Assembly (NCBI GenBank): GCA_963711835.1 | Contig: CAVQFQ010000017.1 | Location: forward strand, 576,001 to 640,000 | DNA length: 64,000 nucleotides | Origin: an uncultured delta proteobacterium | Lineage (GTDB): Bacteria; Desulfobacterota; RBG-13-43-22 | Reading direction: 5' to 3' | Shown: piece after piece, positions 1 to 64,000 of the stretch | Layout: each line of letters begins with the position of its first letter | How positions within the stretch are numbered: position 1 is the first letter of the stretch | Notes under the pieces: model-generated | What the model was told of the DNA's origin: nothing | The model's database searches: none | The model's input: the letters and a program-made list of their open reading frames with translations, nothing else | Translations under genes and position numbers: made by a program

Positions 1-187
1 TCCCCAGTTGGTAGGATTCAACCCAGCGCAGGATAATGGCGGCCGTATGAGTGGCCAGTACGGCCCAGGTAAGCCCGGTGGCCCCTTTACCAAGCCCCGG
101 CCTTCTCAGGACCATGGCGTTCAGGTAGAAAAGGGCCGCAAAAAAATAACCGAAGGTAACCAGGCTGAGTAAAAAAGAACTTGTCAT
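1..187 (-). CDS. ccsA: Cytochrome c biogenesis protein CcsA/ResC, N-terminal part (runs off the window)
   Basis: Manual translation from ATG at 187: MTSSFLLSLVTFGYFFAALFYL...AIILRWVESYQLG. The RW-x-ESY-x-G motif is typical of CcsA. ATGA overlap with the resB stop. Confidence 0.85.
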   Translation of the reverse strand, partial: MTSSFLLSLVTFGYFFAALFYLNAMVLRRPGLGKGATGLTWAVLATHTAAIILRWVESYQLG

Positions 188-1548
188 AACGTGCTCCGAA
201 TCTTTTCGAATAGTCGATCCATTTTGAGGACAAAAGCCCCCCGGTTTTTGTGGGCCGTTCCTCCCATCAGGACTTCGGTCTTGACCCTGCCCTTGGGATC
301 CTTTTTCTCTCGAATCCAGATCCAGAGCTGTTGATGAGAGAAATAGAAGGTCACAATAAATCCGAGCAACATCAGCGAGGAGCCCACCCAGATAAACCAT
401 ATCCCGGGGTCCCGATTTACCTGGAGACCGGTTATGTACTGGGTCTGGATTTCTTTGATCCCGAGACGGAATTCTCCCAGACGGTTTCCATGAAAACCCG
501 GGTGGTTGGCTAAAACCCAGCCGTGGTCGATTTCCTCCTGATCCTTAAAAAGGAGGATTCCCAAGGCCGGACCCAGATCCGAAAGATTGGAGACAAAGCG
601 AACCGCCTCCAAGGCAAAAGGGGTTCCCGGGATGGGGGTCCTTTGATCCATTTGCGTCAGAACCTCGGACTGGGTCTCTCCCTTTTTTATGGAAATCTTC
701 AGGGAGGTAGGGGATTGGTCATAGGAGGATTGATAAAAGGTAATCCCCTTATAGGTGAAGGGATCATTAACCCGGATAACGGCTTTGTCCTTGGCTTCTC
801 CCCCTTCCAGGATGGTGAGATCGGATCGGTATTCCTTGGGCAGGCCGTTTTCATAAAAGGTAATCCCGAACCGATCCAATCGGACTGAAAAATCAAGGGG
901 TTTGAGAAGGTTTTGTCCCCGGAGGATGATATGATCCTTGCTTTGGCCTTCCTTAAGCTCCAGGACTCCTTTAAACCCAAAGAGGGAACCGATAATAGCC
1001 CCGGCGAAGATAACCAGGACGCTGAGATGCACCAAATAGACCCCAAACCGGGAATAGCGTCCTTTTTCCCCATAGTAAACCGTTCCAGAATCGGAGGCCA
1101 GGGGGATTATTTTTTTAAAATGCCCCTGAAGGAGGGCCCGCAGCGATTCCCGGATCCTGGCTGGATCCTGACCGGAAATGCCCTTTTCATGAAAAGGCAG
1201 GGAATTAAAAAGAGGGTCGTTGACCGGCCGCGGGGAAGCGGTAATGACCTTCCAGGTTTGGGAAAAACGCTTGATGGAACAAACAATAAGGTTGGCCGCC
1301 AAGAGGAGCAGGAGCCACTGGAACCACCAGGAATGGTACATGTCATCCAACTGAAAATACCGGATGACCTTCCCGGCCGCGGAACCGTAGCGGCTGGTAT
1401 AAAGACCCAGGGGTTCACCCTGGGGGAGGACGGTTCCCAGGATGGAAGTACTAGCCAGGGTAATTAAGATGACCAGGGCCAGCCTAACGGAGGCAAAAAA
1501 CTCGGTGATTTCGGAAAAAAAACCTTTGGATGGTTTTGGATCAGCCAT
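184..1548 (-). CDS. resB: Cytochrome c biogenesis protein ResB/Ccs1
   Basis: GTVLPQ, MYHSWWF, VHLSVLVIF, RVNDPF..G..FYQSSY and TGLQVNRDPG motifs; adjacent to ccsA. Confidence 0.92.
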   Translation of the reverse strand: MADPKPSKGFFSEITEFFASVRLALVILITLASTSILGTVLPQGEPLGLYTSRYGSAAGKVIRYFQLDDMYHSWWFQWLLLLLAANLIVCSIKRFSQTWKVITASPRPVNDPLFNSLPFHEKGISGQDPARIRESLRALLQGHFKKIIPLASDSGTVYYGEKGRYSRFGVYLVHLSVLVIFAGAIIGSLFGFKGVLELKEGQSKDHIILRGQNLLKPLDFSVRLDRFGITFYENGLPKEYRSDLTILEGGEAKDKAVIRVNDPFTYKGITFYQSSYDQSPTSLKISIKKGETQSEVLTQMDQRTPIPGTPFALEAVRFVSNLSDLGPALGILLFKDQEEIDHGWVLANHPGFHGNRLGEFRLGIKEIQTQYITGLQVNRDPGIWFIWVGSSLMLLGFIVTFYFSHQQLWIWIREKKDPKGRVKTEVLMGGTAHKNRGAFVLKMDRLFEKIRSTL

Positions 1549-1868
1549 AGTTTGATAAAAAGGTAAGAATTTTTTTTAAGATAAGGCCCAGCGGTTAAAA
1601 GTCAACCAAGCTAACACAATCCTCCCCCAGGAACAACCTTTTCCTTTCTATTTTTTGTAACTATCTATTATTACTGTATTATTAATATAGAAAGCTATTG
1701 CTGACCTTTGCCCTGGGCTCCCGAGTCGCTCCCTTTTCGGCCAGCCCTCCTGCCGAATTAAAAACCTTGGCCTCCGGCCGGATATTTTTTTTGACAGGCT
1801 GTTGATTTTCGGATAAGAACAGAAGGCTATGTTAATCATATTGAAACAGCGACCGCCCCGGGTTTCCA

Positions 1869-2846
1869 ATGGGTTCCACTGATCCCTTCAGCGTCCAATT
1901 ACGGGAGGAGATCAAGAAGGTCGATTTTTACCTGGCCGACCATCTCAAATCCCATGTGCCTTTAATTTCGGAGATCAACCGGCATATCCTCCTGGGGGGA
2001 GGCAAGAGGCTCCGGCCCCTGTTATTTGTCCTTTGCTCCCGTCTTTGCGGAAACGTTGAAGAGCGGAGCTATTACCTCTCGGCAATCTTTGAGTACCTCC
2101 ATGCCGCTACTCTGCTCCATGATGATGTTATCGACAAGGCCGATATGAGGCGGGGTAAACCGGCGGCCAACACCCTCTGGGGCAATTCGGCCTCGGTCCT
2201 GGTGGGGGATTTCTTGCTGGCCAAATCCTTTTCCCTGGCCGTCGAAAGTCAACGGTTACGGCTTCTGGAAGTCCTTTCCAGGACTACCACCCAAATGGCT
2301 GAAGGCATGGTGCTGGAATTGGTTCACAGCCATAACCTTTTCGTGGATGAGGAGACCTACCTGGACATCCTGATTAATAAAACAGCCATTCTTATCTCAG
2401 CCGCCTGTCAAACCGGGGCCATTTGGGGAAAGGCCGCGCTGAAGGAGGAAGAGGCCCTGGCCCGCTTCGGATTGGAAATGGGGATTGCCTTCCAGATGGT
2501 CGATGACCTGCTGGATTATACCGCCACCGAAAAAGAATTCGGAAAACCGGTGGGAACGGATTTTAAAGAAGGCAAGATAACGCTCCCCCTTATCCACACC
2601 CTGCAACATTGTTCCCCGGAGGATCGGGATACCCTCAAGCAATTATCCCGAAAAGACCCCTTTTCCGAGGAAGATTTTAAAAGCCTGCTGGACCTGATCA
2701 ATCACCATCACGGCTTAGCCTATGCTCAGCAAAAGGCCCTGGAATATAAGAACCGGGCCCTGGAATCACTGGCTATCTTCCCGGTCACGGAAACCCGACA
2801 AATTCTGGAAGCTTTAACGGAATTTGTTGTGGAACGAAGGAAATAG
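1869..2846 (+). CDS. Polyprenyl diphosphate synthase (IspB/HepT-like)
   Basis: GGKRLRP, LLHDDVID..D.RRG, FQMVDDLLD and EGKITLP motifs. Confidence 0.93.
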   Translation: MGSTDPFSVQLREEIKKVDFYLADHLKSHVPLISEINRHILLGGGKRLRPLLFVLCSRLCGNVEERSYYLSAIFEYLHAATLLHDDVIDKADMRRGKPAANTLWGNSASVLVGDFLLAKSFSLAVESQRLRLLEVLSRTTTQMAEGMVLELVHSHNLFVDEETYLDILINKTAILISAACQTGAIWGKAALKEEEALARFGLEMGIAFQMVDDLLDYTATEKEFGKPVGTDFKEGKITLPLIHTLQHCSPEDRDTLKQLSRKDPFSEEDFKSLLDLINHHHGLAYAQQKALEYKNRALESLAIFPVTETRQILEALTEFVVERRK

Positions 2847-2920
2847 CCGATTGGCCTTTTGAGATTAAGCCGGCTGAAGCGGATAACGACGTCCAAAACA
2901 CGAGGAGGGAACAAGAAACC

Positions 2921-3292
2921 ATGATCCAATACCAACCGGCCCCGGATATTGAAGCCCAGCTAAAAAAAATCGCCCTCCGATTAAAGATGACGCATATTGA
3001 CCATAAAAGGGTCAAAGGCATCCGGAGCTATGGATCCTCCAGTCAAGGCGTCATTGCCCGGTGTCATGCCCTGCCCAAGGTCATGCAGTTGGCCTTGGGA
3101 ATAGGGGCCCATTACGTTGTTGAGATTATAAACGACCCCTTCGAACGCCTCTCCAAAGAAGACCAAACTAAGATCCTCATCCATGAACTGATGCATATCC
3201 CCCAGACCTTTGGGGGAGGATTCCGGATGCATCGGGATCACGTCACCCGGAAAAATGTGGAGAAGTTATACCGGGAACTGGTAAAAAAATAA
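2921..3292 (+). CDS. Small putative zinc metallopeptidase (HExxH)
   Basis: ILIHELMHIP..FGGGFR.H motif; GAGG-type SD upstream. Confidence 0.75.
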   Translation: MIQYQPAPDIEAQLKKIALRLKMTHIDHKRVKGIRSYGSSSQGVIARCHALPKVMQLALGIGAHYVVEIINDPFERLSKEDQTKILIHELMHIPQTFGGGFRMHRDHVTRKNVEKLYRELVKK

Positions 3293-3386
3293 GGATAGTC
3301 CCAAAGGTACGTGATTTTTTAATCAGCCAATAGGGTTTCAGGGGGCCTTGATTTCGTGGATTGGCCATCCTTAGGCCTTCCTTTTG

Positions 3387-3632
3387 TTATTCCTCCGGCT
3401 CCGAAGCATCGTAGAGCAGGTTGTTGACCATGGAATGAAGAATGCCCGCCAGATAGATTTCATCGCCGATATCCGAGGAAAGGGAATGATAGACCCCTTC
3501 CTTATCCATGTAAAAAACAATCAGCTCCTTCATATTTTCCTGCTCTTCACTCAACCGCTCCAGAATATCGACCACCTGTTTCCGAGTTCGATCGATGTGT
3601 ATCAGCTTGCCCCTCTTTTCATTCATCGCCAC
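3387..3632 (-). CDS. Hypothetical small acidic protein
   Basis: 81-aa ORF with GAAGGAG SD before a GTG start; no recognisable motif. Confidence 0.6.
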   Translation of the reverse strand: MAMNEKRGKLIHIDRTRKQVVDILERLSEEQENMKELIVFYMDKEGVYHSLSSDIGDEIYLAGILHSMVNNLLYDASEPEE

Positions 3633-3894
3633 AACTCCTTCGATTAAACAGGACGTTCCCGCCCCTTACCCAGCCTTATAAGGAAAGGGTTAAAAAATAT
3701 TCGGCTAAAAAAAAAGGAAGATTCGCCGGTAAAAAGGCCGGCCTGAGCGGCCAAGTTCCATACCGAACAAGCATAATCCGAATCCCCGGAAAAGACAAGC
3801 GCCTTTCCAATAAATACGAGCAAAGAGCTTTGAAATTTTTTTTAAAGTCCTGAAGAAGTGGTATAGGGGTTTCTTATTTCTTGAAAGGGTCCGT

Positions 3895-4785
3895 TCAAGA
3901 ATCCAACAAGAGGTTATACTTCTCCACCAGGAATTCAGGATGGTAAGACATTTTCGCTTTCCGCAGCCCTTCCAGTCCCAGGTCCTGTTCCCGGTTGACC
4001 AAGGGGATGCCTTTCCATTCCTTCTCCAGAAACTGCTGCTGGATCACCTGGTACAGGCCGGAAAGATCGGGATTGGCCTTTTCAAAGTGAATCACCACGG
4101 TCTTGGGATTCAATAACTCCCCGAGGGTAAAGGCCTCCACCTTATTATTGACTCGAATGACCCCTCCTTTAAACATCAACCGATCAATGTGGGTGAAGGC
4201 CTCGATAATGGCTTGTTCTTCGCTTAGAAGGCTGGGGGATTCAAAGCACTGCCGCAACCGGCACCACTCCTCCTGAAGATTTAAACACTCGCCGATCAGG
4301 TTCGGTGTCAAGGGCTGATAATCCCAGGCCTGTTGTTTCATAAACCGGTTGCGGTGATTTTTATAGGTGTGGTAGCGATTCCCCGAAAGGCGGATCAGGT
4401 TATCGGTTAAATAAACATAATCACTGTTATCCCGATCCAGAATTTTTCGATGGCCGGGGAAGGAGGCGATGTTTTCAGCCTGGGAGGCCGGGACCCGTCC
4501 CATCCGGGGAGGATAATGGCGCTCTTTCAAGTAGGCGAAACAATCCGCCGCCCAGGAACCGAGATCCCCTTCCCCTACCGGAGGAAAGAAAAAAGGAGCC
4601 TGGTCGCGAGGCTGGGCCAACAGGGTCAAAAAGCCCTGATGAAAGGCAACCTCAAAACGGTAATTATGCCTCCAGATAAAGAGATTGGTGAAGCTCAATT
4701 CGGAAATCTCCACTGGATAGCGCCGGAGAATCGCTTCGATCGGGAATTGATGGTCCAGGGAGAGGGGTTGTAAAGGTGGAAGCAT
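3895..4785 (-). CDS. DUF2156 / aminoacyl-phosphatidylglycerol synthase C-terminal-like protein
   Basis: SELSFTNLFIW, DYVY, HFEKAN and VNREQDLG.EGLRKAKMSYHP motifs. Confidence 0.88.
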   Translation of the reverse strand: MLPPLQPLSLDHQFPIEAILRRYPVEISELSFTNLFIWRHNYRFEVAFHQGFLTLLAQPRDQAPFFFPPVGEGDLGSWAADCFAYLKERHYPPRMGRVPASQAENIASFPGHRKILDRDNSDYVYLTDNLIRLSGNRYHTYKNHRNRFMKQQAWDYQPLTPNLIGECLNLQEEWCRLRQCFESPSLLSEEQAIIEAFTHIDRLMFKGGVIRVNNKVEAFTLGELLNPKTVVIHFEKANPDLSGLYQVIQQQFLEKEWKGIPLVNREQDLGLEGLRKAKMSYHPEFLVEKYNLLLDS

Positions 4786-4799
4786 GGATCCGAAAGCCT

Positions 4800-5660
4800 T
4801 CAGCCTCTCGAAGCGCCCCAGCCGGCCTGGGCTTTCAGTTTTTGCAGCAGCTCGTAGGGTATCTTTAAATCACCATATCCGCTCAGAAGGTCCACCTTCT
4901 CCTTGTTGGCGCCATGAAAATCGGTCCCGCCGGTGCACAAGAGGCCCATTTCCTCAGCCAGGTCCCGATATTGGCCCGTCTGTTCCGAGGTGTGTTCGGA
5001 ATAATAGACCTCCAGGCCCTTTAGCCCTTCTTCTTTCAGGCCCAGAATCAGGGCCCTCAATTCCTGGATAGAGCCGGTGCTCAGGGTAAAAGGGTGGGCC
5101 AGAACCGCAATCCCGCCGGCCCGGCGGATTAGAGAGATGGCCTTCTCCGGAGGAAACCGGAATTTTTCCACATAGGCCAGGGCCCCTTTTCTCAAATACT
5201 TCTGAAAAGCCTCCTCCAGAGAGGAAACCGCCTTTAATTGCAGTAAGGCTTGGGCAATATGGGGGCGACCGATTTGCCCCGGGGCCAGGGCCGCGATCTG
5301 TTCCTGGGTGATCGGGATCCCGTACCCTTGGAGTTTTTTGATGATCTTCGGGTTTCTTTCCCGCCGGGCCTGCTGGAGAATGAGAAGTTCCCGGTTCAAA
5401 TTGGGATCGGCCCGGTTAAATAAGTAACCCAGGATATGCATAGTCCCCCCGGCATACTGGGCACTGATCTCCAATCCCGGAATGATCTCCAGACCGAATT
5501 CGGTCCCGGCCTGTAAGGCCTCCTCCAGGCCGGCCAGGGTATCGTGATCCGTCAGGGCCAGTGCGGCCGCTCCCCTTCTCTGGGCATAGGCTACCAGCTC
5601 CCGGGGGGTGAAGCTGCCGTCGGAGGCGTTGGAATGCGTGTGCAGATCGATCAGGCCCAT
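4800..5660 (-). CDS. PHP-domain metal-dependent phosphoesterase (TrpH/YciV-like)
   Basis: DLHTHS.ASDG, LTDHD, GRPHIA, LAHP and GGTDFHG motifs. Confidence 0.92.
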   Translation of the reverse strand: MGLIDLHTHSNASDGSFTPRELVAYAQRRGAAALALTDHDTLAGLEEALQAGTEFGLEIIPGLEISAQYAGGTMHILGYLFNRADPNLNRELLILQQARRERNPKIIKKLQGYGIPITQEQIAALAPGQIGRPHIAQALLQLKAVSSLEEAFQKYLRKGALAYVEKFRFPPEKAISLIRRAGGIAVLAHPFTLSTGSIQELRALILGLKEEGLKGLEVYYSEHTSEQTGQYRDLAEEMGLLCTGGTDFHGANKEKVDLLSGYGDLKIPYELLQKLKAQAGWGASRG

Positions 5661-5669
5661 GAAGAAATC

Positions 5670-8042
5670 TTAGCGTTTACAGGCCTTGGCTCTTTTACAA
5701 AGGGCCAGATCGACCACATCGTCCATACGCTCGACGAAATGAAATTTCAATCCCTTTTTTAGATGGGGGGGAATCTCCTCCAGGTCTTTTTCATTTTTCT
5801 TGGGCAAAATAATGGTCCCTATCCCGGCCCTTTTCGCCGCCAGGACCTTTTCCTTGATCCCACCGACCGGCAGGACCTGTCCTCGAAGGGTTATTTCACC
5901 AGTCATGGCCAGATCTCCCCGGACCGGTCTATCCGTTAGGAGAGAGGTTAAGGCCGCCAGGATGGCTACCCCGGCGGAGGGGCCGTCTTTGGGGATGGCC
6001 CCGGCCGGCACATGAACATGGATGTCATTTTTTTCATAAAAATCTTCCGGGATTCCCAACTGGCCGGCCTTGGATCGGATATAACTCAGACCCGCTCCGG
6101 CGGATTCCTTCATGACCTCTCCCAACTGCCCGGTCAAGGTCAGGGTCCTCCGGCCCGGCATCTTAGTCGCCTCCACGAAAAGGATATCCCCGCCGGACTG
6201 GGTCCAGGCCAGACCGGTGGCTACGCCCGGCTCTTGGGTCCGTTCAGCCAACTCGGAATAAAACCGGATAGGTCCCAGGTAGTGCGGCAGATCCCCGATC
6301 TTGATTTGTTTGGATTTTATCAGGCCTTCAGCCACCTCCCGGGCTACTCCACGGCACAGTGAGGCGATCTCTCTTTCCAAATTTCGCAGCCCGGCTTCCC
6401 GGGTATAGGAACGGATAATGGTCTGCAGGGCCTTTTTCTGGAAAGACAGGTTTTTTTGGGTCAGGCCATGCTCATGTAACTGTTTTGGAATTAAATGACT
6501 CTGAGCGATTTGGACCTTCTCCTCTTCAATATAACCGGACAGATCCAGGACTTCCATCCGGTCCCTTAAGGCCGGGGGGATGGTATCCAGGATATTAGCG
6601 GTGGTGATGAACATGACTTTAGAGAGATCAAATTCAACCTCCAGGTAATGATCCGAAAAGGTGGAGTTCTGTTCCGGATCCAGGACCTCCAGCAGGGCCG
6701 AGGAAGGGTCTCCCCGAAAATCCGTGCCCACTTTATCGATTTCATCCAGTATAAAAACCGGGTTATTTGAGCCGGCCTTGCGCAGCTCCTGTATGATCCG
6801 TCCCGGCAGGGCCCCCACATAGGTGCGCCGATGGCCTCTGATTTCAGCTTCGTCCCGAACCCCGCCTAAAGACATCCGGATAAATTTTCTTCCCAAGGCC
6901 CGGGCAATGGACCGGCCCAGAGAAGTTTTCCCCGTCCCCGGCGGTCCGGCAAAACACAGGATAGGTCCCTTCATATCCGGTTTGAGTTTCCGTACCGCCA
7001 GATATTCCAGGATCCTTTTCTTGACTTTTTCCAGGTCGAAATGATCCTCATCCAGGACCTGAGCGGCGGCCTTAATGTCAAGATTGTCTTCCGTCTTTAC
7101 CTGCCAGGGGAGCTCTGTCAACCAATCCAGATAGGAAAGGGCCACCGTATATTCCGGGGAAGCCGGGTTCATTCGGGCCAGCCGGTTCAATTCCCTTTCC
7201 GCTTCCTTGGCCGCACCGGGCGGCAGCCCCCGCTCCCCGATCTTCTTCCGATATTCCTCTATTTCCAGTGACTTTTCATCCTTTTCTCCCAATTCCTTCT
7301 GAATCGCTTTCAATTGTTCCCGGAGGTAATATTCCCGCTGGCTTTTGTCGATCCCCTCCTTGACTTCGGACTGAATTTTCTTCCCCAATTCCAATACTTC
7401 CAGTTCCTTGGTCAGGATTACGGTTATTTTTTGGAGTCTTTGTTTGACCTCTAGGGCTTCCAGAATCTCCTGTTTTTCTTCTTTGCTGACATTCAACGTC
7501 GAAGAGATCATGTCGGCCAAAGGCCCGGGGTCATCCACACTCTGAGCCAGCAGCCCCAATTCCGAGGGCAGGTAGGGAGACAGTTCCAGGACCTTGGTAA
7601 AAAGTCCCCGGGCATTATTCATCAGGGCGATGGTCTCCTTGCTTGAATCGGTCGAATCCTTGACGGCTTCAATTTTTGCCTTCAGGTAGGGATCAAGCCC
7701 GGTAAATTCCGTGATCTTGAACCGGGACAAGCCCTGGATCATGATCCGAACCCCTCCCTCAGGCACCTTGGCCATTTTAAGGATCGAGCCCACGGTCCCG
7801 TATTCGTAGAGGTCTTCCGGATTGACGGTCTCTTTTCCTTTTCCCTGGATCATGACGATACCGATCAGGTGATCCTTAAGCAGGGCTTCATCAATCAACT
7901 GAATCCAGTTTTTTTCCCATATCATCAGGGGCAGGACCATCCTGGGGAACAAGGCCACATCCAGCACAGGCAAAATAGGCACCTCTTCAGGGATGGTCAG
8001 GACCTGGGACTGGATCGGCAAGTTTGTTTCATTCGCTTCCAT
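5670..8042 (-). CDS. lon: ATP-dependent Lon protease
   Basis: LON N-domain, Walker [10 protein letters not shown], catalytic PKDGPSAG and GGIKEK. Confidence 0.97.
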
Positions 8043-8078
8043 ACGACTCTCCTCACTATACTATCAAGCCAACAAAGG

Positions 8079-8501
8079 CTATTCGGATTTAATTTCTACC
8101 ACTTTTTTAGAGGCCGGCTTCTTAGGCAGGGTGACCACGAGCAGGCCCTCCCGGTACTGGGCTTGGATTTTCAATTCCTCGACCAGGGCCGGCAACTGAA
8201 AGATCTTTTCGAACGCGCCGAATTCTATTTCCATCTGCAGGTAACGAACCGCATTGGCCATAACCGGTCTTTCCCGCCGACCGGAAATGAAAACCCGGTT
8301 CTTTTTAACGCTGATCTGGATGTCTTCCTTTTTTATTCCGGATAATTCCGCCACAATCATAAAAGCTTCAGGTGTTTCCAAGATATCGATCTGGGGAGAC
8401 CAAATCCTTTGATCCAGCAAAAACCGGGGGCTCAGTTGATGAAGCATATCGTCCATCATGCGCCTCATTTGATTATGGAGTCGAGTCAAATCGCTGACCA
8501 C
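8079..8501 (-). CDS. Small heat shock protein, Hsp20/alpha-crystallin family
   Basis: P.IDILET, ISGRR, FG.FEK.F.LP and A.YREGLL.V.LPK motifs; AGGAGG SD. Confidence 0.92.
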   Translation of the reverse strand: MVSDLTRLHNQMRRMMDDMLHQLSPRFLLDQRIWSPQIDILETPEAFMIVAELSGIKKEDIQISVKKNRVFISGRRERPVMANAVRYLQMEIEFGAFEKIFQLPALVEELKIQAQYREGLLVVTLPKKPASKKVVEIKSE

Positions 8502-8825
8502 TAGCCTACCTCCTGTGCTAAGAAAAAACTCTGGGAATATTGCTCGGCCGTTTCCGATAAATGGGACGACCCTCTCTTTTTCAACAGGGTCTATTTATTT
8601 GATCTATTATAAGGTCCTAAGGGTCCGTTGTAAAGGAAAGGGGCTAAAATTTAGGAGCCGCCGGGAGGATCCGGACCGATCCGATTTAAAAAGAGGGGGT
8701 TAATTGATCCCCAAAGGCCTTAAGATTTTTCTTGCCCCGGTAAAAAAAATAAGCTATTAATATCATTTTCGTGTTTTTCAAGCTGGGTTCTAATAACGAA
8801 CGGATATGTTGAGGAGAGGATCTGG

Positions 8826-8927
8826 ATGGGCAGCGTAGTCAAGAAAAGAAAGAAAAAGATGCGCAAGCATAAGCATAAGAAATTAATGAAAAAGACCCGA
8901 CATCAGCGGAAAAAGAGGGGTAAATAA
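8826..8927 (+). CDS. 33-aa basic peptide, bS22 / AURKAIP1-COX24 (DUF1713) family
   Basis: Absent from the ORF track. Manual translation MGSVVKKRKKKMRKHKHKKLMKKTRHQRKKRGK*; GAGGAGAGGA SD upstream. Confidence 0.9.
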   Translation: MGSVVKKRKKKMRKHKHKKLMKKTRHQRKKRGK

Positions 8928-9022
8928 GCCCCGCCTGTCGGAAGGGCTCCAGCCTCGGTACCCTAAGCGGACCCCAACGGGTTCAGACCCAATTTTTGAG
9001 AGCCCCTTCAGGTTTGTTTCTC

Positions 9023-9057
9023 AACAGGCCATCCCTTCGGGTATGGCCTGTTTTATT
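9023..9057 (+). terminator. Rho-independent terminator-like hairpin between the bS22-like gene and thiD
   Basis: AACAGGCCAT-C-CC[TTCG]GG-T-ATGGCCTGTT followed by TTATT; cUUCGg tetraloop. Confidence 0.7.
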
Positions 9058-9070
9058 CTAAGGAGGCCTT

Positions 9071-10411
9071 ATAAAAACACGAATTTTAACCATTGCCGGT
9101 TCGGATTCCGGTGGAGGTGCCGGTATCCAGGCCGACTTGAAGGTTATCTCCCTGTTGGGGGGATACGGCTCTTCGGTCATTACCGCCCTAACCGCTCAAA
9201 ATACCTTGGGAGTTCAAGGCATCTTCCCGGTACCGGTCCCTTTTGTCGAGCAGCAACTCCGGTCGGTCCTCTCGGATATCGGGGCGGATGCCGTTAAAAC
9301 CGGCATGTTGGCCCAGGCCGATATTATTGTCGCGGTCGCCCGGGCCGTCAAAAAATTTAGAATCAAGAAATTGGTTCTGGACCCGGTCATGGTTTCAGAA
9401 AGCGGCCAGGCCCTGCTGGAAGAAAAGGCCGAAGTCAGTTTAAGAGAAATGCTTTTCCCCTTGGCCGGTCTTATTACTCCTAACCTTCGGGAGGCCTCCA
9501 TCCTGACTGGAAAACCGGTCCGGACCATGGCCGAGATGAAAAAGGCCGCCAGGTTGATCAAAGAAAAGACCCCGGGAGTCGTCCTGATCAAGGGGGGTCA
9601 TCTCTTAGGGTCGGCCAGTGACCTCTGGTTCGATGGAACGCTCTTCAGGGAATTCAGCAGCCCCCGAATCCGGACTCCCAACACCCATGGCACCGGGTGC
9701 ACCTTTTCCTCGGCCATTACCACCTATTGGGGGCAGGGTTTTCCTTTAATGGAAGCGGTTGAAAAAGCCAAGACCTTCATCTCCAGGGCCATTTCCGGCA
9801 GCCAGCCCCTCGGGAAAGGCCATGGTCCGACAGATCCCTATGCCTGGTTTGAAATGGAACTGGAGCGCTTCCCGGTAATCCGTTCGCTTGAGGAGGCCTT
9901 TCAGCAACTCCAGGAAGCTAAGATCGGCCACATTATCCCGGAAGTCCAATCCAACCTCGGTTATGCCCTTCCCCTGGCCCAAAAAATGGAGGAAGTGGCC
10001 GCTTGGCCGGGACGGATCCTGCGCTTTCAAGAAACCATAGCCACCTTAGCCCCTCCAGCCTTCGGCGCATCCCGTCATGTGGCCCGTATTATCCTGACCG
10101 TCATGGCCAAGTTCCCGGAGACCCGTTCGGCCATGAATATACGCTTTTCAGAAGAGCTGCTCCGCCTGGGTTCCAAAATAGGTTTCAAAATCGCCGGCTT
10201 CGATCGTAGAAAGGAACCGCCCCGGATTAAGAACCGGGAGGGCGCCTCCCTTTCCTGGGGGGTGAGCCGGGTCTTGGAGAATACCTCTCAAGTCCCCGAT
10301 ATCATTTTTGACCGCGGGGATATCGGCAAGGAGCCCATGCTCCGGGTCCTCGGAAGAAATCCCGGGGAAGTGGTTGAAAAAATACTAAAGTTAAACAAGG
10401 AGCCGGCGTGA
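9071..10411 (+). CDS. thiD: Fused HMP/HMP-P kinase ThiD and thiamine-phosphate synthase ThiN (ThiDN)
   Basis: The frame extends upstream of the called TTG (9137) to ATA at 9071: [30 protein letters not shown] motif present. C-terminal IPEVQSN...FGASRHVA...RSAMNI...[10 protein letters not shown] is a ThiN domain. Confidence 0.92.
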
Positions 10412-11694
10412 CCCAACTCGAAGCAGCGCTTAAAGGGAACCTGACCCCCGAGATCATCGAGGTAGCCCGACAGGAAGGGCAGGAGCCTGGCAGGATCCTG
10501 GGGGGAGTGGCCAAAGGAACGATCGTAATCCCAGCCAACGCCCGCCGGAAGAAAGCGCGTCCGGTTGGTATCGGGAACGGTCTGTCTATCAAGGTGAATG
10601 CCAATATCGGCACCTCCTCGGATCAGGCCGATTTGGGACAGGAACTGGAAAAACTCCGGATTTGCGTTGAGGCCAAGGCCGATACCGTCATGGACTTGAG
10701 CACCGGCGGCGACCTCCAGGAAATTCTTGGCACCCTTATCGCCCACTCCCCTTTACCCCTGGGAACGGTTCCCATTTATCAGGCCGCAGTTGAAACGATC
10801 CGGGAACAGGGCGGGATCATCCACCTGACCGCCGAGAAACTCTTCGAGGTCATAGAAAGCCAAGCCATTTTAGGGGTGGATTTCATGACCGTCCATTCCG
10901 GGGTTACCTTGCATTCCCTGGAACGCTTAAAGAAGCAGGGCCGGATCACCGATATTGTCAGCCGTGGCGGGGCCTTTCTGGCCACCTGGATGATCTATCA
11001 CGGGAAAGAAAACCCTCTTTTTGAAGGATATGATCGTCTCCTTGAACTGGCCCGGAAGTACGATGTCACCTTGAGTTTAGGAGACGGGCTACGCCCCGGT
11101 TGCCTGGCCGATGCCACCGACCGGGCCCAGGTCCAGGAATTGATTTTCCTGGGTGAGCTTAGAAACAGGGCCTTGGAGGCGGGGGTTCAGGTCATGATCG
11201 AGGGCCCGGGCCATGTCCCCTTGAATCAGATCGAGGCCAATATCCTCTTGCAAAAACAACTTTGCCAGGGGGCTCCTTTTTACGTGCTGGGGCCCCTGGT
11301 GACCGACATTGCCGCCGGCTACGATCACATCGCCTGCGCCATCGGCGGGGCCGTGGCCGGTATGGCCGGAGCCGACTTTCTCTGTTATGTGACCCCGTCG
11401 GAACATCTCAAACTTCCGACGCCTGAGGACGTCCGCGAAGGGATCATCGCTGCCCGGATCGCGGCCCATGCCGCCGATCTGGCCCGGGGCAGCAGCCGGG
11501 CCTGGGAACAGGACCGCCAGATGGCCCTGGCTCGAAAAGCCCTGGATTGGGAAAAACAGATAGGCTTCTGCCTGGACCCGGAAAAGGCCAGACGGATGCG
11601 CTCCGAAAGCAGCCCCAGCCAAACCGATGTCTGTACCATGTGCGGGGAATTCTGCGCCATCAAGATGGTCCGGGATTTTCTGAAGCAAACCTAA
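10408..11694 (+). CDS. thiC: Phosphomethylpyrimidine synthase ThiC
   Basis: [35 protein letters not shown] and C-terminal CTMCGEFC Fe-S motif. Confidence 0.97.
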
Positions 11695-11725
11695 CAGCCT
11701 TCTTATCGGATGAAATTTCTCACCC

Positions 11726-12704
11726 ATGACCCGGCCCAACCGCAAACAAAAAATCCTGGAGATCCTCTCCGGGGGAGGATTTGTTTCCGGTGAATCCCTG
11801 GCCGGAGAACTGGGAATCACCCGGCCGGCCGTCTGGAAACATGTGCATCAGCTCAAGGAAGAGGGTTTCACCATTGAATCCCTGCCGGGCCGAGGCTATC
11901 GATTAAAAGCCGTCCCGGATATCCTCTTCCCCGATCTGATCCGCCGGGAAATCGACACCGGCCATTGGGGAAAAGAGATTCATCATTTTATCCGGACCGA
12001 TTCGACCAATATCCAGGCCCGCATCTTGGCTGCCGAAGGGGCTGCCGAGGGCACCCTGGTGGTGGCCGAATACCAGGAAAAAGGCCGGGGTCGCCTGCAG
12101 CGGAACTGGGACTCTCCTATCAGCCAAAACCTCTTATTTTCCATCCTCCTGCGTCCTCCCTGGCCCCCCCATCAGGCCTTTTACGGCACCGCCCTGGCCG
12201 CTATTTCCCTCTGCCAATCGATTGCCGAGGTCGCCGGTCTGGCCGTCGGAATTAAATGGCCGAATGATATCTATACCGGAAATAAAAAATTGGCCGGGAT
12301 TCTGACCGAATTTGCCACCGATCCGGATCGTCTGGAACACCTGATCATCGGCATCGGTCTCAATTGCCACTGGGCCCCGAAGGAATACAGCGCCCGGGGC
12401 CCAAGAGGCCACCTGCATCCGGGCGGAAACAGGCCAAAAAATTTCCCGCCTCCGGTTGCTGGCCCGTTTTTTAGACCACGGAGAAAAACTCTATGAAAAA
12501 GCCCAGGCCGAAGGGATCGGGTTGTTAAGGAAGGAATGGAACCGTTACTCCCTGACGAATAACCGCCGGGTGAAGCTGGTGACCCATCAGAGAACCTGGT
12601 CCGGGCTGGCCCAGGGCATTGATGACAACGGGGCTTTGATCCTGCTCCTGGACAACGGTCGGAAGGAAATCTTCCACACCGGCGACGTTCATCTCCGATT
12701 TTAG
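11726..12704 (+). CDS. birA: Bifunctional biotin ligase/repressor BirA (frameshift near 12390-12400; ORFs 11726-12496 and 12456-12704)
   Basis: N-terminal HTH SGESLA..LGITRPAVWKH, DSTN, QEKGRGR and KWPND..KKLAGIL; the C-terminal GIDDNGALIL lies in another frame. Confidence 0.88.
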
Positions 12705-12776
12705 GCCGGGACCCTGCCGATCTTATTGGAAAAGGGCCGGGATTATAATGAGTAACCATCCAAGGAGGAAAACGCT

Positions 12777-13187
12777 ATGCCCTGGTTTGGCTCAAGGGTA
12801 CACTTAGGGGCGGCCATAGCGGCCCTTAGCCTGTTGTTCTGGTCTTCAACCGTTCTTTCTGCCGGACTGCTCGAGTCAAGTTTCGGAACCTGGGAGGGGA
12901 AAGGGCTTCAGGACGATGGATCGGCCTGGACGATTCAAATCGTTATTGACCGATCCGGAAATCACGCCGTGGCCTATCCCTCCCTCTTTTGCGGAGGAAA
13001 ACTGACTTCCATAGAAAACTCCCTGACCAGCGTTACCTTTAAAGAAAATTTGACCTATGGAGTGCATGCCTGTATCGACGAGGGGATGGTCAAACTCCAG
13101 AAAGGTCCAGCCGGAATTTTAAAATATTACTGGTTTTATCCCGATACCAACAAACTGGGCGCTTCGGGAGAATTAAAGCGCAAATGA
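12777..13187 (+). CDS. Secreted hypothetical protein
   Basis: Signal peptide, AGGAGG SD, YPSLFCGG motif, two Cys. Confidence 0.7.
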   Translation: MPWFGSRVHLGAAIAALSLLFWSSTVLSAGLLESSFGTWEGKGLQDDGSAWTIQIVIDRSGNHAVAYPSLFCGGKLTSIENSLTSVTFKENLTYGVHACIDEGMVKLQKGPAGILKYYWFYPDTNKLGASGELKRK

Positions 13188-13451
13188 AGGAGTCCGCCTG
13201 GTCCCCGTATTGTTCCTATTTGTGCCGTGCGACAAGAAGTCCAAAAGATACTGCGCCCGGTGAGATGATAGAAAAAGGCCAGCCCGGACATCAGCGTCGA
13301 TGTGGCGGATGGCGGAATTATCCTGAACACCCTCCATCGGGTTTACCGGCAATATACCCAAAGGGTGGTATATGACGAATAAACTGCGGGAAACTTCTAA
13401 GCCGGACCTCTGCCCGATCAGGATTATTTTTCGGAAAAGGGAAAAGACAGC

Positions 13452-14797
13452 ATGATGCCGGCCTTGAATATCATGGTAGTGGATGATGAAGTCAACATCC
13501 GTAAGACCTTATCGGTTTGCCTGGAGACCGAAGGGCACAAGGTTATTGGAGTCAGCAATTTTCAGGATGCCCTGACGGAGAGCTGCACGCCGGTCTTTTG
13601 ATCTGGCCTTTGTCGATCTGCGTCTCGGCACCGAGGACGGCCTGGATCTGATTCCGGCCTTACTGGCTCACATCGCCCTGGCTCAAGATTATCGTCATCA
13701 CGGCCTATGCCTCCATTGATACGGCCGTGGAGGCCATGCGACGTGGCGCCACGGACTATATTCCCAAACCTTTCACCCCTACCCAGGTCAAGCTGACCGT
13801 CCAGAAAATGTTCCATATGCGCACCCTGGAGCAGAAGGTTGCCGCTTTGCAGGAAGACTTGGGACGGTCATATCCCGAGATAGAATTTGCCAGTACCAGC
13901 CCGGTCATGCAACGGGCGGTCAATCTGGCCCGGCAGGCTGCCCCATCCGAGGCCACGATTCTTCTTCGTGGAGAAAGTGGAACCGGCAAGACCGTCCTGG
14001 CCAAGGCCATTCACTCCTGGAGCAAGCGGGCGGCCAAACCCCTCGGCATCATTTCCTGTCCCTCTTTTTCCGCGGAATTGCTGGAAAGCGAACTTTTCGG
14101 GCATGTCAAGGGGGCCTTTACCGGGGCCGTTCGCGACAACCCGGGCCGGGTGGCCGCCTGCGAGGGCGGCACACTTTTTCTCGACGAGATCGGGGATTTG
14201 CCCCTGTCCCTTCAACCTAAATTGCTGCGTTTTATCCAGGAAAGGGAATATGAACGGGTCGGCGACTCTATCACTCGGAAAGCCGACGTTCGTCTGATTA
14301 CAGCCACCAACTTGGGATTTGGAAAAGGCGGTGCAAGGAAGGACGATTTCGAGAAGATCTCTTTTTTCGACTCAATGTAATTCAGATCGAAATCCCCCCC
14401 TTGCGCGAACGTCCGGATGATGTGATTGCACTTGCCGAACAATTACTGATTTTCTATGGCCGGAGCAATCATCAGGCCTTTATTGGTTTTACTCCGGAAG
14501 CCTCCAGGCCCTCAGACAATACCCCTGGCCGGGCAATGTCCGGGAATTAAGCAATGTCATCGAGCGGGCGGCCATTTTTTGCCGAACCGATCGTGTCGGT
14601 ATCGAGTGTCTTCCCTGCAAATCTCTACCCCAATGAATCCCTGCCCAACTATCGGTGATCCGGTCACCCTGGAAAAAATCGAAGAACAACACATCCGAAG
14701 AATTCTGGCCACCACCAGATCACTACAAGAAGCGGCCGACATCCTGGGTATCGATCAGGCTACCCTCTGGCGCCGCCGTAAAAAGTACGGGATCTGA
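13452..14797 (+). CDS. Sigma54-dependent response regulator (REC-AAA+-Fis HTH, AlgB/NtrC-like); several frameshifts
   Basis: Starts [20 protein letters not shown]. Contains [34 protein letters not shown] (in a shifted frame) and C-terminal [25 protein letters not shown]. Confidence 0.9.
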
Positions 14798-14801
14798 AGG
14801 T

Positions 14802-15581
14802 CTATTCAAGAATGAAACAATTTAATATATTAGCCGCTTTTTTTATAGCCCGTTTTCCCTTCAAGAGAAAGACAAAGGCCGCTACCATCGAATGAAGAGA
14901 GACCAAGGTGTAGCCCGTTGGAAGGTCGAATTGATAGGAAATGACGACCCCCAGAAGATTAATCAAGGTCCCATAGATCCAGGCAAATAAGAGATTGAAA
15001 CGGCTGACCATCATCAAAGAGACCAGGGCCGGGGCGACCAGAAGAGAAAAAACCACCAAGACGCCGGCCAGCTTTACCGAACTGGTTACCGTTACGGCAA
15101 AAAGCAAAAAAAAGCTAATGTCCTTTAGGCGATTTTTAAAAAATTTTCCGGTCAGGTAGAGGGCGATCCCTATCAAAAAGTAAATTCCGGTAGTGGTGTA
15201 AATGTCTTTCAGAGAGACAAAAAGCAAATCGCTGGCCAGCAGCCGTTGAAAATCTTCCGTTCCATGAGGAGATTTGGAGAGGATCAGAAACACGGTGGCA
15301 ATTCCAAAGGCATAGATCAGACCGATGAAGGCCTCGGAAAGCCTTTCGACCTTGGAAGCTACGGCTATGACAAAGGCCCCTAAAAAGGCAAAGAGCAGGG
15401 AGATCGGGTAATGAAATTCTCCTTCAAAAAAGAACAAAGAAACGGCGGCCCCCAGGGCGGCCATTTGCCCAATGGCCAGATCGGTAAAGATAATACCTCT
15501 CTTCAGAATCTCCATACCGAAGAAGGAATGGATGCCCACTAAAACGACTGAAAGAAGAAAAGCGGTCAGCAGTATATCCAT
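14802..15581 (-). CDS. Metal (Zn/Mn) ABC transporter permease, ZnuB-like
   Basis: RGIIFTDLAIGQMAALGAA and SSVKLAGVLVVFSLLVAPA motifs; hydrophobic. Confidence 0.85.
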   Translation of the reverse strand: MDILLTAFLLSVVLVGIHSFFGMEILKRGIIFTDLAIGQMAALGAAVSLFFFEGEFHYPISLLFAFLGAFVIAVASKVERLSEAFIGLIYAFGIATVFLILSKSPHGTEDFQRLLASDLLFVSLKDIYTTTGIYFLIGIALYLTGKFFKNRLKDISFFLLFAVTVTSSVKLAGVLVVFSLLVAPALVSLMMVSRFNLLFAWIYGTLINLLGVVISYQFDLPTGYTLVSLHSMVAAFVFLLKGKRAIKKAANILNCFILE

Positions 15582-16477
15582 TATTGAGACAACCTCCGGA
15601 CTATTTCTTCAAAAAGGGAAAATAAATCCTTGGCCTCCGGGACCGCACCTATATCATGGGGAAGAAGGATATATTTAGCGCCCGTCTTTTCAGCCACGAA
15701 CTGGGCGCTCCTCTTTTCATGATAGACATCTTGCAGGATAAAATCCACTTTCTGCGATTTGGCCGTTTCTATCAGTTCCTCTATATGTCTTGCCGTCGGA
15801 GGAATCCCCGGTTTCGGCTCGATCGTCCCGGCCAGGGACAAATGGTAGGCTGAAAGGAAATAGTTAAAGAGCTGTGATATTGAATAACCTTTTTCCCTTT
15901 AACGACGGAAAGCTTATGATCCCATTCCCGTATTTTTCTCATCCCAATGTTTCAGGAACTCGACAATCTTATTTTCATAATGCCGGCAGTTGATTAGCGT
16001 CCAGACCGCACAGCTTATCTTTTATGGCCCTGGCCAGAATCGGGAATGTTATGGGGGTCAAGAGCGAAGTGGGGATTTCCTTCGGGATGAATGTCTCCCT
16101 CGGATCGGGAAACACTGGTGGGCACTTCGATGAGATTGACGTGTTGCGAGAGGTCTAAAAATCCCTTTGAGGTTTGGATCCTGGGATTATTGGCCTGCTG
16201 TAATGAGGATCGGTATAAATCCGATTTCCAGACCGGCCCCATTAATAATGACCAGGTCCGCTCCTCGAAGTTTGGCAATAAAAGAAGGTTTGGGAACAAT
16301 AAAATGGGGATCTTCCGTCCCTTTGCCCAGGACAAAGACTTCCACCTTATCCCCTCCTATCTTCTGGGTGAGGTCTCCTATGTAAGGATAGGTGACCACC
16401 ACTTTTATTTGGCCATAGGAGAAGGTGGTAAACGATAAACTCAATATCAAGCCAAGGAAAATTATAAATTTTTTCAT
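15581..16477 (-). CDS. Metal ABC transporter substrate-binding protein, ZnuA-like (multiple frameshifts)
   Basis: Fragments in different frames: signal peptide + EDPHF.VPKPS...NGAGLEIG; GDIHPEGNPHFALDP; IEPKPGIPPTARH. Confidence 0.82.
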
Positions 16478-16489
16478 CTTCGTCCTCCA

Positions 16490-17987
16490 TTAATAAGCAT
16501 GGGCGCCGTGGGCCCCGATTGCCATTTGAAATTGTAGAAAAACCCCGGTAACCGGCTCCCGATTGGTTCCGTTAAAGAGCGAGTTGTCCTGGTTGAGTTG
16601 AAGTCTCAGGAGTGAGAATTCCGAGGGTTTAAATTCCAGCATGGCCGAAATTCTATCCAGGCCGCCGGGTAGACCTTGTTTTATGCCATCATTATAAACA
16701 TCATTTTGATTCAAAAGATCATACCTGACGCCGGTCCGCCACCTCTGTGCAAATCGATAGACCAATTGGGAATAAAAGCCCGATTGCTTTAGTTCCTTTC
16801 CAAAGATATTCAAGGATTGATTGGGATCGTCCGGGGCCGGGTCTGTCCCGACGTTTAAATTCATATACCGGTACATAAACTCGCTTTGCCAGGATACATA
16901 GCGGTAGGAATCGATAAAATATTTGGCCGTTAAGTCCAGGCCGTAAATTCTTGTATCTCCATAGGCCATCTGGGATTGGAATCATTAGTAAGGTTCTGCC
17001 TGGTCTGCCCTTGGGCATAGGACAATCCCCCCAAAAGCGAAAGACTGCCGATATCAAAAGAAGACTTGATATAGGACACCAAGAGGTTGGGTTGCTGGGC
17101 TCCGTCTTTGGCAAAGACGAGGCCATTTTTTTCCAAGCGGACGCATTGGTCCCGAAGCTGCCCGTCATTTTCTCCTTGCAGGATCTTCGGCCCCTAATAA
17201 AAGGTAAAAGGGGGTGGGGGCCAGCCAATTGATTTGAACCCCCTTTTCAACCAGCCCGTCCTCCCCAAAGAAGGCCCGATTCACCAGGGGGGCATCGGCA
17301 AAGTCCCAAACATGCTCGTGTTGAACATTCAATCTCCCGAAAGAAGACCTGAATTTACCTCCCTTGACCTGAAAACCCCAAGGCAAGGACTTTGGTTCTA
17401 AAATAGGCCTCTTCAAGTTCAACACCGCTCTCGGTAAAAGGGAATGGTGGCGGACAAATCAAAATAGGGATCAACCGGGGAATAAAGGGACAGTTCTCCA
17501 AAGTTGAGATTAAAGCCCCTATTCGGATTCGATATTCCGGAAGGGATCAATTCCGGGACCCTGAGATTTCTTAAGGTTTCATCATTTATATTTCGGCCCA
17601 CATAAGAGCCATCCACAATAAAAGAAATATCCGGAACGAATTTGCTCTGTGAAAAAGAATAGACTTCCAGAGGTTTGGGCATTTCAGAAAATTTTTTATC
17701 AATCGGGCTGGTCGGGTAAGCCATCCCCAATTCTTTGGCTTTTTATTGGTCCAACCATTTCCTTGGGGGTCGCCTGGGTCACTACGGGCTTGACCTCCTG
17801 GGCAACCTGAGTCCCTTTGGATTGCCCCTTCAAGTCATCGATCTCCTGTTGCTGCTTTTCAATGGTCTTTTGCTGATTTTGTAATAATCTCTTCCAAGGC
17901 CTTAAGCCTTGCTTCTATATCCGAGCCAAAGGATTGGTGTTGCCAGAACAAAGGGGAAAAAAGAACAAGGATCAGTATCCTTTTCAT
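16490..17987 (-). CDS. Zinc-regulated outer-membrane receptor/porin (multiple frameshifts)
   Basis: ATG at 17987 with GGAGG SD and signal peptide plus coiled coil; fragments PDISFIVDG, VDPYFD, FRSSFGRLN.QH.H.WDFADAP; C-terminus IGAHGAHAY. Confidence 0.8.
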
Positions 17988-18061
17988 GAACACCTCCATA
18001 AAGAATATCCTCGGAAAAGGAATAGACCTATCTTGTCAAAGGTCAACGATTCGAGAAGATC

Positions 18062-18424
18062 TTAGGAATGGACAAGAGGCGTTAAATGGAAGGAGGTGCT
18101 CGGGGGACTGTGAGATCTATAAAAAGATTTGGAGATTGGAATTGTCGTTTCAGGATTATTAAAATCAATACCCTGAAAAAGGGATTGAATAAGGCCGGCG
18201 TTATTATTAACTAAAAAAGGCAGGTTAACGGATAGACAAATCGGACAATCGGAATGGGAAGAGGAATCGTTATGGTGATGGTAGGGTAGGGTCAGGATGG
18301 AAATTAAGAAGAGAAGGGCCAGACCACAAGACCCGTTCCTGACCAATCGGATTGTTTTTGGAGAAAAGGTAATCACAGGTAACCTGCTTAATATAATCAA
18401 ATCTACTGATTTTTTATATAGCAT
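18062..18424 (-). CDS. DUF2946-like small His-rich CxxC protein (probable leader peptide; likely true stop at 18082)
   Basis: Hydrophobic segment followed by YHHHNDSSSHSDCPIC; a one-base shift gives the C-terminus IDLTVPRAPPSI*. Confidence 0.7.
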   Translation of the reverse strand: MLYKKSVDLIILSRLPVITFSPKTIRLVRNGSCGLALLFLISILTLPYHHHNDSSSHSDCPICLSVNLPFLVNNNAGLIQSLFQGIDFNNPETTIPISKSFYRSHSPPSTSFHLTPLVHS

Positions 18425-18593
18425 CCTTGGTAGACTATCCGCAAGGGAGAAAATCGAGGATTAGATTCGCCTGTTCCAGGTGCCCTCGATTGGCCCAGAT
18501 CCTCTTTTATAATACATCTATTTACGCCGTCCCGGACCTTTTTATGGTCCATCACTTTTATCAGGAATAATTTTTCCAGCCGGGTCCCTGTCC

Positions 18594-18638
18594 TTGCAAA
18601 TTTCAAGGCGTTTTTTTGTTGCCTTTTGAGAAATGCAA
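18594..18638 (+). promoter_or_regulatory. Paired putative enhancer (UAS) sites for a sigma54 activator
   Basis: TTGCAAATTTCAA (18594-18606) and TTGAGAAATGCAA (18626-18638) are imperfect palindromes with centres 32 bp apart. Confidence 0.55.
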
Positions 18639-18699
18639 TCCTATAAGATTTTTCTTAAATAATTTTTATTAAATTACAACAAGTTACATAAATAAAAGA

Positions 18700-18715
18700 T
18701 GGCCCAGGGATTGCA
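18700..18715 (+). promoter_or_regulatory. Sigma54 (-24/-12) promoter of the kinase-kdp operon
   Basis: TGGCCCAGGGATTGCA fits GG-N10-GC and ends 27 nt before the kinase ATG; an AT-rich IHF-like tract (TACAACAAGTTA) lies upstream. Confidence 0.75.
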
Positions 18716-18742
18716 TTCTCTATCCTGTGGAAGGAAACAACC

Positions 18743-20589
18743 ATGTTAGGACTGCGCCAAAAAATATCACTCGGCTTCGGCGGGCTGCTGATCATTATTT
18801 TATTGATCGGAATCCAGAGTATCCTTCAACTCAGCCGACTGGGAGATTCCATCGATGTCATCCTGCGCGAAAATTACCGGAGTGTCATCGCCTGTCAGGA
18901 GATGAAAGAAGCCCTGGAACGTATTGACAGCGGAATCCTTTTTTCGCTTCAGGGATATACCCAAAAAGGCCATGAACAGATTCGTATCAATGAACAGGCC
19001 TTTGAAAAGGCCCTTCAGGTGGAATTGAACAATATCACCCTTCCCGGCGAAGGCGAAAAGGCCGCCTTGCTGCAAAAGAATTACAATCAATACAAAAGCG
19101 CCCTTAAGGATGTAGTGGGTAGTCCCCTTTCAATTAACCATCGTCGTCAGACTTATTTTAACGAACTCCTTCCCTTGTTCGACCGCATTAAAGGGACCGC
19201 CAACGAAATCCTTCAAATGAACCAGCAAAATATGCACGAAGCCAATGATCGGGCCCGCCGGAGTGCTGCTACGGCTAAGAGGGAGATGGTTTTTCTTTTA
19301 TTGGCGGGAATGATCATCGCCGTAGGATTTTTATTTTTTTTCGGGAAATGGGTCTTGCGGCCTATTAACCGCCTGATCCAATCTACCGATGAAATCCGAA
19401 AAGGAAACCTGGATCTGGTCGTCCAAAGCTCCTCCCGGGACGAGATCGGTCTTCTTTCCCAAGCCTTTAATGACATGGCCACAAGCCTCAGGGAGTTTCG
19501 CCGCTCGGATCAGGCCCATCTCATTCGGATCCAGCAGGCCACCCAACAGGCCTTCAACAGCCTGCCGGAGGCGATTGCGGTTATCGATCTGGAAGGCAAG
19601 GTGGAGGTGGCTACCGAAACAGCCAGGAATTCCTTTGGACTCCAGCCGAACATTTCCCTTAGCGCCTTGCCCTTTGGATGGATGGCGGAATTATACCAGG
19701 AGGCCATCAAGCAGGGCCGTACGGTGAATCTGAAAAACAGCCAAGGGGTCTTTCAGCATTTCATCCGGGGGGAAGAACGCTATTTTCATCCGGAGGCGGT
19801 TCCTATCCTCGACCGGGAGAGACAACCCGCCGGGGTGGTGATGGTCCTTCAGGATGTCACCCAGCTCCGGCAGCAGGATGAGATAAAAAGAGGGATGATA
19901 TCCACCGTATCCCATCAACTGAAAACACCTCTGACCTCCATACGTATGGCCATCCACCTCCTGTTGGAAGAAAAAGTCGGACACCTTACCGAAAAACAGG
20001 TCGAACTGCTTTTGGCGGCCCGGGAAGACAGCGATCGGCTTCACAATATCCTTAATAACCTGCTGGATATCAGCCGTATCGAATCAGGCAAGACCAAGAT
20101 GGAATTACAGCCTCGTTTCCCCGAATTCCATTGCAAATGGAAGCCCTGGAACCCTTTTGGAGGGCGGCCCACGACCAGGGGGTGACCCTGAATGTCGAGG
20201 TGCCGGGCGATTTGCCCGAGGTTTGGGCCGATCCGACCAGAATCTATTATGTCTTTGGCAATCTTCTTTCCAATGCCCTTAAATATACCCCAGCGGGCGG
20301 TAAGGTCACCGTATCCGCCAGGGCGGAAAAAAATGAGGTCCGTTTTTCCATCTCCGACACGGGAAGGGGGATTCCCGGTCAGTATCTCCCCAGGATCTTC
20401 GAACAATTCTTTCGGGTCCCGGACCAGGAAAAGGAATCGGGGGCCGGCCTCGGACTGGCCATTGTTAAAGAGATTATCGAAGCCCACGGTGGGACCGTCG
20501 GCGTAGAAAGTCAGGAAGGGAAAGGGAGCACTTTTATCTTTACCCTGAAAACAGTGGATCATCTATCGAAGCAGGAGGATCATTCATGA
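18743..20589 (+). CDS. Membrane sensor histidine kinase (periplasmic helical domain-HAMP-PAS-HisKA-HATPase, KinB-like); frameshift near 20110-20135
   Basis: Two TM helices, HAMP DEIGLLSQAFN.M, H-box VSHQLKTPLTS; N/G boxes NLLSNALKYT, DTGRGI and GAGLGL in ORF 20131-20589. Confidence 0.9.
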
Positions 20590-20669
20590 TCGACGCGGTT
20601 TATATTTTAATTTCAATCGGTTTTTTCGGCTTGTGTGTCCTGTACATGCGGGCCTGTGAAAGGCTTTAA
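20586..20669 (+). CDS. 27-aa membrane peptide upstream of kdpF (KdpZ/KdpG-like)
   Basis: Absent from the ORF track: MIDAVYILISIGFFGLCVLYMRACERL*. ATGA overlap with the kinase stop; GGAGG SD. Confidence 0.75.
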   Translation: MIDAVYILISIGFFGLCVLYMRACERL

Positions 20670-20670
20670 C

Positions 20671-20754
20671 ATGTCGGATATTATTGGATTGATTATCGGG
20701 CTGATCCTGATCGTTTATCTTTTTATAACCGTTCTGCGGCCTGAAAAGTTTTGA
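20671..20754 (+). CDS. kdpF: K+-transporting ATPase subunit F
   Basis: Absent from the ORF track: MSDIIGLIIGLILIVYLFITVLRPEKF*, with the YL...L.PEKF signature. Confidence 0.93.
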   Translation: MSDIIGLIIGLILIVYLFITVLRPEKF

Positions 20755-20769
20755 TGAAGGGATAAGATC

Positions 20770-22572
20770 ATGGACCTTTACGGATGGATTCAACTCACAC
20801 TCTATATGCTCGTTCTTCTGGCACTGACCAAACCCATGGGACTTTATCTGGTTCAGGTTCTGGATGCCGAAGGCAAGACCTTTCTGGATCCGGTTCTACG
20901 ACCTTTAGAACGGGTTTTGTACCGGTTCTTTGGTTTGGACCCAAAAAAGGAGCAGGACTGGAAAGGCTATACCTTTTCTTTGCTCCTGTTCAGCCTGGTC
21001 GGGTTGTTGTTTACCTATGTAATCCTTCGACTCCAGCATCTACTGCCCCTCAACCCCCAAGGCTTCGGGCCGGTTCCCGCCGACCTGGCCTTCAATACGG
21101 CGGCCAGTTTCACCACCAACACCAATTGGCAGAATTACGGCGGTGAATCAACCCTCTCCTATTTTTCCCAGATGGTGGGTCTTGTTTTTCATAACTTCGC
21201 CTCAGCCGCCGTGGGCCTGGCCGCAGCCGCGGCCCTGGTACGCGGCATTGCCCGACATTCGGCCAAAACGATCGGCAACTTCTGGGTCGATTTGATCCGG
21301 GGGAACCTTTATCTGCTGCTGCCGATCAGCCTGGTACTGGCCGTCTTCCTGGTCTCACAGGGCATGATCCAGAACTTTAAGGCCTATGATTCGGCCAGGG
21401 TCATCGAACCCATAACCATCCAGGTCCCTAAAAAGGACGCCGGCGGTCAGGAGATCAAGGATGCCCAGGGCAACCCGGTGCTGATCGATCAGAAGGTCGA
21501 GCAACAGACCCTTCCCCAGGGGCCGGTAGCCTCACAGGTGGCCATCAAGATGCTGGGGACCAACGGCGGTGGTTTTTTCAACGCCAATGCCGCCCATCCT
21601 TATGAAAACCCGACTCCCTTATCCAATTTTTTTCAGATGCTGGCCATCTTTCTCATCCCCAGCGGCCTGACCTATTATCTGGGCCGCATGGTCAAAAATC
21701 AAAGGCATGGCTGGGCCATCTGGAGCGCCATGACCATCCTCTTTCTCAGTGCCGTCCTGATCTGCTGGTGGGCGGAATCGGCCGGCAATCCACGTCTCCA
21801 GGCCCTTGGCCTGGACCCGGTAAGCGGAAACATGGAAGGGAAAGAGGTCCGTTTCGGGATCTTCAACTCGGCCCTTTTTGCCACCATCACCACCGGTGCC
21901 TCCTGCGGGGCCGTCAATGCCATGCATGACTCCTTTACCCCCCTCGGAGGTTTGATCCCTCTGTTCAACATCCAATTGGGCGAGGTCGTTTTCGGAGGAG
22001 TAGGTGCCGGGTTGTACGGGATGCTGATCTTCGTTATTTTGGCCGTATTCCTGACCGGCTTGATGGTCGGCCGCACCCCCGAGTATCTCGGCAAAAAAAT
22101 AGAACCCTATGATGTAAAAGTAAGCGTTCTGGCCCTGATGATCTTGATCTTCAGCATCCTGGGCTTCTCGGCCTGGGCCCTGGTCAGCCAATGGGGCTTG
22201 GCCGGCTTGAACAATGGCGGCCCCCACGGTTTGAGCGAGATACTCTATGCCTTTTCATCGGCCACCGGCAATAACGGCAGCGCCTTCGCCGGACTGAGCG
22301 GTAATACGGCCGGGTACAACACCACCCTGGGACTGGCCATGCTGTTCGGACGTTTTATTATGATCGTGCCGGTGATGGCCCTGGCCGGGAGTCTGGCCGG
22401 GAAAAAACTCGTTCCCTCCTCCGGAGGAAGCTTTCCGGTCTGGGGTTTGACCTTTACCCTCGTCCTGGTGGGGACGGTCGTAATCGTCGGGGCCTTGACC
22501 TTTCTTCCGGCCCTGGCCTTGGGTCCGATCGTCGAACATTTTTTGATGACCGGATCAAAAATTCTCTTTTAA
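20770..22572 (+). CDS. kdpA: K+-transporting ATPase subunit A
   Basis: [27 protein letters not shown] and NNGSAFAG motifs. Confidence 0.97.
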
Positions 22573-22585
22573 GGGGCCCAGGCTC

Positions 22586-24607
22586 ATGGTAACTAAAACA
22601 CATTCCCTCTTTGAACGGGCCATCATCGGACAGGCGGCCATCGATTCGTTTAAAAAACTCAATCCGGTTTCGTTGTTGAAAAATCCGGTTATCTTTGTAA
22701 CCGAAGTCGGGGCGGCCTTGACCACGGTCGGTCTTTTTTGGAGTTCCGGGAAGGATCCCTTCGGGTTTATCTTGCAAGTCAGCCTTTGGCTCTGGTTTAC
22801 CGTCCTCTTTGCCAACTTCGCCGAGGCCATGGCCGAAGGAAGGGGCAAGGCCCAGGCCAAGGCCCTGCGGAAGACCCGAACCCAGACCCTATCCAATCGG
22901 CTGAAATCCGATGGATCGGTGGAGCGGATCGAAGCCGACCGATTGCGAAAGGACGACCTGGTCCTGGTGTCGGCCGGAGAGATCATCCCCTCGGACGGTG
23001 AGATCATCGCCGGGGTGGCCACGGTGGACGAATCGGCCATTACCGGCGAATCGGCCCCGGTTATCCGCGAGGCCGGCGGCGATCGGAGTGCCGTCACCGG
23101 CGGCACCAGGGTTCTATCGGACCAGATCAAGATCCTTATAACCGCCAACCCGGGGGAAAGTTTTCTGGATCGTATGATCCAGCTTGTTGAAGGGGCCCAG
23201 CGCCAGAAAACCCCCAACGAGATCGCCCTGACGATCCTCCTTTCGGCCCTGACCATCATCTTTTTGATGGTCTGCATCACCCTGAAGCCCTTCGGTCTTT
23301 ACTCGGGTGTGGCCTTTTCGATGACCGTTTTGGTGGCCTTGCTGGTTTGTCTGATCCCGACCACGATTGGCGGTCTTCTGAGCGCTATCGGGATCGCCGG
23401 GATCGACCGTATGGTCCAAAAAAACGTCCTGGCCATGAGCGGCCGGGCCGTCGAAGCCGCCGGGGATATCGACGTGTTGCTCCTGGATAAAACGGGGACC
23501 ATCACTTTGGGGGACCGTCAGGCCAGCGCCTTTTTTCCGGCCCCTGGGGTCCGAATCGAGGAACTGGCCGATGCGGCCCAATTAGCCTCACTGGCCGACG
23601 AAACACCCGAAGGCCGTAGCATCGTTGTGCTGGCTAAAAAATATGGTTTACGAGGGCGTTCCATCTCGGAAATGTCCGAGGCCCGATTTATCAGCTTTTC
23701 CGCCCAGACCAGAATGAGCGGCGTGGACGTGGGGGGACGGCAGATCCGCAAGGGGGCCATAGACGCCGTCAAGGCCTTCACCGGGAAGGATCTTCCCCTG
23801 GAAGTTCAAGACGCCGTGGACTCCATTTCCCTTTCCGGCGGGACGCCTCTTCTGGTCGTTGACAAAGAAAAGGTCCTGGGGGCCATCCATCTGAAGGATA
23901 TTGTCAAAGGCGGGCTGAAAGATCGTTTTGAACGATTTCGGGTCATGGGGATCAAGACCATCATGGTTACCGGAGACAACCCTCTGACGGCTGCGGCCAT
24001 TGCCCGGGAGGCGGGTGTGGATGATTTTATTGCCGAGGCCAAGCCGGAGGATAAGCTGGCCCTGATTCGCAAAGAACAGGCGGCAGGTCACTTAGTGGCC
24101 ATGACCGGAGACGGCACCAACGACGCCCCGGCCCTGGCCCAGGCCGATGTCGGGGTGGCCATGAACACAGGGACCCAGGCAGCCAAGGAGGCCGGCAATA
24201 TGGTGGATCTGGATTCCAACCCGACGAAATTGATCGAGGTCGTTGAAATAGGCAAACAACTGCTCATCACCCGAGGGGCCTTGACCACCTTTAGTATCGC
24301 CAACGATGTGGCCAAATACTTTGCCATCATCCCGGCCATGCTGATGAGTGTCTTCCCGGTTATTGCCCCCCTTAACATTATGGGCCTTCAGTCCCCCCAA
24401 AGCGCCATTCTGAGTGCCGTTATTTTCAATGCCCTGATCATTATTACCCTCATCCCTTTGGCCTTGCGGGGGGTGCGTTTCCGTCCGGTAGGGGCGGCCG
24501 TACTGCTCAAACGCAACCTGTTAATATACGGCCTGGGCGGTCTCATAGCTCCCTTTCCGGGCATTAAACTGATCGATTTGATCATCAATGCCTTGCATAT
24601 CGTATGA
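22586..24607 (+). CDS. kdpB: K+-transporting P-type ATPase subunit B
   Basis: ITGES, DKTGT and [11 protein letters not shown] motifs. Confidence 0.97.
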
Positions 24608-24624
24608 GGACCTGCACAACACAC

Positions 24625-24700
24625 AGAAGGTATAAGGGACAAGGTCTAAGGTTCAAGGTTTAAAAAAAACCGTATGCCGTATACCTTGAACCTTTAACTG
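24625..24700. repeat. Short 7-mer-periodic inverted repeat (AAGGTTCAAGG / CCTTGAACCTT)
   Basis: AAGGGAC-AAGGTCT-AAGGTTC-AAGGTTT units, followed by the reverse-complement arm, between kdpB and kdpC. Confidence 0.55.
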
Positions 24701-24713
24701 AAAGGCTAAAAAA

Positions 24714-25298
24714 ATGAAAAATATCTTTGCCGAATTACGTATCGCCTTGCTGGCCACATTATCCCTGGCAGTGATTCTCTGTGGTTTTTACCCCCTGGTG
24801 GTCTGGGCTCTTTCCCAGGGATTATTCCCGGATAAGGCCAATGGTTCATTGGTCAAGGAAAAGCAGATGATCAGGGGATCGAGTCTTATCGCCCAGGGGT
24901 TTGGCGATCGGAAATACTTTCATCCCCGTCCCTCAGCCGCCGGGCAAGGCTATGACGGCCTCAGTTCCTCAGGCAGCAACCTCGGACCTCTTTCCAAGAA
25001 ACTGAACGATACCCTTAAAGAACGCCTGGACCGATATCGTGCTGAAAACAGACTTCCTCCGGATGTCTTGCTCCCGGCCGATGCCGTGACCGCCTCGGCC
25101 GGCGGTCTGGATCCGCACATTAGTTTGAAAAATGCCTTGTTGCAGGCCTCGCGTGTTGCCGAAGCCCGAGGTGTGGGAGATAAAACCGTTTTAAAACAGA
25201 TTGAACTTTACACCGAGGGCCGGGACTTGGGAATCTTCGGTGAACCCAGAGTAAATGTACTGATGTTGAATCTGGCCCTGGATCGCCTGGCCAAGTGA
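24714..25298 (+). CDS. kdpC: K+-transporting ATPase subunit C
   Basis: YFHPRPSA, SNLGP, ASAGGLDPHIS and VNVLMLNLALD motifs. Confidence 0.96.
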   Translation: MKNIFAELRIALLATLSLAVILCGFYPLVVWALSQGLFPDKANGSLVKEKQMIRGSSLIAQGFGDRKYFHPRPSAAGQGYDGLSSSGSNLGPLSKKLNDTLKERLDRYRAENRLPPDVLLPADAVTASAGGLDPHISLKNALLQASRVAEARGVGDKTVLKQIELYTEGRDLGIFGEPRVNVLMLNLALDRLAK

Positions 25299-25343
25299 TG
25301 GACATTTTATACGGATGTTAACAGTACCAATAAAAAAATTAGG

Positions 25344-26603
25344 ATGCGGAGAGTGATGACCGACTTAATAAAACCCCGGACAGAAAGGCTCGTGGTGTGC
25401 ATAGGAACAAGTCCTTCTAATAAGAATCTGGTAGAAGCCGCCAAGGAAATGGCCAGGCAGTTCAATGCCCAATGGTTTGCTTTACACGTTGAGGATCCTA
25501 AAAGTCTGATGATGTCAGAGACCGGTCAGCAAGCAGCCGTCGAGAGTCTGCGCTTGGCGGAGCAATTGGGGGCCGAGACCTTCACCTTGGCCGGACGCAA
25601 TATAGCCGAAGAAATTCTCACCTTCGCCAGACAAAGGAACATCGCAAAAATAATCGTTGGCAAACCGAGGCATTCCCTCTGGAGATCCATTTTCTTAAGG
25701 AACCCGGTGGATCAACTGGTACGCCTGAGCGGAGAGATTGATGTTTACGCCCTAACGGGTGAGAAGAAAGAACACAGAGATGAGCCTTATACCATTCACC
25801 CACAAAAGATCCGATTGTCCGACTATGGAGCGGGCCTCTTGCTTTTTATATTGGCTACCTTGCTCTGTTTTTTGATGTATCCTTACTTTCACCTCAGTAA
25901 TCTGATTATGGTCTATTTGCTGGGCGTGATGATAACGGCCACTTCCTGCGGCAGGGGTCCGGCTATCCTTGGTTCTTTCTTAAGCGTTCTGGCTTTTGAT
26001 TTCTTTTTTGTCCCTCCCCGTTTTTCAATCACGGTGGAAGAGGCTCAGTACATCGTCACCTTCATAGTGATGTTTCTGGTTGCTTTGGTCATCAGTCACT
26101 TGGCTAATCGGTTGCGGCAACAAGTCGAAGTTGCCCGTTACCAAGAGCGGCAGGCCTCCGCCATGCATGGCCTCAGCCGGCAACTCGCAAGCACGAGAGG
26201 AATGGAAAAAATTTTCCAGGTGGCCGTACAATATATTTCTGAGATTTTTGATTGCCAGTGTATAGCTATGGTGCCGAACAGTCAGGTTAGGTTTAATGTG
26301 ATCGCCGGTGATCCCTCTTCAGTTTTCCATCATGATGTTGTCAAAGAAATTCAAATCGCCCACACAGCTTTCAACACCGGGCAGATGGCCGGATTGGGCA
26401 CACAAACCTCGCAGGCAAGCGAGAATCTCTATGTGCCGATTCGAGCAGGCGATTTCACGTTAGGCGTTTTAGTCTTGCGGCCAGCAGACCGTGATCGGTT
26501 CCGGCACCCTGAACAAATATATCTTTTGGAATCACTGGTCAAACAAATTGCTTTGGCCTTAGAGGTAGAGCACTTGGCTGGAAGTGAGAAATCCAAAGTT
26601 TAA
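25344..26603 (+). CDS. KdpD-like membrane protein: USP + DUF4118 4-TM + GAF, no kinase domain
   Basis: USP (VVCIG...LAEQLGAE...IIVGKP), TM motif AFDFFFVPPRFS and a GAF-like region; ends with a clean stop after IALALE. Confidence 0.88.
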   Translation: MRRVMTDLIKPRTERLVVCIGTSPSNKNLVEAAKEMARQFNAQWFALHVEDPKSLMMSETGQQAAVESLRLAEQLGAETFTLAGRNIAEEILTFARQRNIAKIIVGKPRHSLWRSIFLRNPVDQLVRLSGEIDVYALTGEKKEHRDEPYTIHPQKIRLSDYGAGLLLFILATLLCFLMYPYFHLSNLIMVYLLGVMITATSCGRGPAILGSFLSVLAFDFFFVPPRFSITVEEAQYIVTFIVMFLVALVISHLANRLRQQVEVARYQERQASAMHGLSRQLASTRGMEKIFQVAVQYISEIFDCQCIAMVPNSQVRFNVIAGDPSSVFHHDVVKEIQIAHTAFNTGQMAGLGTQTSQASENLYVPIRAGDFTLGVLVLRPADRDRFRHPEQIYLLESLVKQIALALEVEHLAGSEKSKV

Positions 26604-26730
26604 GGTCGAGTTTAGAGGGAAAACCAGATCAGGTCTACCCTAAACCGTTAAAGTCACTCGAACCTTATTTTCATATTAAACCCTCATGCCCGCCTGCAGC
26701 GGGCGCCACGAAAGATGAGAATATTTAGTT

Positions 26731-26817
26731 CCCCCTCACCCCAACCCTCTCCCGCCAGGGGAGAGGAGGTCAGATTAACTGCCTCCCCCTTGATAGGGGA
26801 GGATAGAGGTGGGGGTG
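26731..26817. repeat. REP-like paired palindromes (CCCTCACCCCAACCCTCTCCC...GGGAGAGG class)
   Basis: Hairpins CCTCTCCC-gccag-GGGAGAGG and CCTCCCC-cttgata-GGGGAGG with complementary outer flanks. Confidence 0.75.
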
Positions 26818-26844
26818 AAAAAAATCTATCTTCGTATTGAACTT

Positions 26845-28521
26845 ATGAGCGACGACAGAGCCAATGCTTTTCTAAGAATGATCCGTCACGCCCAGCGGGG
26901 CCGGTTGAAGGTCTATCTGGGCTATTGCCCGGGGGTGGGGAAAACCTATCAGATGTTACAGGAAGGTCTCCGGCTTAAAAACGATGGGATCGACGTCGCT
27001 ATCGGGCTCGTTGAAACCCACGGCCGGGCCGATATCGCCAGACTGGCTGGAGGGCTGGAGGTCATCCCCCGGCGCCGGCAGGAATACCGCGGCGTTCCCG
27101 TGGAAGAGATGGATGTGGAGGCCATCCAGGCGCGCAAACCCCAAGTAGCCCTCATTGACGAACTGGCCCATACCAATGTCCCCGGCAGTCCGAACCAAAA
27201 ACGCTATCAGGACGTTCAGGATATCCTGGCAGCAGGGATCCATGTCATCACCACCTTGAATATTCAGCATTTGGAAAGCCTCTACAATATGGTCGAAAAG
27301 GCCGTGGGGGTCAAGGTCCGGGAGCGTCTTCCCGATTCGGTCCTGGCCGAAGCCGACCAGATCGTAGATGTGGATTTATCCACCGAAGACTTACAAAAAC
27401 GACTAGAAGAAGGGAAGATCTACCCTCGGGAGCGTATCCAGACCGCCCTTTCCAATTTCTTCCGGACTTCCAATTTGGAAAAGCTTCGGGAATTGACCCT
27501 TCGGGAACTCGCCTCTCAGATTGATTTAAGGAGACGGGAAACGGGGAGAAAAGAAAGCGATATCACCGCGGACCAGGTGATGGTTTGCCTGAGCTCGCGG
27601 GGCCCCAACAGTGATAAACTGTTGCGTTATGCCTCACGGCTGGCCGGAAAACTGAACCGAAACTGGTATGCCGTATATGTTCAAACCCCTTCCGAGGAGA
27701 CCACGGTCATCGATGCCCGCACCCAGCGTCTGCTCTCCGACACCTTGACCTTGGCCAAACAATTAGGGGCCCTGGTGTTTACCTACAAGGGAGAGGATAT
27801 TGTGGATACTATCCTGAGATTTGCCAAGGAATATCGGGTGGGGCATATCATTATCGGACGACCGGGTTCTAAACCTTTCTTTAAAAGATTTGGGAAGAAT
27901 AGGGATATTGTTGGGGACCTGATCAAAAATGCCGTTGGGGTCACTGTCATTGTTTCGGATACCCGTGAAGAAGAACCGCGGATGGCCGTGGCCCGGAAAG
28001 TGGTCACTGAAACACCTCCCGCGGGTGCCCTTCTTTCAGAACCCACGCCCCCTTCGCCGGATCAATTGATGCTGAGCCAACTGATCACCCCTCAACGGAT
28101 TATCATTTGGGACCGGCCGGCCATCAAAGAGGTCATCCTTCAACAATTGGTGGAAGCCGCGGCGAAATCCGACCGGATAGGCGATCCGGAGGCCTTATTA
28201 AAAGAGGTCCTCAAGCGGGAAGAACAGGGATCGACCTTTTTTAACGAGGGGGTAGCCTTCCCCCACGCCCGGATCAACGACCTGACGGCCCCCATAGTGG
28301 CTCTGGGATTAACCGGAAAGGGGGTCTCCGATGTCCTTACCGAGAAGCCCATTGAGATAGTTTTTCTGATCCTTTCTCCGGCTCAAACCCCGGACATCCA
28401 GGTCAAGGTGTTAGGTCTGACCAGCCGGGCAGCCCAAAACAGGCAGCTTCTGCAAAGCCTCAAATCCGCCCAAACCCCCGAAGAGGTGCTATCAGCCATC
28501 CACAATTGGGAAAGGCCCTAA
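26845..28521 (+). CDS. Soluble KdpD N-terminal domain + USP + PTS EIIA-type-2 domain fusion
   Basis: RGRLKVYLGYCPGVGKTYQML, ETHGR, DELAHTN, TTLNIQHLESL and a USP domain; C-terminal REEQGST.F..GVAFPHAR. Probable start MSDDRA at 26845. Confidence 0.9.
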   Translation: MSDDRANAFLRMIRHAQRGRLKVYLGYCPGVGKTYQMLQEGLRLKNDGIDVAIGLVETHGRADIARLAGGLEVIPRRRQEYRGVPVEEMDVEAIQARKPQVALIDELAHTNVPGSPNQKRYQDVQDILAAGIHVITTLNIQHLESLYNMVEKAVGVKVRERLPDSVLAEADQIVDVDLSTEDLQKRLEEGKIYPRERIQTALSNFFRTSNLEKLRELTLRELASQIDLRRRETGRKESDITADQVMVCLSSRGPNSDKLLRYASRLAGKLNRNWYAVYVQTPSEETTVIDARTQRLLSDTLTLAKQLGALVFTYKGEDIVDTILRFAKEYRVGHIIIGRPGSKPFFKRFGKNRDIVGDLIKNAVGVTVIVSDTREEEPRMAVARKVVTETPPAGALLSEPTPPSPDQLMLSQLITPQRIIIWDRPAIKEVILQQLVEAAAKSDRIGDPEALLKEVLKREEQGSTFFNEGVAFPHARINDLTAPIVALGLTGKGVSDVLTEKPIEIVFLILSPAQTPDIQVKVLGLTSRAAQNRQLLQSLKSAQTPEEVLSAIHNWERP

Positions 28522-28540
28522 CTGCAATCCAGTCAATCCA

Positions 28541-28840
28541 GGGTCGGACCAAGGTAACCTGTTGATTATAAATCCGTGCTGGTCCAAAGATAGGTATTTT
28601 CAATACCTATATCGTCGTTTTCGGCCCCAAAAAGATCCCTATAGGGAGCAGACCCCCTCCCTAAAATGATATCGTTTATCGCTTTCCATGACTTCCCTCA
28701 CTTTAGCCTGGAAGTCTAAGGGCCTTCACCCTTTCACAAAACGGACTTTTTGATCTCGAAAAACTTATTATAGGCTCGTTTTAGGGGGTTCAAATAGCAC
28801 TATTCCGTACCATATCAAATAGCTCCCTTGGCCCGCCCCC
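28541..28840 (-). mobile_element. Internally deleted RAYT-like (Y1 tyrosine transposase) element
   Basis: Inverted ends GGGTCGGACCA (28541) and TGGCCCGCCCCC (28829-28840). The minus strand carries a frameshifted remnant ...REGSAPYRDLFGAENDDIGIENTYLW. About 90 bp are shared with 50336-50428. Confidence 0.55.
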
Positions 28841-29049
28841 ACTAGAATACTGATCGGCCATGTATGCCGGTTGTACCATCCTAGATTATTCTTTGCAGGA
28901 ATAGGTCAAAAAATCATTATTGTTTTTCATAGCGACTATTGTTTCAATCATCATCTTGATTTTATACCCGTCTCTTACCTTGTTTTTACCCAATTTGATG
29001 TTCGGGAAATGATTCGTTCTTGGTCTATGAATGGGGATGGAAAACAGGT

Positions 29050-30594
29050 CTATTTTCTTTGGACTTTCTGTTGAAGTGCAGCCATATCTTCGAAGAGCGG
29101 ACTTACCGCCTGGTAAAGGCTTTTATAGATCCGGTATATGACCTCATAGGTTTGATTATCCCCTTCCTTCGGCTTGCAGACATGCTCCACTGAATTGAAG
29201 GAGGCGGCTTCTTCCAATGAATGGATTGCCCCAGCCCCCAACATGGCCCACATGGCGGCCCCGAGGTTGGAAGTCTCTGTCCAGGAAGGGACAAGAAGTT
29301 TTCGGTTGAGTACGTTGGCTACAATCTGTGGCCAGAAAAGAGATTGGGTGAATCCGCCGGAGACCCTGATTTCTCGAATTTCATCGCTGATCTCATTGAG
29401 CACATCATAAATGCTTTTCAGCCGAAAAGCGATCCCTTCCAGGATGGCCCGCGTCAGATGTTCGAGCCTGTGCTCCAAAGAGAGGCCGAAAAACATGGCC
29501 CGTGCGTTCAGGTTCCAGTTAGGACTGCGTTCCCCGGCAAAAAAGGGAAGACAAACCAATCCGCCCCCTCCAATCCCGGCTTTTTGGGCCAGAGAAATCA
29601 AATACTCAAAAGACGGTACTGGCTTTTCTGAAAGCCCAGGGAAGGCCTGGTTGAGGGTATCTCTCAACCAGGAAAGCACCAGCCCCCCGTTATTAATTGC
29701 CCCACCGACCAGCCAACGGTTCTTATCGACCGCATAGCACCAACTGCGGGAATCCCTGTCCAGGATCGGGCGGTGAGTAATGATCCTCAGGGCACCGCTG
29801 GTGCCGACCATGCAGGTTGCCTGCCAGGGATGGACAACACCGGCCCCAAGGCTTGAATTAAAGGCATCTGAAGAACCCATTACCAGAGGTGTATCGGTTG
29901 CGATCCCCATCTCTCCGGCAATCTTGGGATCGAGCCGGTGAAATACGCTCTGCGGCGGGCACAACTCCGAAAGTTGATGCCTTTTTATCCCGGCCAACTC
30001 CAGCGAGAGATCATCCCAGGTAAAAGTATGGATATTCAGGAGACCGGATCCGGCGGCCAGACAATAATCGACCAGGTATTCTCCGGTAAGTTTCTGGAAG
30101 ATATATTCCTTGGCCGAGACAAACCGGGCGGCTTTCCTGTATAGGTCCGGCAGCTCATCGTGTAACCACATTATTTTATATAATGGGTACATCCCGTGAG
30201 GAGGGCACCCGGTTTGCTCATAAAGTCTGCGGGCGATCTCGCTTTTTTTTATTGATTCCCCTTGGGCCACCGCCCGGCCGTCGGCCCAGGTAAGGCCCCC
30301 GCTCAGAGGATTCCCTGAGCCGTCAAGGGCGATAAGGCTATGCAGTGCCCCTCCGATACTCATCGCCGCACAAGATCCGGGAGGATGATCGGCCTTGGCC
30401 AATGCCGCTTGAACCGATTGAATCATCCCGGTCAGCAAGGCCTCGGGATTTTGTTCCTTCCATTTCTGGCGAACATTGTCTGAAGGATACTCGGATTGCC
30501 CAAAACCGATGATGCCTCCTTTAGCATCAACCACGACGGTTTTACAACTGCCGGTACCTACGTCTATTCCCAGAAACCAGGACTTATACATCAT
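29050..30594 (-). CDS. FGGY-family carbohydrate kinase, gluconokinase-like
   Basis: GIDVGTGS, TWADGRA, GTSGALR, GGAINNGG, GERSPNWN and SGGF motifs. Confidence 0.9.
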   Translation of the reverse strand: MMYKSWFLGIDVGTGSCKTVVVDAKGGIIGFGQSEYPSDNVRQKWKEQNPEALLTGMIQSVQAALAKADHPPGSCAAMSIGGALHSLIALDGSGNPLSGGLTWADGRAVAQGESIKKSEIARRLYEQTGCPPHGMYPLYKIMWLHDELPDLYRKAARFVSAKEYIFQKLTGEYLVDYCLAAGSGLLNIHTFTWDDLSLELAGIKRHQLSELCPPQSVFHRLDPKIAGEMGIATDTPLVMGSSDAFNSSLGAGVVHPWQATCMVGTSGALRIITHRPILDRDSRSWCYAVDKNRWLVGGAINNGGLVLSWLRDTLNQAFPGLSEKPVPSFEYLISLAQKAGIGGGGLVCLPFFAGERSPNWNLNARAMFFGLSLEHRLEHLTRAILEGIAFRLKSIYDVLNEISDEIREIRVSGGFTQSLFWPQIVANVLNRKLLVPSWTETSNLGAAMWAMLGAGAIHSLEEAASFNSVEHVCKPKEGDNQTYEVIYRIYKSLYQAVSPLFEDMAALQQKVQRK

Positions 30595-30600
30595 AGGAAA

Positions 30601-31677
30601 TTATATCCTCACAGAGCTATGATCGGAGACTTCCGGATTTACCGCATAAGCCGGCCTCTCTCCCCGTAAAACCGTTAGACAGGATTCGAGGGCCATCCAG
30701 CCCATCCTGTTCACGGCTTCATCGGTATGGGCCCCAACGTGGGCGGTAACGATAACTTGAGGAAAGGTTAAAAGGGGATTGTTGCTTTCAGGGGGTTCCT
30801 GGGAAAAACAATCCAAGGCCGCACCGCGCAGGAGTCCGTTCCGGATCGCTTCAGCCAGGGCCGGCTCGTCGACGAGCTCTCCCCGGGCCGTATTGATGAG
30901 AAAAGCCCCTGGTTTCATCCTAACAAGAAAATCCCGGTTGACCATCCCTGCTGTTTCCGGGGTCACGGCGGTATGGAGGGAAACGAAGTCGGCCTGGGAC
31001 AGAAGCCTGTCGAGAGGAACTATGTTAACACCCCACTGTTCTCCCCGGGAAACTTCCACATAGGGGTCATAGACCAGCAGATCGCAGCCGAAACCCTTCA
31101 ACCTTACGGCCACCTCTTTGCCTATGGCTCCAAAACCGATAAGCCCTATGGTCTTTTCGCCAAGGCCCAGGGCCTCTGTCCTGGGCCACTCTCCACGTTT
31201 GGTGCCCTCACAGACGGTCCAAAGTTGACGTGCCAGAGCCAGGATAAAAGTCAAGGTCAATTCAGCGACAGCCGCTGCATTGGCACCCGGGGTATTGGTT
31301 ACCCATATTTTTCTTTGAGTGGCCGCTTTGAGATCGACCCGGTCAACGCCGACCCCATAACGGGCTATTACCCTAAGCCTTGGGGCGGCCTGAATCACCG
31401 CTTCGTTGATTTCATCTAGTCCGGCGATGTATCCATCGATATCTTTCACCAGGGGAATCAACTCGGCTGCTTTTAACGGTCGGCTGGTAGGATTATAGAT
31501 CACCCAGCCGACAAAGGACTCCAGATCGGTTTTCAACCTGGGGTCATTTTTCCCATAAGAAGTCGGGGTGACCAATACCCGGCACTCCGAGAGTGGGCGA
31601 TTGTTGTCTCCTCCAGCCTTATCTAATGAAATCAATTGATCTGATAAGGGTCCTTCTTTCATGATTATCTTTATCAA
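30601..31677 (-). CDS. D-2-hydroxyacid dehydrogenase (phosphoglycerate dehydrogenase-like)
   Basis: RYGVGVD, NTPGAN, GFGAIG, INTARG and LDCFSQEP motifs. Confidence 0.9.
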   Translation of the reverse strand: MIKIIMKEGPLSDQLISLDKAGGDNNRPLSECRVLVTPTSYGKNDPRLKTDLESFVGWVIYNPTSRPLKAAELIPLVKDIDGYIAGLDEINEAVIQAAPRLRVIARYGVGVDRVDLKAATQRKIWVTNTPGANAAAVAELTLTFILALARQLWTVCEGTKRGEWPRTEALGLGEKTIGLIGFGAIGKEVAVRLKGFGCDLLVYDPYVEVSRGEQWGVNIVPLDRLLSQADFVSLHTAVTPETAGMVNRDFLVRMKPGAFLINTARGELVDEPALAEAIRNGLLRGAALDCFSQEPPESNNPLLTFPQVIVTAHVGAHTDEAVNRMGWMALESCLTVLRGERPAYAVNPEVSDHSSVRI

Positions 31678-31679
31678 TT

Positions 31680-32714
31680 CTACGGAAGAAGAATAACCTT
31701 GGCGGCCTCGAGATTTTCCAGAAGATGGAAGGCTTCATCCCACTTTTCCAAAGGCATGACATGGGTGATAAGCCGCTCGGCTTTCAACAACCCTTTAGAA
31801 ATAAGTCCCATACTGTGCTCCCAGGCAGTCCAACTGCTGGAAAAACAGAAGTCATAGCGGATGGCCTTAAAGATCCCCCGGTCATAAGGGATGGTCACCT
31901 CGTCCTTCCCCGAAATCCCGATGGCGCATACCCTTCCCAGCCTTCTTACCATTTCGAAGGTCTGAAAAATCGCCTTGCCGCCCCCGGAAGTCTCGATAAG
32001 GATATCCACCCCAAGCCCCTCCGTCCTCTTCAAGACCTCTTGGATCGGATCGATCCTGTCCACATTGATGGTAAAATCAGCCCCTAATTCTTGGGCCTTT
32101 TTAAACCGCACTCCCTCGTCCGTATCCCTGCCGGTGATCCCAACCAGTCTTGCTCCCGCGGCCTTGGTCATGACAAGGGCAATAAGACCGATCGGCCCCG
32201 GACCGGTAATGACCGCCGATTCCCCTGCCCGGAGAGAACAGCGCTCAATAATCGCCGTGAAGCAAACAGCGATAGGTTCCATGATGGCCCCTACCTCAAA
32301 GGGAATATGGTCGGGAAGACGATGCAGCAGTTTTGCCGGACCGGCAACATACTTGGCAAAGGCCCCATTGATCCCGATCCCGAAAGCCCTCTTCTGTTCG
32401 CAGACCTGGGGATAGCCGCTCTGGCAGGGATAACAGGTCCCGCAGGCCCCGGTCCTGGTTTCACTGACGATGCGGTCTCCGATCTTCCAGCCTTTTACCG
32501 TACCCCCCACATCGGCAATGACACCGGCGAATTCGTGCCCCAGTGTCATGGGCGGCCAGTAGGGATGACTGTCATGGAAGATATGAAGGTCGCTGCCGCA
32601 AACCGAGGCGGCCTTGACCTCCACCAGGACTTCGTCGTCCTTGATCTTCGGTTCAGGGACCTCCCTCATTTCCACCAGACCTTTTCCTTTTCCATATTTT
32701 ACCAGAGCCTTCAT
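31680..32714 (-). CDS. Zn-dependent medium-chain dehydrogenase (polyol/aldonate dehydrogenase-like)
   Basis: CGSDLH, GHEFAG, CGTCYPC..G...C and GPGPIG motifs. Confidence 0.9.
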   Translation of the reverse strand: MKALVKYGKGKGLVEMREVPEPKIKDDEVLVEVKAASVCGSDLHIFHDSHPYWPPMTLGHEFAGVIADVGGTVKGWKIGDRIVSETRTGACGTCYPCQSGYPQVCEQKRAFGIGINGAFAKYVAGPAKLLHRLPDHIPFEVGAIMEPIAVCFTAIIERCSLRAGESAVITGPGPIGLIALVMTKAAGARLVGITGRDTDEGVRFKKAQELGADFTINVDRIDPIQEVLKRTEGLGVDILIETSGGGKAIFQTFEMVRRLGRVCAIGISGKDEVTIPYDRGIFKAIRYDFCFSSSWTAWEHSMGLISKGLLKAERLITHVMPLEKWDEAFHLLENLEAAKVILLP

Positions 32715-32728
32715 CTCTTCTCCCTCAA

Positions 32729-34009
32729 CTATTGAACGTTTTCCACCACCGGCAGGATTTCTCCTCCCTTTTTGAGCACGGCAACCTGGGCCTCATTCCC
32801 CAGCCGATCAAAGGCGATATCGAGGGCCTCCTGAGGTGTTGCCGCATAGGTTAGCCCAAGTTTTTCTGTTTCTTGTTTTGATATGCCTGCCGATACGAGG
32901 ATCCCCTGGGCCCTTTCTTTGATCACCCTTCCCACATGAACGAGATGGGCCGCGGCGGTCAGTTTGGAAAATTTTCCTTCACGCACCATTTCTTCTACTA
33001 CCGAATAAGGATGGTAGCCTGTCTCAAGCACCTCAGGATGGCTGGTTGAGACCCCTTCCGGACAGGGTGAGACCAGGATGACGATGCCCCCTTGACGGAC
33101 GGCCAGTTCAGCAGCGTAAATCCCTTTGGAAGAAAGCCACAGCTCTGAATCGTAGGGGTGAGAGTCGGTGATGACAATATCCGCTTCCCGGGGTAAAACA
33201 GACCGGTAGATATTATAGGACAGGGAAGCACCGACCCGGTAGGCCTCAACCGGATCTCCTGCAACCACGCCTGCCAGCCTTCCGGAATCATCGAGGATGC
33301 AGTTCATGATCCAGGCCAGCCCGGCCTGGAGGGCGACCTTTTCGATTTCCTGCTTTACCGGATTATCGGCCTTTCCGAGGATATCCCTTCCGGAAAACCT
33401 GGCAGCCAGCCAATGGGTCTTGCCGGTTGTCTCCTCACCGCAGATCCCGGGCTGGACGATATTCCCACCACCGCTGAATCCTGAAACGCGGTGGGGAACA
33501 ATCTGACCGATCCCGATAATAAAATCGGCTTCACCGGCAAGTCTGTTGACATAAATCGGGATATGGCTATCGGTTTCCCCCAGGTAGGTGAGCTGGGCAG
33601 GGTCCCACCAGGCATGATTCAATACGGGATAGAGGGAAGCAATCTCCTGGCCGAGTTTACGGGCAATTTCTTCCTCATTCATGGGCTGGTGGGTTCCAAG
33701 GCCTATAAGAAAGTTGATCTCATGGGACCCGCTCCGGCCTTCGCCCAGCTCTTCAAGGAGGTAGGGAAGGATAGTCGCCACCGGTGTCATCCGGGTCTGG
33801 TCATCCACGACAATGAGGATCTTCTTTTTCCCCCGGATTTGATGCGACAGGCGGCTTGCCTGTATGGGTCGGATCAAGGCCTCTCTGATCAACTCTTCGG
33901 GGCTTTTCTCAATTTCTATTGCTGAAGGGGAGAAGATTCCCAGGAGATTTTTTTCGGGAATGATCACCGGGGTCACTTCATTATAAGGGAAAGGGATGGT
34001 AACCGCCAT
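32729..34009 (-). CDS. LarA-family nickel-pincer-dependent 2-hydroxyacid racemase/epimerase
   Basis: DDQTRMTP, LGTHQP, NH, LGET, PH..SGFSGG..IVQPG and CPEG motifs. Confidence 0.88.
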   Translation of the reverse strand: MAVTIPFPYNEVTPVIIPEKNLLGIFSPSAIEIEKSPEELIREALIRPIQASRLSHQIRGKKKILIVVDDQTRMTPVATILPYLLEELGEGRSGSHEINFLIGLGTHQPMNEEEIARKLGQEIASLYPVLNHAWWDPAQLTYLGETDSHIPIYVNRLAGEADFIIGIGQIVPHRVSGFSGGGNIVQPGICGEETTGKTHWLAARFSGRDILGKADNPVKQEIEKVALQAGLAWIMNCILDDSGRLAGVVAGDPVEAYRVGASLSYNIYRSVLPREADIVITDSHPYDSELWLSSKGIYAAELAVRQGGIVILVSPCPEGVSTSHPEVLETGYHPYSVVEEMVREGKFSKLTAAAHLVHVGRVIKERAQGILVSAGISKQETEKLGLTYAATPQEALDIAFDRLGNEAQVAVLKKGGEILPVVENVQ

Positions 34010-34015
34010 CTTGTT

Positions 34016-34666
34016 CTACGCCTCCTTGGCTTCCCGGATGGCTTGGATGAAGGCCCTGGTGTTCTCAGTGATCAATGAGTATTTCTTGTCCTTGATGGCT
34101 TTTTTATCCGTCAGCTCTCCACCGACCGCAACTGCCGAGGCCCCTGCCCTGATAAAATCTCCGGCGTTTTTCAGATTAACCCCCCCCGAGGGCATAAGAA
34201 GGACCTGGGGTAACGGCCCTCGGATGGCCTTCACGTATCCGGCCCCTCCCACCAAGTCGGCGGGAAAGACCTTGACCATGTCGGAACCCGCCTCCCAGGC
34301 CGTAAGGATCTCGGTGGGTGTCATGGCCCCGGCAATGACAACGACACTGTAACGGTGAGCAAGCCGGATCAACTCAATGTTGACCGTCGGGCTGACAATG
34401 AACTGTGCCCCGGCCAAGAGGGCTATCCTGCAGGTCTCGGGATCAAGTACCGTGCCGGCACCAACAATCAGCTTATTTTTAAATGTTCCCTTGAGTTCTT
34501 TGATGACTTCGATTCCCCCGGGAACCGTCATGGTGATTTCCAAAAAACTTGCCCCGCCATCCTTGATAGCCTTGGCTACCTCGATCGCCTCCTTGGCAGA
34601 AGATGCCCTTATGAGGGGGATCAGTCCCTCTGCCAGCATTTTGTCGAAAATTTCCCTTTTCTCCAT
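34016..34666 (-). CDS. eda: KDPG/KHG aldolase
   Basis: EIT, GAGTVLD, AQFIVSP, GAMTPTE, VKVFPA and MPSGGV motifs; likely start MEKRE at 34666. Confidence 0.9.
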   Translation of the reverse strand: MEKREIFDKMLAEGLIPLIRASSAKEAIEVAKAIKDGGASFLEITMTVPGGIEVIKELKGTFKNKLIVGAGTVLDPETCRIALLAGAQFIVSPTVNIELIRLAHRYSVVVIAGAMTPTEILTAWEAGSDMVKVFPADLVGGAGYVKAIRGPLPQVLLMPSGGVNLKNAGDFIRAGASAVAVGGELTDKKAIKDKKYSLITENTRAFIQAIREAKEA

Positions 34667-34694
34667 GGTTCTCCTTTTTGCAGTTAAGTTCAAT

Positions 34695-35705
34695 TTATTT
34701 CATACCCCTTCTCAACAAGGGTCGCATCAAAAGGACGAATTCTTCCTTAGAAAATCCATAGGGCCCGGAGAGGTCTTTAAGCCTTTCCAGACTGACTTTC
34801 TTTCTCTCCCGGTTCCCTTCAAGGACCTTAAAAAATTCCTCGAAATGTTTCAGATGGGCAAATTCCGGGATATCTTTCATAGCCAATTCCATTTTCCTGC
34901 CTGCCAGACCCCAGAGATAGATAAGCTCCGAGACCGGTGAGACCACTACAGGATGACAACCGCCGGGGATAGCCATGAGGCACTTATCGGTTATCAGATA
35001 GGCTTTTCTAAGCCTCTGGCCATCCATCAGGATCTGAACCCCATAAGGATCATATTCATCCTTCCCCTTTTTCTCCCAACTGAAACGGTGGTAGTAGATT
35101 TCTTCGTGGTCCGATTCACCTGAGGGCAGGGCATCCCGGTCATGTCTGTGAAGGGGCGTTCCGGACCAGAATCCTGGCGGGCTGTAGGTTTCCCCTACGA
35201 TCAGGTTGGAGCTCCCGTCATTAGGGCTGACCAGGGAGACGACATCCCTTCTCCAGACCCAGTCTCCGCGGGAGACTACCGATGTCTCGGCTGAAGAACG
35301 GTAAAAGGGTATTTTTGGGCTGAGGGCCGGTGCTTCAAAAAAGGCCGTTTCACCTTCTCCCCGGATCTTCAGGCTTGAATTTGACGGGATATAGAGGGCT
35401 GAGGCGTTGGTCTTTCCCGGTCCTAAGGCGAAAGGTCCTCCCCTGCGCTCCCCATTGAAACGCTCTCCATTCACCTCGGCATCAAATGCACCCTCCTGGG
35501 GCACGAGGACCATCTCTCTTTCTCCAGTTTCCTTAAAGATATACTCCGAAGTCAGCCGAAGGATACCGAAACCAAGAATTTCCAAGGGGATTTCCTCTAA
35601 AAGGGGGTCCAGGAGGAGTCCGCTGGTAAGACCGTCATACTTGATGATGGGATCGACTTGGTTCTTTTCGATCCTCCCGGCATATTTTTCCATTGTGCTT
35701 TCCAT
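34695..35705 (-). CDS. IolB/KduI-family cupin isomerase (5-deoxyglucuronate isomerase-like)
   Basis: LIVGET..P.G.WS..P.H.HD, EEIYY and PGGCHPVV motifs. Confidence 0.8.
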   Translation of the reverse strand: MESTMEKYAGRIEKNQVDPIIKYDGLTSGLLLDPLLEEIPLEILGFGILRLTSEYIFKETGEREMVLVPQEGAFDAEVNGERFNGERRGGPFALGPGKTNASALYIPSNSSLKIRGEGETAFFEAPALSPKIPFYRSSAETSVVSRGDWVWRRDVVSLVSPNDGSSNLIVGETYSPPGFWSGTPLHRHDRDALPSGESDHEEIYYHRFSWEKKGKDEYDPYGVQILMDGQRLRKAYLITDKCLMAIPGGCHPVVVSPVSELIYLWGLAGRKMELAMKDIPEFAHLKHFEEFFKVLEGNRERKKVSLERLKDLSGPYGFSKEEFVLLMRPLLRRGMK

Positions 35706-35896
35706 TAGATTTTTTCTCCTTGGCGTTTATGACAGATTCGTAAAAAGTAGGGGCCGATGGGTCATCTTTTCAGGGTGGTCCACCTTAAGGTCAGAAGCTT
35801 CTTTCCCGGGCCAAAACTTGAATGGTGTTTCAGGAGCAGGCCTACACCAAAGCTGGAAATGAGCTTTGGTGTAGGCCCTGTTTCCGATTATCGATC

Positions 35897-37117
35897 TTAT
35901 TCCTTTTTCAATTCAACCCGCCGTCCCTCCTCGGCCGATTGATAGGCGGCATAAATGATTTCCACCACGTCCCTGGCCAGGAGAATGCCGGAGACCGGCT
36001 CCCGGTCCTCGATCAAGGCATCCACAAAGTCCTCCATTTCCTGGGGGTAACCCCGGACCCAGTCTTCATCAGGGCTGGGGAAGTTCCAGCCGGCCTTGGT
36101 CTCCAGTTTCTCGGCGAGGTACTCATCTCCGAAAATATGTCCTTCCGGGGCATAGACTTCCAGTGTATTATGGGGATTTATGTTCACATTGACCACGGCG
36201 TTGGAAAGATAAACGTTCATGGTATTACGCACTCCTCCAAGGACCCCGTCCGAGGAAAAGACCGTGGCGGCAGAGAGGTCTTCGAAGGTGATGACCATCA
36301 CACCCCAGTCTTCGACATCTTCCCAGGCCGAGGCCAGATATTTCTTTTTTTCTTTTACAAAGCTGTCCATCTTGGTGTGCTGCCCGATTTCAGCCATGAC
36401 CGATTTGGCCCGGATAGGCTGTCCGGATTTAATCAGACCTTCGTAATGCTTCAGGTGAAGAACCCCACCGACCGGATGGGCACCCAGGCGCATCAGCGAT
36501 CCGCCTCCCGAGGTTTTCCATTTTCTCGAGTAGGGGGCGACAGATCCCGAATGACTTTGTTCGGCCCGGATATCCATGATCGCACCTTCACTGGCTTTGA
36601 TCAGGTTCTTCAGTTTCGTCAGGGGAGGGGCATAGATCCAGTTTTCCGCATAGAGGAACTTGACCTTATTCTTCTCGACGGCCTTCATCACCCGATGACA
36701 GGACTTCCGGGTCTCCTCAAGCATTTCTGCCTTCTTGACGGAAAACCCGACATGTTCCTCCGGCCGGTCCTTACCGAAAAATCCGGTCAGCGGTTTTTCG
36801 CAAATGATATGTTTACCAGCCTCGGCCGCTTCCACACAGAAATCCTCGTGCAGGTCCGTGGGGATGCAGAGATCGACCAGGTCGATATCCTTCCTGTCGA
36901 GAATACGGCGGTAATCGTCATAGTAATCGGGGATCCCGTATTGTTCGGCGATGCTTTCCGCATGATTAATCTGGTTGGAGGCCACGGCGACCACCTCGGC
37001 CTTTATCCCCCTTAATTTTGATAGGTTGTTCAGGTGCAGTCGGGCGGCAAATTGAGAACCGACCATTCCTATTCTTACCCTGGTCCTGGTCATGACAAGC
37101 TGTTTCCTTTCACCCAT
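35897..37117 (-). CDS. Gfo/Idh/MocA oxidoreductase
   Basis: Rossmann N-terminus, HIICEKP, YAENW and GGGSL..LG.H motifs. Confidence 0.9.
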   Translation of the reverse strand: MGERKQLVMTRTRVRIGMVGSQFAARLHLNNLSKLRGIKAEVVAVASNQINHAESIAEQYGIPDYYDDYRRILDRKDIDLVDLCIPTDLHEDFCVEAAEAGKHIICEKPLTGFFGKDRPEEHVGFSVKKAEMLEETRKSCHRVMKAVEKNKVKFLYAENWIYAPPLTKLKNLIKASEGAIMDIRAEQSHSGSVAPYSRKWKTSGGGSLMRLGAHPVGGVLHLKHYEGLIKSGQPIRAKSVMAEIGQHTKMDSFVKEKKKYLASAWEDVEDWGVMVITFEDLSAATVFSSDGVLGGVRNTMNVYLSNAVVNVNINPHNTLEVYAPEGHIFGDEYLAEKLETKAGWNFPSPDEDWVRGYPQEMEDFVDALIEDREPVSGILLARDVVEIIYAAYQSAEEGRRVELKKE

Positions 37118-37197
37118 CTCTCTCCGGCCTTCCCGGCCCCAATATTTTTTTTCAAAAATTTTAAGCCGGCATCAGCCCGTGGCAAGGGGTTTCTCTT

Positions 37198-38349
37198 TCA
37201 TTTTGAAGGATAGGATGCATTTCCCACAATTTTTGGTTGGTATCCATTTTTTTCCAAGATATCCGGTCTGATAAAACGTATCCCCTCGGCCTCCATGGTG
37301 AGTGTAGGATAAATCACCGGTTTAGTGATCGGCTCCGGTCCTTCCGATGTGGCCAGTATCGTATCCTCGGACTTGGTTCCGGTAATAGACGGATTCCAGG
37401 TGAAGGCCTGATTTTCCTGGATGATGTCCGGGGTTTCAAAATTGACCCGGTAATCCCTTCCCGTATATCCGATGGAACCGCCCTGGTGATGAAGCTTCCA
37501 CTCCACCGGAAAACCCATCTTCTTATAGGCTTTAATTCCTCGGTCAAGGACTTCCCCGGCCGGAATCCCCGGTTTAGTATGGGCCATGAAAGTGCAATCA
37601 ATGAAAACATTGGCCTCATATTTTTTCCGAAGTTCCTCCGAAACCTTTCCGAAATGGATAAAACGGGTCAGGGAAACAATGAGCCCCCATTTTCTGGCGT
37701 TCACCGAAACCATAAGCATTTGGTCAATCTTTTTCTCCGAGGGTATGGGATGGCGAAACAGGGTGACGCGATCGTCTGCCGCAGCCATAAGTGTAACCGG
37801 ATCAATCCTGTCCCTCCAGAGTTCATTACAGAGTCTTCCCACAACTCCTGATTCCTTTTCCCCTCTCTGGGTCTCCATAAGGGTCTTTTCCAAGGCGTAG
37901 GAGACCTTTTCCCCGAGCCAGCGATACCGTTCAATCTCTTCAAGAGTAAGGCTGTAGCGGAGGCGGGCGATCTCTTCGGTCATCACCTTCGCCTCCGGGA
38001 AAGGTACATCGGATCCCAGAGATCCCTTGTCCATCAACTCTTTGACGATCGCTTGTTCCTGTTCATCGTGCCAGGGGAAAATCTTGATAATAAAACCTTG
38101 CTTTTCCAGACCTTCCTCAAGGATCATTCGCGGGGCTTCAATGTTGTTGGAAAGCACAAACTTCTTTTGTTCTGTGATGAGCAGGGAGGCGGCCCCAAAC
38201 TCGGTCGTAATACCCACGAGATTGAGGCCGCCCCCGGTCAGCCATGAAAAATTGGCCTGCCGTTTAAGAAGGAGCCCTTTAAGACTATTACCCTGCAGAA
38301 AATCCCTTATTCTTCGTTCCTTTTCCTTGATCTCTTCAGGAAGCGCCAT
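37198..38349 (-). CDS. M24/creatinase-fold hydrolase
   Basis: NFSWLTGG, FRHP, SLTR, HHQGG and WNPS..GTKSEDT motifs. Confidence 0.82.
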   Translation of the reverse strand: MALPEEIKEKERRIRDFLQGNSLKGLLLKRQANFSWLTGGGLNLVGITTEFGAASLLITEQKKFVLSNNIEAPRMILEEGLEKQGFIIKIFPWHDEQEQAIVKELMDKGSLGSDVPFPEAKVMTEEIARLRYSLTLEEIERYRWLGEKVSYALEKTLMETQRGEKESGVVGRLCNELWRDRIDPVTLMAAADDRVTLFRHPIPSEKKIDQMLMVSVNARKWGLIVSLTRFIHFGKVSEELRKKYEANVFIDCTFMAHTKPGIPAGEVLDRGIKAYKKMGFPVEWKLHHQGGSIGYTGRDYRVNFETPDIIQENQAFTWNPSITGTKSEDTILATSEGPEPITKPVIYPTLTMEAEGIRFIRPDILEKNGYQPKIVGNASYPSK

Positions 38350-38364
38350 ATTTCACCATTTTAT

Positions 38365-39351
38365 TTACTGGGCCAGTATTTCAGCCCAGGTGGTCACCGG
38401 CCATTCCGTCTTGAAGAGCCCTTCTACAGCAGGTTTTGCTTTTTCCCTAAACAAATCCGCATCAGGGATGATCACCTGCATCCCTTTGCGCTGCAGGTCG
38501 ATAAGCAATTTGAGCTCATCCTTCTTCATCTTTTCGTTGGCCCAATTGGCGGCTTCCTTGGCGGTCTTCAGGATCAGATCTTGATCCACTTTTGACAATC
38601 CATCGAAAAAGGTCTTGTTGATCATGATCCCTCCGGTCTGGACCAGATGATTGGTCATGGTGAGAAAAGTCTGAACCTCATCCAGTTTAAAAGAGGCCAC
38701 CTGTCCCAAGTCACCCTCTGAGGCATCCGCCTTGCCTTCCTTCAAAGATTTGTAGAGTTCGGGAAGGGGAATGGGTACGGGATCTGCTCCCATCTCTTTC
38801 CAAACGGCAATCCAGGTCTTTACGGTCGGCAGTCGAAGTTTCATTCCATAGACGTCGGCCGGGGTATAAAGGGGTTTTTTCGATGTTGTCTGACGGAGCC
38901 CTCGGGAGACCAGCTCCAGATACTTGACGTTTCCGGTCTTCTCCACTTGTTCCCGGGCCTTCTTCCCGATGTTTCCTTCCCAGACCCTCAGGACATGGCT
39001 GAGATCCTTAAAGACATAAGGAGCGTTCAGGAAGAAATACTGGGGGCCGAAGATCTCGAGGGCCCGGTGGCCGTTCGATTGCATTTCCATAGCCCCTTTG
39101 CTGCACAAATCGTTAATCTCTTCTTCGGATTTCACCCCGGCCTGCACTTCGACTGTAATCCGGCTGCCGCTCCCCTTTTCGATCAATTCTTTAAATTTCT
39201 CAGCAGCCTCAACCAGGATATGGCCGGACTTGAATGGACTGCCGATGCGAATGGCCGTCTTTTCTGCCGCGACGGCCCCATTTGCCCCGGCTATGAGTAA
39301 GCCCAACAGGGCAATCGATAAAAGAAAAAGATTTAACTTTGAGTTCTTCAT
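38365..39351 (-). CDS. TRAP transporter solute-binding protein DctP
   Basis: Signal peptide; G.RQ, GMKLR and MGADPVP....ELY..L..G..D motifs. Confidence 0.9.
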   Translation of the reverse strand: MKNSKLNLFLLSIALLGLLIAGANGAVAAEKTAIRIGSPFKSGHILVEAAEKFKELIEKGSGSRITVEVQAGVKSEEEINDLCSKGAMEMQSNGHRALEIFGPQYFFLNAPYVFKDLSHVLRVWEGNIGKKAREQVEKTGNVKYLELVSRGLRQTTSKKPLYTPADVYGMKLRLPTVKTWIAVWKEMGADPVPIPLPELYKSLKEGKADASEGDLGQVASFKLDEVQTFLTMTNHLVQTGGIMINKTFFDGLSKVDQDLILKTAKEAANWANEKMKKDELKLLIDLQRKGMQVIIPDADLFREKAKPAVEGLFKTEWPVTTWAEILAQ

Positions 39352-39375
39352 GATCTTTCCCCCTTTTTTGTAAAA

Positions 39376-40326
39376 TTATTTTTTAATGTCAGCCACCAGC
39401 TTGCCAAAGAATTCATGGTCCTTGGCTAAAAGCTTCTCGAATTCCTCCGGACTCAGATAATGGAGTTCCACCGACATGTCCTTGGCATTTTTCTTGAATA
39501 CAGGATCATCCATCCCCTTTTTGAAAGCGTCATGAAGCTTTTTAATCACATCCGCAGGGGTTCCTTTGGGGGCAGCCAGTCCTCGCCACATCCCCATGGA
39601 GAAATTGATGCCCTGTTCCTTGACTGTCGGTACATTGGAAAAGAGCTCAAGTCTCTTATCCGCGAAGAGGGCGATGATCTTCAGCTTTCCGGCTTGAATC
39701 TGACTTATCCCTTCAGGGGGGGAAACCGACACGGCGTTGATATGTCCCCCGAGAAGGGCGGTGACCGAAGGTCCTCCGCCGGAGAAGGGAATATGGTTCA
39801 ATTTAATACCGGCGGCCTTTTCAAAGGCCAGGGCAACCAGATGGACTCCTCCGCCCGCCCCCGAGTTGCCCACGGTAATCATATTTGGATTCTTTTTTGC
39901 GTAGTCCACAAATTCCTTCAGGCTCTTCCAGGGGGCATCCGCCCTGACCAGGAACATCGAGGGATCATTGACCACATTAATGACCGGGTCAAAGTTTTTA
40001 TAGGTGAATGCGGTCTTTACCTGATGGGGGAGTATGGTTAGAGGAGTAATGGCAGAAGTGAGCGTATACCCATCGGGTTTGGCCTGGGCAGCCTCCGTAT
40101 AACCCACGGCCCCGCCGCCGCCCGGCCTGTTGACCACCACCACCGCTTTGCCCAGGTATTTTCCCGTGGTTGCCGCCAGGGCACGAAAAACAAGATCCGT
40201 TGCACCGCCGGCGGCCCAGGGAATAATGATCTGGACTTCCCTTGTTGGAAATTCGGTTGCCTGGACAGGCACCATTCCACTGAGGACGAAAATCATAAAA
40301 ACGACTAATAAGGTTCTTCGTTTCAT
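39376..40326 (-). CDS. tctC: Tripartite tricarboxylate transporter substrate-binding protein TctC
   Basis: PWAAGGATD, NRPGGGG, PDGYT, VPTVKEQG and WRGL.APKGTP motifs. Confidence 0.92.
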   Translation of the reverse strand: MKRRTLLVVFMIFVLSGMVPVQATEFPTREVQIIIPWAAGGATDLVFRALAATTGKYLGKAVVVVNRPGGGGAVGYTEAAQAKPDGYTLTSAITPLTILPHQVKTAFTYKNFDPVINVVNDPSMFLVRADAPWKSLKEFVDYAKKNPNMITVGNSGAGGGVHLVALAFEKAAGIKLNHIPFSGGGPSVTALLGGHINAVSVSPPEGISQIQAGKLKIIALFADKRLELFSNVPTVKEQGINFSMGMWRGLAAPKGTPADVIKKLHDAFKKGMDDPVFKKNAKDMSVELHYLSPEEFEKLLAKDHEFFGKLVADIKK

Positions 40327-40389
40327 TGCAATCCCTCCCTTTAACTTAAGAAATTAAATGTTTAAAATTTGAAACCATTAATGGCCGGA

Positions 40390-41895
40390 TTAAGCCCTTC
40401 TCCTTATTCGCCCGGCCAAGACACGGAAAAACGGCATGAAGAGAAAAATGAGGGTGGCCAGGAGAAAAACCAAGGATATGGGTCGTTGGACGAATACCGC
40501 AAAACTCCCGTGGGAAATCATCAGGGCTTGCCGAAAGGCCACCTCCAGCTTCGGGCCCAGGACCAAGGCCAATAAAAGCGGGGCGGCCTCATAGGCCCAT
40601 TTTCTCATCAAGAAGCCAATGGTTCCGAAAAGAATCATCATCCAGACATCAAACATCGAGTTATTTACAGTATACATGCCCGTCAAACAAAAGAGCATGA
40701 TAAGCGGCAGCAATATTTTTTTCGGTATCCTCAAAATATTGGCAAATAAAGGGACAAACGGCAGATTCAGCAAAAGAAGGATGAAATTGCCGATATACAT
40801 ACTGGCGATTACGCCCCAGAAAAGCATCGGATGTTCGCTGATCATCATGGGCCCTGGTGTCACACCGTGGATCAAGAGGGCCCCGAGGAGGATGGCCGTG
40901 GGGGGAGCGAAAGGAATCCCCAAGGCAAAAAGAGGGACGAAGGCCGCCTGGCAGGCCGAGTTATTGGCAGCTTCCGGCCCGGCCACACCTTCAATGGCTC
41001 CTTTCCCAAACTCTTCGGGGTGTTTGGAGATCTTTCTCTCCACCATATAAGAGGCGTAGGTGGCAATCACCGGTGCCGGTCCGGGAACAAGCCCTATCCC
41101 AAAACCGAGGCCGGTTCCCCTCAGAATGGCCCAAATGGATTTTTTAAGATCTTCAAGACTTGGAAAGAGTTCTTTCAGACGGGGGACGGTGACCTTCTGC
41201 TCCAGTAGATCTGCGGGTTGTCCCACATTCACCAGTACCTCTCCGATGCCGAACAGACCTATGGCTACGGCGACAAACTCGATACCTCCCAGAAGGGAAG
41301 TGGATCCAAAGACAAATCGCGCCTCGCCCCCAACAGGATCGAGTCCGATAGTACCGATGATAAGACCCACTACGGCCATCAGGAGTGACTTGAGTAGAGA
41401 ACCACCGGTGACGTTGCTCAATACGATAAACCCGAAGACCATCAAGGAGAAATATTCGGTCGGGCCAAAGGCCAGGGCCGCTTCAGCCAGGGGAGGTGCC
41501 AGAAAAACAAGGCCGAAGATCCCGATGGTTCCGGCAATGAAAGAGCCTATGGCACAAATGGCCAGAGCTTTTCCCGCTCTGCCCCTTTGGGCCATCTGGT
41601 AGCCGTCAATACAGGTGATACAGGAAGCGGTTTCTCCGGGCACATTGAGCAGTATAGAGGTGGTTGATCCGCCGTACATGGCCCCATAATAAATCCCGGC
41701 CAGCATGATGATGGCTGAGGTGGGGTTCAACCCGAAAGTGACGGGAATCAGGAGGGCGATCCCGGCGATCGGCCCAAGACCCGGGAGAATCCCGATCAGG
41801 GTACCGACGATGGCCCCCATTAAACAATAAAACAGGTTTTGGGCCGTCGTAGCGACTCCAAAACCGGTTGCCAGATACTGGAGGGATTCAAGCAT
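40390..41895 (-). CDS. tctA: Tripartite tricarboxylate transporter large permease TctA
   Basis: GILPGLG, YYGAMYGGS...IL.N.PG, DGYQMA and GPEAANN motifs. Confidence 0.94.
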   Translation of the reverse strand: MLESLQYLATGFGVATTAQNLFYCLMGAIVGTLIGILPGLGPIAGIALLIPVTFGLNPTSAIIMLAGIYYGAMYGGSTTSILLNVPGETASCITCIDGYQMAQRGRAGKALAICAIGSFIAGTIGIFGLVFLAPPLAEAALAFGPTEYFSLMVFGFIVLSNVTGGSLLKSLLMAVVGLIIGTIGLDPVGGEARFVFGSTSLLGGIEFVAVAIGLFGIGEVLVNVGQPADLLEQKVTVPRLKELFPSLEDLKKSIWAILRGTGLGFGIGLVPGPAPVIATYASYMVERKISKHPEEFGKGAIEGVAGPEAANNSACQAAFVPLFALGIPFAPPTAILLGALLIHGVTPGPMMISEHPMLFWGVIASMYIGNFILLLLNLPFVPLFANILRIPKKILLPLIMLFCLTGMYTVNNSMFDVWMMILFGTIGFLMRKWAYEAAPLLLALVLGPKLEVAFRQALMISHGSFAVFVQRPISLVFLLATLIFLFMPFFRVLAGRIRRRA

Positions 41896-41907
41896 GGTTT
41901 TCCTTCT

Positions 41908-42373
41908 TTACATTCCGAGGAAACCTTTAGGAAGCGGGATCTTCAGCCAATGGACAAAGAGAAAATAGGAGCCTGCCGACGTCACCAAAGAAAGGAGCAA
42001 GTTAAGGGCCCAATGCCTTGCCCCCAGGATCCATAGAAGTCCTAACATGAGCAGAAAGGAAGCCAAGGGATAACCGAGGGTGTTGAAGAAAAAAGTAATT
42101 AAAACCAGGATCCCGAGGAAGAAGAACGATTCGCCAGGGTGATCCGGGCCTTTCTTCGGCACAACCCTCTTTCTCTACCGATTTTGTCCTTCCCCAAAAG
42201 GTGTTACCCATAAAAAGGACGGAGAGAACCATAAGAAGCAGGCCGAGACATAAGGGAAATAAGCCTGAACCCGCTGCCCTGAAATTTCCTACCGGCATCC
42301 TCAGGGACAAGGACGAGGTGAGTGCCCCGAAAAGAAATAAAACCAGACCCCCGAAAATATCGTCTCTTTTCAT
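41908..42373 (-). CDS. tctB: Tripartite tricarboxylate transporter small subunit TctB (frameshift near 42150-42170)
   Basis: N-terminal G.GLFP in ORF 42002-42373; C-terminal F..WLKIPLPKG in ORF 41908-42162. Confidence 0.85.
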
Positions 42374-42384
42374 GATGATGCTCT

Positions 42385-43203
42385 TTACAACTTGGTCCTC
42401 CGGTAACCGAGCTGTTGAGAGATTTTCATGGCTGTTTTCAGAACCTCCTTTTTCAGAACCTCCTGGATGGTTTTTTTCGTTACTCGGAAGGCCGGGCCGG
42501 AGATGCTGATGGCCCCCACCGGTTTTCCCGACCCCCCTAAAACAGGTCCGGCCACACAGCGGATGCCTTTCTCATTTTCTTCATCATCAATCGCAACCCC
42601 CTGGGTCCTGACCATCATCAGATGTTCCCGAAAGGATTGGCGGTCACTGATGGTATTGGCCGTTCTCTTGGGAAGGCCTTTTCTGGTAATAAATTCATTC
42701 AGCTCCTGATCCGACAAATAGGATAGGAGAACCTTGCCTACTGCGCAGCTATGGGCCGGATTTCTCGCTCCCACCCTGGAGGTCATTCTCAACCCCCCCA
42801 AGTCACTTAGGGACTCGACTTTTTCAATGTACACCACCTCGTCCTGGTCCATGATCACCATATGTACGGTCTCTTTGCATCTTTCTGCCAGATCGCGAAG
42901 CAGTGTCTCTGAAATCTTTCGTAAATCGATCTGTGAGGCTGCCAGACTGCCGAGGTCGAGCAATTTCAAGCCCAAAGAGTAATTTCTCATTACCGGGTCC
43001 TGACGGATATAACCGAAGTAGGAAAGAGAAGAGAGCAGGCGATGAATCGTCCCTTTGGGAAGACCGAGTTCCAAGGAAAGATCCCGGATACTGATCCCCC
43101 GGGATTTCTGTCCGACCAAATCAAAAATGGAGGCCATACGCTCTATGGTCTGAACAAGATTCTTTGGTTTTGTGGGGTTGGATTGTTTCATAATGCGGAA
43201 CAT
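42385..43203 (-). CDS. IclR-family transcriptional regulator
   Basis: HTH LPKGTIHRLL, ETVH, HSCAVGK, DDEE...GIRCVA and AISISGP motifs. Confidence 0.94.
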   Translation of the reverse strand: MFRIMKQSNPTKPKNLVQTIERMASIFDLVGQKSRGISIRDLSLELGLPKGTIHRLLSSLSYFGYIRQDPVMRNYSLGLKLLDLGSLAASQIDLRKISETLLRDLAERCKETVHMVIMDQDEVVYIEKVESLSDLGGLRMTSRVGARNPAHSCAVGKVLLSYLSDQELNEFITRKGLPKRTANTISDRQSFREHLMMVRTQGVAIDDEENEKGIRCVAGPVLGGSGKPVGAISISGPAFRVTKKTIQEVLKKEVLKTAMKISQQLGYRRTKL

Positions 43204-43239
43204 GGTTTCATATTATATGACGACCAATCTATTTGTCAA
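43185..43239 (-). promoter_or_regulatory. Sigma70 promoter of the sugar-acid operon with overlapping IclR-type operator
   Basis: Minus strand TTGACA (43239-43234)-N16-TATAAT (43217-43212); imperfect palindrome GTTCCGCATTATGAAAC (43201-43185). Confidence 0.75.
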
Positions 43240-43424
43240 TATTTTTTTACTCAATTTTTTAACTCAGAAGAAGTTAAACCCTTCTGCGCCGATGGTACTG
43301 CTATTAGCAAAAAAAAACTTTAGGAAAAGCCTGATTTCCTATACAGTCATACGGCATTAGGATTTTTCAGGAAAACGGAATCAAGGAAGAAGCCTTCCTG
43401 TAGACTGCAGGGGGAGGAAACCAG

Positions 43425-44066
43425 GTGTCTATTCTGATAAGAAATGCCCGAACCGAGGATGCGGACTTCCTGGCGGCTGTCATCCTCCTGGCCGGTAGGG
43501 CCCATGTCCAGAAAGGGATCTGGGATGTCATCCTCGGAGGGACCGACGACGAAAATCGATCCTTCCTCCGTCTTTTGACCGTGACCGGCAAACCCCATTT
43601 ATTCCACCATTCCTTTTACCAAATCGCCGAAGCGGATCGGAACCCGGCAGCGGCCCTGGGAGGTTATGACCCCAAGACCGCCGGATACCCCGCCTTGCGG
43701 GAAGCCATGCCGGAGGCCATCAGAGGAAGCGGCCGGAACGGCCTGGCCCCGGAATCCCAGGATCATATGGCCCGAGTGCTGCCCTGCGTCCCGGAAAGTC
43801 TGGAGGGGGCCTGGATCATCGACAGCGTGGCCACCCTCCCTGAATACCGCGGCCTGGGGCTGGCCGGCAAGCTGTTGGAGTCGATCATGAACCGAGGGCG
43901 GAAATTGGGCTTCCATCTGGCCCAGATCAATATTTATATCGGCAATACCCCGGCCCAGAGGCTATATGAAAAACATGGGTTTAAAATAATCGATGAAAAC
44001 CGCTGTGCCGATTTTGAGCAGGAAATCGGCTCTCCGGGCATGGCCCGGATGACCCGGGCACTTTAA
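43425..44066 (+). CDS. GNAT acetyltransferase
   Basis: IDSVAT.PEYRGLGLAGKLL and N.PAQRLYEKHGF motifs. Confidence 0.9.
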   Translation: MSILIRNARTEDADFLAAVILLAGRAHVQKGIWDVILGGTDDENRSFLRLLTVTGKPHLFHHSFYQIAEADRNPAAALGGYDPKTAGYPALREAMPEAIRGSGRNGLAPESQDHMARVLPCVPESLEGAWIIDSVATLPEYRGLGLAGKLLESIMNRGRKLGFHLAQINIYIGNTPAQRLYEKHGFKIIDENRCADFEQEIGSPGMARMTRAL

Positions 44067-44355
44067 GACAGAGAAGTTGATGAAGTTGGAAACGAAATTC
44101 CGATTGGCTCGCGGCATCGGGGTTCCGCTTAGAAGCTTCTTTTTGGGGGTAAAAAGTGTGAGTCAAGGCCATTTTTTACCCCAGTTCTTTATCAAATTCC
44201 CTGAAAATTCATAGTGTTGGTCTGGTCCGACCCCCCCGTCACGCCCCCGTCACCCGGCTTCCGGTGAGCGTCGGGGAAGCCAGAAGCAACTTTTACTTAA
44301 GTCAGGTTGATTTCTCTTTGGGTTGAAGTTGCCGATAGGCCAGGGTATAAGATAA

Positions 44356-45189
44356 TCATAGCGAGGTGTTGCTGATCAACCTAAGGACGGCCTGTTCCAA
44401 TCGATCCTGGAAATTTAAAGGCAGTTCAATAACCGACCGGGCATAGGCCCTCAGGTCGGTTCTTTCCCGGTTGGTGAGCCAGGAATAGGCCTTCTCCCAT
44501 TGGTCGATCATAGGACGGGATTCCGGATCGTCCGATCCGGCTAACGTTTCAATCGGCAGAAGGGTTTTTAGAAAAACAGCCCAGGCTATTTTTCTCAGGG
44601 CCGCCAGATCCTTGATCAGTTCCCAGGCTTGCCGTTCCTCTCCGGTATCTTCCATCAAATATTCCAGTAGTCGATTTTGGTAACGTCCTAATCCCCGTTC
44701 ACTTAACAACCGGACCACTTCCGCGTCTTTCAGAGCCACGGAAAGCAAATAGACCAACTGCTGGAGCTGGGGCAGATCCAATCCCGCTGACCCGGCGGTT
44801 TCCTGAAGTCGTTCGGAAAAAAGAAATTGATAAAATTCCGGCTTGCCGTGGAGCAGGGCGTGGCCGATCTCATGTTCCACTACGCCCCGGACTACTTCTT
44901 CCGGAATGCCCCGGATCTTTTCAAGGGACAGGTGAATCCTGGGGTAACCCCTCCAGGCCTCGTGGGTGGCCAGAAATTCGGATTCACCGCCGGTGACTAC
45001 CCCCAACTCGGCTTTTTCCCGGGCGTCGAATTCCTGAAAATCCTTTTCTTTCTCCCAGAGGTAAAGGGAAATACGGTCCGGGGCCCCGGCCGCGGTTTTT
45101 CCAATAACCTCTCCTGTCCATTTTTGGACTTTCAGGAGAAAGGATTCATCTACCTTGCCCTTCAAGATGGGTTCTATCACGGTCGGCAT
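44356..45189 (-). CDS. Hypothetical HExxH (zincin-like) protein
   Basis: VEHEIGHALLH motif; 277 aa. Confidence 0.65.
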   Translation of the reverse strand: MPTVIEPILKGKVDESFLLKVQKWTGEVIGKTAAGAPDRISLYLWEKEKDFQEFDAREKAELGVVTGGESEFLATHEAWRGYPRIHLSLEKIRGIPEEVVRGVVEHEIGHALLHGKPEFYQFLFSERLQETAGSAGLDLPQLQQLVYLLSVALKDAEVVRLLSERGLGRYQNRLLEYLMEDTGEERQAWELIKDLAALRKIAWAVFLKTLLPIETLAGSDDPESRPMIDQWEKAYSWLTNRERTDLRAYARSVIELPLNFQDRLEQAVLRLISNTSL

Positions 45190-45297
45190 TTCTTAAGCTC
45201 TCGGCAACAACCTCATAACGTGACAACAGTCAGGTTGGAAGTCAGAATGTCAGAACTATTGGCGTGCCGGGGGCGTCCAATCGGCCCTGTCCGGGTA

Positions 45298-45847
45298 TCA
45301 CATGCTTTCGAAAATTTCTTTGGTTGAAATCACCTTGGCGTATGGGGCAGACAGGGCCGCCATAAAGGAGGCGTGAACCTCTGACTGCCTTTATGGTTTT
45401 GCCCTTAAAATTCAGGTCTTTTGTGGCGCAGGCATCTTCGGCAACCATACAGTTGAAACCTAAATCGAAAGCGGCACGGGTGGTTGCGTCTATACACATG
45501 TGGCTCATTGCGCCACAGATAACCAGCTGGTTGATTTTTCCTTCTTTCAGAATTTCCAGCAGAGAGGTGCCGCGGAAGCTGTTTGGAAAGTTTTTTACGA
45601 CAACCGGTTCATCCCCTTGGGGAGTTACCTTTTGATTAATTTCTGCTCCATCCGTCCCGGGTAAGAAAAAGGTCGCGCCCGGGCGAGCTGAAAGGTGCTG
45701 GATATGGATGACCGGAGATCTTCTTTTTCTGAATTCGTTCAAGAGAATTCGGGCATTTGCCGCAGCTTCCTCGATACCGGCAAGTTCCATGGCGCCCCCG
45801 GGGAAATAATCATTTTGCAGGTCAACCAATACCAGGCAGTTGTTCAT
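45298..45847 (-). CDS. Isochorismatase-family cysteine hydrolase (frameshift near 45385)
   Basis: VDLQNDYF, K..PNSF and GAMSHMCID.T.R.A.DLG motifs; the probable true tail EVHASFMAAL...ESM* lies in another frame and ends at 45298. Confidence 0.88.
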
Positions 45848-46035
45848 ATCGTCTCCTTACCACTTCATTGGCAACAGAATTTTCTTAAGTTAAGGGCATT
45901 GGGGCCGATCCCCCGTTCGAACACGTTGGCCTGCCGGGCGTCCGATCGGGCCTGTCCGGGCATCATATTTTACCTCCCGAATTTATGAGGACTGGATTTC
46001 CTGCTTCTCCTTAGGAACTCAGTCAGCCGGATCCA

Positions 46036-46668
46036 TTATTCATGCATCATCATCATCGGCCCGGTTTTGATCATATCCGCTAACTTTTTGCGCTGTTCCG
46101 GGGTCAATTTGGTTTTAATATTTTCCAGAGCCTTCAGGTGAGAAAGGTGCATTTCGGTCCTCAACGAACCCAATTGCCTCACTTTGGCTTCAACGGCCTT
46201 CATATCCAGCGGGTCCTGGAGGATAAGGTCCCGGAGTTCTATCCGGGCGATGCTGATGTCCGCCATCCTCCTGATCGTATCTTTTTTAATGCCGCTCCTG
46301 ATTTCACCGATCACTTTCTTTTGCTGCTCGTCGAGGGCTAAACCCTCAAGAAACCGCGCCAGATGATGCTCGGCTTCCATCATCCGACCGCTGGGGCCAT
46401 GACCAGCCATCATGCCGGACCCCATGCCGTAGCCGCCCATCATACCCTGGGCGCACCTGCCGCATCCTTCCTTCATCCCATGCCTCAGGCCATGGCCGCC
46501 CATCTTGCCATCACCCGATCCGTGCCCGCCCGGCGCCATGGACTCCGATCCATGGCCGCCCGGCATGGCATGGCCCGGTCCATGTCCGCTTGTCTGCCCG
46601 TAAGTCAAGGCGGATAAGGCCACAATTGAAAATAAGGCGATGATCCCGGTTACGATTAATTTTTTCAT
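46036..46668 (-). CDS. Spy/CpxP/ZraP-family periplasmic protein with Gly/Met/His-rich N-region
   Basis: Signal peptide; LALDEQQ and LTPEQR (LTxxQ) motifs. Confidence 0.85.
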   Translation of the reverse strand: MKKLIVTGIIALFSIVALSALTYGQTSGHGPGHAMPGGHGSESMAPGGHGSGDGKMGGHGLRHGMKEGCGRCAQGMMGGYGMGSGMMAGHGPSGRMMEAEHHLARFLEGLALDEQQKKVIGEIRSGIKKDTIRRMADISIARIELRDLILQDPLDMKAVEAKVRQLGSLRTEMHLSHLKALENIKTKLTPEQRKKLADMIKTGPMMMMHE

Positions 46669-46850
46669 ACAAAACCCTCCTGTTTGTTTTTAGTTTGTAT
46701 TATTGTATTCGAAACGGGAGAAAATGGAAATAAGGTCTATCCGGTATTTTTTGAATAAAAAAACTGTAGGAAGAATTGGCCCCTCCGACCCATCGGGTCT
46801 GCCTTTAGTATCTCGGCCGGGGCTTCGTCGTCGGTTCCTTTCCCGTTGGT

Positions 46851-47361
46851 TTAACCGGCCGACGGATCAACGGTATTTTTGGTGATTAAAGGGATAGGGC
46901 GGAAAGAAAATTTTTGCTCAAACCGTTTAATAACCAATTTGATGCGTGGGATGGAGAAGGGACGGTTTCCCGAATAATCGTCTTTTCCTGCTTTTCCTTC
47001 CAAATGAAGCCGGAGGGTTTTATCCATGCCTTTGCTTTGAATCAGGCCGGTTTCCCAGCGCTTGATGCTGGCCACGCCAACCTGTAAACAATCGGCCAGG
47101 GCCTGCTGGGACCAGCCCTTTTTTGCTCTCAGGGTCTTGATTTCATGACCGGTGAGAAGTTTGGCCCGCTTTCGATAACCCTCGGCCAGACGCCTTTGAA
47201 TGTCCCCGGCAGATTGAAGGGTACCCGCCTCCAGGCCGCATTCCGGACAAACCACGGCTTCAACTTCGCAGGGAATGTCCATGCCCCTAAAGGAGATGGT
47301 TTTCAGTGATCTTCCGTGACTTCATTTCGGCATGCCCTCTGGGGCATTTCAGGACCTTCAT
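46851..47361 (-). pseudogene. MqsA-like antitoxin (Zn ribbon + HTH); frameshifted and apparently truncated at the C-terminus
   Basis: ATG at 47361 overlaps the toxin stop and reads MKVLKCPRGH...; a frameshift leads into ..CPECG..LLTGHEIKTLR...SQQALA....G.ASIKRWETG. Confidence 0.72.
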
Positions 47362-47732
47362 GACTTCTCCGGTAGGCCTCTGCTCTTGTGGAGAGAAACA
47401 AGCCACAAGGTTTCGGCCCTTAAAACAAATTTAAAATAGATCCAGCAATTAAAACGCGGACTTTCTACTTCAAAAGCAAACAGCTCCAAATCCTTAATCG
47501 CCTTTTCATAAGACCTCTGGGGCGGTTTGGTTCCTACATAGTGCTCCGAGGAAATTAAATTCAACAGGTCGGATAATACGGTTTCCAGTTCATCTTCGAT
47601 CAGGTAACTTAGTTCTATGGCATCCGAGACCAGGATTTCCTGATTTAGAATGGCGATACGGCCTTCGGCAAGGGCCCTTCGGGCCTTCCTAATTCGCCGA
47701 TTAATTTCATGGGCGGATGGTCTGATTATCAT
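47358..47732 (-). CDS. Putative type II toxin (MqsR/RelE-like)
   Basis: 124-aa ORF directly upstream of the MqsA-like gene; C-terminal IYFKF......LVSLH resembles MqsR-type RNases. Confidence 0.68.
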   Translation of the reverse strand: MIIRPSAHEINRRIRKARRALAEGRIAILNQEILVSDAIELSYLIEDELETVLSDLLNLISSEHYVGTKPPQRSYEKAIKDLELFAFEVESPRFNCWIYFKFVLRAETLWLVSLHKSRGLPEKS

Positions 47733-47737
47733 GGTAA

Positions 47738-47760
47738 GGTATCAATTGATACCATGTCAA
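47738..47760 (-). promoter_or_regulatory. Perfect 16-bp palindrome (likely antitoxin operator) next to a TTGACA -35 box
   Basis: GGTATCAATTGATACC at 47738-47753; TTGACA on the minus strand at 47760-47755. Confidence 0.7.
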
Positions 47761-48173
47761 GGATATTTTTTAAACCAGGAGGTCGGTTTCTAAAGGGTAG
47801 TTGCTCAGCTATCACTTCAACCGGCTAAGGAGCCGGGGAACTTAATTTAAGAACCTGAAATGTTAACTTCACAAAAACGGGTGGAAGGAACTCAGGGAAA
47901 TACTCACGGGGATGTGTAACGATAGGTATATTCGGATAAAATGAGAGATGTCAAGGGGTTTTTAATAAAACGTCCGACGTTTAGAGTTCGGTGTTCGGTG
48001 ATAAAAAACAAGGGTAAGAGGCGAGATAAATGAGGGCCCAATTCAGGGGGTCACTTCAGCACTATTCGATCCGATATCAGATAGTTGCCGTGGCCCGACC
48101 CCATTAGACCATTAGCAAGACATTGAGAATTCAGTCCGTTCGCCTGGTCCGACCCCCATCCGTCAGAATGAAT

Positions 48174-49085
48174 TCATCCTTTGAATTTGATGAAAGTCCC
48201 CTGCTTATACTCCTCAAAAGCGATTCGTAATTCTTCATGGGTGTTCATAACTATGGGACCATACCAGGCGACGGGTTCACCAATGGGCTTGCCGGAAATC
48301 AGGAGGAATCTCACTTTATGCTCCTCGGTAAAGACCATTATCTCGTCACCGTCATCGAATAGAACGATCGTTCCGTTGCCGACAAATGGATCGCGCTGAA
48401 TGTCAAAGTAGTTTAATCCTTCCACTTCATACGTGAAAGGGTTTTTCTCCCTGCAGAAATATCCCTGTCCGTCGATTATGTAAGCGAAGACCGTATGGCC
48501 TTGTTTGGTGGGGTGTCTAAATTCTGCATTTGCAGGAACGGTAACGTCGATATACTCAGGATCAATAACAATATCCTGTACCGGACCTTTAATGCCGGAT
48601 ACTTCACCTGAAATGATCTTGATGGTCGACCCATCGGGAAGTTTGACTTCGGGTATTTGTTCGTTCGTTACGTCTCGATACCGCGGATCCATCATTTTCC
48701 CCCGGGACGGCAGATTGGCCCAGAGCTGAAATCCGTACATTTTTCCGTTTTCATCACCTTTCGGCATTTCCTGGTGGATGATCCCACTTCCGGCGGTCAT
48801 CCACTGTACATCCCCCGAGCTGATAACTCCTTTATTTCCAAGACTGTCACCGTGTTCTACGTCTCCCTCCAGAACATAGGTGATTGTTTCGATCCCGCGA
48901 TGAGGATGCCAAGGGAAACCTTTTAGGTAGTGTTCCGGATTATCGGAACGGAAATCATCAAGGAGCAGAAAAGGATCGAACACGGGCACTTCACTGAATC
49001 CAAAAGCCCTTTTCAGGTGAACGCCGGCACCTTCAATCGTCGGCTTGCTCTTTAGGACTTTACGGATTTGTCGGGTTGTAGGCAT
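48174..49085 (-). CDS. Pirin family protein
   Basis: DPFLLLD, FPWHPHRGIETITY, QWMTAGSGIIHQE and YGPIVMN motifs. Confidence 0.95.
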   Translation of the reverse strand: MPTTRQIRKVLKSKPTIEGAGVHLKRAFGFSEVPVFDPFLLLDDFRSDNPEHYLKGFPWHPHRGIETITYVLEGDVEHGDSLGNKGVISSGDVQWMTAGSGIIHQEMPKGDENGKMYGFQLWANLPSRGKMMDPRYRDVTNEQIPEVKLPDGSTIKIISGEVSGIKGPVQDIVIDPEYIDVTVPANAEFRHPTKQGHTVFAYIIDGQGYFCREKNPFTYEVEGLNYFDIQRDPFVGNGTIVLFDDGDEIMVFTEEHKVRFLLISGKPIGEPVAWYGPIVMNTHEELRIAFEEYKQGTFIKFKG

Positions 49086-49459
49086 CGGTGATCCCTCCTT
49101 TATGAAATCCTAACGCCCAGCAGAAGGAGTGCGCCTTAGCGCGACTTCTCAATCCGTTTGATGGGGCTGGTAGTTTAAAATAAGTACCCTTTAATTCTCT
49201 ATCAATGCAATTTAGAATCAACGTCACCTATCACAGTTTGGTGCAAACCACCAGAAGACAAGGCGTCCCTCCGAGGGAATTCCCCAAACGCTCCTCACCG
49301 CGGACACAGCAACGGCTCAGGCTGCGCTGTATAACAATTCAAGCTGATCCCTCGATGATCGCCGGGTGAGATAGGGGCTAAACTGTTACGCCGGCTTGTT
49401 TATGGTCTTCATCCCTTCTTCGCTTTTCTAATCCAGGATTGTACGGCAACCCTCACTGG

Positions 49460-49999
49460 TCATTTCTTCCGGGTTAAGGTCATCTCCATCATCTTCTCTT
49501 CCTTGCCCCTTTTGGCGGTGAGGTACATTGCATAGGCCATGGTATCGCCATCCACGATCTTGGACACACTGCGCCAGGTCATGGGACCCCGGGCGGGGTC
49601 GTCGTAGCGGCTTTCCTGGGTAATGGTTTTACCATCCCGGCTGGCAGTTCCCTCAAAATAGTAGATGCCGGTGCTCATGGAATCGATCCAGATCGACACA
49701 TACTTCTTGGTATGATTGTCGTACCCGATGAGGTTGATGCCTTTGAACGTACTACCCATCATGTCGCCGGTATACTCCTGCTGCAGGTAACGTCCGTCAA
49801 GAAGCATTTTCTGTTTGCAGGTGCCTTTGGATTCAAGGGGGGGCTTATCGGGCTCCATCCAGCCCTTGGTCCTGGTAATCCAGCTTCCCGCCAGGTTCGC
49901 CAGACGCTTGTGGGGCTGGCCCGGAGTTCCTACCTTCTGGTAGATTTTCATCATCGCCTGCATGTCCATCTTGCCTTTTTTCTTCTTCTCTTTGGCCAT
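49460..49999 (-). CDS. DUF1579 family protein
   Basis: PGQPHKRL..LAGSW, LDGRYL and GYDN..KKYVSIWIDSMSTG motifs; start MAKE at 49999 with GGAGG SD. Confidence 0.85.
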   Translation of the reverse strand: MAKEKKKKGKMDMQAMMKIYQKVGTPGQPHKRLANLAGSWITRTKGWMEPDKPPLESKGTCKQKMLLDGRYLQQEYTGDMMGSTFKGINLIGYDNHTKKYVSIWIDSMSTGIYYFEGTASRDGKTITQESRYDDPARGPMTWRSVSKIVDGDTMAYAMYLTAKRGKEEKMMEMTLTRKK

Positions 50000-50229
50000 C
50001 ACAAACCTCCTTATGATATAGGCGGCCCTGGGCAATGGATTGAACGAATCCATGCAAGACAGTCGAACCGCCAGGATGTTCTAAGCCTATCAGCAGCCTT
50101 TGAACTGGTGAATAGGGTGAATGCCGTATTTTTGCAGGGACTCCACAGTATTTTTAAATAAAGACGTTTGGTTGCTATTTGGTTTGATCGTGTTGGGTGA
50201 GATTCAAGGATTACGACTTAGGAGGAAGT

Positions 50230-50428
50230 AACTAATGAGGGATTTTCGTTTATGGCAACGACGGGTGATGGGCCAGATGAACCCAGGAAGGTAATGTCGT
50301 TTCGCTCTTGCCATAGATTTTGGGGAAAAACAGCTTTTTTGATCTCGAAAAACTTATTATAGTCCCATTTTAGCGGGTGCGAGTGGCAATATTCCGTTCC
50401 AGATCAAATACTTCGCGTGGCCCGACCC
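50230..50428 (-). mobile_element. 5' end and N-terminal remnant of a RAYT-like Y1 transposase
   Basis: ATG at 50314 reads MARAKRHYLPGFIWPITRRCHKRK..., resembling RAYT N-termini (R......PG..WH.T.R). The upstream end GGGTCGGGCCA and a 27-nt block identical to 28747-28773 are present. Confidence 0.6.
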
Positions 50429-50434
50429 GATTCA

Positions 50435-50580
50435 ACCGCTACGTAGGTTGGCGCTGTCGGGATTCTTTTTTGACGGATATAGCCCAAGGGCTGCGTCTGA
50501 ACTGGAAGACGGTCAAGTCTCTGGAAAAGCAATATATGCGAGAGCAGTTGAGGCGGGCAGGTATGCCGGCTTTATGGCTG
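50435..50580 (+). pseudogene. ISL3-family transposase fragment
   Basis: YVGWRCR....TDIAQGLRLNWKTVKSLEKQYMREQL resembles the ISL3 HTH region; no intact ORF. Confidence 0.55.
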
Positions 50581-50805
50581 ATTGACTGCAAGGCCTTGTC
50601 CGCCGATCTATTCATAAATGCGTCCACATCCTGATCACCTTAACTCACGGGGTTCTTTTAAGGCTGATAATAACTTATGATGACGGAGCACTATGGATGT
50701 CCAGCCCCGTAAGCCCACCTATATCCTATCCGACTAAAATAATGATAAATGACAAATTGAAAATCTTTTGACAACCAAGCGGGAGTGTGATAATTTCGTC
50801 CCGAC

Positions 50806-50906
50806 ATGCTGAACATGAAGTTCAGGTCTTTTTCATTAAACCATTATTACAACCAAGAGCCATGAAGGCCGGCGCCAGGAAGGTGCCCTTTTATGGCTTT
50901 TTTATT
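50806..50906 (+). promoter_or_regulatory. Candidate leader peptide (50806-50865) overlapping a terminator hairpin (50855-50906)
   Basis: MLNMKFRSFSLNHYYNQEP*; stem AAGAGCCATGAAGG..GGCGCC-AGGAA-GGTGCC-CTTTTATGGCTTTT plus T-tract; promoter-like TTGACA...TGTGATAAT at 50768-50794. Confidence 0.55.
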
Positions 50907-50936
50907 CTGGTGGTTAAAACAAACAGGAGGGCTGTT

Positions 50937-52972
50937 ATGGGCTATTTTAGGGGATTGGGTGTTCTGCTGATATTAATGCTGGCCTGCAATGGTTTTGCCC
51001 AGGAGACCGCCAAAGAGAAAAAAGATGAAAAGGTCTATGTCCTGGAAGAGGTGGTGGTGACCGAAGCCAAGATCGCTCAGTCAGCAAAAAGGATCACCCA
51101 GAAGATCGATGTCATTACCGCTGAAGAGGTCCAGACCCTGACCTACGGCAACCGGAACGTGGCCGAAATTTTTCGCTATCAGCCGGGCACCTTCGTGGAT
51201 GTCCTTTCCCGGAACGACGCCAACTGGGGTTCTTACGGAGGTCTGGGACCCAAATACAACAGCTTTTTGCTGGACGGCTTACCTATCGACTCCTTTGTAG
51301 ATACTATGAGTTTGGATGTCCTGCCCCTGGAAAAGGCCGAGGTCCATCGGGGTCCGGCAGCGGTAATGTATTCCAATTATCTCTCCATGGATTTTGCCGG
51401 CAATCAGTCGCCCCTGGCCGGCATCACCAATCTGGTTCTCAGGGATAAAATCGAAGAGACCCGGACCATGGTCGCCTTGGGGTACGGATCCTGGAACACC
51501 TATACCGGCAAGGTTTACCACCAGGGTCATCAGGGCAACTTTCATTACCTGCTGGGAGCCGGCTATGAAAAGTCGGACTATACCAATTACGGAACGGCCA
51601 ACTCCTGGTTGAACATGATCGACAATCCCGAGTACCAGAAGACCAAGCTCTACTTCAAGACGACTTATTTTTTTAATCGGGACGATCACAAGGTCTCCCT
51701 GTTTGCCCATCATACCCAGCATACCGGGGATGCCGGCCGGCCCAACCGGGACTATGACCACAACTACAATACTGTGAATGCCGCCTACAGCAATCAGATC
51801 ACCGATTTTCTCAATACGCAGTTCAAACTCGGCTACCGCAGTTATGACCGCCGCTGGGGTGAGGATAATTTTCCGGCTAGTCTGGATCTCAGATCCCACG
51901 ACGGCGTCAAACAGCAGATTGTTCCCACCGACTTGGCCGTTAACCTCTTTCATTGGAAGAACAGCTTGCTCACCTTCGGGGCCGACTACCAATGGGCCAC
52001 CTACGAAACCTATTCGGAGGCCGGGGGTTTGAAGACCAAGGGCAACGATGCCAGGGCCTATAACCTGGGTCTCTATGCCCAGGAGAAGCTGGTCTGGGAC
52101 CAATGGATTTTTCGTTTCGGCGGACGCTTCAACACCACCCAGAATTCCTATGACCTGATCAGCGGCACGGTTCCGGCGGAAAAAGAGAAGTCCTGGGATA
52201 AATTCCTTTACAGCGCCGGCATCAAATTCAATGCCTTCCAGGACATCTCCTTTTATGGCAACATCGGCAGCAGCTTCCAGGCCCCTTCGGCCAAGTCGGT
52301 GGGCGGGACCTTGATGGCCTCGAAGATCGGGGCGTGCCGGGCAGGAACGGCCAGTTGCCCAATGCGAACCTGAAGCCGGAAAGCGGAATCGGCTACGACC
52401 TGGGGATGGATTATCGGATCTTAAAGAATATGACCTTCGGGGTGCGCGGCTTTTTGAACCAGGTGGAGGATGCCATTGTGGAAAACCGGGTCAGCGAAAA
52501 TCCCTCCCAGAGCCAGTCGGTCAATGCCGGGAAAACCAGCTCCTATGGTTTTGAAGCCGAAATCAAGCATTCCTTCAGCAAGTACGCCGACTGGTTTGCC
52601 AATTTCACCTATACCAAAACCGATCTTAAAAACGATGTGGATCCAGACCAGGACGGCAGCAATGTCCCTTTTGTTCCGGAGTACGTGGGCAATTTAGGGG
52701 TAACGGGATATCTACCGTTGGATTTTACGGTTTCAGCTTATCTCCAGGCCGTGGGCAGCTATTACGACAGCACTTCGAAAAGCGGCCGCAAGTCCTTCGG
52801 CCCCTATGAGATCATCAATATGAAGATCCAGAAGGTGCTTTTTAAGACCAAGGACTTCAAGGGAAACTTCGTCCTGGATCTGATCAACCTGACCAACAGG
52901 AAGTACGAGATGCCCTGGCAGTTCCAGGATCCGGGCTTTTCCATGTTCGGGAGTCTGGAACTGTATTTTTAA
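50937..52972 (+). CDS. TonB-dependent receptor (frameshift near 52325)
   Basis: Signal peptide after AGGAGG; TonB box LEEVVVT; plug motifs LLDGLP and EVHRGP; PNANLKPE and terminal LELYF in ORF 52334-52972. Confidence 0.9.
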
Positions 52973-53106
52973 GGAAAAAGATTTTTAGCCACGGACCCAC
53001 ACGGAAAAAAACGGACCAGAAATTTATTCCCGAGGTTGTTTGGTTTAAAATCGATTCCTGATTCCTCTTCCCCCATCCGGACTGCAAAGGTGGGGGAAGA
53101 TTTTTT

Positions 53107-54141
53107 TTGTCCTTTGTGGTATTGATGAAAACCATGAAACGCTCCTTTTTACAACCGTTGCTGATCCCTATTCTGGTGTTAAGCTTATTGGTTCCCGCCC
53201 TTGCCCGGGAAGCGGACGGTCAGGGAATCGTGGTTGCCGATTTTCGAGGAAAAACGCTGAAACTGGCCAGGCCGGCCGAGCGGATCGTTTGCCTGATTGA
53301 AAGCGCCTTGAGCGGGATTTACATGCTGGGGGAGGAGAAGAGGGTGATCGGGATCTCCCGGAATATCTATAACGGCGATGTCTATCCCTACTACGCCGCC
53401 CTCGATCCAAGGATCAAGGATAAAAAGCTGCCGGCGCCGGGCAATTGGGACTTCGTCAATCTCGAGAGCCTCCTGGCTTTAAAGCCGGATCTGGTCATCA
53501 TCTGGTCCCAGCAGACCGAGGTCATTACCGCCCTGGAAGAGAAAGGCATCCCGGTTTTCGGCGTCTTTATCAACCGCAAAGAAGATGTCTATCAAGAGAT
53601 GCAGGCCCTGGGCCGGATAACCGGCAGCCTCAAAAGGGCCGAGGAGCTGGTTGCTTATAGCCAGCGGGAACTGGCCCGTTTTCAAAACCGGGTGGGGAAT
53701 ATTTCCTCGGAGAAACGTCCGGGGATCTATTATATGTGGGCCCAGGGGAACCTGGAGACATCCTGCGGCGAGAGCACGGTCAATGACCTGATTCATCTGG
53801 CCGGCGGCAGGAATGTCTGCGCCTCGATCCCCAATGAACACCTGATCGTGAACATGGAAAAGGTCCTCTCCTGGAATCCGGACCTGATTGTCATGTGGTA
53901 TAATGAACGAAAAAATCCCGGAGATATTATCCGGGACCCCCAGTGGAAGCGGATCAAGGCCGTTCGGAGCCAACGGGTCCATGAGTTCCCGGAGGTTTTT
54001 TTGTGCGATCTCTGGACCCTTAAATTCGTTTATGCCGTCAAGATGGTGGCCAAATGGGCCCATCCGGATTTGTTCCGAGACATTGATCTGAGCCAGGAAA
54101 GAAAGAAGATGCTGGACTTCCTGTATGGCAAAAAGCTCTAA
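53107..54141 (+). CDS. Periplasmic binding protein of an Fe-chelate/corrinoid-type ABC transporter
   Basis: DFRG...L..PAERIV, NLESLLALKPDLVI, LAGGRN and W..IKAV...RV motifs. Confidence 0.9.
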   Translation: MSFVVLMKTMKRSFLQPLLIPILVLSLLVPALAREADGQGIVVADFRGKTLKLARPAERIVCLIESALSGIYMLGEEKRVIGISRNIYNGDVYPYYAALDPRIKDKKLPAPGNWDFVNLESLLALKPDLVIIWSQQTEVITALEEKGIPVFGVFINRKEDVYQEMQALGRITGSLKRAEELVAYSQRELARFQNRVGNISSEKRPGIYYMWAQGNLETSCGESTVNDLIHLAGGRNVCASIPNEHLIVNMEKVLSWNPDLIVMWYNERKNPGDIIRDPQWKRIKAVRSQRVHEFPEVFLCDLWTLKFVYAVKMVAKWAHPDLFRDIDLSQERKKMLDFLYGKKL

Positions 54142-55135
54142 GAAAGTTCTATTCTACCTTATCCCGGTTCCTTTGATTCTGGCCTCCCTCTTCGTCGGCC
54201 CTTCGGACCAGGTCAGGCCTGAACATGTCGCCCGATGGGTCCTGCAGCAGTTCTCACCGGCCTCCGGGTCAGCCTCTCCGGATCTTTTAGTAGAAGCCAT
54301 CCTCCTGGATGTGCGTCTTCCGAGGGTGATCCTGGCCTTCCTGGTGGGGGCGGCCCTGACCGTATCCGGCAATGCCCTCCAGGCCCTTTTCCGCAATCCC
54401 CTGGTTGCCCCGGAAATTCTGGGACTTTCCTCAGGGGCGGCCTTTGGGGCCGCCCTGGCCCTCAGCCTGGGCTTCCTCCCCCTTCAGGGCACGGCCTTTG
54501 TCTTCGGCCTGCTGGCCGTGGGCTTGAGCTACTTCCTGGCCCTGACCCGCAAAGGGGTGTCCATTGTTTCCCTGATCCTGGCCGGGATAATCATCTCGGG
54601 TATTTTCACGGCCCTGCTGACCATGGTCCAGTTTCTGACCGATCCTTTTAAGCTGCAGACCATTGTCCACTGGACCATGGGTAATCTCCATACCGCCAGT
54701 TGGACCAAGGTGCGTTCGGCCTCCCTGCCCATCCTCCTGGGCTGTGGGTGGCTTTTTGTTGTCCGCTGGCGCATGAATGTCATCGCCTTGGGTGATGAAG
54801 AAACCCGGGCTGTGGGTTTGAACCCTGAAAGGGAAAAACTCCTGATCCTGATTCCGGCCACTCTGGTGGCTTCGGCCTCGGTGGCTGTGGCCGGGATCAT
54901 TGGACTGGTGGGTCTGGCCTTCCCCCATATGGTGCGGATGATGGTCGGACCGGACAACCGGATAACCATGCCGGTTTCCTTTGCCTTCGGCGGCTCTTTT
55001 CTTTTGCTGGTGGATAACTTTTCGCGGACCATCGCTTCCTTTGAGATCCCTCTGGGTATCTTTACCACCTTGATCGGAGGGCCATTTTTTATTTACCTGT
55101 TAAAGAAAAACCGTATGCAATATCCGGATGCCTGA
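54125..55135 (+). CDS. FecCD/BtuC-family permease
   Basis: VRLPR, QALFRNPL..P.ILGLSSGA, G.IG.VGL..PH and EIPLG..T.LIG.PFF motifs. Confidence 0.93.
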   Translation: MAKSSKKVLFYLIPVPLILASLFVGPSDQVRPEHVARWVLQQFSPASGSASPDLLVEAILLDVRLPRVILAFLVGAALTVSGNALQALFRNPLVAPEILGLSSGAAFGAALALSLGFLPLQGTAFVFGLLAVGLSYFLALTRKGVSIVSLILAGIIISGIFTALLTMVQFLTDPFKLQTIVHWTMGNLHTASWTKVRSASLPILLGCGWLFVVRWRMNVIALGDEETRAVGLNPEREKLLILIPATLVASASVAVAGIIGLVGLAFPHMVRMMVGPDNRITMPVSFAFGGSFLLLVDNFSRTIASFEIPLGIFTTLIGGPFFIYLLKKNRMQYPDA

Positions 55136-55137
55136 CT

Positions 55138-55932
55138 ATGGCTGTGACTATCGAAAAAGTAAGTTTTGAATACGATGGAAATCCCATACTTAAAGACATC
55201 CGATTCGAGGTCCCGGAAGGGAAATTCACCGTACTTTTAGGGAAAAACGGCAGTGGCAAATCCACCTTGCTGCGTCTGATCGCCGGATTGCTGCCTTTAA
55301 AGACCGGGAGGATCAAAATCCTGGGACAGGATCTGCATCGGCTGAGCCTTTCCCAGCGGGCCAAATTGATCGGCTACCTGCCGCAATTCCATACCCCGAT
55401 CTTCCCCTTTACCGTTGAAGAGGTGGTGCTCACCGGCCGGGCCTCCTATGTCTTTTCTACGCCGAGCAGGAGAGACCAAGAAAAAGCCGGCCAGGCCATC
55501 GCCGAGGTTGGTCTTGAAGGTCTCAGGAAGCGGCCTTATACGGAGTTGTCCGGCGGAGAGAGGCAATTGGTGATGATCGCCCGGGTCCTGGCCCAGGAGC
55601 CGAGAGTGATCCTGCTGGATGAGCCCCTGTCCCATCTGGATCTGGCCAACCAGGCCCGGTTCCTGGGCTTGATCAAAAACCTGACCGGGATCGGGATGAC
55701 CATCCTGGCCGTTCTGCACGACCCCAATGCGGCCTTCCTGTCGGGCGATCATTTCGTTTTTTTGAAGAACGGCCGGGTTCAGGAAGTGGAAGAAGGGCAG
55801 GTCCCCTGGAATGCGGAATTCTTGAGCGCAGTCTACGGCACCCCCCTGAAAGCCATCCCCTTATGGCGACCGCTCGCTTATTGTGGCTTTTTGACGGCCG
55901 GAATTGGCATCGTTCAAAAGTTGTGGCACTAG
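55138..55932 (+). CDS. ABC transporter ATP-binding protein (FecE/BtuD-like); probable true end at 55894 after a frameshift
   Basis: GKNGSGKST, LSGGERQ, LLDEP and LHDPN motifs. Confidence 0.93.
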   Translation: MAVTIEKVSFEYDGNPILKDIRFEVPEGKFTVLLGKNGSGKSTLLRLIAGLLPLKTGRIKILGQDLHRLSLSQRAKLIGYLPQFHTPIFPFTVEEVVLTGRASYVFSTPSRRDQEKAGQAIAEVGLEGLRKRPYTELSGGERQLVMIARVLAQEPRVILLDEPLSHLDLANQARFLGLIKNLTGIGMTILAVLHDPNAAFLSGDHFVFLKNGRVQEVEEGQVPWNAEFLSAVYGTPLKAIPLWRPLAYCGFLTAGIGIVQKLWH

Positions 55933-56223
55933 CGCATTATTGCCTGATTGGGGGACAGGGGGTCTCGATTTCAAGGCTTGTCCAAAGGGGGATCCTTCCC
56001 GCAAATCCGGCCCAGATTTCTAAGGTTGGTTTAGAGCCGGGCATTCACCCAACCGAACAAACAGCTTTGGCGTAGGCCTGCTTAAGGCATTATCGTCAAC
56101 CTTCCAGTCCCGCTAAAAGCGGGATTTCAAAGTGAGGAGTTTATGGTGGACAACCTTGAAATCGAGACCCCCTGTCCCCTTCCATTGGGTATCAGAAATA
56201 TAAGGCCACAACTTTTGAACGAT
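55909..56223. mobile_element. Non-coding element with nested perfect inverted repeats (MITE-like)
   Basis: Outer 19-bp IR ATCGTTCAAAAGTTGTGGC (55909-55927 / 56205-56223); inner 26-bp IR GGGGACAGGGGGTCTCGATTTCAAGG (55951-55976 / 56154-56179). Confidence 0.75.
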
Positions 56224-56233
56224 ACTCAGGAAT

Positions 56234-57232
56234 TCAAGGACGGGCCTGTCCGGAATTCGAGTCCATCATCAGAGAAGATTCATCCACCGCTTCAAAATCG
56301 GATCCCAGGATAACATCCAGTTCATGGAGGACGTCGTTGTCCCAGCGCTCATCCGGGGCACCCGAAATGTACCAGGCCGAGCCGTTATCGGCCAGGATCA
56401 GGCCGTATTTTTTCAAGGCCTGGGCGATGACCCGGGCCTGGGGTGAAAACCGTGAAAGGTCATAACCGGCCTTGAGTCGAAAGCGCTGGCCCATGGGAGG
56501 GTATTGGCTGCCGGTCAGGCTGGAGGCATAGTGGCGGGCCGGCCAGATAAAGGCCTTGCGGGTCTGGGGAACAGTGAAACGCAGGGCGTGCTTGATTTCA
56601 CCGGAGGCAACTTCCTCGTAGCGCACCAGACCCGGCAGCATGGGCAAGCCGGCGGCGTCGGCCGAGGTCCAGCCGGCCGGGCGAAGGGTATGAGAATTCA
56701 GCGGGAAGATCGCCCCGGAGCCGGCGGACCACTGGCCGTTCTGTTGATAAGCGGCATAGAGTTCATAGAGGATGCAGTTATCCCGGTCGACGATCAGGAT
56801 GTGGCGGTCGCCGTTGCCGTTCGGGTCGCCTTCGATCAACGGCCGGTCGGGGATAGGGTAGGGCCCGGGATCGCTTTCAGAGGGGTAATAGAAAATGACG
56901 GATGATTTGGGTTGATTGCCGGAAACGATGTTGAAGGGGATGCCGATGGGAAAACCTTCCCAGGTCCCGGCCCCGAAATCGGCATGAACATGGCGCCCGG
57001 GGCCGATGGTAGCGATATAGACATTGGAGTTAGGATCCAACGGCAGGTTGTCCACCGGTGTGTTCCAGATGTTATCGGCAGGCAAGAGGGGACAGCCGGC
57101 CAGGGTGGGCCCGGCCGGGGCGGCCAGGATGAGCGGCAGATAGATGAAGGAGCCGGCTTCGGCCGTTGAGCCGGTCCCGCCTATGAGGAGAATCAAGACC
57201 AGGATGGGGATAAAAGGCCTTAGAAATTTCAT
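56234..57232 (-). CDS. Secreted conserved hypothetical protein
   Basis: Signal peptide; P.DN.WN, SDPGPYPIP, GDRH, SADAAGLP, HALRFT and PPMGQRFRLK conserved-looking blocks. Confidence 0.82.
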   Translation of the reverse strand: MKFLRPFIPILVLILLIGGTGSTAEAGSFIYLPLILAAPAGPTLAGCPLLPADNIWNTPVDNLPLDPNSNVYIATIGPGRHVHADFGAGTWEGFPIGIPFNIVSGNQPKSSVIFYYPSESDPGPYPIPDRPLIEGDPNGNGDRHILIVDRDNCILYELYAAYQQNGQWSAGSGAIFPLNSHTLRPAGWTSADAAGLPMLPGLVRYEEVASGEIKHALRFTVPQTRKAFIWPARHYASSLTGSQYPPMGQRFRLKAGYDLSRFSPQARVIAQALKKYGLILADNGSAWYISGAPDERWDNDVLHELDVILGSDFEAVDESSLMMDSNSGQARP

Positions 57233-57610
57233 GCAGGTCTGTCTTATTCAAAATAATTGCTATTCTACTTCAAGTTGTGGCATTCTTTTCCGATTAGTTG
57301 GCCAGGACTAAAGGTTCGACGGTTTTAATGAAGCGGACGAAGGCCGGTCGGCACTATAATGCTGCCTTTCCAAGGCAGCCACAATCTAATCAATGGATCG
57401 CATTAGTATCCTCTTTTAAACTTCATCTCACCCGAATTGGAACCTAAAAAAAAATATGCTACAATGGATTTACCATTTTATAAAGATCAAAACGAAGTGT
57501 GTTCAACCCTCTGATAATCATCCCTAACATCTGACCCGGATTATGTGTTATCCATCCTTTTCAAGAGTTACGGGAGATCCACCAGGCCGGAGCCCTAGGG
57601 ATTTAAAAAC

Positions 57611-60022
57611 ATGTCCTTTTTTGAAGTCATAGTTCCTCCGTTGGACCACCCTTTAACCTACGAAGTCCCCGAGGAAATTTCTCCGGATCCCCAAATCGGG
57701 CAGCGGGTCCTCGTCCCCCTTAAAAATAAGATAGTTACCGGCTACTTATGGGAGGAAGTTAAAAAAACACTTCAGGGTCCGGAAATCAAGCCGTTAATCC
57801 GTATCCTCGACTCCCAGCCCTTTTTCTCACCGGCTCTGCGCCCCTTTTTCACCTGGATCGCCCAATATTACCTCCATCCGATCGGGCAGGTTCTAAAGAC
57901 CGCCCTTCCCCCGGGATTGACGGTCAGGAGTGTCTTGAAACTCCAAATCACTGACTTAGGCCAGAAGGTGCTTCAGAACGAACTCCTGCCTCATGAGGAC
58001 CGGGCTTTGTTGAAAAAAATTACCCCAAAGGGTCTGCTATTTTCTCGGCTGGCCGCCGAAGAAAGGGAATCCGTTGTTAATTTTGAAGCCTTAGGCTGGG
58101 TCTGTCAGACCAGCCAACTCAATCAGGAACGGGCTAAGGTCAAAAAAGAAAAGTGGCTTCATCCGGGTCCTTGTTTTGAGGGGCGGCATTTTTCAGAAAA
58201 AGAGTTGCCCTTGTTTGAGCATTTGACCTCCTTCTCCTGCGGGTCGCTTCGGGACATCAAGGCCCTTTTCAACCTATCTTCCCAGCGGCTGAACACCTTG
58301 AGAAAAAGGGGCTTGATTGAAATCAGGGACCAGGTTTGCTACAGAGATCCTTTTGGTGAAATCCTGTCGGTCGAGGAGATCCCCTTGACCCTCTATCCGG
58401 AACAGAAAAAGGCTTTGGAAAAAATTAAGGAAGGGCTCCAGTCAGGGGAATATCAAACCTTTCTTCTGCACGGCATCACCGGATCAGGAAAGACCGAAAT
58501 CTATCTCCAAGCGGCGGTCGAGGCCTTGAAAGAGGGCAAACAGGCCTTGGTCCTGGTCCCGGAAATAGGCCTGGTACCCCAGATTGAGGGGCGATTTCGC
58601 CTCCGCTTTGACGACCGGATCGCCCTCCTCCATAGCGGCCTGAACCCCGGTGAACGACTGGACCAATGGCGGCGCATTCAACAAGGTGCAGCCCCGGTGG
58701 TGATCGGCACCCGTTCGGCTATTTTTGCTCCTTTTTCAAATTTGGGTCTGATTATTGTCGATGAAGAACATGACGCTTCCTACAAACAAACCGATTCCCT
58801 GCGTTACCATGCCCGCGACTTGGCCCTGGTGCGCGCCCGATTGCATTCGGCCCTGGTTATTCTGGGCTCGGCCACTCCCTCCATTTCCACTCTTTATCTC
58901 AGGCGGCAAAAAAAAATCACCTACTTGGGATTAACCAAACGGGTTCGGGATCAGGCCCTTCCTGAGGTCAAGGTCCTTGATATAAAAAAGTTCCGCCGTC
59001 GGGGCCAAATCCCCCTTCTGAGCGCTCCCCTGGAAGAAGCCCTCCGCCAAAACCTGGAAAAAAGTCGGCAAGCTCTCCTTTTTCTAAACCGCCGGGGCTT
59101 TGATACCCTGATTCTCTGTACCCTCTGCGGGGAGATACTCAAATGCCGGAATTGTTCGGTGGCCTTAACCCATCACGCCCGGCAAAACCAGCTCCTCTGC
59201 CACCTGTGTGGTTATCACATCCCCATCCCCCAGCGATGCCCTCAATGCCGACAGGAAGGAATCAAGCCTCTGGGCTTAGGGACCGAAAAAGTCGAGAAAG
59301 AACTGATCAGGCTTTTCCCGGAAGCGGCCCTGGACCGGATGGACCGGGACACGGTGGTTCGTAAAAGATCGCATTTTGAAATCCTGAAAAAAGTAAGGGA
59401 CAGGAAAACAGATATCCTGATCGGAACCCAGATGATCACCAAAGGCCATGATTTCCCTTATGTCACTCTGATCGGGGTTATCTGTGCCGATCTGTCTTTG
59501 AACTGGCCCGATTTTCGAGCCGGGGAAAGGACCTTCCAGCTTCTGGCTCAGGTAGCCGGCCGGGCCGGAAGGGGCGCCGATCCGGGAACGGTTTATATCC
59601 AGACCTATAATCCCCATCATTATGTCTTTAAGTATCTTCTGCTCCATGATTACCTGGGTTTTTTCGGACAGGAAATCCGGTTTCGCCGGGAACTCGGGTA
59701 TCCCCCTTTTTCCCGTCTGATAAATGTCCTCTTCCAGGGCAACCGGGAATCGGCGGTTAAAGAGGCGGCCGGGGTAACGGCCGGAATCCTCCGGCTGGAA
59801 AAAGAAAAAAGCCGCTGGGGAGATTCTCTGGAGATCTTAGGACCTGTGCCGGCCCCCATCGCCAGGATCAAAGGGAAATACCGCTATCAACTCCTGTTGA
59901 AAGGGGAGAACAGCCGGATGGTCCACAAGGCCGCCGGAATTATTCAACAGGCCGAGAAAGGTGTGATTCAGGGAAAAGGGGTTCAAATTGTCCTGGATGT
60001 CGATCCGGTAGATATGCTATAA
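57611..60022 (+). CDS. priA: Primosomal protein N' (helicase PriA)
   Basis: GITGSGKT, DEEH, SATPS, four CxxC motifs and QVAGRAGR. Confidence 0.97.
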   Translation: MSFFEVIVPPLDHPLTYEVPEEISPDPQIGQRVLVPLKNKIVTGYLWEEVKKTLQGPEIKPLIRILDSQPFFSPALRPFFTWIAQYYLHPIGQVLKTALPPGLTVRSVLKLQITDLGQKVLQNELLPHEDRALLKKITPKGLLFSRLAAEERESVVNFEALGWVCQTSQLNQERAKVKKEKWLHPGPCFEGRHFSEKELPLFEHLTSFSCGSLRDIKALFNLSSQRLNTLRKRGLIEIRDQVCYRDPFGEILSVEEIPLTLYPEQKKALEKIKEGLQSGEYQTFLLHGITGSGKTEIYLQAAVEALKEGKQALVLVPEIGLVPQIEGRFRLRFDDRIALLHSGLNPGERLDQWRRIQQGAAPVVIGTRSAIFAPFSNLGLIIVDEEHDASYKQTDSLRYHARDLALVRARLHSALVILGSATPSISTLYLRRQKKITYLGLTKRVRDQALPEVKVLDIKKFRRRGQIPLLSAPLEEALRQNLEKSRQALLFLNRRGFDTLILCTLCGEILKCRNCSVALTHHARQNQLLCHLCGYHIPIPQRCPQCRQEGIKPLGLGTEKVEKELIRLFPEAALDRMDRDTVVRKRSHFEILKKVRDRKTDILIGTQMITKGHDFPYVTLIGVICADLSLNWPDFRAGERTFQLLAQVAGRAGRGADPGTVYIQTYNPHHYVFKYLLLHDYLGFFGQEIRFRRELGYPPFSRLINVLFQGNRESAVKEAAGVTAGILRLEKEKSRWGDSLEILGPVPAPIARIKGKYRYQLLLKGENSRMVHKAAGIIQQAEKGVIQGKGVQIVLDVDPVDML

Positions 60023-60093
60023 TTTTGCTCTGAGACATATAAAGCAAAAAGCAACAGGTCAGGCAATATGACAACTAAGATGATGAGCCGGTT

Positions 60094-60612
60094 ATGGCCC
60101 TCTTAGAAATCCGCAAATATCCGGATCCGGTTTTGGGGAAAAAAGCTAAACCGGTGGAAATTATCAATGACACCCTTAAAGCCCTGATTCAGGACATGGT
60201 CGAGACCATGTATCAGGCCCCGGGGATCGGTCTGGCGGCCAACCAGGTCGGAAGGCCTCTCAGACTGATCGTCTTTGATGTTACCCCCAAAGATCAAAGC
60301 CGCAATCCATCGGCCATTATCAATCCGGAAATTTTCGAGGCCGACGGCGATCAAACCGTTGAAGAGGGCTGCCTCAGCGTCCCGGATTATTATTCCGAGG
60401 TAAAACGAAGCGCCAGCGTAAAAGTGCGGGGACTGAACGACCAGGGTCATCCGGTCGAGGTCTGCGCCGAAGGGATGCTGGCCACGGTTTTACAACATGA
60501 AATTGATCACCTGGACGGTATCCTCTTTATTGACCGCATCAGTTCCCTGAAACGGACCCTTTATAAAAAAAGGATTCAAAAGAAGTTGAAGAAAGAAAGT
60601 GAACCGGTCTAA
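60094..60612 (+). CDS. def: Peptide deformylase
   Basis: GIGLAANQVG, EGCLS and QHEIDHLDG motifs. Confidence 0.97.
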   Translation: MALLEIRKYPDPVLGKKAKPVEIINDTLKALIQDMVETMYQAPGIGLAANQVGRPLRLIVFDVTPKDQSRNPSAIINPEIFEADGDQTVEEGCLSVPDYYSEVKRSASVKVRGLNDQGHPVEVCAEGMLATVLQHEIDHLDGILFIDRISSLKRTLYKKRIQKKLKKESEPV

Positions 60613-61558
60613 CTATTCCCGTCTAATCTTCATGGGCACCCCCGATTTTGCCCTGCCCTGCTTAAAGGCCCTCTTGCAGGCCAAAGAGGAGGTGGTTGCC
60701 GTTTATACGCAGCCGGATCGTCCCCGAGGACGGGGGCAGAGGATAAGCCTTTCTCCGGTCAAAGAGTTGGCCTTGGACAGCCGCCTCCCGATCTTTCAAC
60801 CCAAAACCCTCAGGGACTCGTCCCTTCTCAGGCAATTGGCGGAACATAAACCGGATCTCTTAATCGTGGTCGCCTATGGTTTGATCCTCCCCCAAGAGGT
60901 TCTGGACATCCCGACCTGGGGGGCCGTCAATGTCCATGCCTCCTTATTGCCCAAATATCGGGGGGCGGCCCCGATTCAGTGGGCCATTATTAAAGGTGAA
61001 AAAGAGACCGGCGTTACCACCATGCGCCTGGATGCCGGTATGGACACCGGAGATCTGCTCTTCCAGCAACCCCTGCCGATCCTGGAAACCGATACCACCC
61101 AGAGCCTGCAGGATCGGCTTTCCGAAGCCGGCGCGTCCTTATTGCTCCAGACTCTCACCGCCCTTCGCCAGGGCACCTTAGTCCCCTTTCCCCAGGACCC
61201 CCGCCTAGCCAGCTATTCCCCCCCCTTAAAAAAAGAACAGGGGGAAATCAATTGGGAACTGTCGGCCCGGGAAATAAACGGTTGGGTAAGAGGCTTAACC
61301 CCCTGGCCGGGTGCCTTTACTTTTTGCCGGGGAAAACGATTGCTCTTGCATCTGGCCTCACCCGAAACGGAAAACGATCGCGGGATCCTGGGAACCATTC
61401 ACTCTCTGCCTGAAGGATTGATTCGAGTCCAGACCGGCCAGGGGTTATTGGTCTTGAAAGAAGTTCAGTTGGAGGGCCATCGCCGGGTCTCGTCCCAAGA
61501 ATTTTTGAAAGGGTTCCCCCTCAAGGTCGGAGATCGCCTGGGCCGCCGATGGCCTTGA
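60599..61558 (+). CDS. fmt: Methionyl-tRNA formyltransferase
   Basis: FMGTPDFA, TQPDRP.GRG and NVHASLLPKYRGAAPI motifs. Confidence 0.97.
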   Translation: MNRSNYSRLIFMGTPDFALPCLKALLQAKEEVVAVYTQPDRPRGRGQRISLSPVKELALDSRLPIFQPKTLRDSSLLRQLAEHKPDLLIVVAYGLILPQEVLDIPTWGAVNVHASLLPKYRGAAPIQWAIIKGEKETGVTTMRLDAGMDTGDLLFQQPLPILETDTTQSLQDRLSEAGASLLLQTLTALRQGTLVPFPQDPRLASYSPPLKKEQGEINWELSAREINGWVRGLTPWPGAFTFCRGKRLLLHLASPETENDRGILGTIHSLPEGLIRVQTGQGLLVLKEVQLEGHRRVSSQEFLKGFPLKVGDRLGRRWP

Positions 61559-62901
61559 CCAGGGCCTTGGCTCTCCAGGTCTTGCTGAAGGGACACCGAA
61601 GCCAGGCCTATCCGGATCAGATCCTGCGGGAGATGCTGGACCGATATCCCGACCTTTCCCTTCGTGACCGGGCCCTGGTCTATCAATTGGTTTTAGGAGT
61701 GCTTCGCTGGCAGGGGAAGATCGACTGGATTATCCGGCAGGTTTCCCTGAGACCTCTGGAAAAGCTGTCCCTGAAGACCCTGACCATTTTGCGTTTGGGG
61801 GTATTTCAACTCTTTTTCCTATCCCGCATACCCCCTTCGGCTGCCGTTAATGAATCGGTCAACCTGGCCAAGAACGGGGAGGAATGGTCAACCGGATTCA
61901 TCAATGGGGTGCTTCGATCCATCCTTCGGAGGAAAGAGAGCTTTCCCTTTCCCACCCCGGAAGATCCTATCCCCTACTTGGCCGTTAATTATTCCCACCC
62001 GGTTTGGCTGGTGGAAGAGTGGCTCCGGATTTGGGGTTTTGAAAAAACCCGGGAATTCTGCCAGGCCAACCTGGAGATCCCGCCCGCAACCCTTCGGGTC
62101 AATACCTTGAAAATCGGCCGGGATGTGCTGCTTCCTAAATTGCGCAGGTTGGCTTCCCAGACGGAGGCTGCGGCCTACTCCCCGGAAGGGGTAAGGATGA
62201 TCTCACCCCTCAAACCTTTGCAACAGACCGAATTTTTCAAAGAAGGCCTTTTCCAGATCCAAGACGAGGCATCCCAACTTATCAGCTTTATCCTGGATCC
62301 CCAGCCCGGAGAAAGGATCTTAGACCTGTGCGCCGGTTTTGGGGGGAAAGCCTCGCATCTGGCCCAGTTGATGAAGAACCGGGGGATCATCCGGGCTGTT
62401 GACCATAATCCCAGGAAATTAAAAGATCTGATGAAAAATGTTCACCGTCTGGGGGTTTCCATCATTCAAGGCTGGGTCGGGGATGCCGCCGGAGAGGACA
62501 TTTTTCCGAAAGACAGCCCTCCCTTTGATCGTATCCTGCTCGATGCGCCCTGCACCGGCTGGGGGGTGATCAGGCGCAATCCCGACCTTAAATGGCGGCT
62601 CACAGCCGAAGACAGTCCCCGTTTAGCCGACCGGCAAAACAAGTTCTTGCAAAAAGCCGCCAACTGGCTTAAATCGAAAGGTGTTCTGGTTTATGCCACA
62701 TGTACCCTGAGCCCGACGGAAAATGAGGAAGTGGTGGCCCGGTTTTTAAAGGAACATCCGGATTTCTCGCTGGAGGATGTTTCTCCTTTTTTACCCAGGA
62801 AGGCCAAAGGACTGGTGGACGGCCAAGGGTTTTATCGGACCTGGCCTCCCCTTCATGGAACGGACGGCTTTTTTGCCGCCCGGATGATAAAAAGCGGTTA
62901 G
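61549..62901 (+). CDS. rsmB: 16S rRNA m5C967 methyltransferase RsmB/Sun
   Basis: NusB-like N-terminus; IQDEAS, DLCA..GGK, DAPCTG.G and YATC motifs. Confidence 0.95.
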   Translation: MALTRALALQVLLKGHRSQAYPDQILREMLDRYPDLSLRDRALVYQLVLGVLRWQGKIDWIIRQVSLRPLEKLSLKTLTILRLGVFQLFFLSRIPPSAAVNESVNLAKNGEEWSTGFINGVLRSILRRKESFPFPTPEDPIPYLAVNYSHPVWLVEEWLRIWGFEKTREFCQANLEIPPATLRVNTLKIGRDVLLPKLRRLASQTEAAAYSPEGVRMISPLKPLQQTEFFKEGLFQIQDEASQLISFILDPQPGERILDLCAGFGGKASHLAQLMKNRGIIRAVDHNPRKLKDLMKNVHRLGVSIIQGWVGDAAGEDIFPKDSPPFDRILLDAPCTGWGVIRRNPDLKWRLTAEDSPRLADRQNKFLQKAANWLKSKGVLVYATCTLSPTENEEVVARFLKEHPDFSLEDVSPFLPRKAKGLVDGQGFYRTWPPLHGTDGFFAARMIKSG

Positions 62902-63005
62902 CCCCCGGCAATCACCATTCAGGAAAAAAATAAACCTCCTGTGTTTGGGTAGTTGCCGATCGCTGAAAGCTGATAGCTCAACGCCAAAAATATAGGAGTT
63001 GTAAC

Positions 63006-63668
63006 ATGAGACGCATTGCCCCCTCGATACTTTCTGCAGACTTTGTTCGGCTTAAAGAAGAAATTCAGGCCGTGGAGGCCGCCGGCGCGGATTATCTTCA
63101 TATTGATGTCATGGACGGCCATTTTGTCCCCAACATCACCATTGGGCCGCCGGTAGTAGCGGCCGTCCGGAAAGTCACCCGCCTCCCTCTGGATGTACAT
63201 CTGATGATCGAAAACCCGGATCAGTATATTCCGGAATTTGCCAAGGCCGGAGCCACTATCCTGTCCGTCCACCAGGAGACCTGCCCCCACCTTAACCGAA
63301 CCATCAATCTGATCAAGGAATACGGCCTGATCCCAGCGGTAGTTTTGAATCCTTCCACCCCGATCTCCACCTTGGAGGATATCTTGGAAGAGGTGGACAT
63401 GGTCATGATCATGAGCGTCAATCCCGGTTTCGGAGGTCAGAAATTCATTCCCGGAACAATCAAGAAGATCCGCAACCTCAAAAGGATGATAAGGGAAAGG
63501 GGTTTAAACATAGATATTGAAATCGATGGAGGGGTTACTCCAAAAAATGTAGGCCAAGTCTGTGAAGCCGGGGCGGATGTGGTGGTGGCCGGTTCGGCTA
63601 TTTTTCATACCCCCGACTACCGGAAGACGATGGCCTTATTCAGGGCCGAAATGGGGGAGGGTGCCTAA
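63006..63668 (+). CDS. rpe: Ribulose-phosphate 3-epimerase
   Basis: [31 protein letters not shown] and IDGG motifs. Confidence 0.97.
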
Positions 63669-63727
63669 CTTTTCGAACCCTTTTTTTAATTAATGCTGCT
63701 CCGAAAATAACCCTTTCCGGATCCCCA

Positions 63728-64000
63728 TTATTTAAGCTCAAAGAGATGAAAGGCGCAGACCACCAGCGAATGGGTGATCCCTTCATTGCCGATCAGATTT
63801 TTGATTTCGGGATAAGGCACCAGAACCACCTCAAACTCTTCACTCTCCTCGGGCGCAGCTTCCGCGATGCGTTTCACCCCTTTGGCCAGAAAGGAATGGC
63901 AGCGGTTGTTTAAAAAGGCCGGATTGGGATGGACATATCCCAGATATTCCCACTGGTCGGAGGCATAACCGGTCTCCTCCAGGAGTTCTTTCCGGGCCGC
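63728..64000 (-). CDS. NUDIX hydrolase (ADP-ribose pyrophosphatase-like), C-terminal part
   Basis: Manual translation AARKELLEETGY...HPNPAFLNNRCHSFLA...FELK*; the start lies outside the window. Confidence 0.85.
   Translation of the reverse strand, partial: AARKELLEETGYASDQWEYLGYVHPNPAFLNNRCHSFLAKGVKRIAEAAPEESEEFEVVLVPYPEIKNLIGNEGITHSLVVCAFHLFELK

Follow-up and report, generated by a model that had tools for sequence, protein, structure and literature searches.

How is the Kdp pump controlled where no kdpE gene accompanies kdpFABC, and which functions are fulfilled by the KdpD-derived proteins encoded next to it? These questions are raised by a locus (13452..28521) in a 64,000-nt stretch of DNA from an uncultured delta proteobacterium (GTDB Desulfobacterota; RBG-13-43-22; assembly GCA_963711835.1, contig CAVQFQ010000017.1, positions 576,001-640,000), which is referred to here as the window. 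A first-pass annotation had read the locus as a new K+-sensing system, in which the kdp operon is under sigma54 control without KdpE and KdpD is split into three proteins. All parts that it had named, i.e. the activator, the promoter, the kinase, two membrane peptides, kdpABC, the USP-4TM-GAF protein and the KdpD-USP-EIIA protein, were found on the + strand.

Organization of the kdp locus

The sigma54 activator (13452..14797) has a REC-AAA+(GAFTGA)-Fis HTH architecture and is 446 aa long in relatives. The 4-kb gap between activator and kinase corresponds to a metal-uptake cluster inserted on the opposite strand (14802..18000), which comprises an ABC-3 permease, a ZnuA-like binding protein and a larger upstream gene, and lies outside the system. 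In genome G011, the metal-uptake cluster is placed downstream of kdpD. The operon starts with the gene for a membrane histidine kinase (18743..20589; 4HB-HAMP-PAS-HisKA-HATPase; 614 aa in relatives), followed by a 27-aa hydrophobic peptide (20586..20669) that belongs to no Pfam or NCBIfam family and has a similar counterpart in 15 of 41 related loci, and by kdpF (20671..20754; PF09604 and TIGR02115), kdpA (20770..22572), kdpB (22586..24607) and kdpC (24714..25298). KdpB contains the TGES motif, with S156 as the equivalent of E. coli S162. Downstream of the pump genes are a stand-alone USP-4TM(DUF4118)-GAF protein of 419 aa (25344..26603), with neither a KdpD domain nor a kinase domain, and a soluble KdpD-USP-EIIA fusion of 558 aa (26845..28521).

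In comparison to intact relatives, the activator gene carries seven single-base indels (near 13581, 13670, 14313, 14336, 14502, 14610 and 14648) and the kinase gene two single-base insertions (near 20112 and 20128). Genome-wide frameshifting is ruled out, as none of 63 genes sampled elsewhere shows a frame change. The frameshifts in activator and kinase are probably local assembly errors, and they could be real in this strain; among the sequencing runs listed, no RNA run contained the sequence and no run contained more than 10% of its words. That the regulatory genes are decaying here, with the USP-4TM-GAF protein as a passenger, appears highly improbable. Nine single-base indels in two genes, set against none in the sampled genes, would fit such decay, as would three loci (L025, L027 and L032) in which USP-4TM-GAF is interrupted, truncated or reduced to a remnant. 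However, birA and the genes for metal uptake also show frame changes, which are concentrated at about 12.4-20.2 kb, the activator is free of in-frame stops with a dN/dS of 0.09-0.13 against three relatives, and promoter and enhancer are intact.

The sigma54 promoter and its tandem enhancer

A sigma54 -24/-12 promoter element, TGGCCCAGGGATTGCA, is located at 18700..18715 (+ strand). It is preceded by two copies of a palindrome with the consensus TTGCA-N3-TGCAA, the distal TTGCAAATTTCAA (18594..18606, + strand) and the proximal TTGAGAAATGCAA (18626..18638, + strand), 32 bp apart, which are predicted activator binding sites. Promoter sites scoring at least 9 of 12 were detected in 43 of 57 upstream regions (truncated locus L060 had been dropped beforehand) versus 0.9% of shuffles, with the reservation that related sequences are not independent. 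An enhancer pair at 31-33 bp spacing accompanies 35 of these 43 promoters versus 0.02% of shuffles, and the single match to the pair in the whole genome makes it unique to the kdp promoter there. The -24/-12 promoter is not due to chance, and the enhancer offers a ready-made binding-site prediction. rpoN is encoded on another contig (C14) of the same genome. Because the promoter lies downstream of the activator gene, the regulated operon contains only the kinase of the two regulators. A scan for sigma70 promoters and terminators returned no convincing candidate, and an Rfam scan of 12500-30000 gave zero matches, so that no ydaO riboswitch was found in this interval.

Conservation of the regulatory system

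The activator residues D55, T83 and K105 are invariant across 36 relatives, and H391 of the kinase across 117 sequences. The activator is present in 47 of 56 kinase loci, and 36 of the 49 related loci with enough flank have it no more than 3.2 kb upstream of the kinase gene. At least 6.5 kb of downstream sequence is available for 40 of the 56 kinase-ortholog loci. All 40 contain kdpAB, a KdpD domain and an EIIA domain, the latter fused to KdpD in one open reading frame in 36 of them, and KdpE was found in none. By comparison, kdp is absent beside all 19 weak kinase matches, which had been kept separate as a control. In a phylum sample of 401 genomes, short KdpD was counted by hand in 32 of 32 genomes with a kinase match of at least 45%, and none of the 21 places with full-length KdpD, also counted by hand, is in such a genome. 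The co-occurrence of activator, kinase and short KdpD with kdp, which the first-pass annotation had named as a check, is conserved.

Its claim of sigma54 control without KdpE is likewise supported, and kdpE was not found in the 64-kb window. Nor was a full-length kdpD or kdpE encountered elsewhere in this assembly (89% complete): it contains one KdpD domain, and one DUF4118 match over the cut-off besides a weak one. Two OmpR regulators with 33-35% identity to E. coli KdpE also occur there, beside other kinases.

The KdpD-USP-EIIA fusion

Silberberg 2024 (PMC11018627) reported that full-length and short KdpD phosphorylate KdpB-S162 in E. coli and D. geothermalis, that KdpB is also a substrate of the KdpD domain on its own and of a KdpD-Usp protein, and that a short KdpD chain remains downstream of the pump where the kinase is separate. 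After removal of 7 duplicate loci, the Walker A residues G36/K37/T38 were present in 42 of 44 fusions (the other two are gapped) and D109/E110/R190 in all 44, with Tyr or Phe at the position of W39, which together with R190 binds adenine. KdpB retains TGES in 68 of 68 cases, with the serine encoded in the operon that also contains the fusion. Since the catalytic residues of a KdpB serine kinase are kept, the most likely function of the soluble protein is inhibition of the pump, and not sensing on behalf of the histidine kinase.

In 37 of 44 fusions the USP domain carries the E. coli-type motif; the S. aureus-type c-di-AMP motif SXS-X20-FTAXY occurs in none of the 44. A diadenylate cyclase is encoded in this genome, and the c-di-AMP responsive KdpD of D. 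geothermalis is, by eye, without an obvious copy of the S. aureus motif. The phospho-acceptor histidine of the EIIA domain (His474 here) is conserved in 44 of 44 fusions. Within the 31 fusion-length genomes, to which these counts apply, EI is present in all 31 and HPr also in all 31, three of the latter as weak partial matches. Neither HPr nor EI was detected in this assembly, at 89% completeness, and its sole PEP-utiliser match is by eye a pyruvate phosphate dikinase. The fused EIIA is distinct from the genome's own ptsN, which is stand-alone beside rpoN on C14, and with 49 bits it scores below the PtsN equivalog cut-off of 138.7. A literature search did not find an EIIA-KdpD fusion. Such a fusion makes PTS control of the KdpD serine kinase, beyond the histidine kinase, testable on one polypeptide.

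The stand-alone USP-4TM-GAF protein

The USP-4TM-GAF protein is 30% identical to residues 251-652 of E. coli KdpD and is under purifying selection (dN/dS 0.19-0.28 over 15 pairs). It is present in 8 and absent from 5 of the 13 loci of the window's kdp-operon family in which the interval is visible, and is found in 6 of the 40 kinase-ortholog loci, one of these being a broken longer KdpD. Its confinement to this operon family is ruled out by homologues away from kdp: eight close ones (L134-L140 and L142; short contigs) have no kdp in view and lie near MgtE, efflux or other genes, and one further homologue adjoins a USP-TM-GAF kinase in a genome without a KdpD-domain match (G377). At least 119 further clusters belong to the family, with identities of 59-76%. 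An origin from the 680-aa kinase-less KdpD was also rejected, as the protein does not group with that class. We conclude that it belongs to a distinct family derived from KdpD and is an accessory, maintained yet dispensable, whose most likely role is that of an ion sensor in the membrane that modulates a partner. This stand-alone sensor family is unannotated, and no report of it was found in a literature search.

The protein is not one third of a split KdpD. The proposed three-way split is unsupported because the pieces overlap, with a USP domain in each of the two KdpD-derived genes, the kinase is not KdpD-derived, and USP-4TM-GAF belongs to an independent, optional family.

A model for Kdp control and its alternatives

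As a whole, the locus is probably best explained by a sigma54 on-switch, operated by the activator and the kinase, that is combined with a pump off-switch, the KdpD-USP-EIIA protein. Observed for it here are the catalytic residues and the conserved genes, promoter and enhancer. The upstream activator, once phosphorylated, likely turns on kdpFABC at the sigma54 promoter with its tandem enhancer; the phosphate donor would be the operon's own 4HB-HAMP-PAS kinase, the signal would be low K+, and the position of the kinase gene inside the operon would provide positive feedback. KdpD-USP-EIIA likely turns the pump off as a KdpB serine kinase, and the phosphorylation state of its His474 may tune either this activity or the histidine kinase.

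The KdpD-derived proteins could instead serve as trans-acting sensors for the histidine kinase, for instance through binding of the fused EIIA to its DHp domain; this is compatible with a serine-kinase role and, on balance, rather unlikely. Short KdpD accompanies and often adjoins the kinase, in 40/40 loci and 32/32 genomes as given above. In Desulfovibrio-order loci short kdpD immediately precedes the kinase gene, which fits a functional link between the two. Rajeev 2011 (PMC3333781) read DVU3336 and DVU3335 as a split kinase, and binding of PtsN to E. coli KdpD sets a precedent. However, the kinase has a periplasmic four-helix domain of its own, predicted to be a helical bundle, and a PAS domain, and retention of short KdpD is explained by pump inhibition. 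Short KdpD is also frequent where this kinase is absent; KdpD+Usp is the only form in 922 of 5495 species (PMC11018627). As USP-4TM-GAF is missing from most loci (present in 6/40) and EIIA from Desulfovibrio-order loci, neither is essential for signalling. The serine-kinase role has better support than trans action of the sensory modules on the kinase.

In a further alternative, which we regard as unlikely, USP-4TM-GAF would sense K+ in trans on behalf of the soluble serine kinase, i.e. a two-chain rebuild of KdpD-USP-TM-GAF without the histidine kinase. In E. coli KdpD, K+ is sensed by TM and GAF (PMC11018627), single-chain forms of about 680 aa occur in the phylum (7 of 79 places), and purifying selection on USP-4TM-GAF agrees with such a role. 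The kdp-linked USP-4TM-GAF gene is directly upstream of short kdpD in 9/9 cases (the window, L022-L028 and L141), also where the kinase gene has moved. On the other hand, homologues also lie where no kdp gene is in view or beside a USP-TM-GAF kinase, five loci of the window's own operon family lack the gene, and the protein does not group with the 680-aa class. A complex prediction for KdpD-USP-EIIA with USP-4TM-GAF (score 0.01, mark 0.32) is evidence neither way. More speculatively, and with doubtful prospects, the locus may encode a modular three-input Kdp controller, in which an HPr-phosphorylated EIIA histidine gates the KdpB serine kinase and USP-4TM-GAF is the first of a family of catalytically empty KdpD-type sensors with partners in trans. 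If true, pump shut-off would be wired directly to the metabolic state of the PTS, and the partners gaining ion sensing would be the sigma54 kinase or the soluble serine kinase here and a KdpD-like kinase elsewhere.

Comparison with known Kdp control systems

The fusion resembles the short KdpD of D. geothermalis (PMC11018627), as in both a soluble KdpD+Usp chain is encoded downstream of the pump genes, with G-X5-GKT as Walker A, DE as Walker B, and R190, and the KdpB E161/S162 equivalent is kept; it differs by its additional C-terminal EIIA. This fusion is absent from the architecture classes of Silberberg 2024 (PMC11018627), and one part of the table in that study assigns 551-aa and 581-aa proteins of the fusion subfamily to KdpD+Usp.

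With E. coli KdpD/KdpE and PtsN, the locus shares the pump, homologous KdpD, USP, TM and GAF domains, and an EIIA-Ntr-like fold (TM-score 0.87 to 1A6J) tied to Kdp control. In contrast to E. coli, it encodes neither a KdpD-type transmitter domain nor KdpE, and KdpD-USP-TM-GAF-HisKA-HATPase is not joined in one chain. Unlike PtsN, the EIIA is fused and has the motif RExxGSTFFNEG.AFPH, with Gln in 39 of 44 fusions at the column of the second His in PtsN proteins, and the E. coli PtsN docking site, the DHp domain of KdpD, is missing from the fusion.

The 'KinB-like' label given to the kinase holds for the domain order, since Pseudomonas KinB/AlgB also pairs a helical periplasmic domain-HAMP-PAS-kinase with an NtrC-type activator, and for database names, as many homologues are labelled KinB by JGI. 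The solved KinB sensor domain was not among the sequence or fold matches listed for the kinase and its periplasmic part, PDB searches included, and the target is kdp instead of alginate genes. A literature search for a Myxococcus kdp activator was without useful result.

The closest parallel is the kdp operon DVU3339.1-DVU3334 of D. vulgaris Hildenborough, in which DVU3334 was bound upstream of kdpFABC (Rajeev et al. 2011, PMC3333781); the system was also treated together with its predicted Syntrophobacter fumaroxidans ortholog Sfum_2622/Sfum_2621 (Kazakov et al. 2015, PMC4641369). By published features, D. vulgaris likewise has a GAFTGA-containing sigma54 REC-AAA-HTH activator, a -24/-12 promoter, kdpFABC and two palindromic sites of similar shape. 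It also shares a KdpD+Usp gene without a kinase domain, a separate sensory-box kinase and an operon without KdpE. The 15-bp enhancer palindrome has, by eye, the same shape as the DVU3334 and Sfum_2622 sites, and in S. fumaroxidans the predicted site is upstream of the kinase gene, as in the window. Differences concern the window operon, which starts with the kinase and leaves the activator outside, the spacing of the enhancer sites (32 bp versus 21 bp in D. vulgaris), the EIIA fused to KdpD, and the extra USP-4TM-GAF gene. Where they match, Desulfovibrio-order kinases in the phylum sample are 22-33% identical to the window kinase over its first 380 aa. Seven kinases next to short kdpD form a clade beside it in a quick tree in which the join is not resolved, and two further kinases with this arrangement of genes lie much farther away.

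Since this circuit was mapped in D. vulgaris (DVU3334-3339), where DVU3334 binds upstream of its own kdpFABC operon with a KdpD+UspA gene and a separate kinase, the sigma54 kdp circuit is not the new system that had been proposed, and having been on record since 2011 it holds limited surprise. The EIIA-KdpD fusion and the stand-alone USP-4TM-GAF sensor are added details on an already known design, by which the Kdp pump is operated in the absence of KdpDE in many anaerobic bacteria: a sigma54 pair controls transcription, and the KdpD domain is kept, probably as an off switch.

Conservation and composition of the kdp operon

The survey of related genomes establishes the kdp operon as a real and conserved system. 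Its first gene encodes a 4HB-HAMP-PAS-HisKA-HATPase kinase (18743..20589, + strand), and a REC-AAA+(GAFTGA)-Fis activator is encoded upstream (13452..14797, +). Every domain named in the first-pass annotation was recovered with Pfam and NCBIfam. The second of the two small peptides is KdpF, while the first has no family assignment and a counterpart in 15 of 41 related loci.

The species genomes were scanned with an intact kinase, which yielded 75 loci (56 orthologous and 19 weak matches). The proposed co-occurrence of the kinase with kdpABC and KdpD fragments was borne out: among orthologous loci with 6.5 kb or more of downstream sequence, 40 of 40 contain kdpAB together with KdpD and EIIA domains, the two domains sharing one ORF in 36, and KdpE was found in none of them. 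No kdp genes were located near the 19 weak matches. The record titles range over Smithellaceae, Desulfomonile, Syntrophorhabdaceae, Aminicenantes, Acidobacteria and Hydrogenedentota. In a phylum sample of 401 genomes, 77 contain a KdpD domain at 79 places, comprising by open-frame length 21 full-length, 7 of about 680 aa, 31 fusion-length, 14 of about 390 aa and 6 other forms. A kinase with at least 45% identity is present in 29 of the 31 fusion-length genomes, and a short KdpD in 32 of 32 genomes with such a kinase; both are hand counts among related genomes that are not independent.

The same kinase also accompanies a second kdpABC type with a KdpC of about 337 aa, versus 194 (loci L027, L028, L048-L050, L141 and L128), and the regulator is therefore paired with different pumps. 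The 680-aa class (L091, L121-L126) is a KdpD-USP-TM-GAF protein lacking the kinase domain, and in L091 it occurs together with an EIIA fusion around one kdpABC. L119 and L120 encode a divergent short KdpD (32-40% identity) and a homologous kinase; neither pair adjoins kdpABC in the stretch compared, and that of L119 adjoins a distant P-type ATPase.

The claim that the operon operates without KdpE held for the source assembly (3.9 Mb, 89% complete), whose closest homologues for this region carry the database labels delta proteobacterium or Thermodesulfobacteriota. It contains a single KdpD domain, and its two OmpR-type regulators share 33-35% identity with E. coli KdpE and are each paired with their own kinase; thus, no canonical KdpDE was found in this incomplete assembly. 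For comparison, OmpR genes adjoining full-length kdpD reach 52-64%. Both rpoN and a separate ptsN are encoded.

Promoter and enhancer

A -24/-12 element (18700..18715, +) is located between the activator and the kinase gene, which places the kinase within the regulated unit and the activator outside. Such an element, scoring at least 9 of 12 and lying no more than 120 bases from the start of the kinase gene, was detected in 43 of 57 regions, compared with 0.9% of shuffles. Paired TTGCA-N3-TGCAA-like sites, spaced 31-33 bp apart and represented here by 18594..18606 and 18626..18638 (+), lie upstream of 35 of the 43 promoters (shuffles 0.02%), a figure that is partly circular because the motif was derived from these same sequences. 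Independent evidence comes from the fixed spacing and from a whole-genome scan for promoter plus pair, in which the kdp locus was the single match. The pair is predicted to provide the activator sites and would represent a newly defined element of the kdp promoter.

In L048, L049 and L091 the promoter is accompanied by a single enhancer site, at about -145; closer to the promoter, these three and L050 have another conserved stretch in common. Between enhancer and promoter, window positions 18674-18686 hold a sequence that looks IHF-like by eye; several relatives have a similar one.

The KdpD-USP-EIIA fusion

The last gene (26845..28521, +) encodes a soluble KdpD-USP-EIIA protein of 558 aa. Silberberg et al. 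(2024, PMC11018627) showed that the pump is inhibited when KdpB is phosphorylated at S162 by the KdpD domain, which acts as an atypical serine kinase, and that a KdpD-Usp protein has this activity as well. Of 44 fusion proteins, 42 retain the Walker A residues (two are gapped) and all 44 retain D109, E110 and R190; the TGES motif of KdpB is present in 68 of 68. The retention of these residues makes pump shut-off the most likely role of the fusion.

Its EIIA domain matches EIIA-Ntr in sequence and predicted fold; the phospho-acceptor His is present in 44 of 44 fusions, and the domain has a motif of its own. All 31 fusion-length relatives have matches to EI and to HPr, the latter weak in three; neither was found in the source assembly, at 89% completeness. 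A cluster at G000:C14:7011-11027 (contig C14 of the source genome) has the order rpoN-hpf-ptsN-rapZ-like-EIIA(Man)-like. In E. coli, PtsN binds the DHp domain of KdpD, according to review and preprint accounts. In contrast, the fusion has no DHp domain, and the target of its EIIA must therefore be a different one: the serine kinase of the same protein, the sigma54 kinase or the pump. The USP domain of the fusion lacks the c-di-AMP motif described for S. aureus (PMC4686210); a diadenylate cyclase is encoded in the genome.

The fusion gene is preceded by a 241-base gap with strong hairpins (26604-26844), parts of which recur elsewhere in the genome, at up to 9 places, in the manner of a REP-type element. 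The gap may influence how the last gene is expressed, and it casts doubt on a GTG start at 26809.

The stand-alone USP-4TM-GAF protein

The 419-aa membrane protein encoded at 25344..26603 (+) shares 30% identity with residues 251-652 of E. coli KdpD and ends at the start of the linker to the kinase domain. At least 119 further clusters (59-76% identity) are nearly all 380-440 aa long, the corresponding ESM Atlas cluster numbers 186, and dN/dS is 0.19-0.28. A quick tree unites 15 stand-alone copies in a single clade (SH-aLRT 100) that falls among full-length KdpD proteins. Judged from these comparisons, it is a real family. It is also optional in kdp operons: 8 loci of the operon's own family have it and 5 do not, and it occurs in 6 of 40 long kinase loci, in one as a broken longer KdpD.

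Among the matches listed, 80 metagenome loci include 9 close homologues (53-71%). One of these, L141, has the order kinase-kdpABC-sensor-short kdpD; the other eight, on short contigs, have no kdp gene in view. The remaining 71 (38-46%) resemble longer KdpD chains, many ended by contig edges. In genome G377, the protein precedes a USP-TM-GAF kinase and an OmpR regulator beside transporter genes. In L214-L218, kinases of the type USP-4TM-GAF-HisKA-HATPase lack a KdpD domain and are followed by a KdpE-like regulator; the genes upstream of them are not kdp but CBS and CitMHS/DASS-family transporter genes. This is apparently a KdpDE-derived system reassigned to other transporters.

The proposal that KdpD is split into three proteins was not sustained: USP occurs in both KdpD-derived genes and the kinase is unrelated to KdpD, so that the three are not pieces of one KdpD.

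Frameshifts and neighbouring metal-uptake genes

Comparison with intact relatives shows nine single-base indels, seven in the activator and two in the kinase, whereas frame changes occurred in none of 63 sampled genes from elsewhere in the genome. Within about 12.4-20.2 kb (12400-20200), birA (near 12385) and metal-uptake genes are also broken. The activator has no in-frame stops and a dN/dS of 0.09-0.13. The simplest reading is that this is probably a locally error-rich, poorly polished assembly stretch.

The activator and kinase are separated by genes for an ABC-3 permease, a ZnuA-like protein and a 503-aa upstream product (14802-18000, - strand). In G011 (loci L030 and L244 compared), this cluster lies directly downstream of kdpD, so that at least two genomes of the operon's family show a link between the cluster and kdp. 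A similar but more distant cluster is found near kdp in L023 and L027.

Comparison with known kdp systems

In the largely open-access literature searched, neither the KdpD-EIIA fusion nor a stand-alone USP-TM-GAF protein was found described. Neither architecture is among the named classes in the accessible part of the Silberberg table (5495 species, PMC11018627), where one class of 1 species, with truncated KdpD domain and truncated DHpCA, resembles the stand-alone USP-TM-GAF protein. Both modules thus appear to be undescribed.

The operon as a whole had been proposed as a new system, but it is of an already known type. Rajeev et al. (2011, PMC3333781) described DVU3334 as the regulator of the D. 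vulgaris kdpFABC operon to which it belongs, with a kinase that seems to be divided between DVU3336 (K+ sensor and UspA domains) and DVU3335, and reported an S. fumaroxidans ortholog of DVU3334 with a conserved site, there preceding the kinase gene. For DVU3334, Kazakov et al. (2015, PMC4641369) list GAFTGA, two sites and a sigma54 promoter. A kdp operon that lacks KdpE, is driven by sigma54 and includes a short KdpD was therefore already known from these reports. Several of the 390-aa forms have the order kdpABC, kdpD and kinase, with or without a following activator, and the kdp operon of D. vulgaris shows the same gene order.

What the first reader, a model, noticed from the sequence alone, without database searches (positions are those of the whole stretch)
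26845..28521. KdpD sensor domain fused to a PTS EIIA domain: Rosetta-stone link between PTS(Ntr) and Kdp
Seen: KdpD domain with Walker A (GYCPGVGKT), USP, a Pro-rich linker (TETPPAGALLSEPTPPSP), then an EIIA-2 domain retaining RE..GST and the phospho-acceptor motif GVAFPHAR. Known: free EIIA(Ntr)/PtsN binds the KdpD kinase core and stimulates kdp expression in E. coli and rhizobia. Inference: the EIIA domain tethers the soluble sensor to the separate kinase, gated by PTS phosphorylation. I do not recall this architecture being characterised.
Basis: partly seen in the sequence, partly recalled or inferred. Interest (0 to 1): 0.75.

Follow-up and report, generated by a model that had tools for sequence, protein, structure and literature searches.

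The report
Potassium-pump kinase with PTS switch
The last gene of a potassium-pump operon joins the front half of KdpD, likely the enzyme that switches the pump off, to a phosphotransferase (EIIA) domain that would let the cell's metabolic phospho-relay tune that shut-off; the fusion is real and conserved, and I found no paper describing it.

Summary
Observation confirmed. Window 26845-28521 encodes KdpD + USP + unconserved linker + PTS_EIIA_2, in frame in 75 of 80 related loci, so not a misassembly. It ends a sigma54-type operon (kinase, kdpFABC, USP-TM-GAF, fusion) laid out like the known Desulfovibrio DVU3334-3339 system. EIIA keeps the phospho-His (52 of 52), is under purifying selection, and HPr is present in 50 of 50 fusion genomes tested, though not found in this 89%-complete assembly. 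An obligatory tether is unlikely: a nested lineage lost EIIA but kept the kinase (17 of 19 loci). The domain forms its own lineage, not PtsN. Best reading: an optional PTS input on the pump-off kinase (0.4); rival: a captive PtsN-like activator of the separate kinase (0.27). Binding could not be modelled (tool unavailable). No paper on the fusion found; this scan noted it before on other genomes. New variant of a known kind, interest 0.5.

The parts
26845..28521 (+). Fusion gene, 558 aa: KdpD (serine-kinase) domain + USP + linker + EIIA-2; only KdpD-domain gene found in the assembly
26893..27522 (+). KdpD domain (residues 17-226): Walker A G26-X5-G32K33T34, Walker B D105/E106, adenine pair Y35/R186
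   Evidence: dN/dS 0.05-0.09
27571..27960 (+). USP domain (about 243-372) with the E. coli-type motif R261-X3-R265-X8-W274YAVY278
27970..28062 (+). Unconserved linker, predicted disordered (376-406)
28084..28506 (+). PTS EIIA-2 domain (414-554); R458 and H474 (28264-28266) match E. coli PtsN R57 and H73; Q519 replaces H120
   Evidence: dN/dS 0.11-0.25
25344..26603 (+). USP-DUF4118 (4 TM)-GAF protein, 419 aa: the middle of a KdpD with neither serine-kinase nor histidine-kinase domain; in 7 of 80 related loci
24714..25298 (+). kdpC
22586..24607 (+). kdpB, with TGES motif: E155/S156 match E. coli E161/S162 (S156 at 23051-23053)
20770..22572 (+). kdpA
20671..20754 (+). 27-aa hydrophobic peptide ending RPEKF, likely kdpF (name from recall of the KdpF ending, not scanned)
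20586..20669 (+). Second 27-aa hydrophobic peptide before kdpF, role unknown
18743..20589 (+). Separate histidine kinase 4HB-HAMP-PAS-HisKA-HATPase (two frames here; one frame in relatives)
18700..18714 (+). Sigma54 -24/-12 promoter-like site 43 nt before the kinase start; the same pattern lies upstream of the kinase in 29 of 54 loci (0.39 expected)
13452..14797 (+). Sigma54-dependent response regulator (AAA + HTH by Pfam; several single-base indels against L065), separated from the kinase by an ABC-transporter block

Best explanation
The protein is a soluble KdpD-USP-EIIA fusion at the end of a kdpFABC operon; its KdpD domain likely phosphorylates KdpB Ser156 to shut the potassium pump off, and its EIIA domain would take a phosphate on His474 from the host's EI/HPr relay and so likely tune that kinase within the same chain. 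Shown here: the domains, the kept catalytic residues, the target serine, the kept His/Arg, selection on the domain, a sigma54-type site upstream of the operon, and one gain and at least one loss of EIIA. [quoted passage not shown] EIIA is an optional metabolic input, not a structural requirement.
For: G32/K33/T34, D105/E106 and R186 map onto E. coli G36/K37/T38, D109/E110 and R190 and are invariant in 52 of 52 aligned fusions; these are the residues whose mutation abolishes KdpB phosphorylation, and a short KdpD-USP chain is active alone (PMC11018627). kdpB lies in 53 of 53 loci with at least 8 kb upstream and the TGES site was found in 62 of 67 kdpB matches examined. H474 is kept in 52 of 52 fusions and in 100 of 100 single-domain profile hits of 108 bits or more; R458 in 49 of 52; EIIA dN/dS 0.11-0.25 in six pairs. 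HPr in 50 of 50 fusion genomes; HPr and EI in 20 of 20 genomes of the window's family. The chain has no TM or GAF K+ sensor and lacks the described c-di-AMP motif, leaving room for another input. The EIIA lineage was seen only attached to KdpD-USP among long hits scanned in its own tree branch, and no form above 977 aa was found (weak evidence).
Against: The monomer model shows no fixed packing of EIIA on the kinase (pTM 0.40, linker disordered). HPr and EI were not found in the window's own assembly (89% complete); its only PEP-utiliser match reads as pyruvate phosphate dikinase (name from my reading of the sequence). HPr is common anyway (17 of 20 other-family genomes; 5 of 5 EIIA-less genomes), so co-occurrence discriminates little. 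The second active-site His of PtsN is Gln in 48 of 52 and GIG is FFN. EIIA-less relatives have the same USP motif, so they manage without this input. A diadenylate cyclase is present in 50 of 50 fusion genomes, so c-di-AMP control through a different site is possible. The short KdpD stays beside the kinase when the pump genes lie elsewhere, which favours a kinase-directed role.
Confidence: 0.4

Rival explanations
1. Captive activator: the KdpD-USP part associates with the separate histidine kinase and delivers the attached EIIA, whose unphosphorylated form stimulates the kinase and so sigma54 transcription of kdp, as free PtsN does for E. coli KdpD and PhoR.
For: Kinase near the fusion in 52 of 53 long loci and directly upstream of it in 12 of 80. 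Regulator-kinase-short KdpD stay together while kdpAB lie elsewhere in 3 of 3 well-assembled genomes, and no kdpA or kdpB was found in 2 of 2 MAGs with regulator, kinase and fusion. PtsN binds the DHp of KdpD and also PhoR (review passages), and this kinase scores best with PnpS/WalK/PhoR-type models.
Against: Kinase DHp identity to the window is only modestly lower in the EIIA-less lineage (66% against 76%), while the large change is in the periplasmic domain (33% against 59%) (one lineage). Hosts keep a free PtsN that could do this job. Adjacency after relocation of the intervening pump genes can be passive.
Confidence: 0.27
2. The EIIA fold is used as a ligand- or protein-binding module outside the PTS relay (as EIIA-like domains on ion transporters may be), with His474 kept for binding a phosphate-bearing metabolite or for structure.
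For: Own lineage, 28% identical to the host PtsN; family-specific W422, FFNEG and Q519; EIIA-2 domains also occur on cation/proton antiporters and CNNM-CBS proteins among the profile hits; EI and HPr not found in this assembly.
Against: His474 and Pro473 are invariant even in distant members (100 of 100); HPr in 50 of 50 fusion genomes; per domain, antiporter EIIAs score no higher (at most 80 bits) than the host PtsN (79.9).
Confidence: 0.18
3. EIIA docks the soluble kinase on a membrane partner, either KdpFABC itself or the GAF domain of the neighbouring USP-TM-GAF protein, in a phosphorylation-dependent way.
For: S. fredii PtsN1 binds the KdpD GAF domain; a GAF gene lies directly upstream here and is kept at about 420 aa in 5 of 6 relatives checked.
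Against: That gene is present in only 7 of 80 loci; the isolated E. coli KdpD domain reaches KdpB without help.
Confidence: 0.1
4. As first written: EIIA is the tether needed to hold the soluble KdpD sensor on the separate kinase.
For: Fusion and kinase co-occur; in one genome (G119) the kinase has decayed and EIIA is absent.
Against: EIIA is absent with kinase and regulator in place in 17 of 19 loci of G119's own clade (the other 2 are cut by contig ends), with no separate copy of the domain in 5 of 5 genomes checked; D. vulgaris DVU3336 is described with only the K+ sensor and UspA domains.
Confidence: 0.05

Closest known systems
Desulfovibrio vulgaris Hildenborough DVU3334-DVU3339 kdp operon (Rajeev et al. 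2011, PMC3333781; passages read)
   Same: Response regulator controlling its own kdpFABC operon; kinase function split into a KdpD+UspA ORF and a separate histidine-kinase ORF.
   Different: DVU3336 is described with KdpD and UspA domains only; here EIIA is added, and a USP-TM-GAF gene lies between kdpC and the fusion. I did not compare the DVU sequences themselves.
Short KdpD/Usp atypical serine kinase (Deinococcus geothermalis Q1J2K3) and the E. coli KdpD N-terminal domain (Silberberg et al. 2024, PMC11018627)
   Same: Walker A/B and adenine-site residues, KdpB TGES target, place downstream of the pump genes, diadenylate cyclase in the genome.
   Different: Extra EIIA domain; Tyr for Trp39; E. 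coli-type USP motif. The paper's main text and searched supplements do not contain EIIA, PTS or PtsN; its table lists 551-585-aa members of this clade (Desulfomonile tiedjei I4C4T7, Syntrophus gentianae A0A1H7VNX2, Syntrophorhabdus aromaticivorans A0A971M6F5, Desulfobacterium sp. E1YG16) simply as 'KdpD domain, Usp domain' (their C-termini were cut from my view).
Free EIIA-Ntr (PtsN) acting on full-length KdpD in E. coli (review PMC8534201, passages) and Sinorhizobium fredii (PMC9239096, abstract and passages)
   Same: EIIA-2 fold with the phospho-His linked to Kdp control.
   Different: There EIIA is a free protein acting in trans on a one-chain kinase with KdpE and transcription as output; here it is covalently attached to a chain with no histidine kinase, is not the host's PtsN, and the regulator is sigma54-type.
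NCBIfam NF038185 KdpD_non_kinase
   Same: Best family model for residues 7-340 (E 3.7e-106).
   Different: 355.5 bits, below the 550 cut-off; the model has no EIIA.

Membership tests
KdpD atypical serine kinase | Walker A G-X5-GKT | tested here: met
   G26,G32,K33,T34 match E. coli G30,G36,K37,T38; 52 of 52
KdpD atypical serine kinase | Walker B Asp-Glu (D109/E110) | tested here: met
   D105/E106, 52 of 52
KdpD atypical serine kinase | Adenine pair W39/R190 | tested here: inconclusive
   R186 52 of 52; position 35 is Tyr in 45, Trp 4, Phe 2, His 1 of 52: aromatic but mostly not Trp
KdpD atypical serine kinase | Cognate KdpB with E161/S162 | tested here: met
   E155/S156 in the window's KdpB; TGES found in 62 of 67 kdpB matches
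KdpD atypical serine kinase | ATP-dependent phosphorylation of KdpB | not testable with these tools
   needs an in vitro assay
c-di-AMP-binding KdpD USP (S. aureus type) | SXS-X20-FTAXY motif | tested here: not met
   has RXXXR-X8-WXAVY, the E. coli-type motif of PMC4686210
c-di-AMP-binding KdpD USP (S. aureus type) | Diadenylate cyclase in the genome | tested here: met
   own genome; 50 of 50 fusion genomes
PTS EIIA-2 (Fru/Mtl/Ntr) domain | PF00359 above cut-off and EIIA fold | tested here: met
   71.3 bits against 27; TM 0.88 to 1A6J
PTS EIIA-2 (Fru/Mtl/Ntr) domain | Phospho-acceptor His and active-site Arg | tested here: met
   H474 52 of 52, R458 49 of 52
PTS EIIA-2 (Fru/Mtl/Ntr) domain | EI and HPr donors in the host | tested here: inconclusive
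   not found in the 89%-complete own assembly; 20 of 20 family genomes have both; HPr in 50 of 50 fusion genomes
PTS EIIA-2 (Fru/Mtl/Ntr) domain | PEP-dependent His phosphorylation | not testable with these tools
   needs an in vitro assay
EIIA-Ntr (PtsN) orthologue | TIGR01419 above cut-off | tested here: not met
   52.7 bits against 138.7; the host's free PtsN also misses it (102.4) but scores twice as high
EIIA-Ntr (PtsN) orthologue | Free protein in the rpoN-hpf-ptsN-rapZ operon; groups with PtsN | tested here: not met
   a separate ptsN holds that place; fused domains form a separate branch in a quick tree, support 83
EIIA-Ntr (PtsN) orthologue | Second His (E. coli H120; its active-site role is recalled, no paper found) | tested here: not met
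   Gln in 48 of 52 close fusions; His in 47 and Gln in 34 of 100 wider hits
DVU3334-3339-type split kdp system | Sigma54-type regulator, separate kinase and short KdpD with kdpFABC | tested here: met
   (regulator within reach in 42 of 53 long loci)
DVU3334-3339-type split kdp system | Sigma54 promoter for the operon | tested here: met
   pattern upstream of the kinase in 29 of 54 loci against 0.39 expected; 1 of 44, 1 of 77 and 1 of 43 upstream of kdpA, the fusion and the regulator
DVU3334-3339-type split kdp system | Regulator binds and activates its own operon | not testable with these tools
   shown for DVU3334 only
Canonical KdpD/KdpE | TM, GAF and histidine-kinase domains on the KdpD chain | tested here: not met
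   absent; PRK10490 343 bits against 1123

The most novel reading that the evidence does not exclude
A bacterial protein serine kinase whose activity on a transporter is switched by a built-in PTS phospho-histidine domain: PEP-relay status directly gates the post-translational shut-off of KdpFABC, and the same chain may feed the separate sigma54 kinase, making one soluble protein a hub for both pump activity and pump expression across Desulfobacterota, Aminicenantes and other anaerobes.
Probability: 0.35. Interest if true: 0.75.

Novelty: new variant of a known kind. Interest (0 to 1): 0.5.

Why it matters
PtsN control of Kdp is known only as a trans interaction affecting transcription in Proteobacteria, and how the newly found KdpD serine kinase is controlled in short forms is stated to be open (PMC11018627, Discussion). 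This fusion puts the two in one soluble chain that can be purified and assayed against E. coli KdpFABC, with natural EIIA-less relatives as controls. It is common in the phylum sample (22 of 53 KdpD matches in 52 of 301 genomes have fusion-length frames) and probably present in cultured species, yet is filed in databases as 'KdpD' or 'PTS IIA'.

Tried and rejected
Monomer fold gave no domain packing (pTM 0.40). Idea that the domain came from antiporter EIIAs: the top non-KdpD profile hits were antiporters with two EIIA domains, but their scores are sums of two 36-80-bit domains and the tree does not join them to the fusion; rejected. Idea that EIIA is lost when the kinase decays (G119): rejected, since sister genomes lack EIIA with the kinase in place. 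Idea that EIIA loss follows PTS loss: rejected, HPr in 5 of 5. Search for forms above 977 aa found none among 675 candidates, weak evidence. Shorter hits look mostly like fragments on short contigs or frameshifted genes; not checked one by one. Plasmid search: no match above 60% identity among 477 records. The RNA run X20 held only short pieces of related sequence and shows nothing about expression. The careful tree did not finish; both trees are quick ones. Barabote and Saier's PTS survey was not held, and no paper on the second His was found. Motif searches in the Silberberg table for the EIIA motif are uninformative because cells are cut at 400 characters.

Full report
1. Observation. The stretch 26845-28521 (+) is one 558-aa frame. 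Pfam finds KdpD at 17-226, a sub-cut-off Usp at 244-344 and PTS_EIIA_2 at 414-554 (E 1e-19). The C-terminal part matches four solved PtsN sequences, and the predicted model matches 2R8R, 1A6J and 7JI4 with TM 0.87-0.91. It is the only KdpD-domain gene found in the assembly. The fusion recurs: the best 120 of 1344 protein hits; 75 of the best 80 of 239 GTDB loci in frame, 4 broken, 1 cut; contigs of two other runs span the linker. Loci are labelled Thermodesulfobacteriota, Aminicenantes, Myxococcota, Planctomycetota, Hydrogenedentota, Cloacimonadota, Riflebacteria and others.

2. Surroundings. In order: a sigma54-type response regulator (13452-14797), an ABC-transporter block on the other strand, a 4HB-HAMP-PAS-HisKA-HATPase kinase (18743-20589), two 27-aa peptides, kdpA, kdpB, kdpC, a USP-DUF4118-GAF gene and the fusion. 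The breaks in kinase and regulator are single-base indels against relative L065; the two in the kinase are also missing in contigs of other runs, so they are probably errors. Among 53 loci with at least 8 kb upstream, kdpB is in 53, the kinase in 52 (the last at my 45% threshold), the regulator in 42 and USP-TM-GAF in 6. A -24/-12 pattern lies at 18700-18714 and upstream of the kinase in 29 of 54 loci against 0.39 expected, but in only 1 of 44, 1 of 77 and 1 of 43 loci upstream of kdpA, the fusion and the regulator. I infer one sigma54 transcript from the kinase to the fusion.

3. The KdpD domain. Silberberg et al. 2024 (PMC11018627; parts 1-3 of 7, the first part of the Discussion, passages, and searches of the supplements) show that this domain phosphorylates KdpB S162 and that a short KdpD-USP chain does so alone. 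The required residues map to G32, K33, T34, D105, E106 and R186 here, with Tyr35 for Trp39, invariant in 52 of 52 aligned fusions except position 35. The window's KdpB keeps E155/S156; TGES was found in 62 of 67 kdpB matches, with no motif read in 5. The USP carries RXXXR-X8-WXAVY, the E. coli-type motif, not the S. aureus c-di-AMP motif (PMC4686210, passages), although a diadenylate cyclase is in this genome and in 50 of 50 fusion genomes.

4. The EIIA domain. R458 and H474 match PtsN R57 and H73; H120 is Q519 and GIG is FFN. H474 is kept in 52 of 52 fusions and 100 of 100 single-domain profile hits of at least 108 bits; position 519 is Gln in 48 of 52 close members but His in 47 of the 100 wider hits; dN/dS is 0.11-0.25 against 0.05-0.09 for KdpD and USP. 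The domain is 28% identical to the host's free PtsN, which sits in the rpoN-hpf-ptsN-rapZ operon. In a quick tree of 59 domains the 23 KdpD-fused ones fall on one branch (support 83, with one small protein), apart from PtsN and antiporter domains. EI and HPr were not found in this assembly (89% complete), against 20 of 20 genomes of its family and HPr in 50 of 50 fusion genomes, 50 of the 80 loci having been given; an assembly gap is the likelier cause. HPr is also in 17 of 20 other-family genomes, so this is consistent, not discriminating.

5. Is EIIA the tether? In 301 genomes of the phylum, 52 have a KdpD-USP match; 22 of the 53 matches have frames of 556-594 aa at 67% identity or more (EIIA checked directly in three outside the family). 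Short forms without EIIA lie beside the homologous kinase in 6 of 7 distant loci fetched. One family holds a clade 65-70% identical to this protein with frames of 378-425 aa: EIIA is absent in 19 of 19 loci fetched, with kinase and regulator in place in 17 and the other 2 cut by contig ends. Five such genomes keep HPr and have a single EIIA-2 gene each. A quick tree of 62 KdpD-USP sequences puts all 40 fusions in one branch (support 100) with these 11 short forms nested inside (support 100): one gain and one loss is the simplest reading. The published table also lists short members of this clade, such as S. fumaroxidans A0LLJ3. EIIA is therefore dispensable for pairing with the kinase. On the other side, the short KdpD stays with regulator and kinase when kdpAB lie elsewhere (3 of 3 well-assembled genomes) or are not found (2 of 2 MAGs), and directly follows the kinase in 12 of 80 loci, so a kinase-directed role of the chain is plausible. 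The EIIA-less lineage shows its largest kinase change in the periplasmic domain, not the DHp (one lineage). The monomer model shows no packing of EIIA.

6. Mechanism. Most likely (0.4): the operon makes pump and shut-off kinase together; the EIIA domain is phosphorylated by EI/HPr and tunes the attached serine kinase, unphosphorylated EIIA keeping the pump on. Rivals: captive activator of the separate kinase (0.27), non-PTS binding module (0.18), docking on the pump or GAF partner (0.1), obligatory tether (0.05). None of the activities or interactions is shown.

7. What is known. The layout matches D. vulgaris DVU3334-3339 (PMC3333781, passages). PtsN binds the DHp of E. coli KdpD and PhoR (review PMC8534201, passages; the primary papers were not read) and the GAF of S. 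fredii KdpD (PMC9239096, abstract and passages). Searches for the fusion gave only listings without it: KdpD+EIIA+fused (15 papers, two of whose kind I opened only PMC9239096), EIIA domain+antiporter+fused+PTS (none), KdpD+PtsN+domain architecture, kdpFABC+sigma54+KdpD+Usp domain+Geobacter, KdpD+PTS_EIIA_2 (1 unrelated by title), short KdpD+phosphotransferase, KdpD+PtsN+Deltaproteobacteria (none). EIIA, PTS and PtsN do not occur in the Silberberg text or searched supplements, whose table holds 551-585-aa members labelled 'KdpD domain, Usp domain'; the table was cut when stored and cells are cut at 400 characters, so their C-termini were not seen. Subscription journals are mostly outside the library. 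This scan recorded the same fusion on other genomes at least four times, and a different KdpD-EIIA form once; these are unchecked notes, not support.

8. Verdict. Real, conserved, apparently undescribed domain combination built from known parts within a known operon type: new variant of a known kind. Interest 0.5; 0.75 if PTS gating of the serine kinase is shown.

Noticed in passing
window 25344-26603 (+): USP-4TM-GAF protein with no kinase domain of either kind, about 420 aa in 5 of 6 relatives checked; in L113 and L115 a 54%-identical region is followed by histidine-kinase matches, so it may be a shortened USP-TM-GAF-HK that could supply K+ sensing in trans.
   Followed up: partly
window 20586-20669 (+): A second 27-aa hydrophobic peptide directly before the likely kdpF, overlapping the kinase stop.
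   Followed up: no
window 14802-18424 (-): ABC-3 permease, ZnuA-type binding protein and further frames inserted between the response regulator and the kinase, which are neighbours in most relatives.
   Followed up: no
window 26729-26766: Short element between USP-TM-GAF and the fusion that draws many unrelated contigs with loose ends in all large runs: a repeated intergenic sequence.
   Followed up: no
L011, L073, L078, L080: Kinase + fusion precede kdpABC and a second KdpD gene (KdpD domain followed by USP-TM-GAF), so two likely serine-kinase chains flank one pump.
   Followed up: no
L092 (G119:C10:229000-246000): kdpABC and short KdpD intact while kinase and regulator are reduced to fragments in a 100%-complete genome; no close kinase copy found elsewhere.
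   Followed up: partly
proteins P0291, P0292, P0300, P0302, P0388: Cation/proton antiporters with two tandem EIIA-2 domains, and a CNNM-CBS-EIIA protein: further EIIA domains attached to ion-transport proteins.
   Followed up: partly
L107-L123: In the lineage without EIIA the kinase's periplasmic domain is far more diverged from the window's (33% against 59%) than its other parts, hinting at a changed input.
   Followed up: partly
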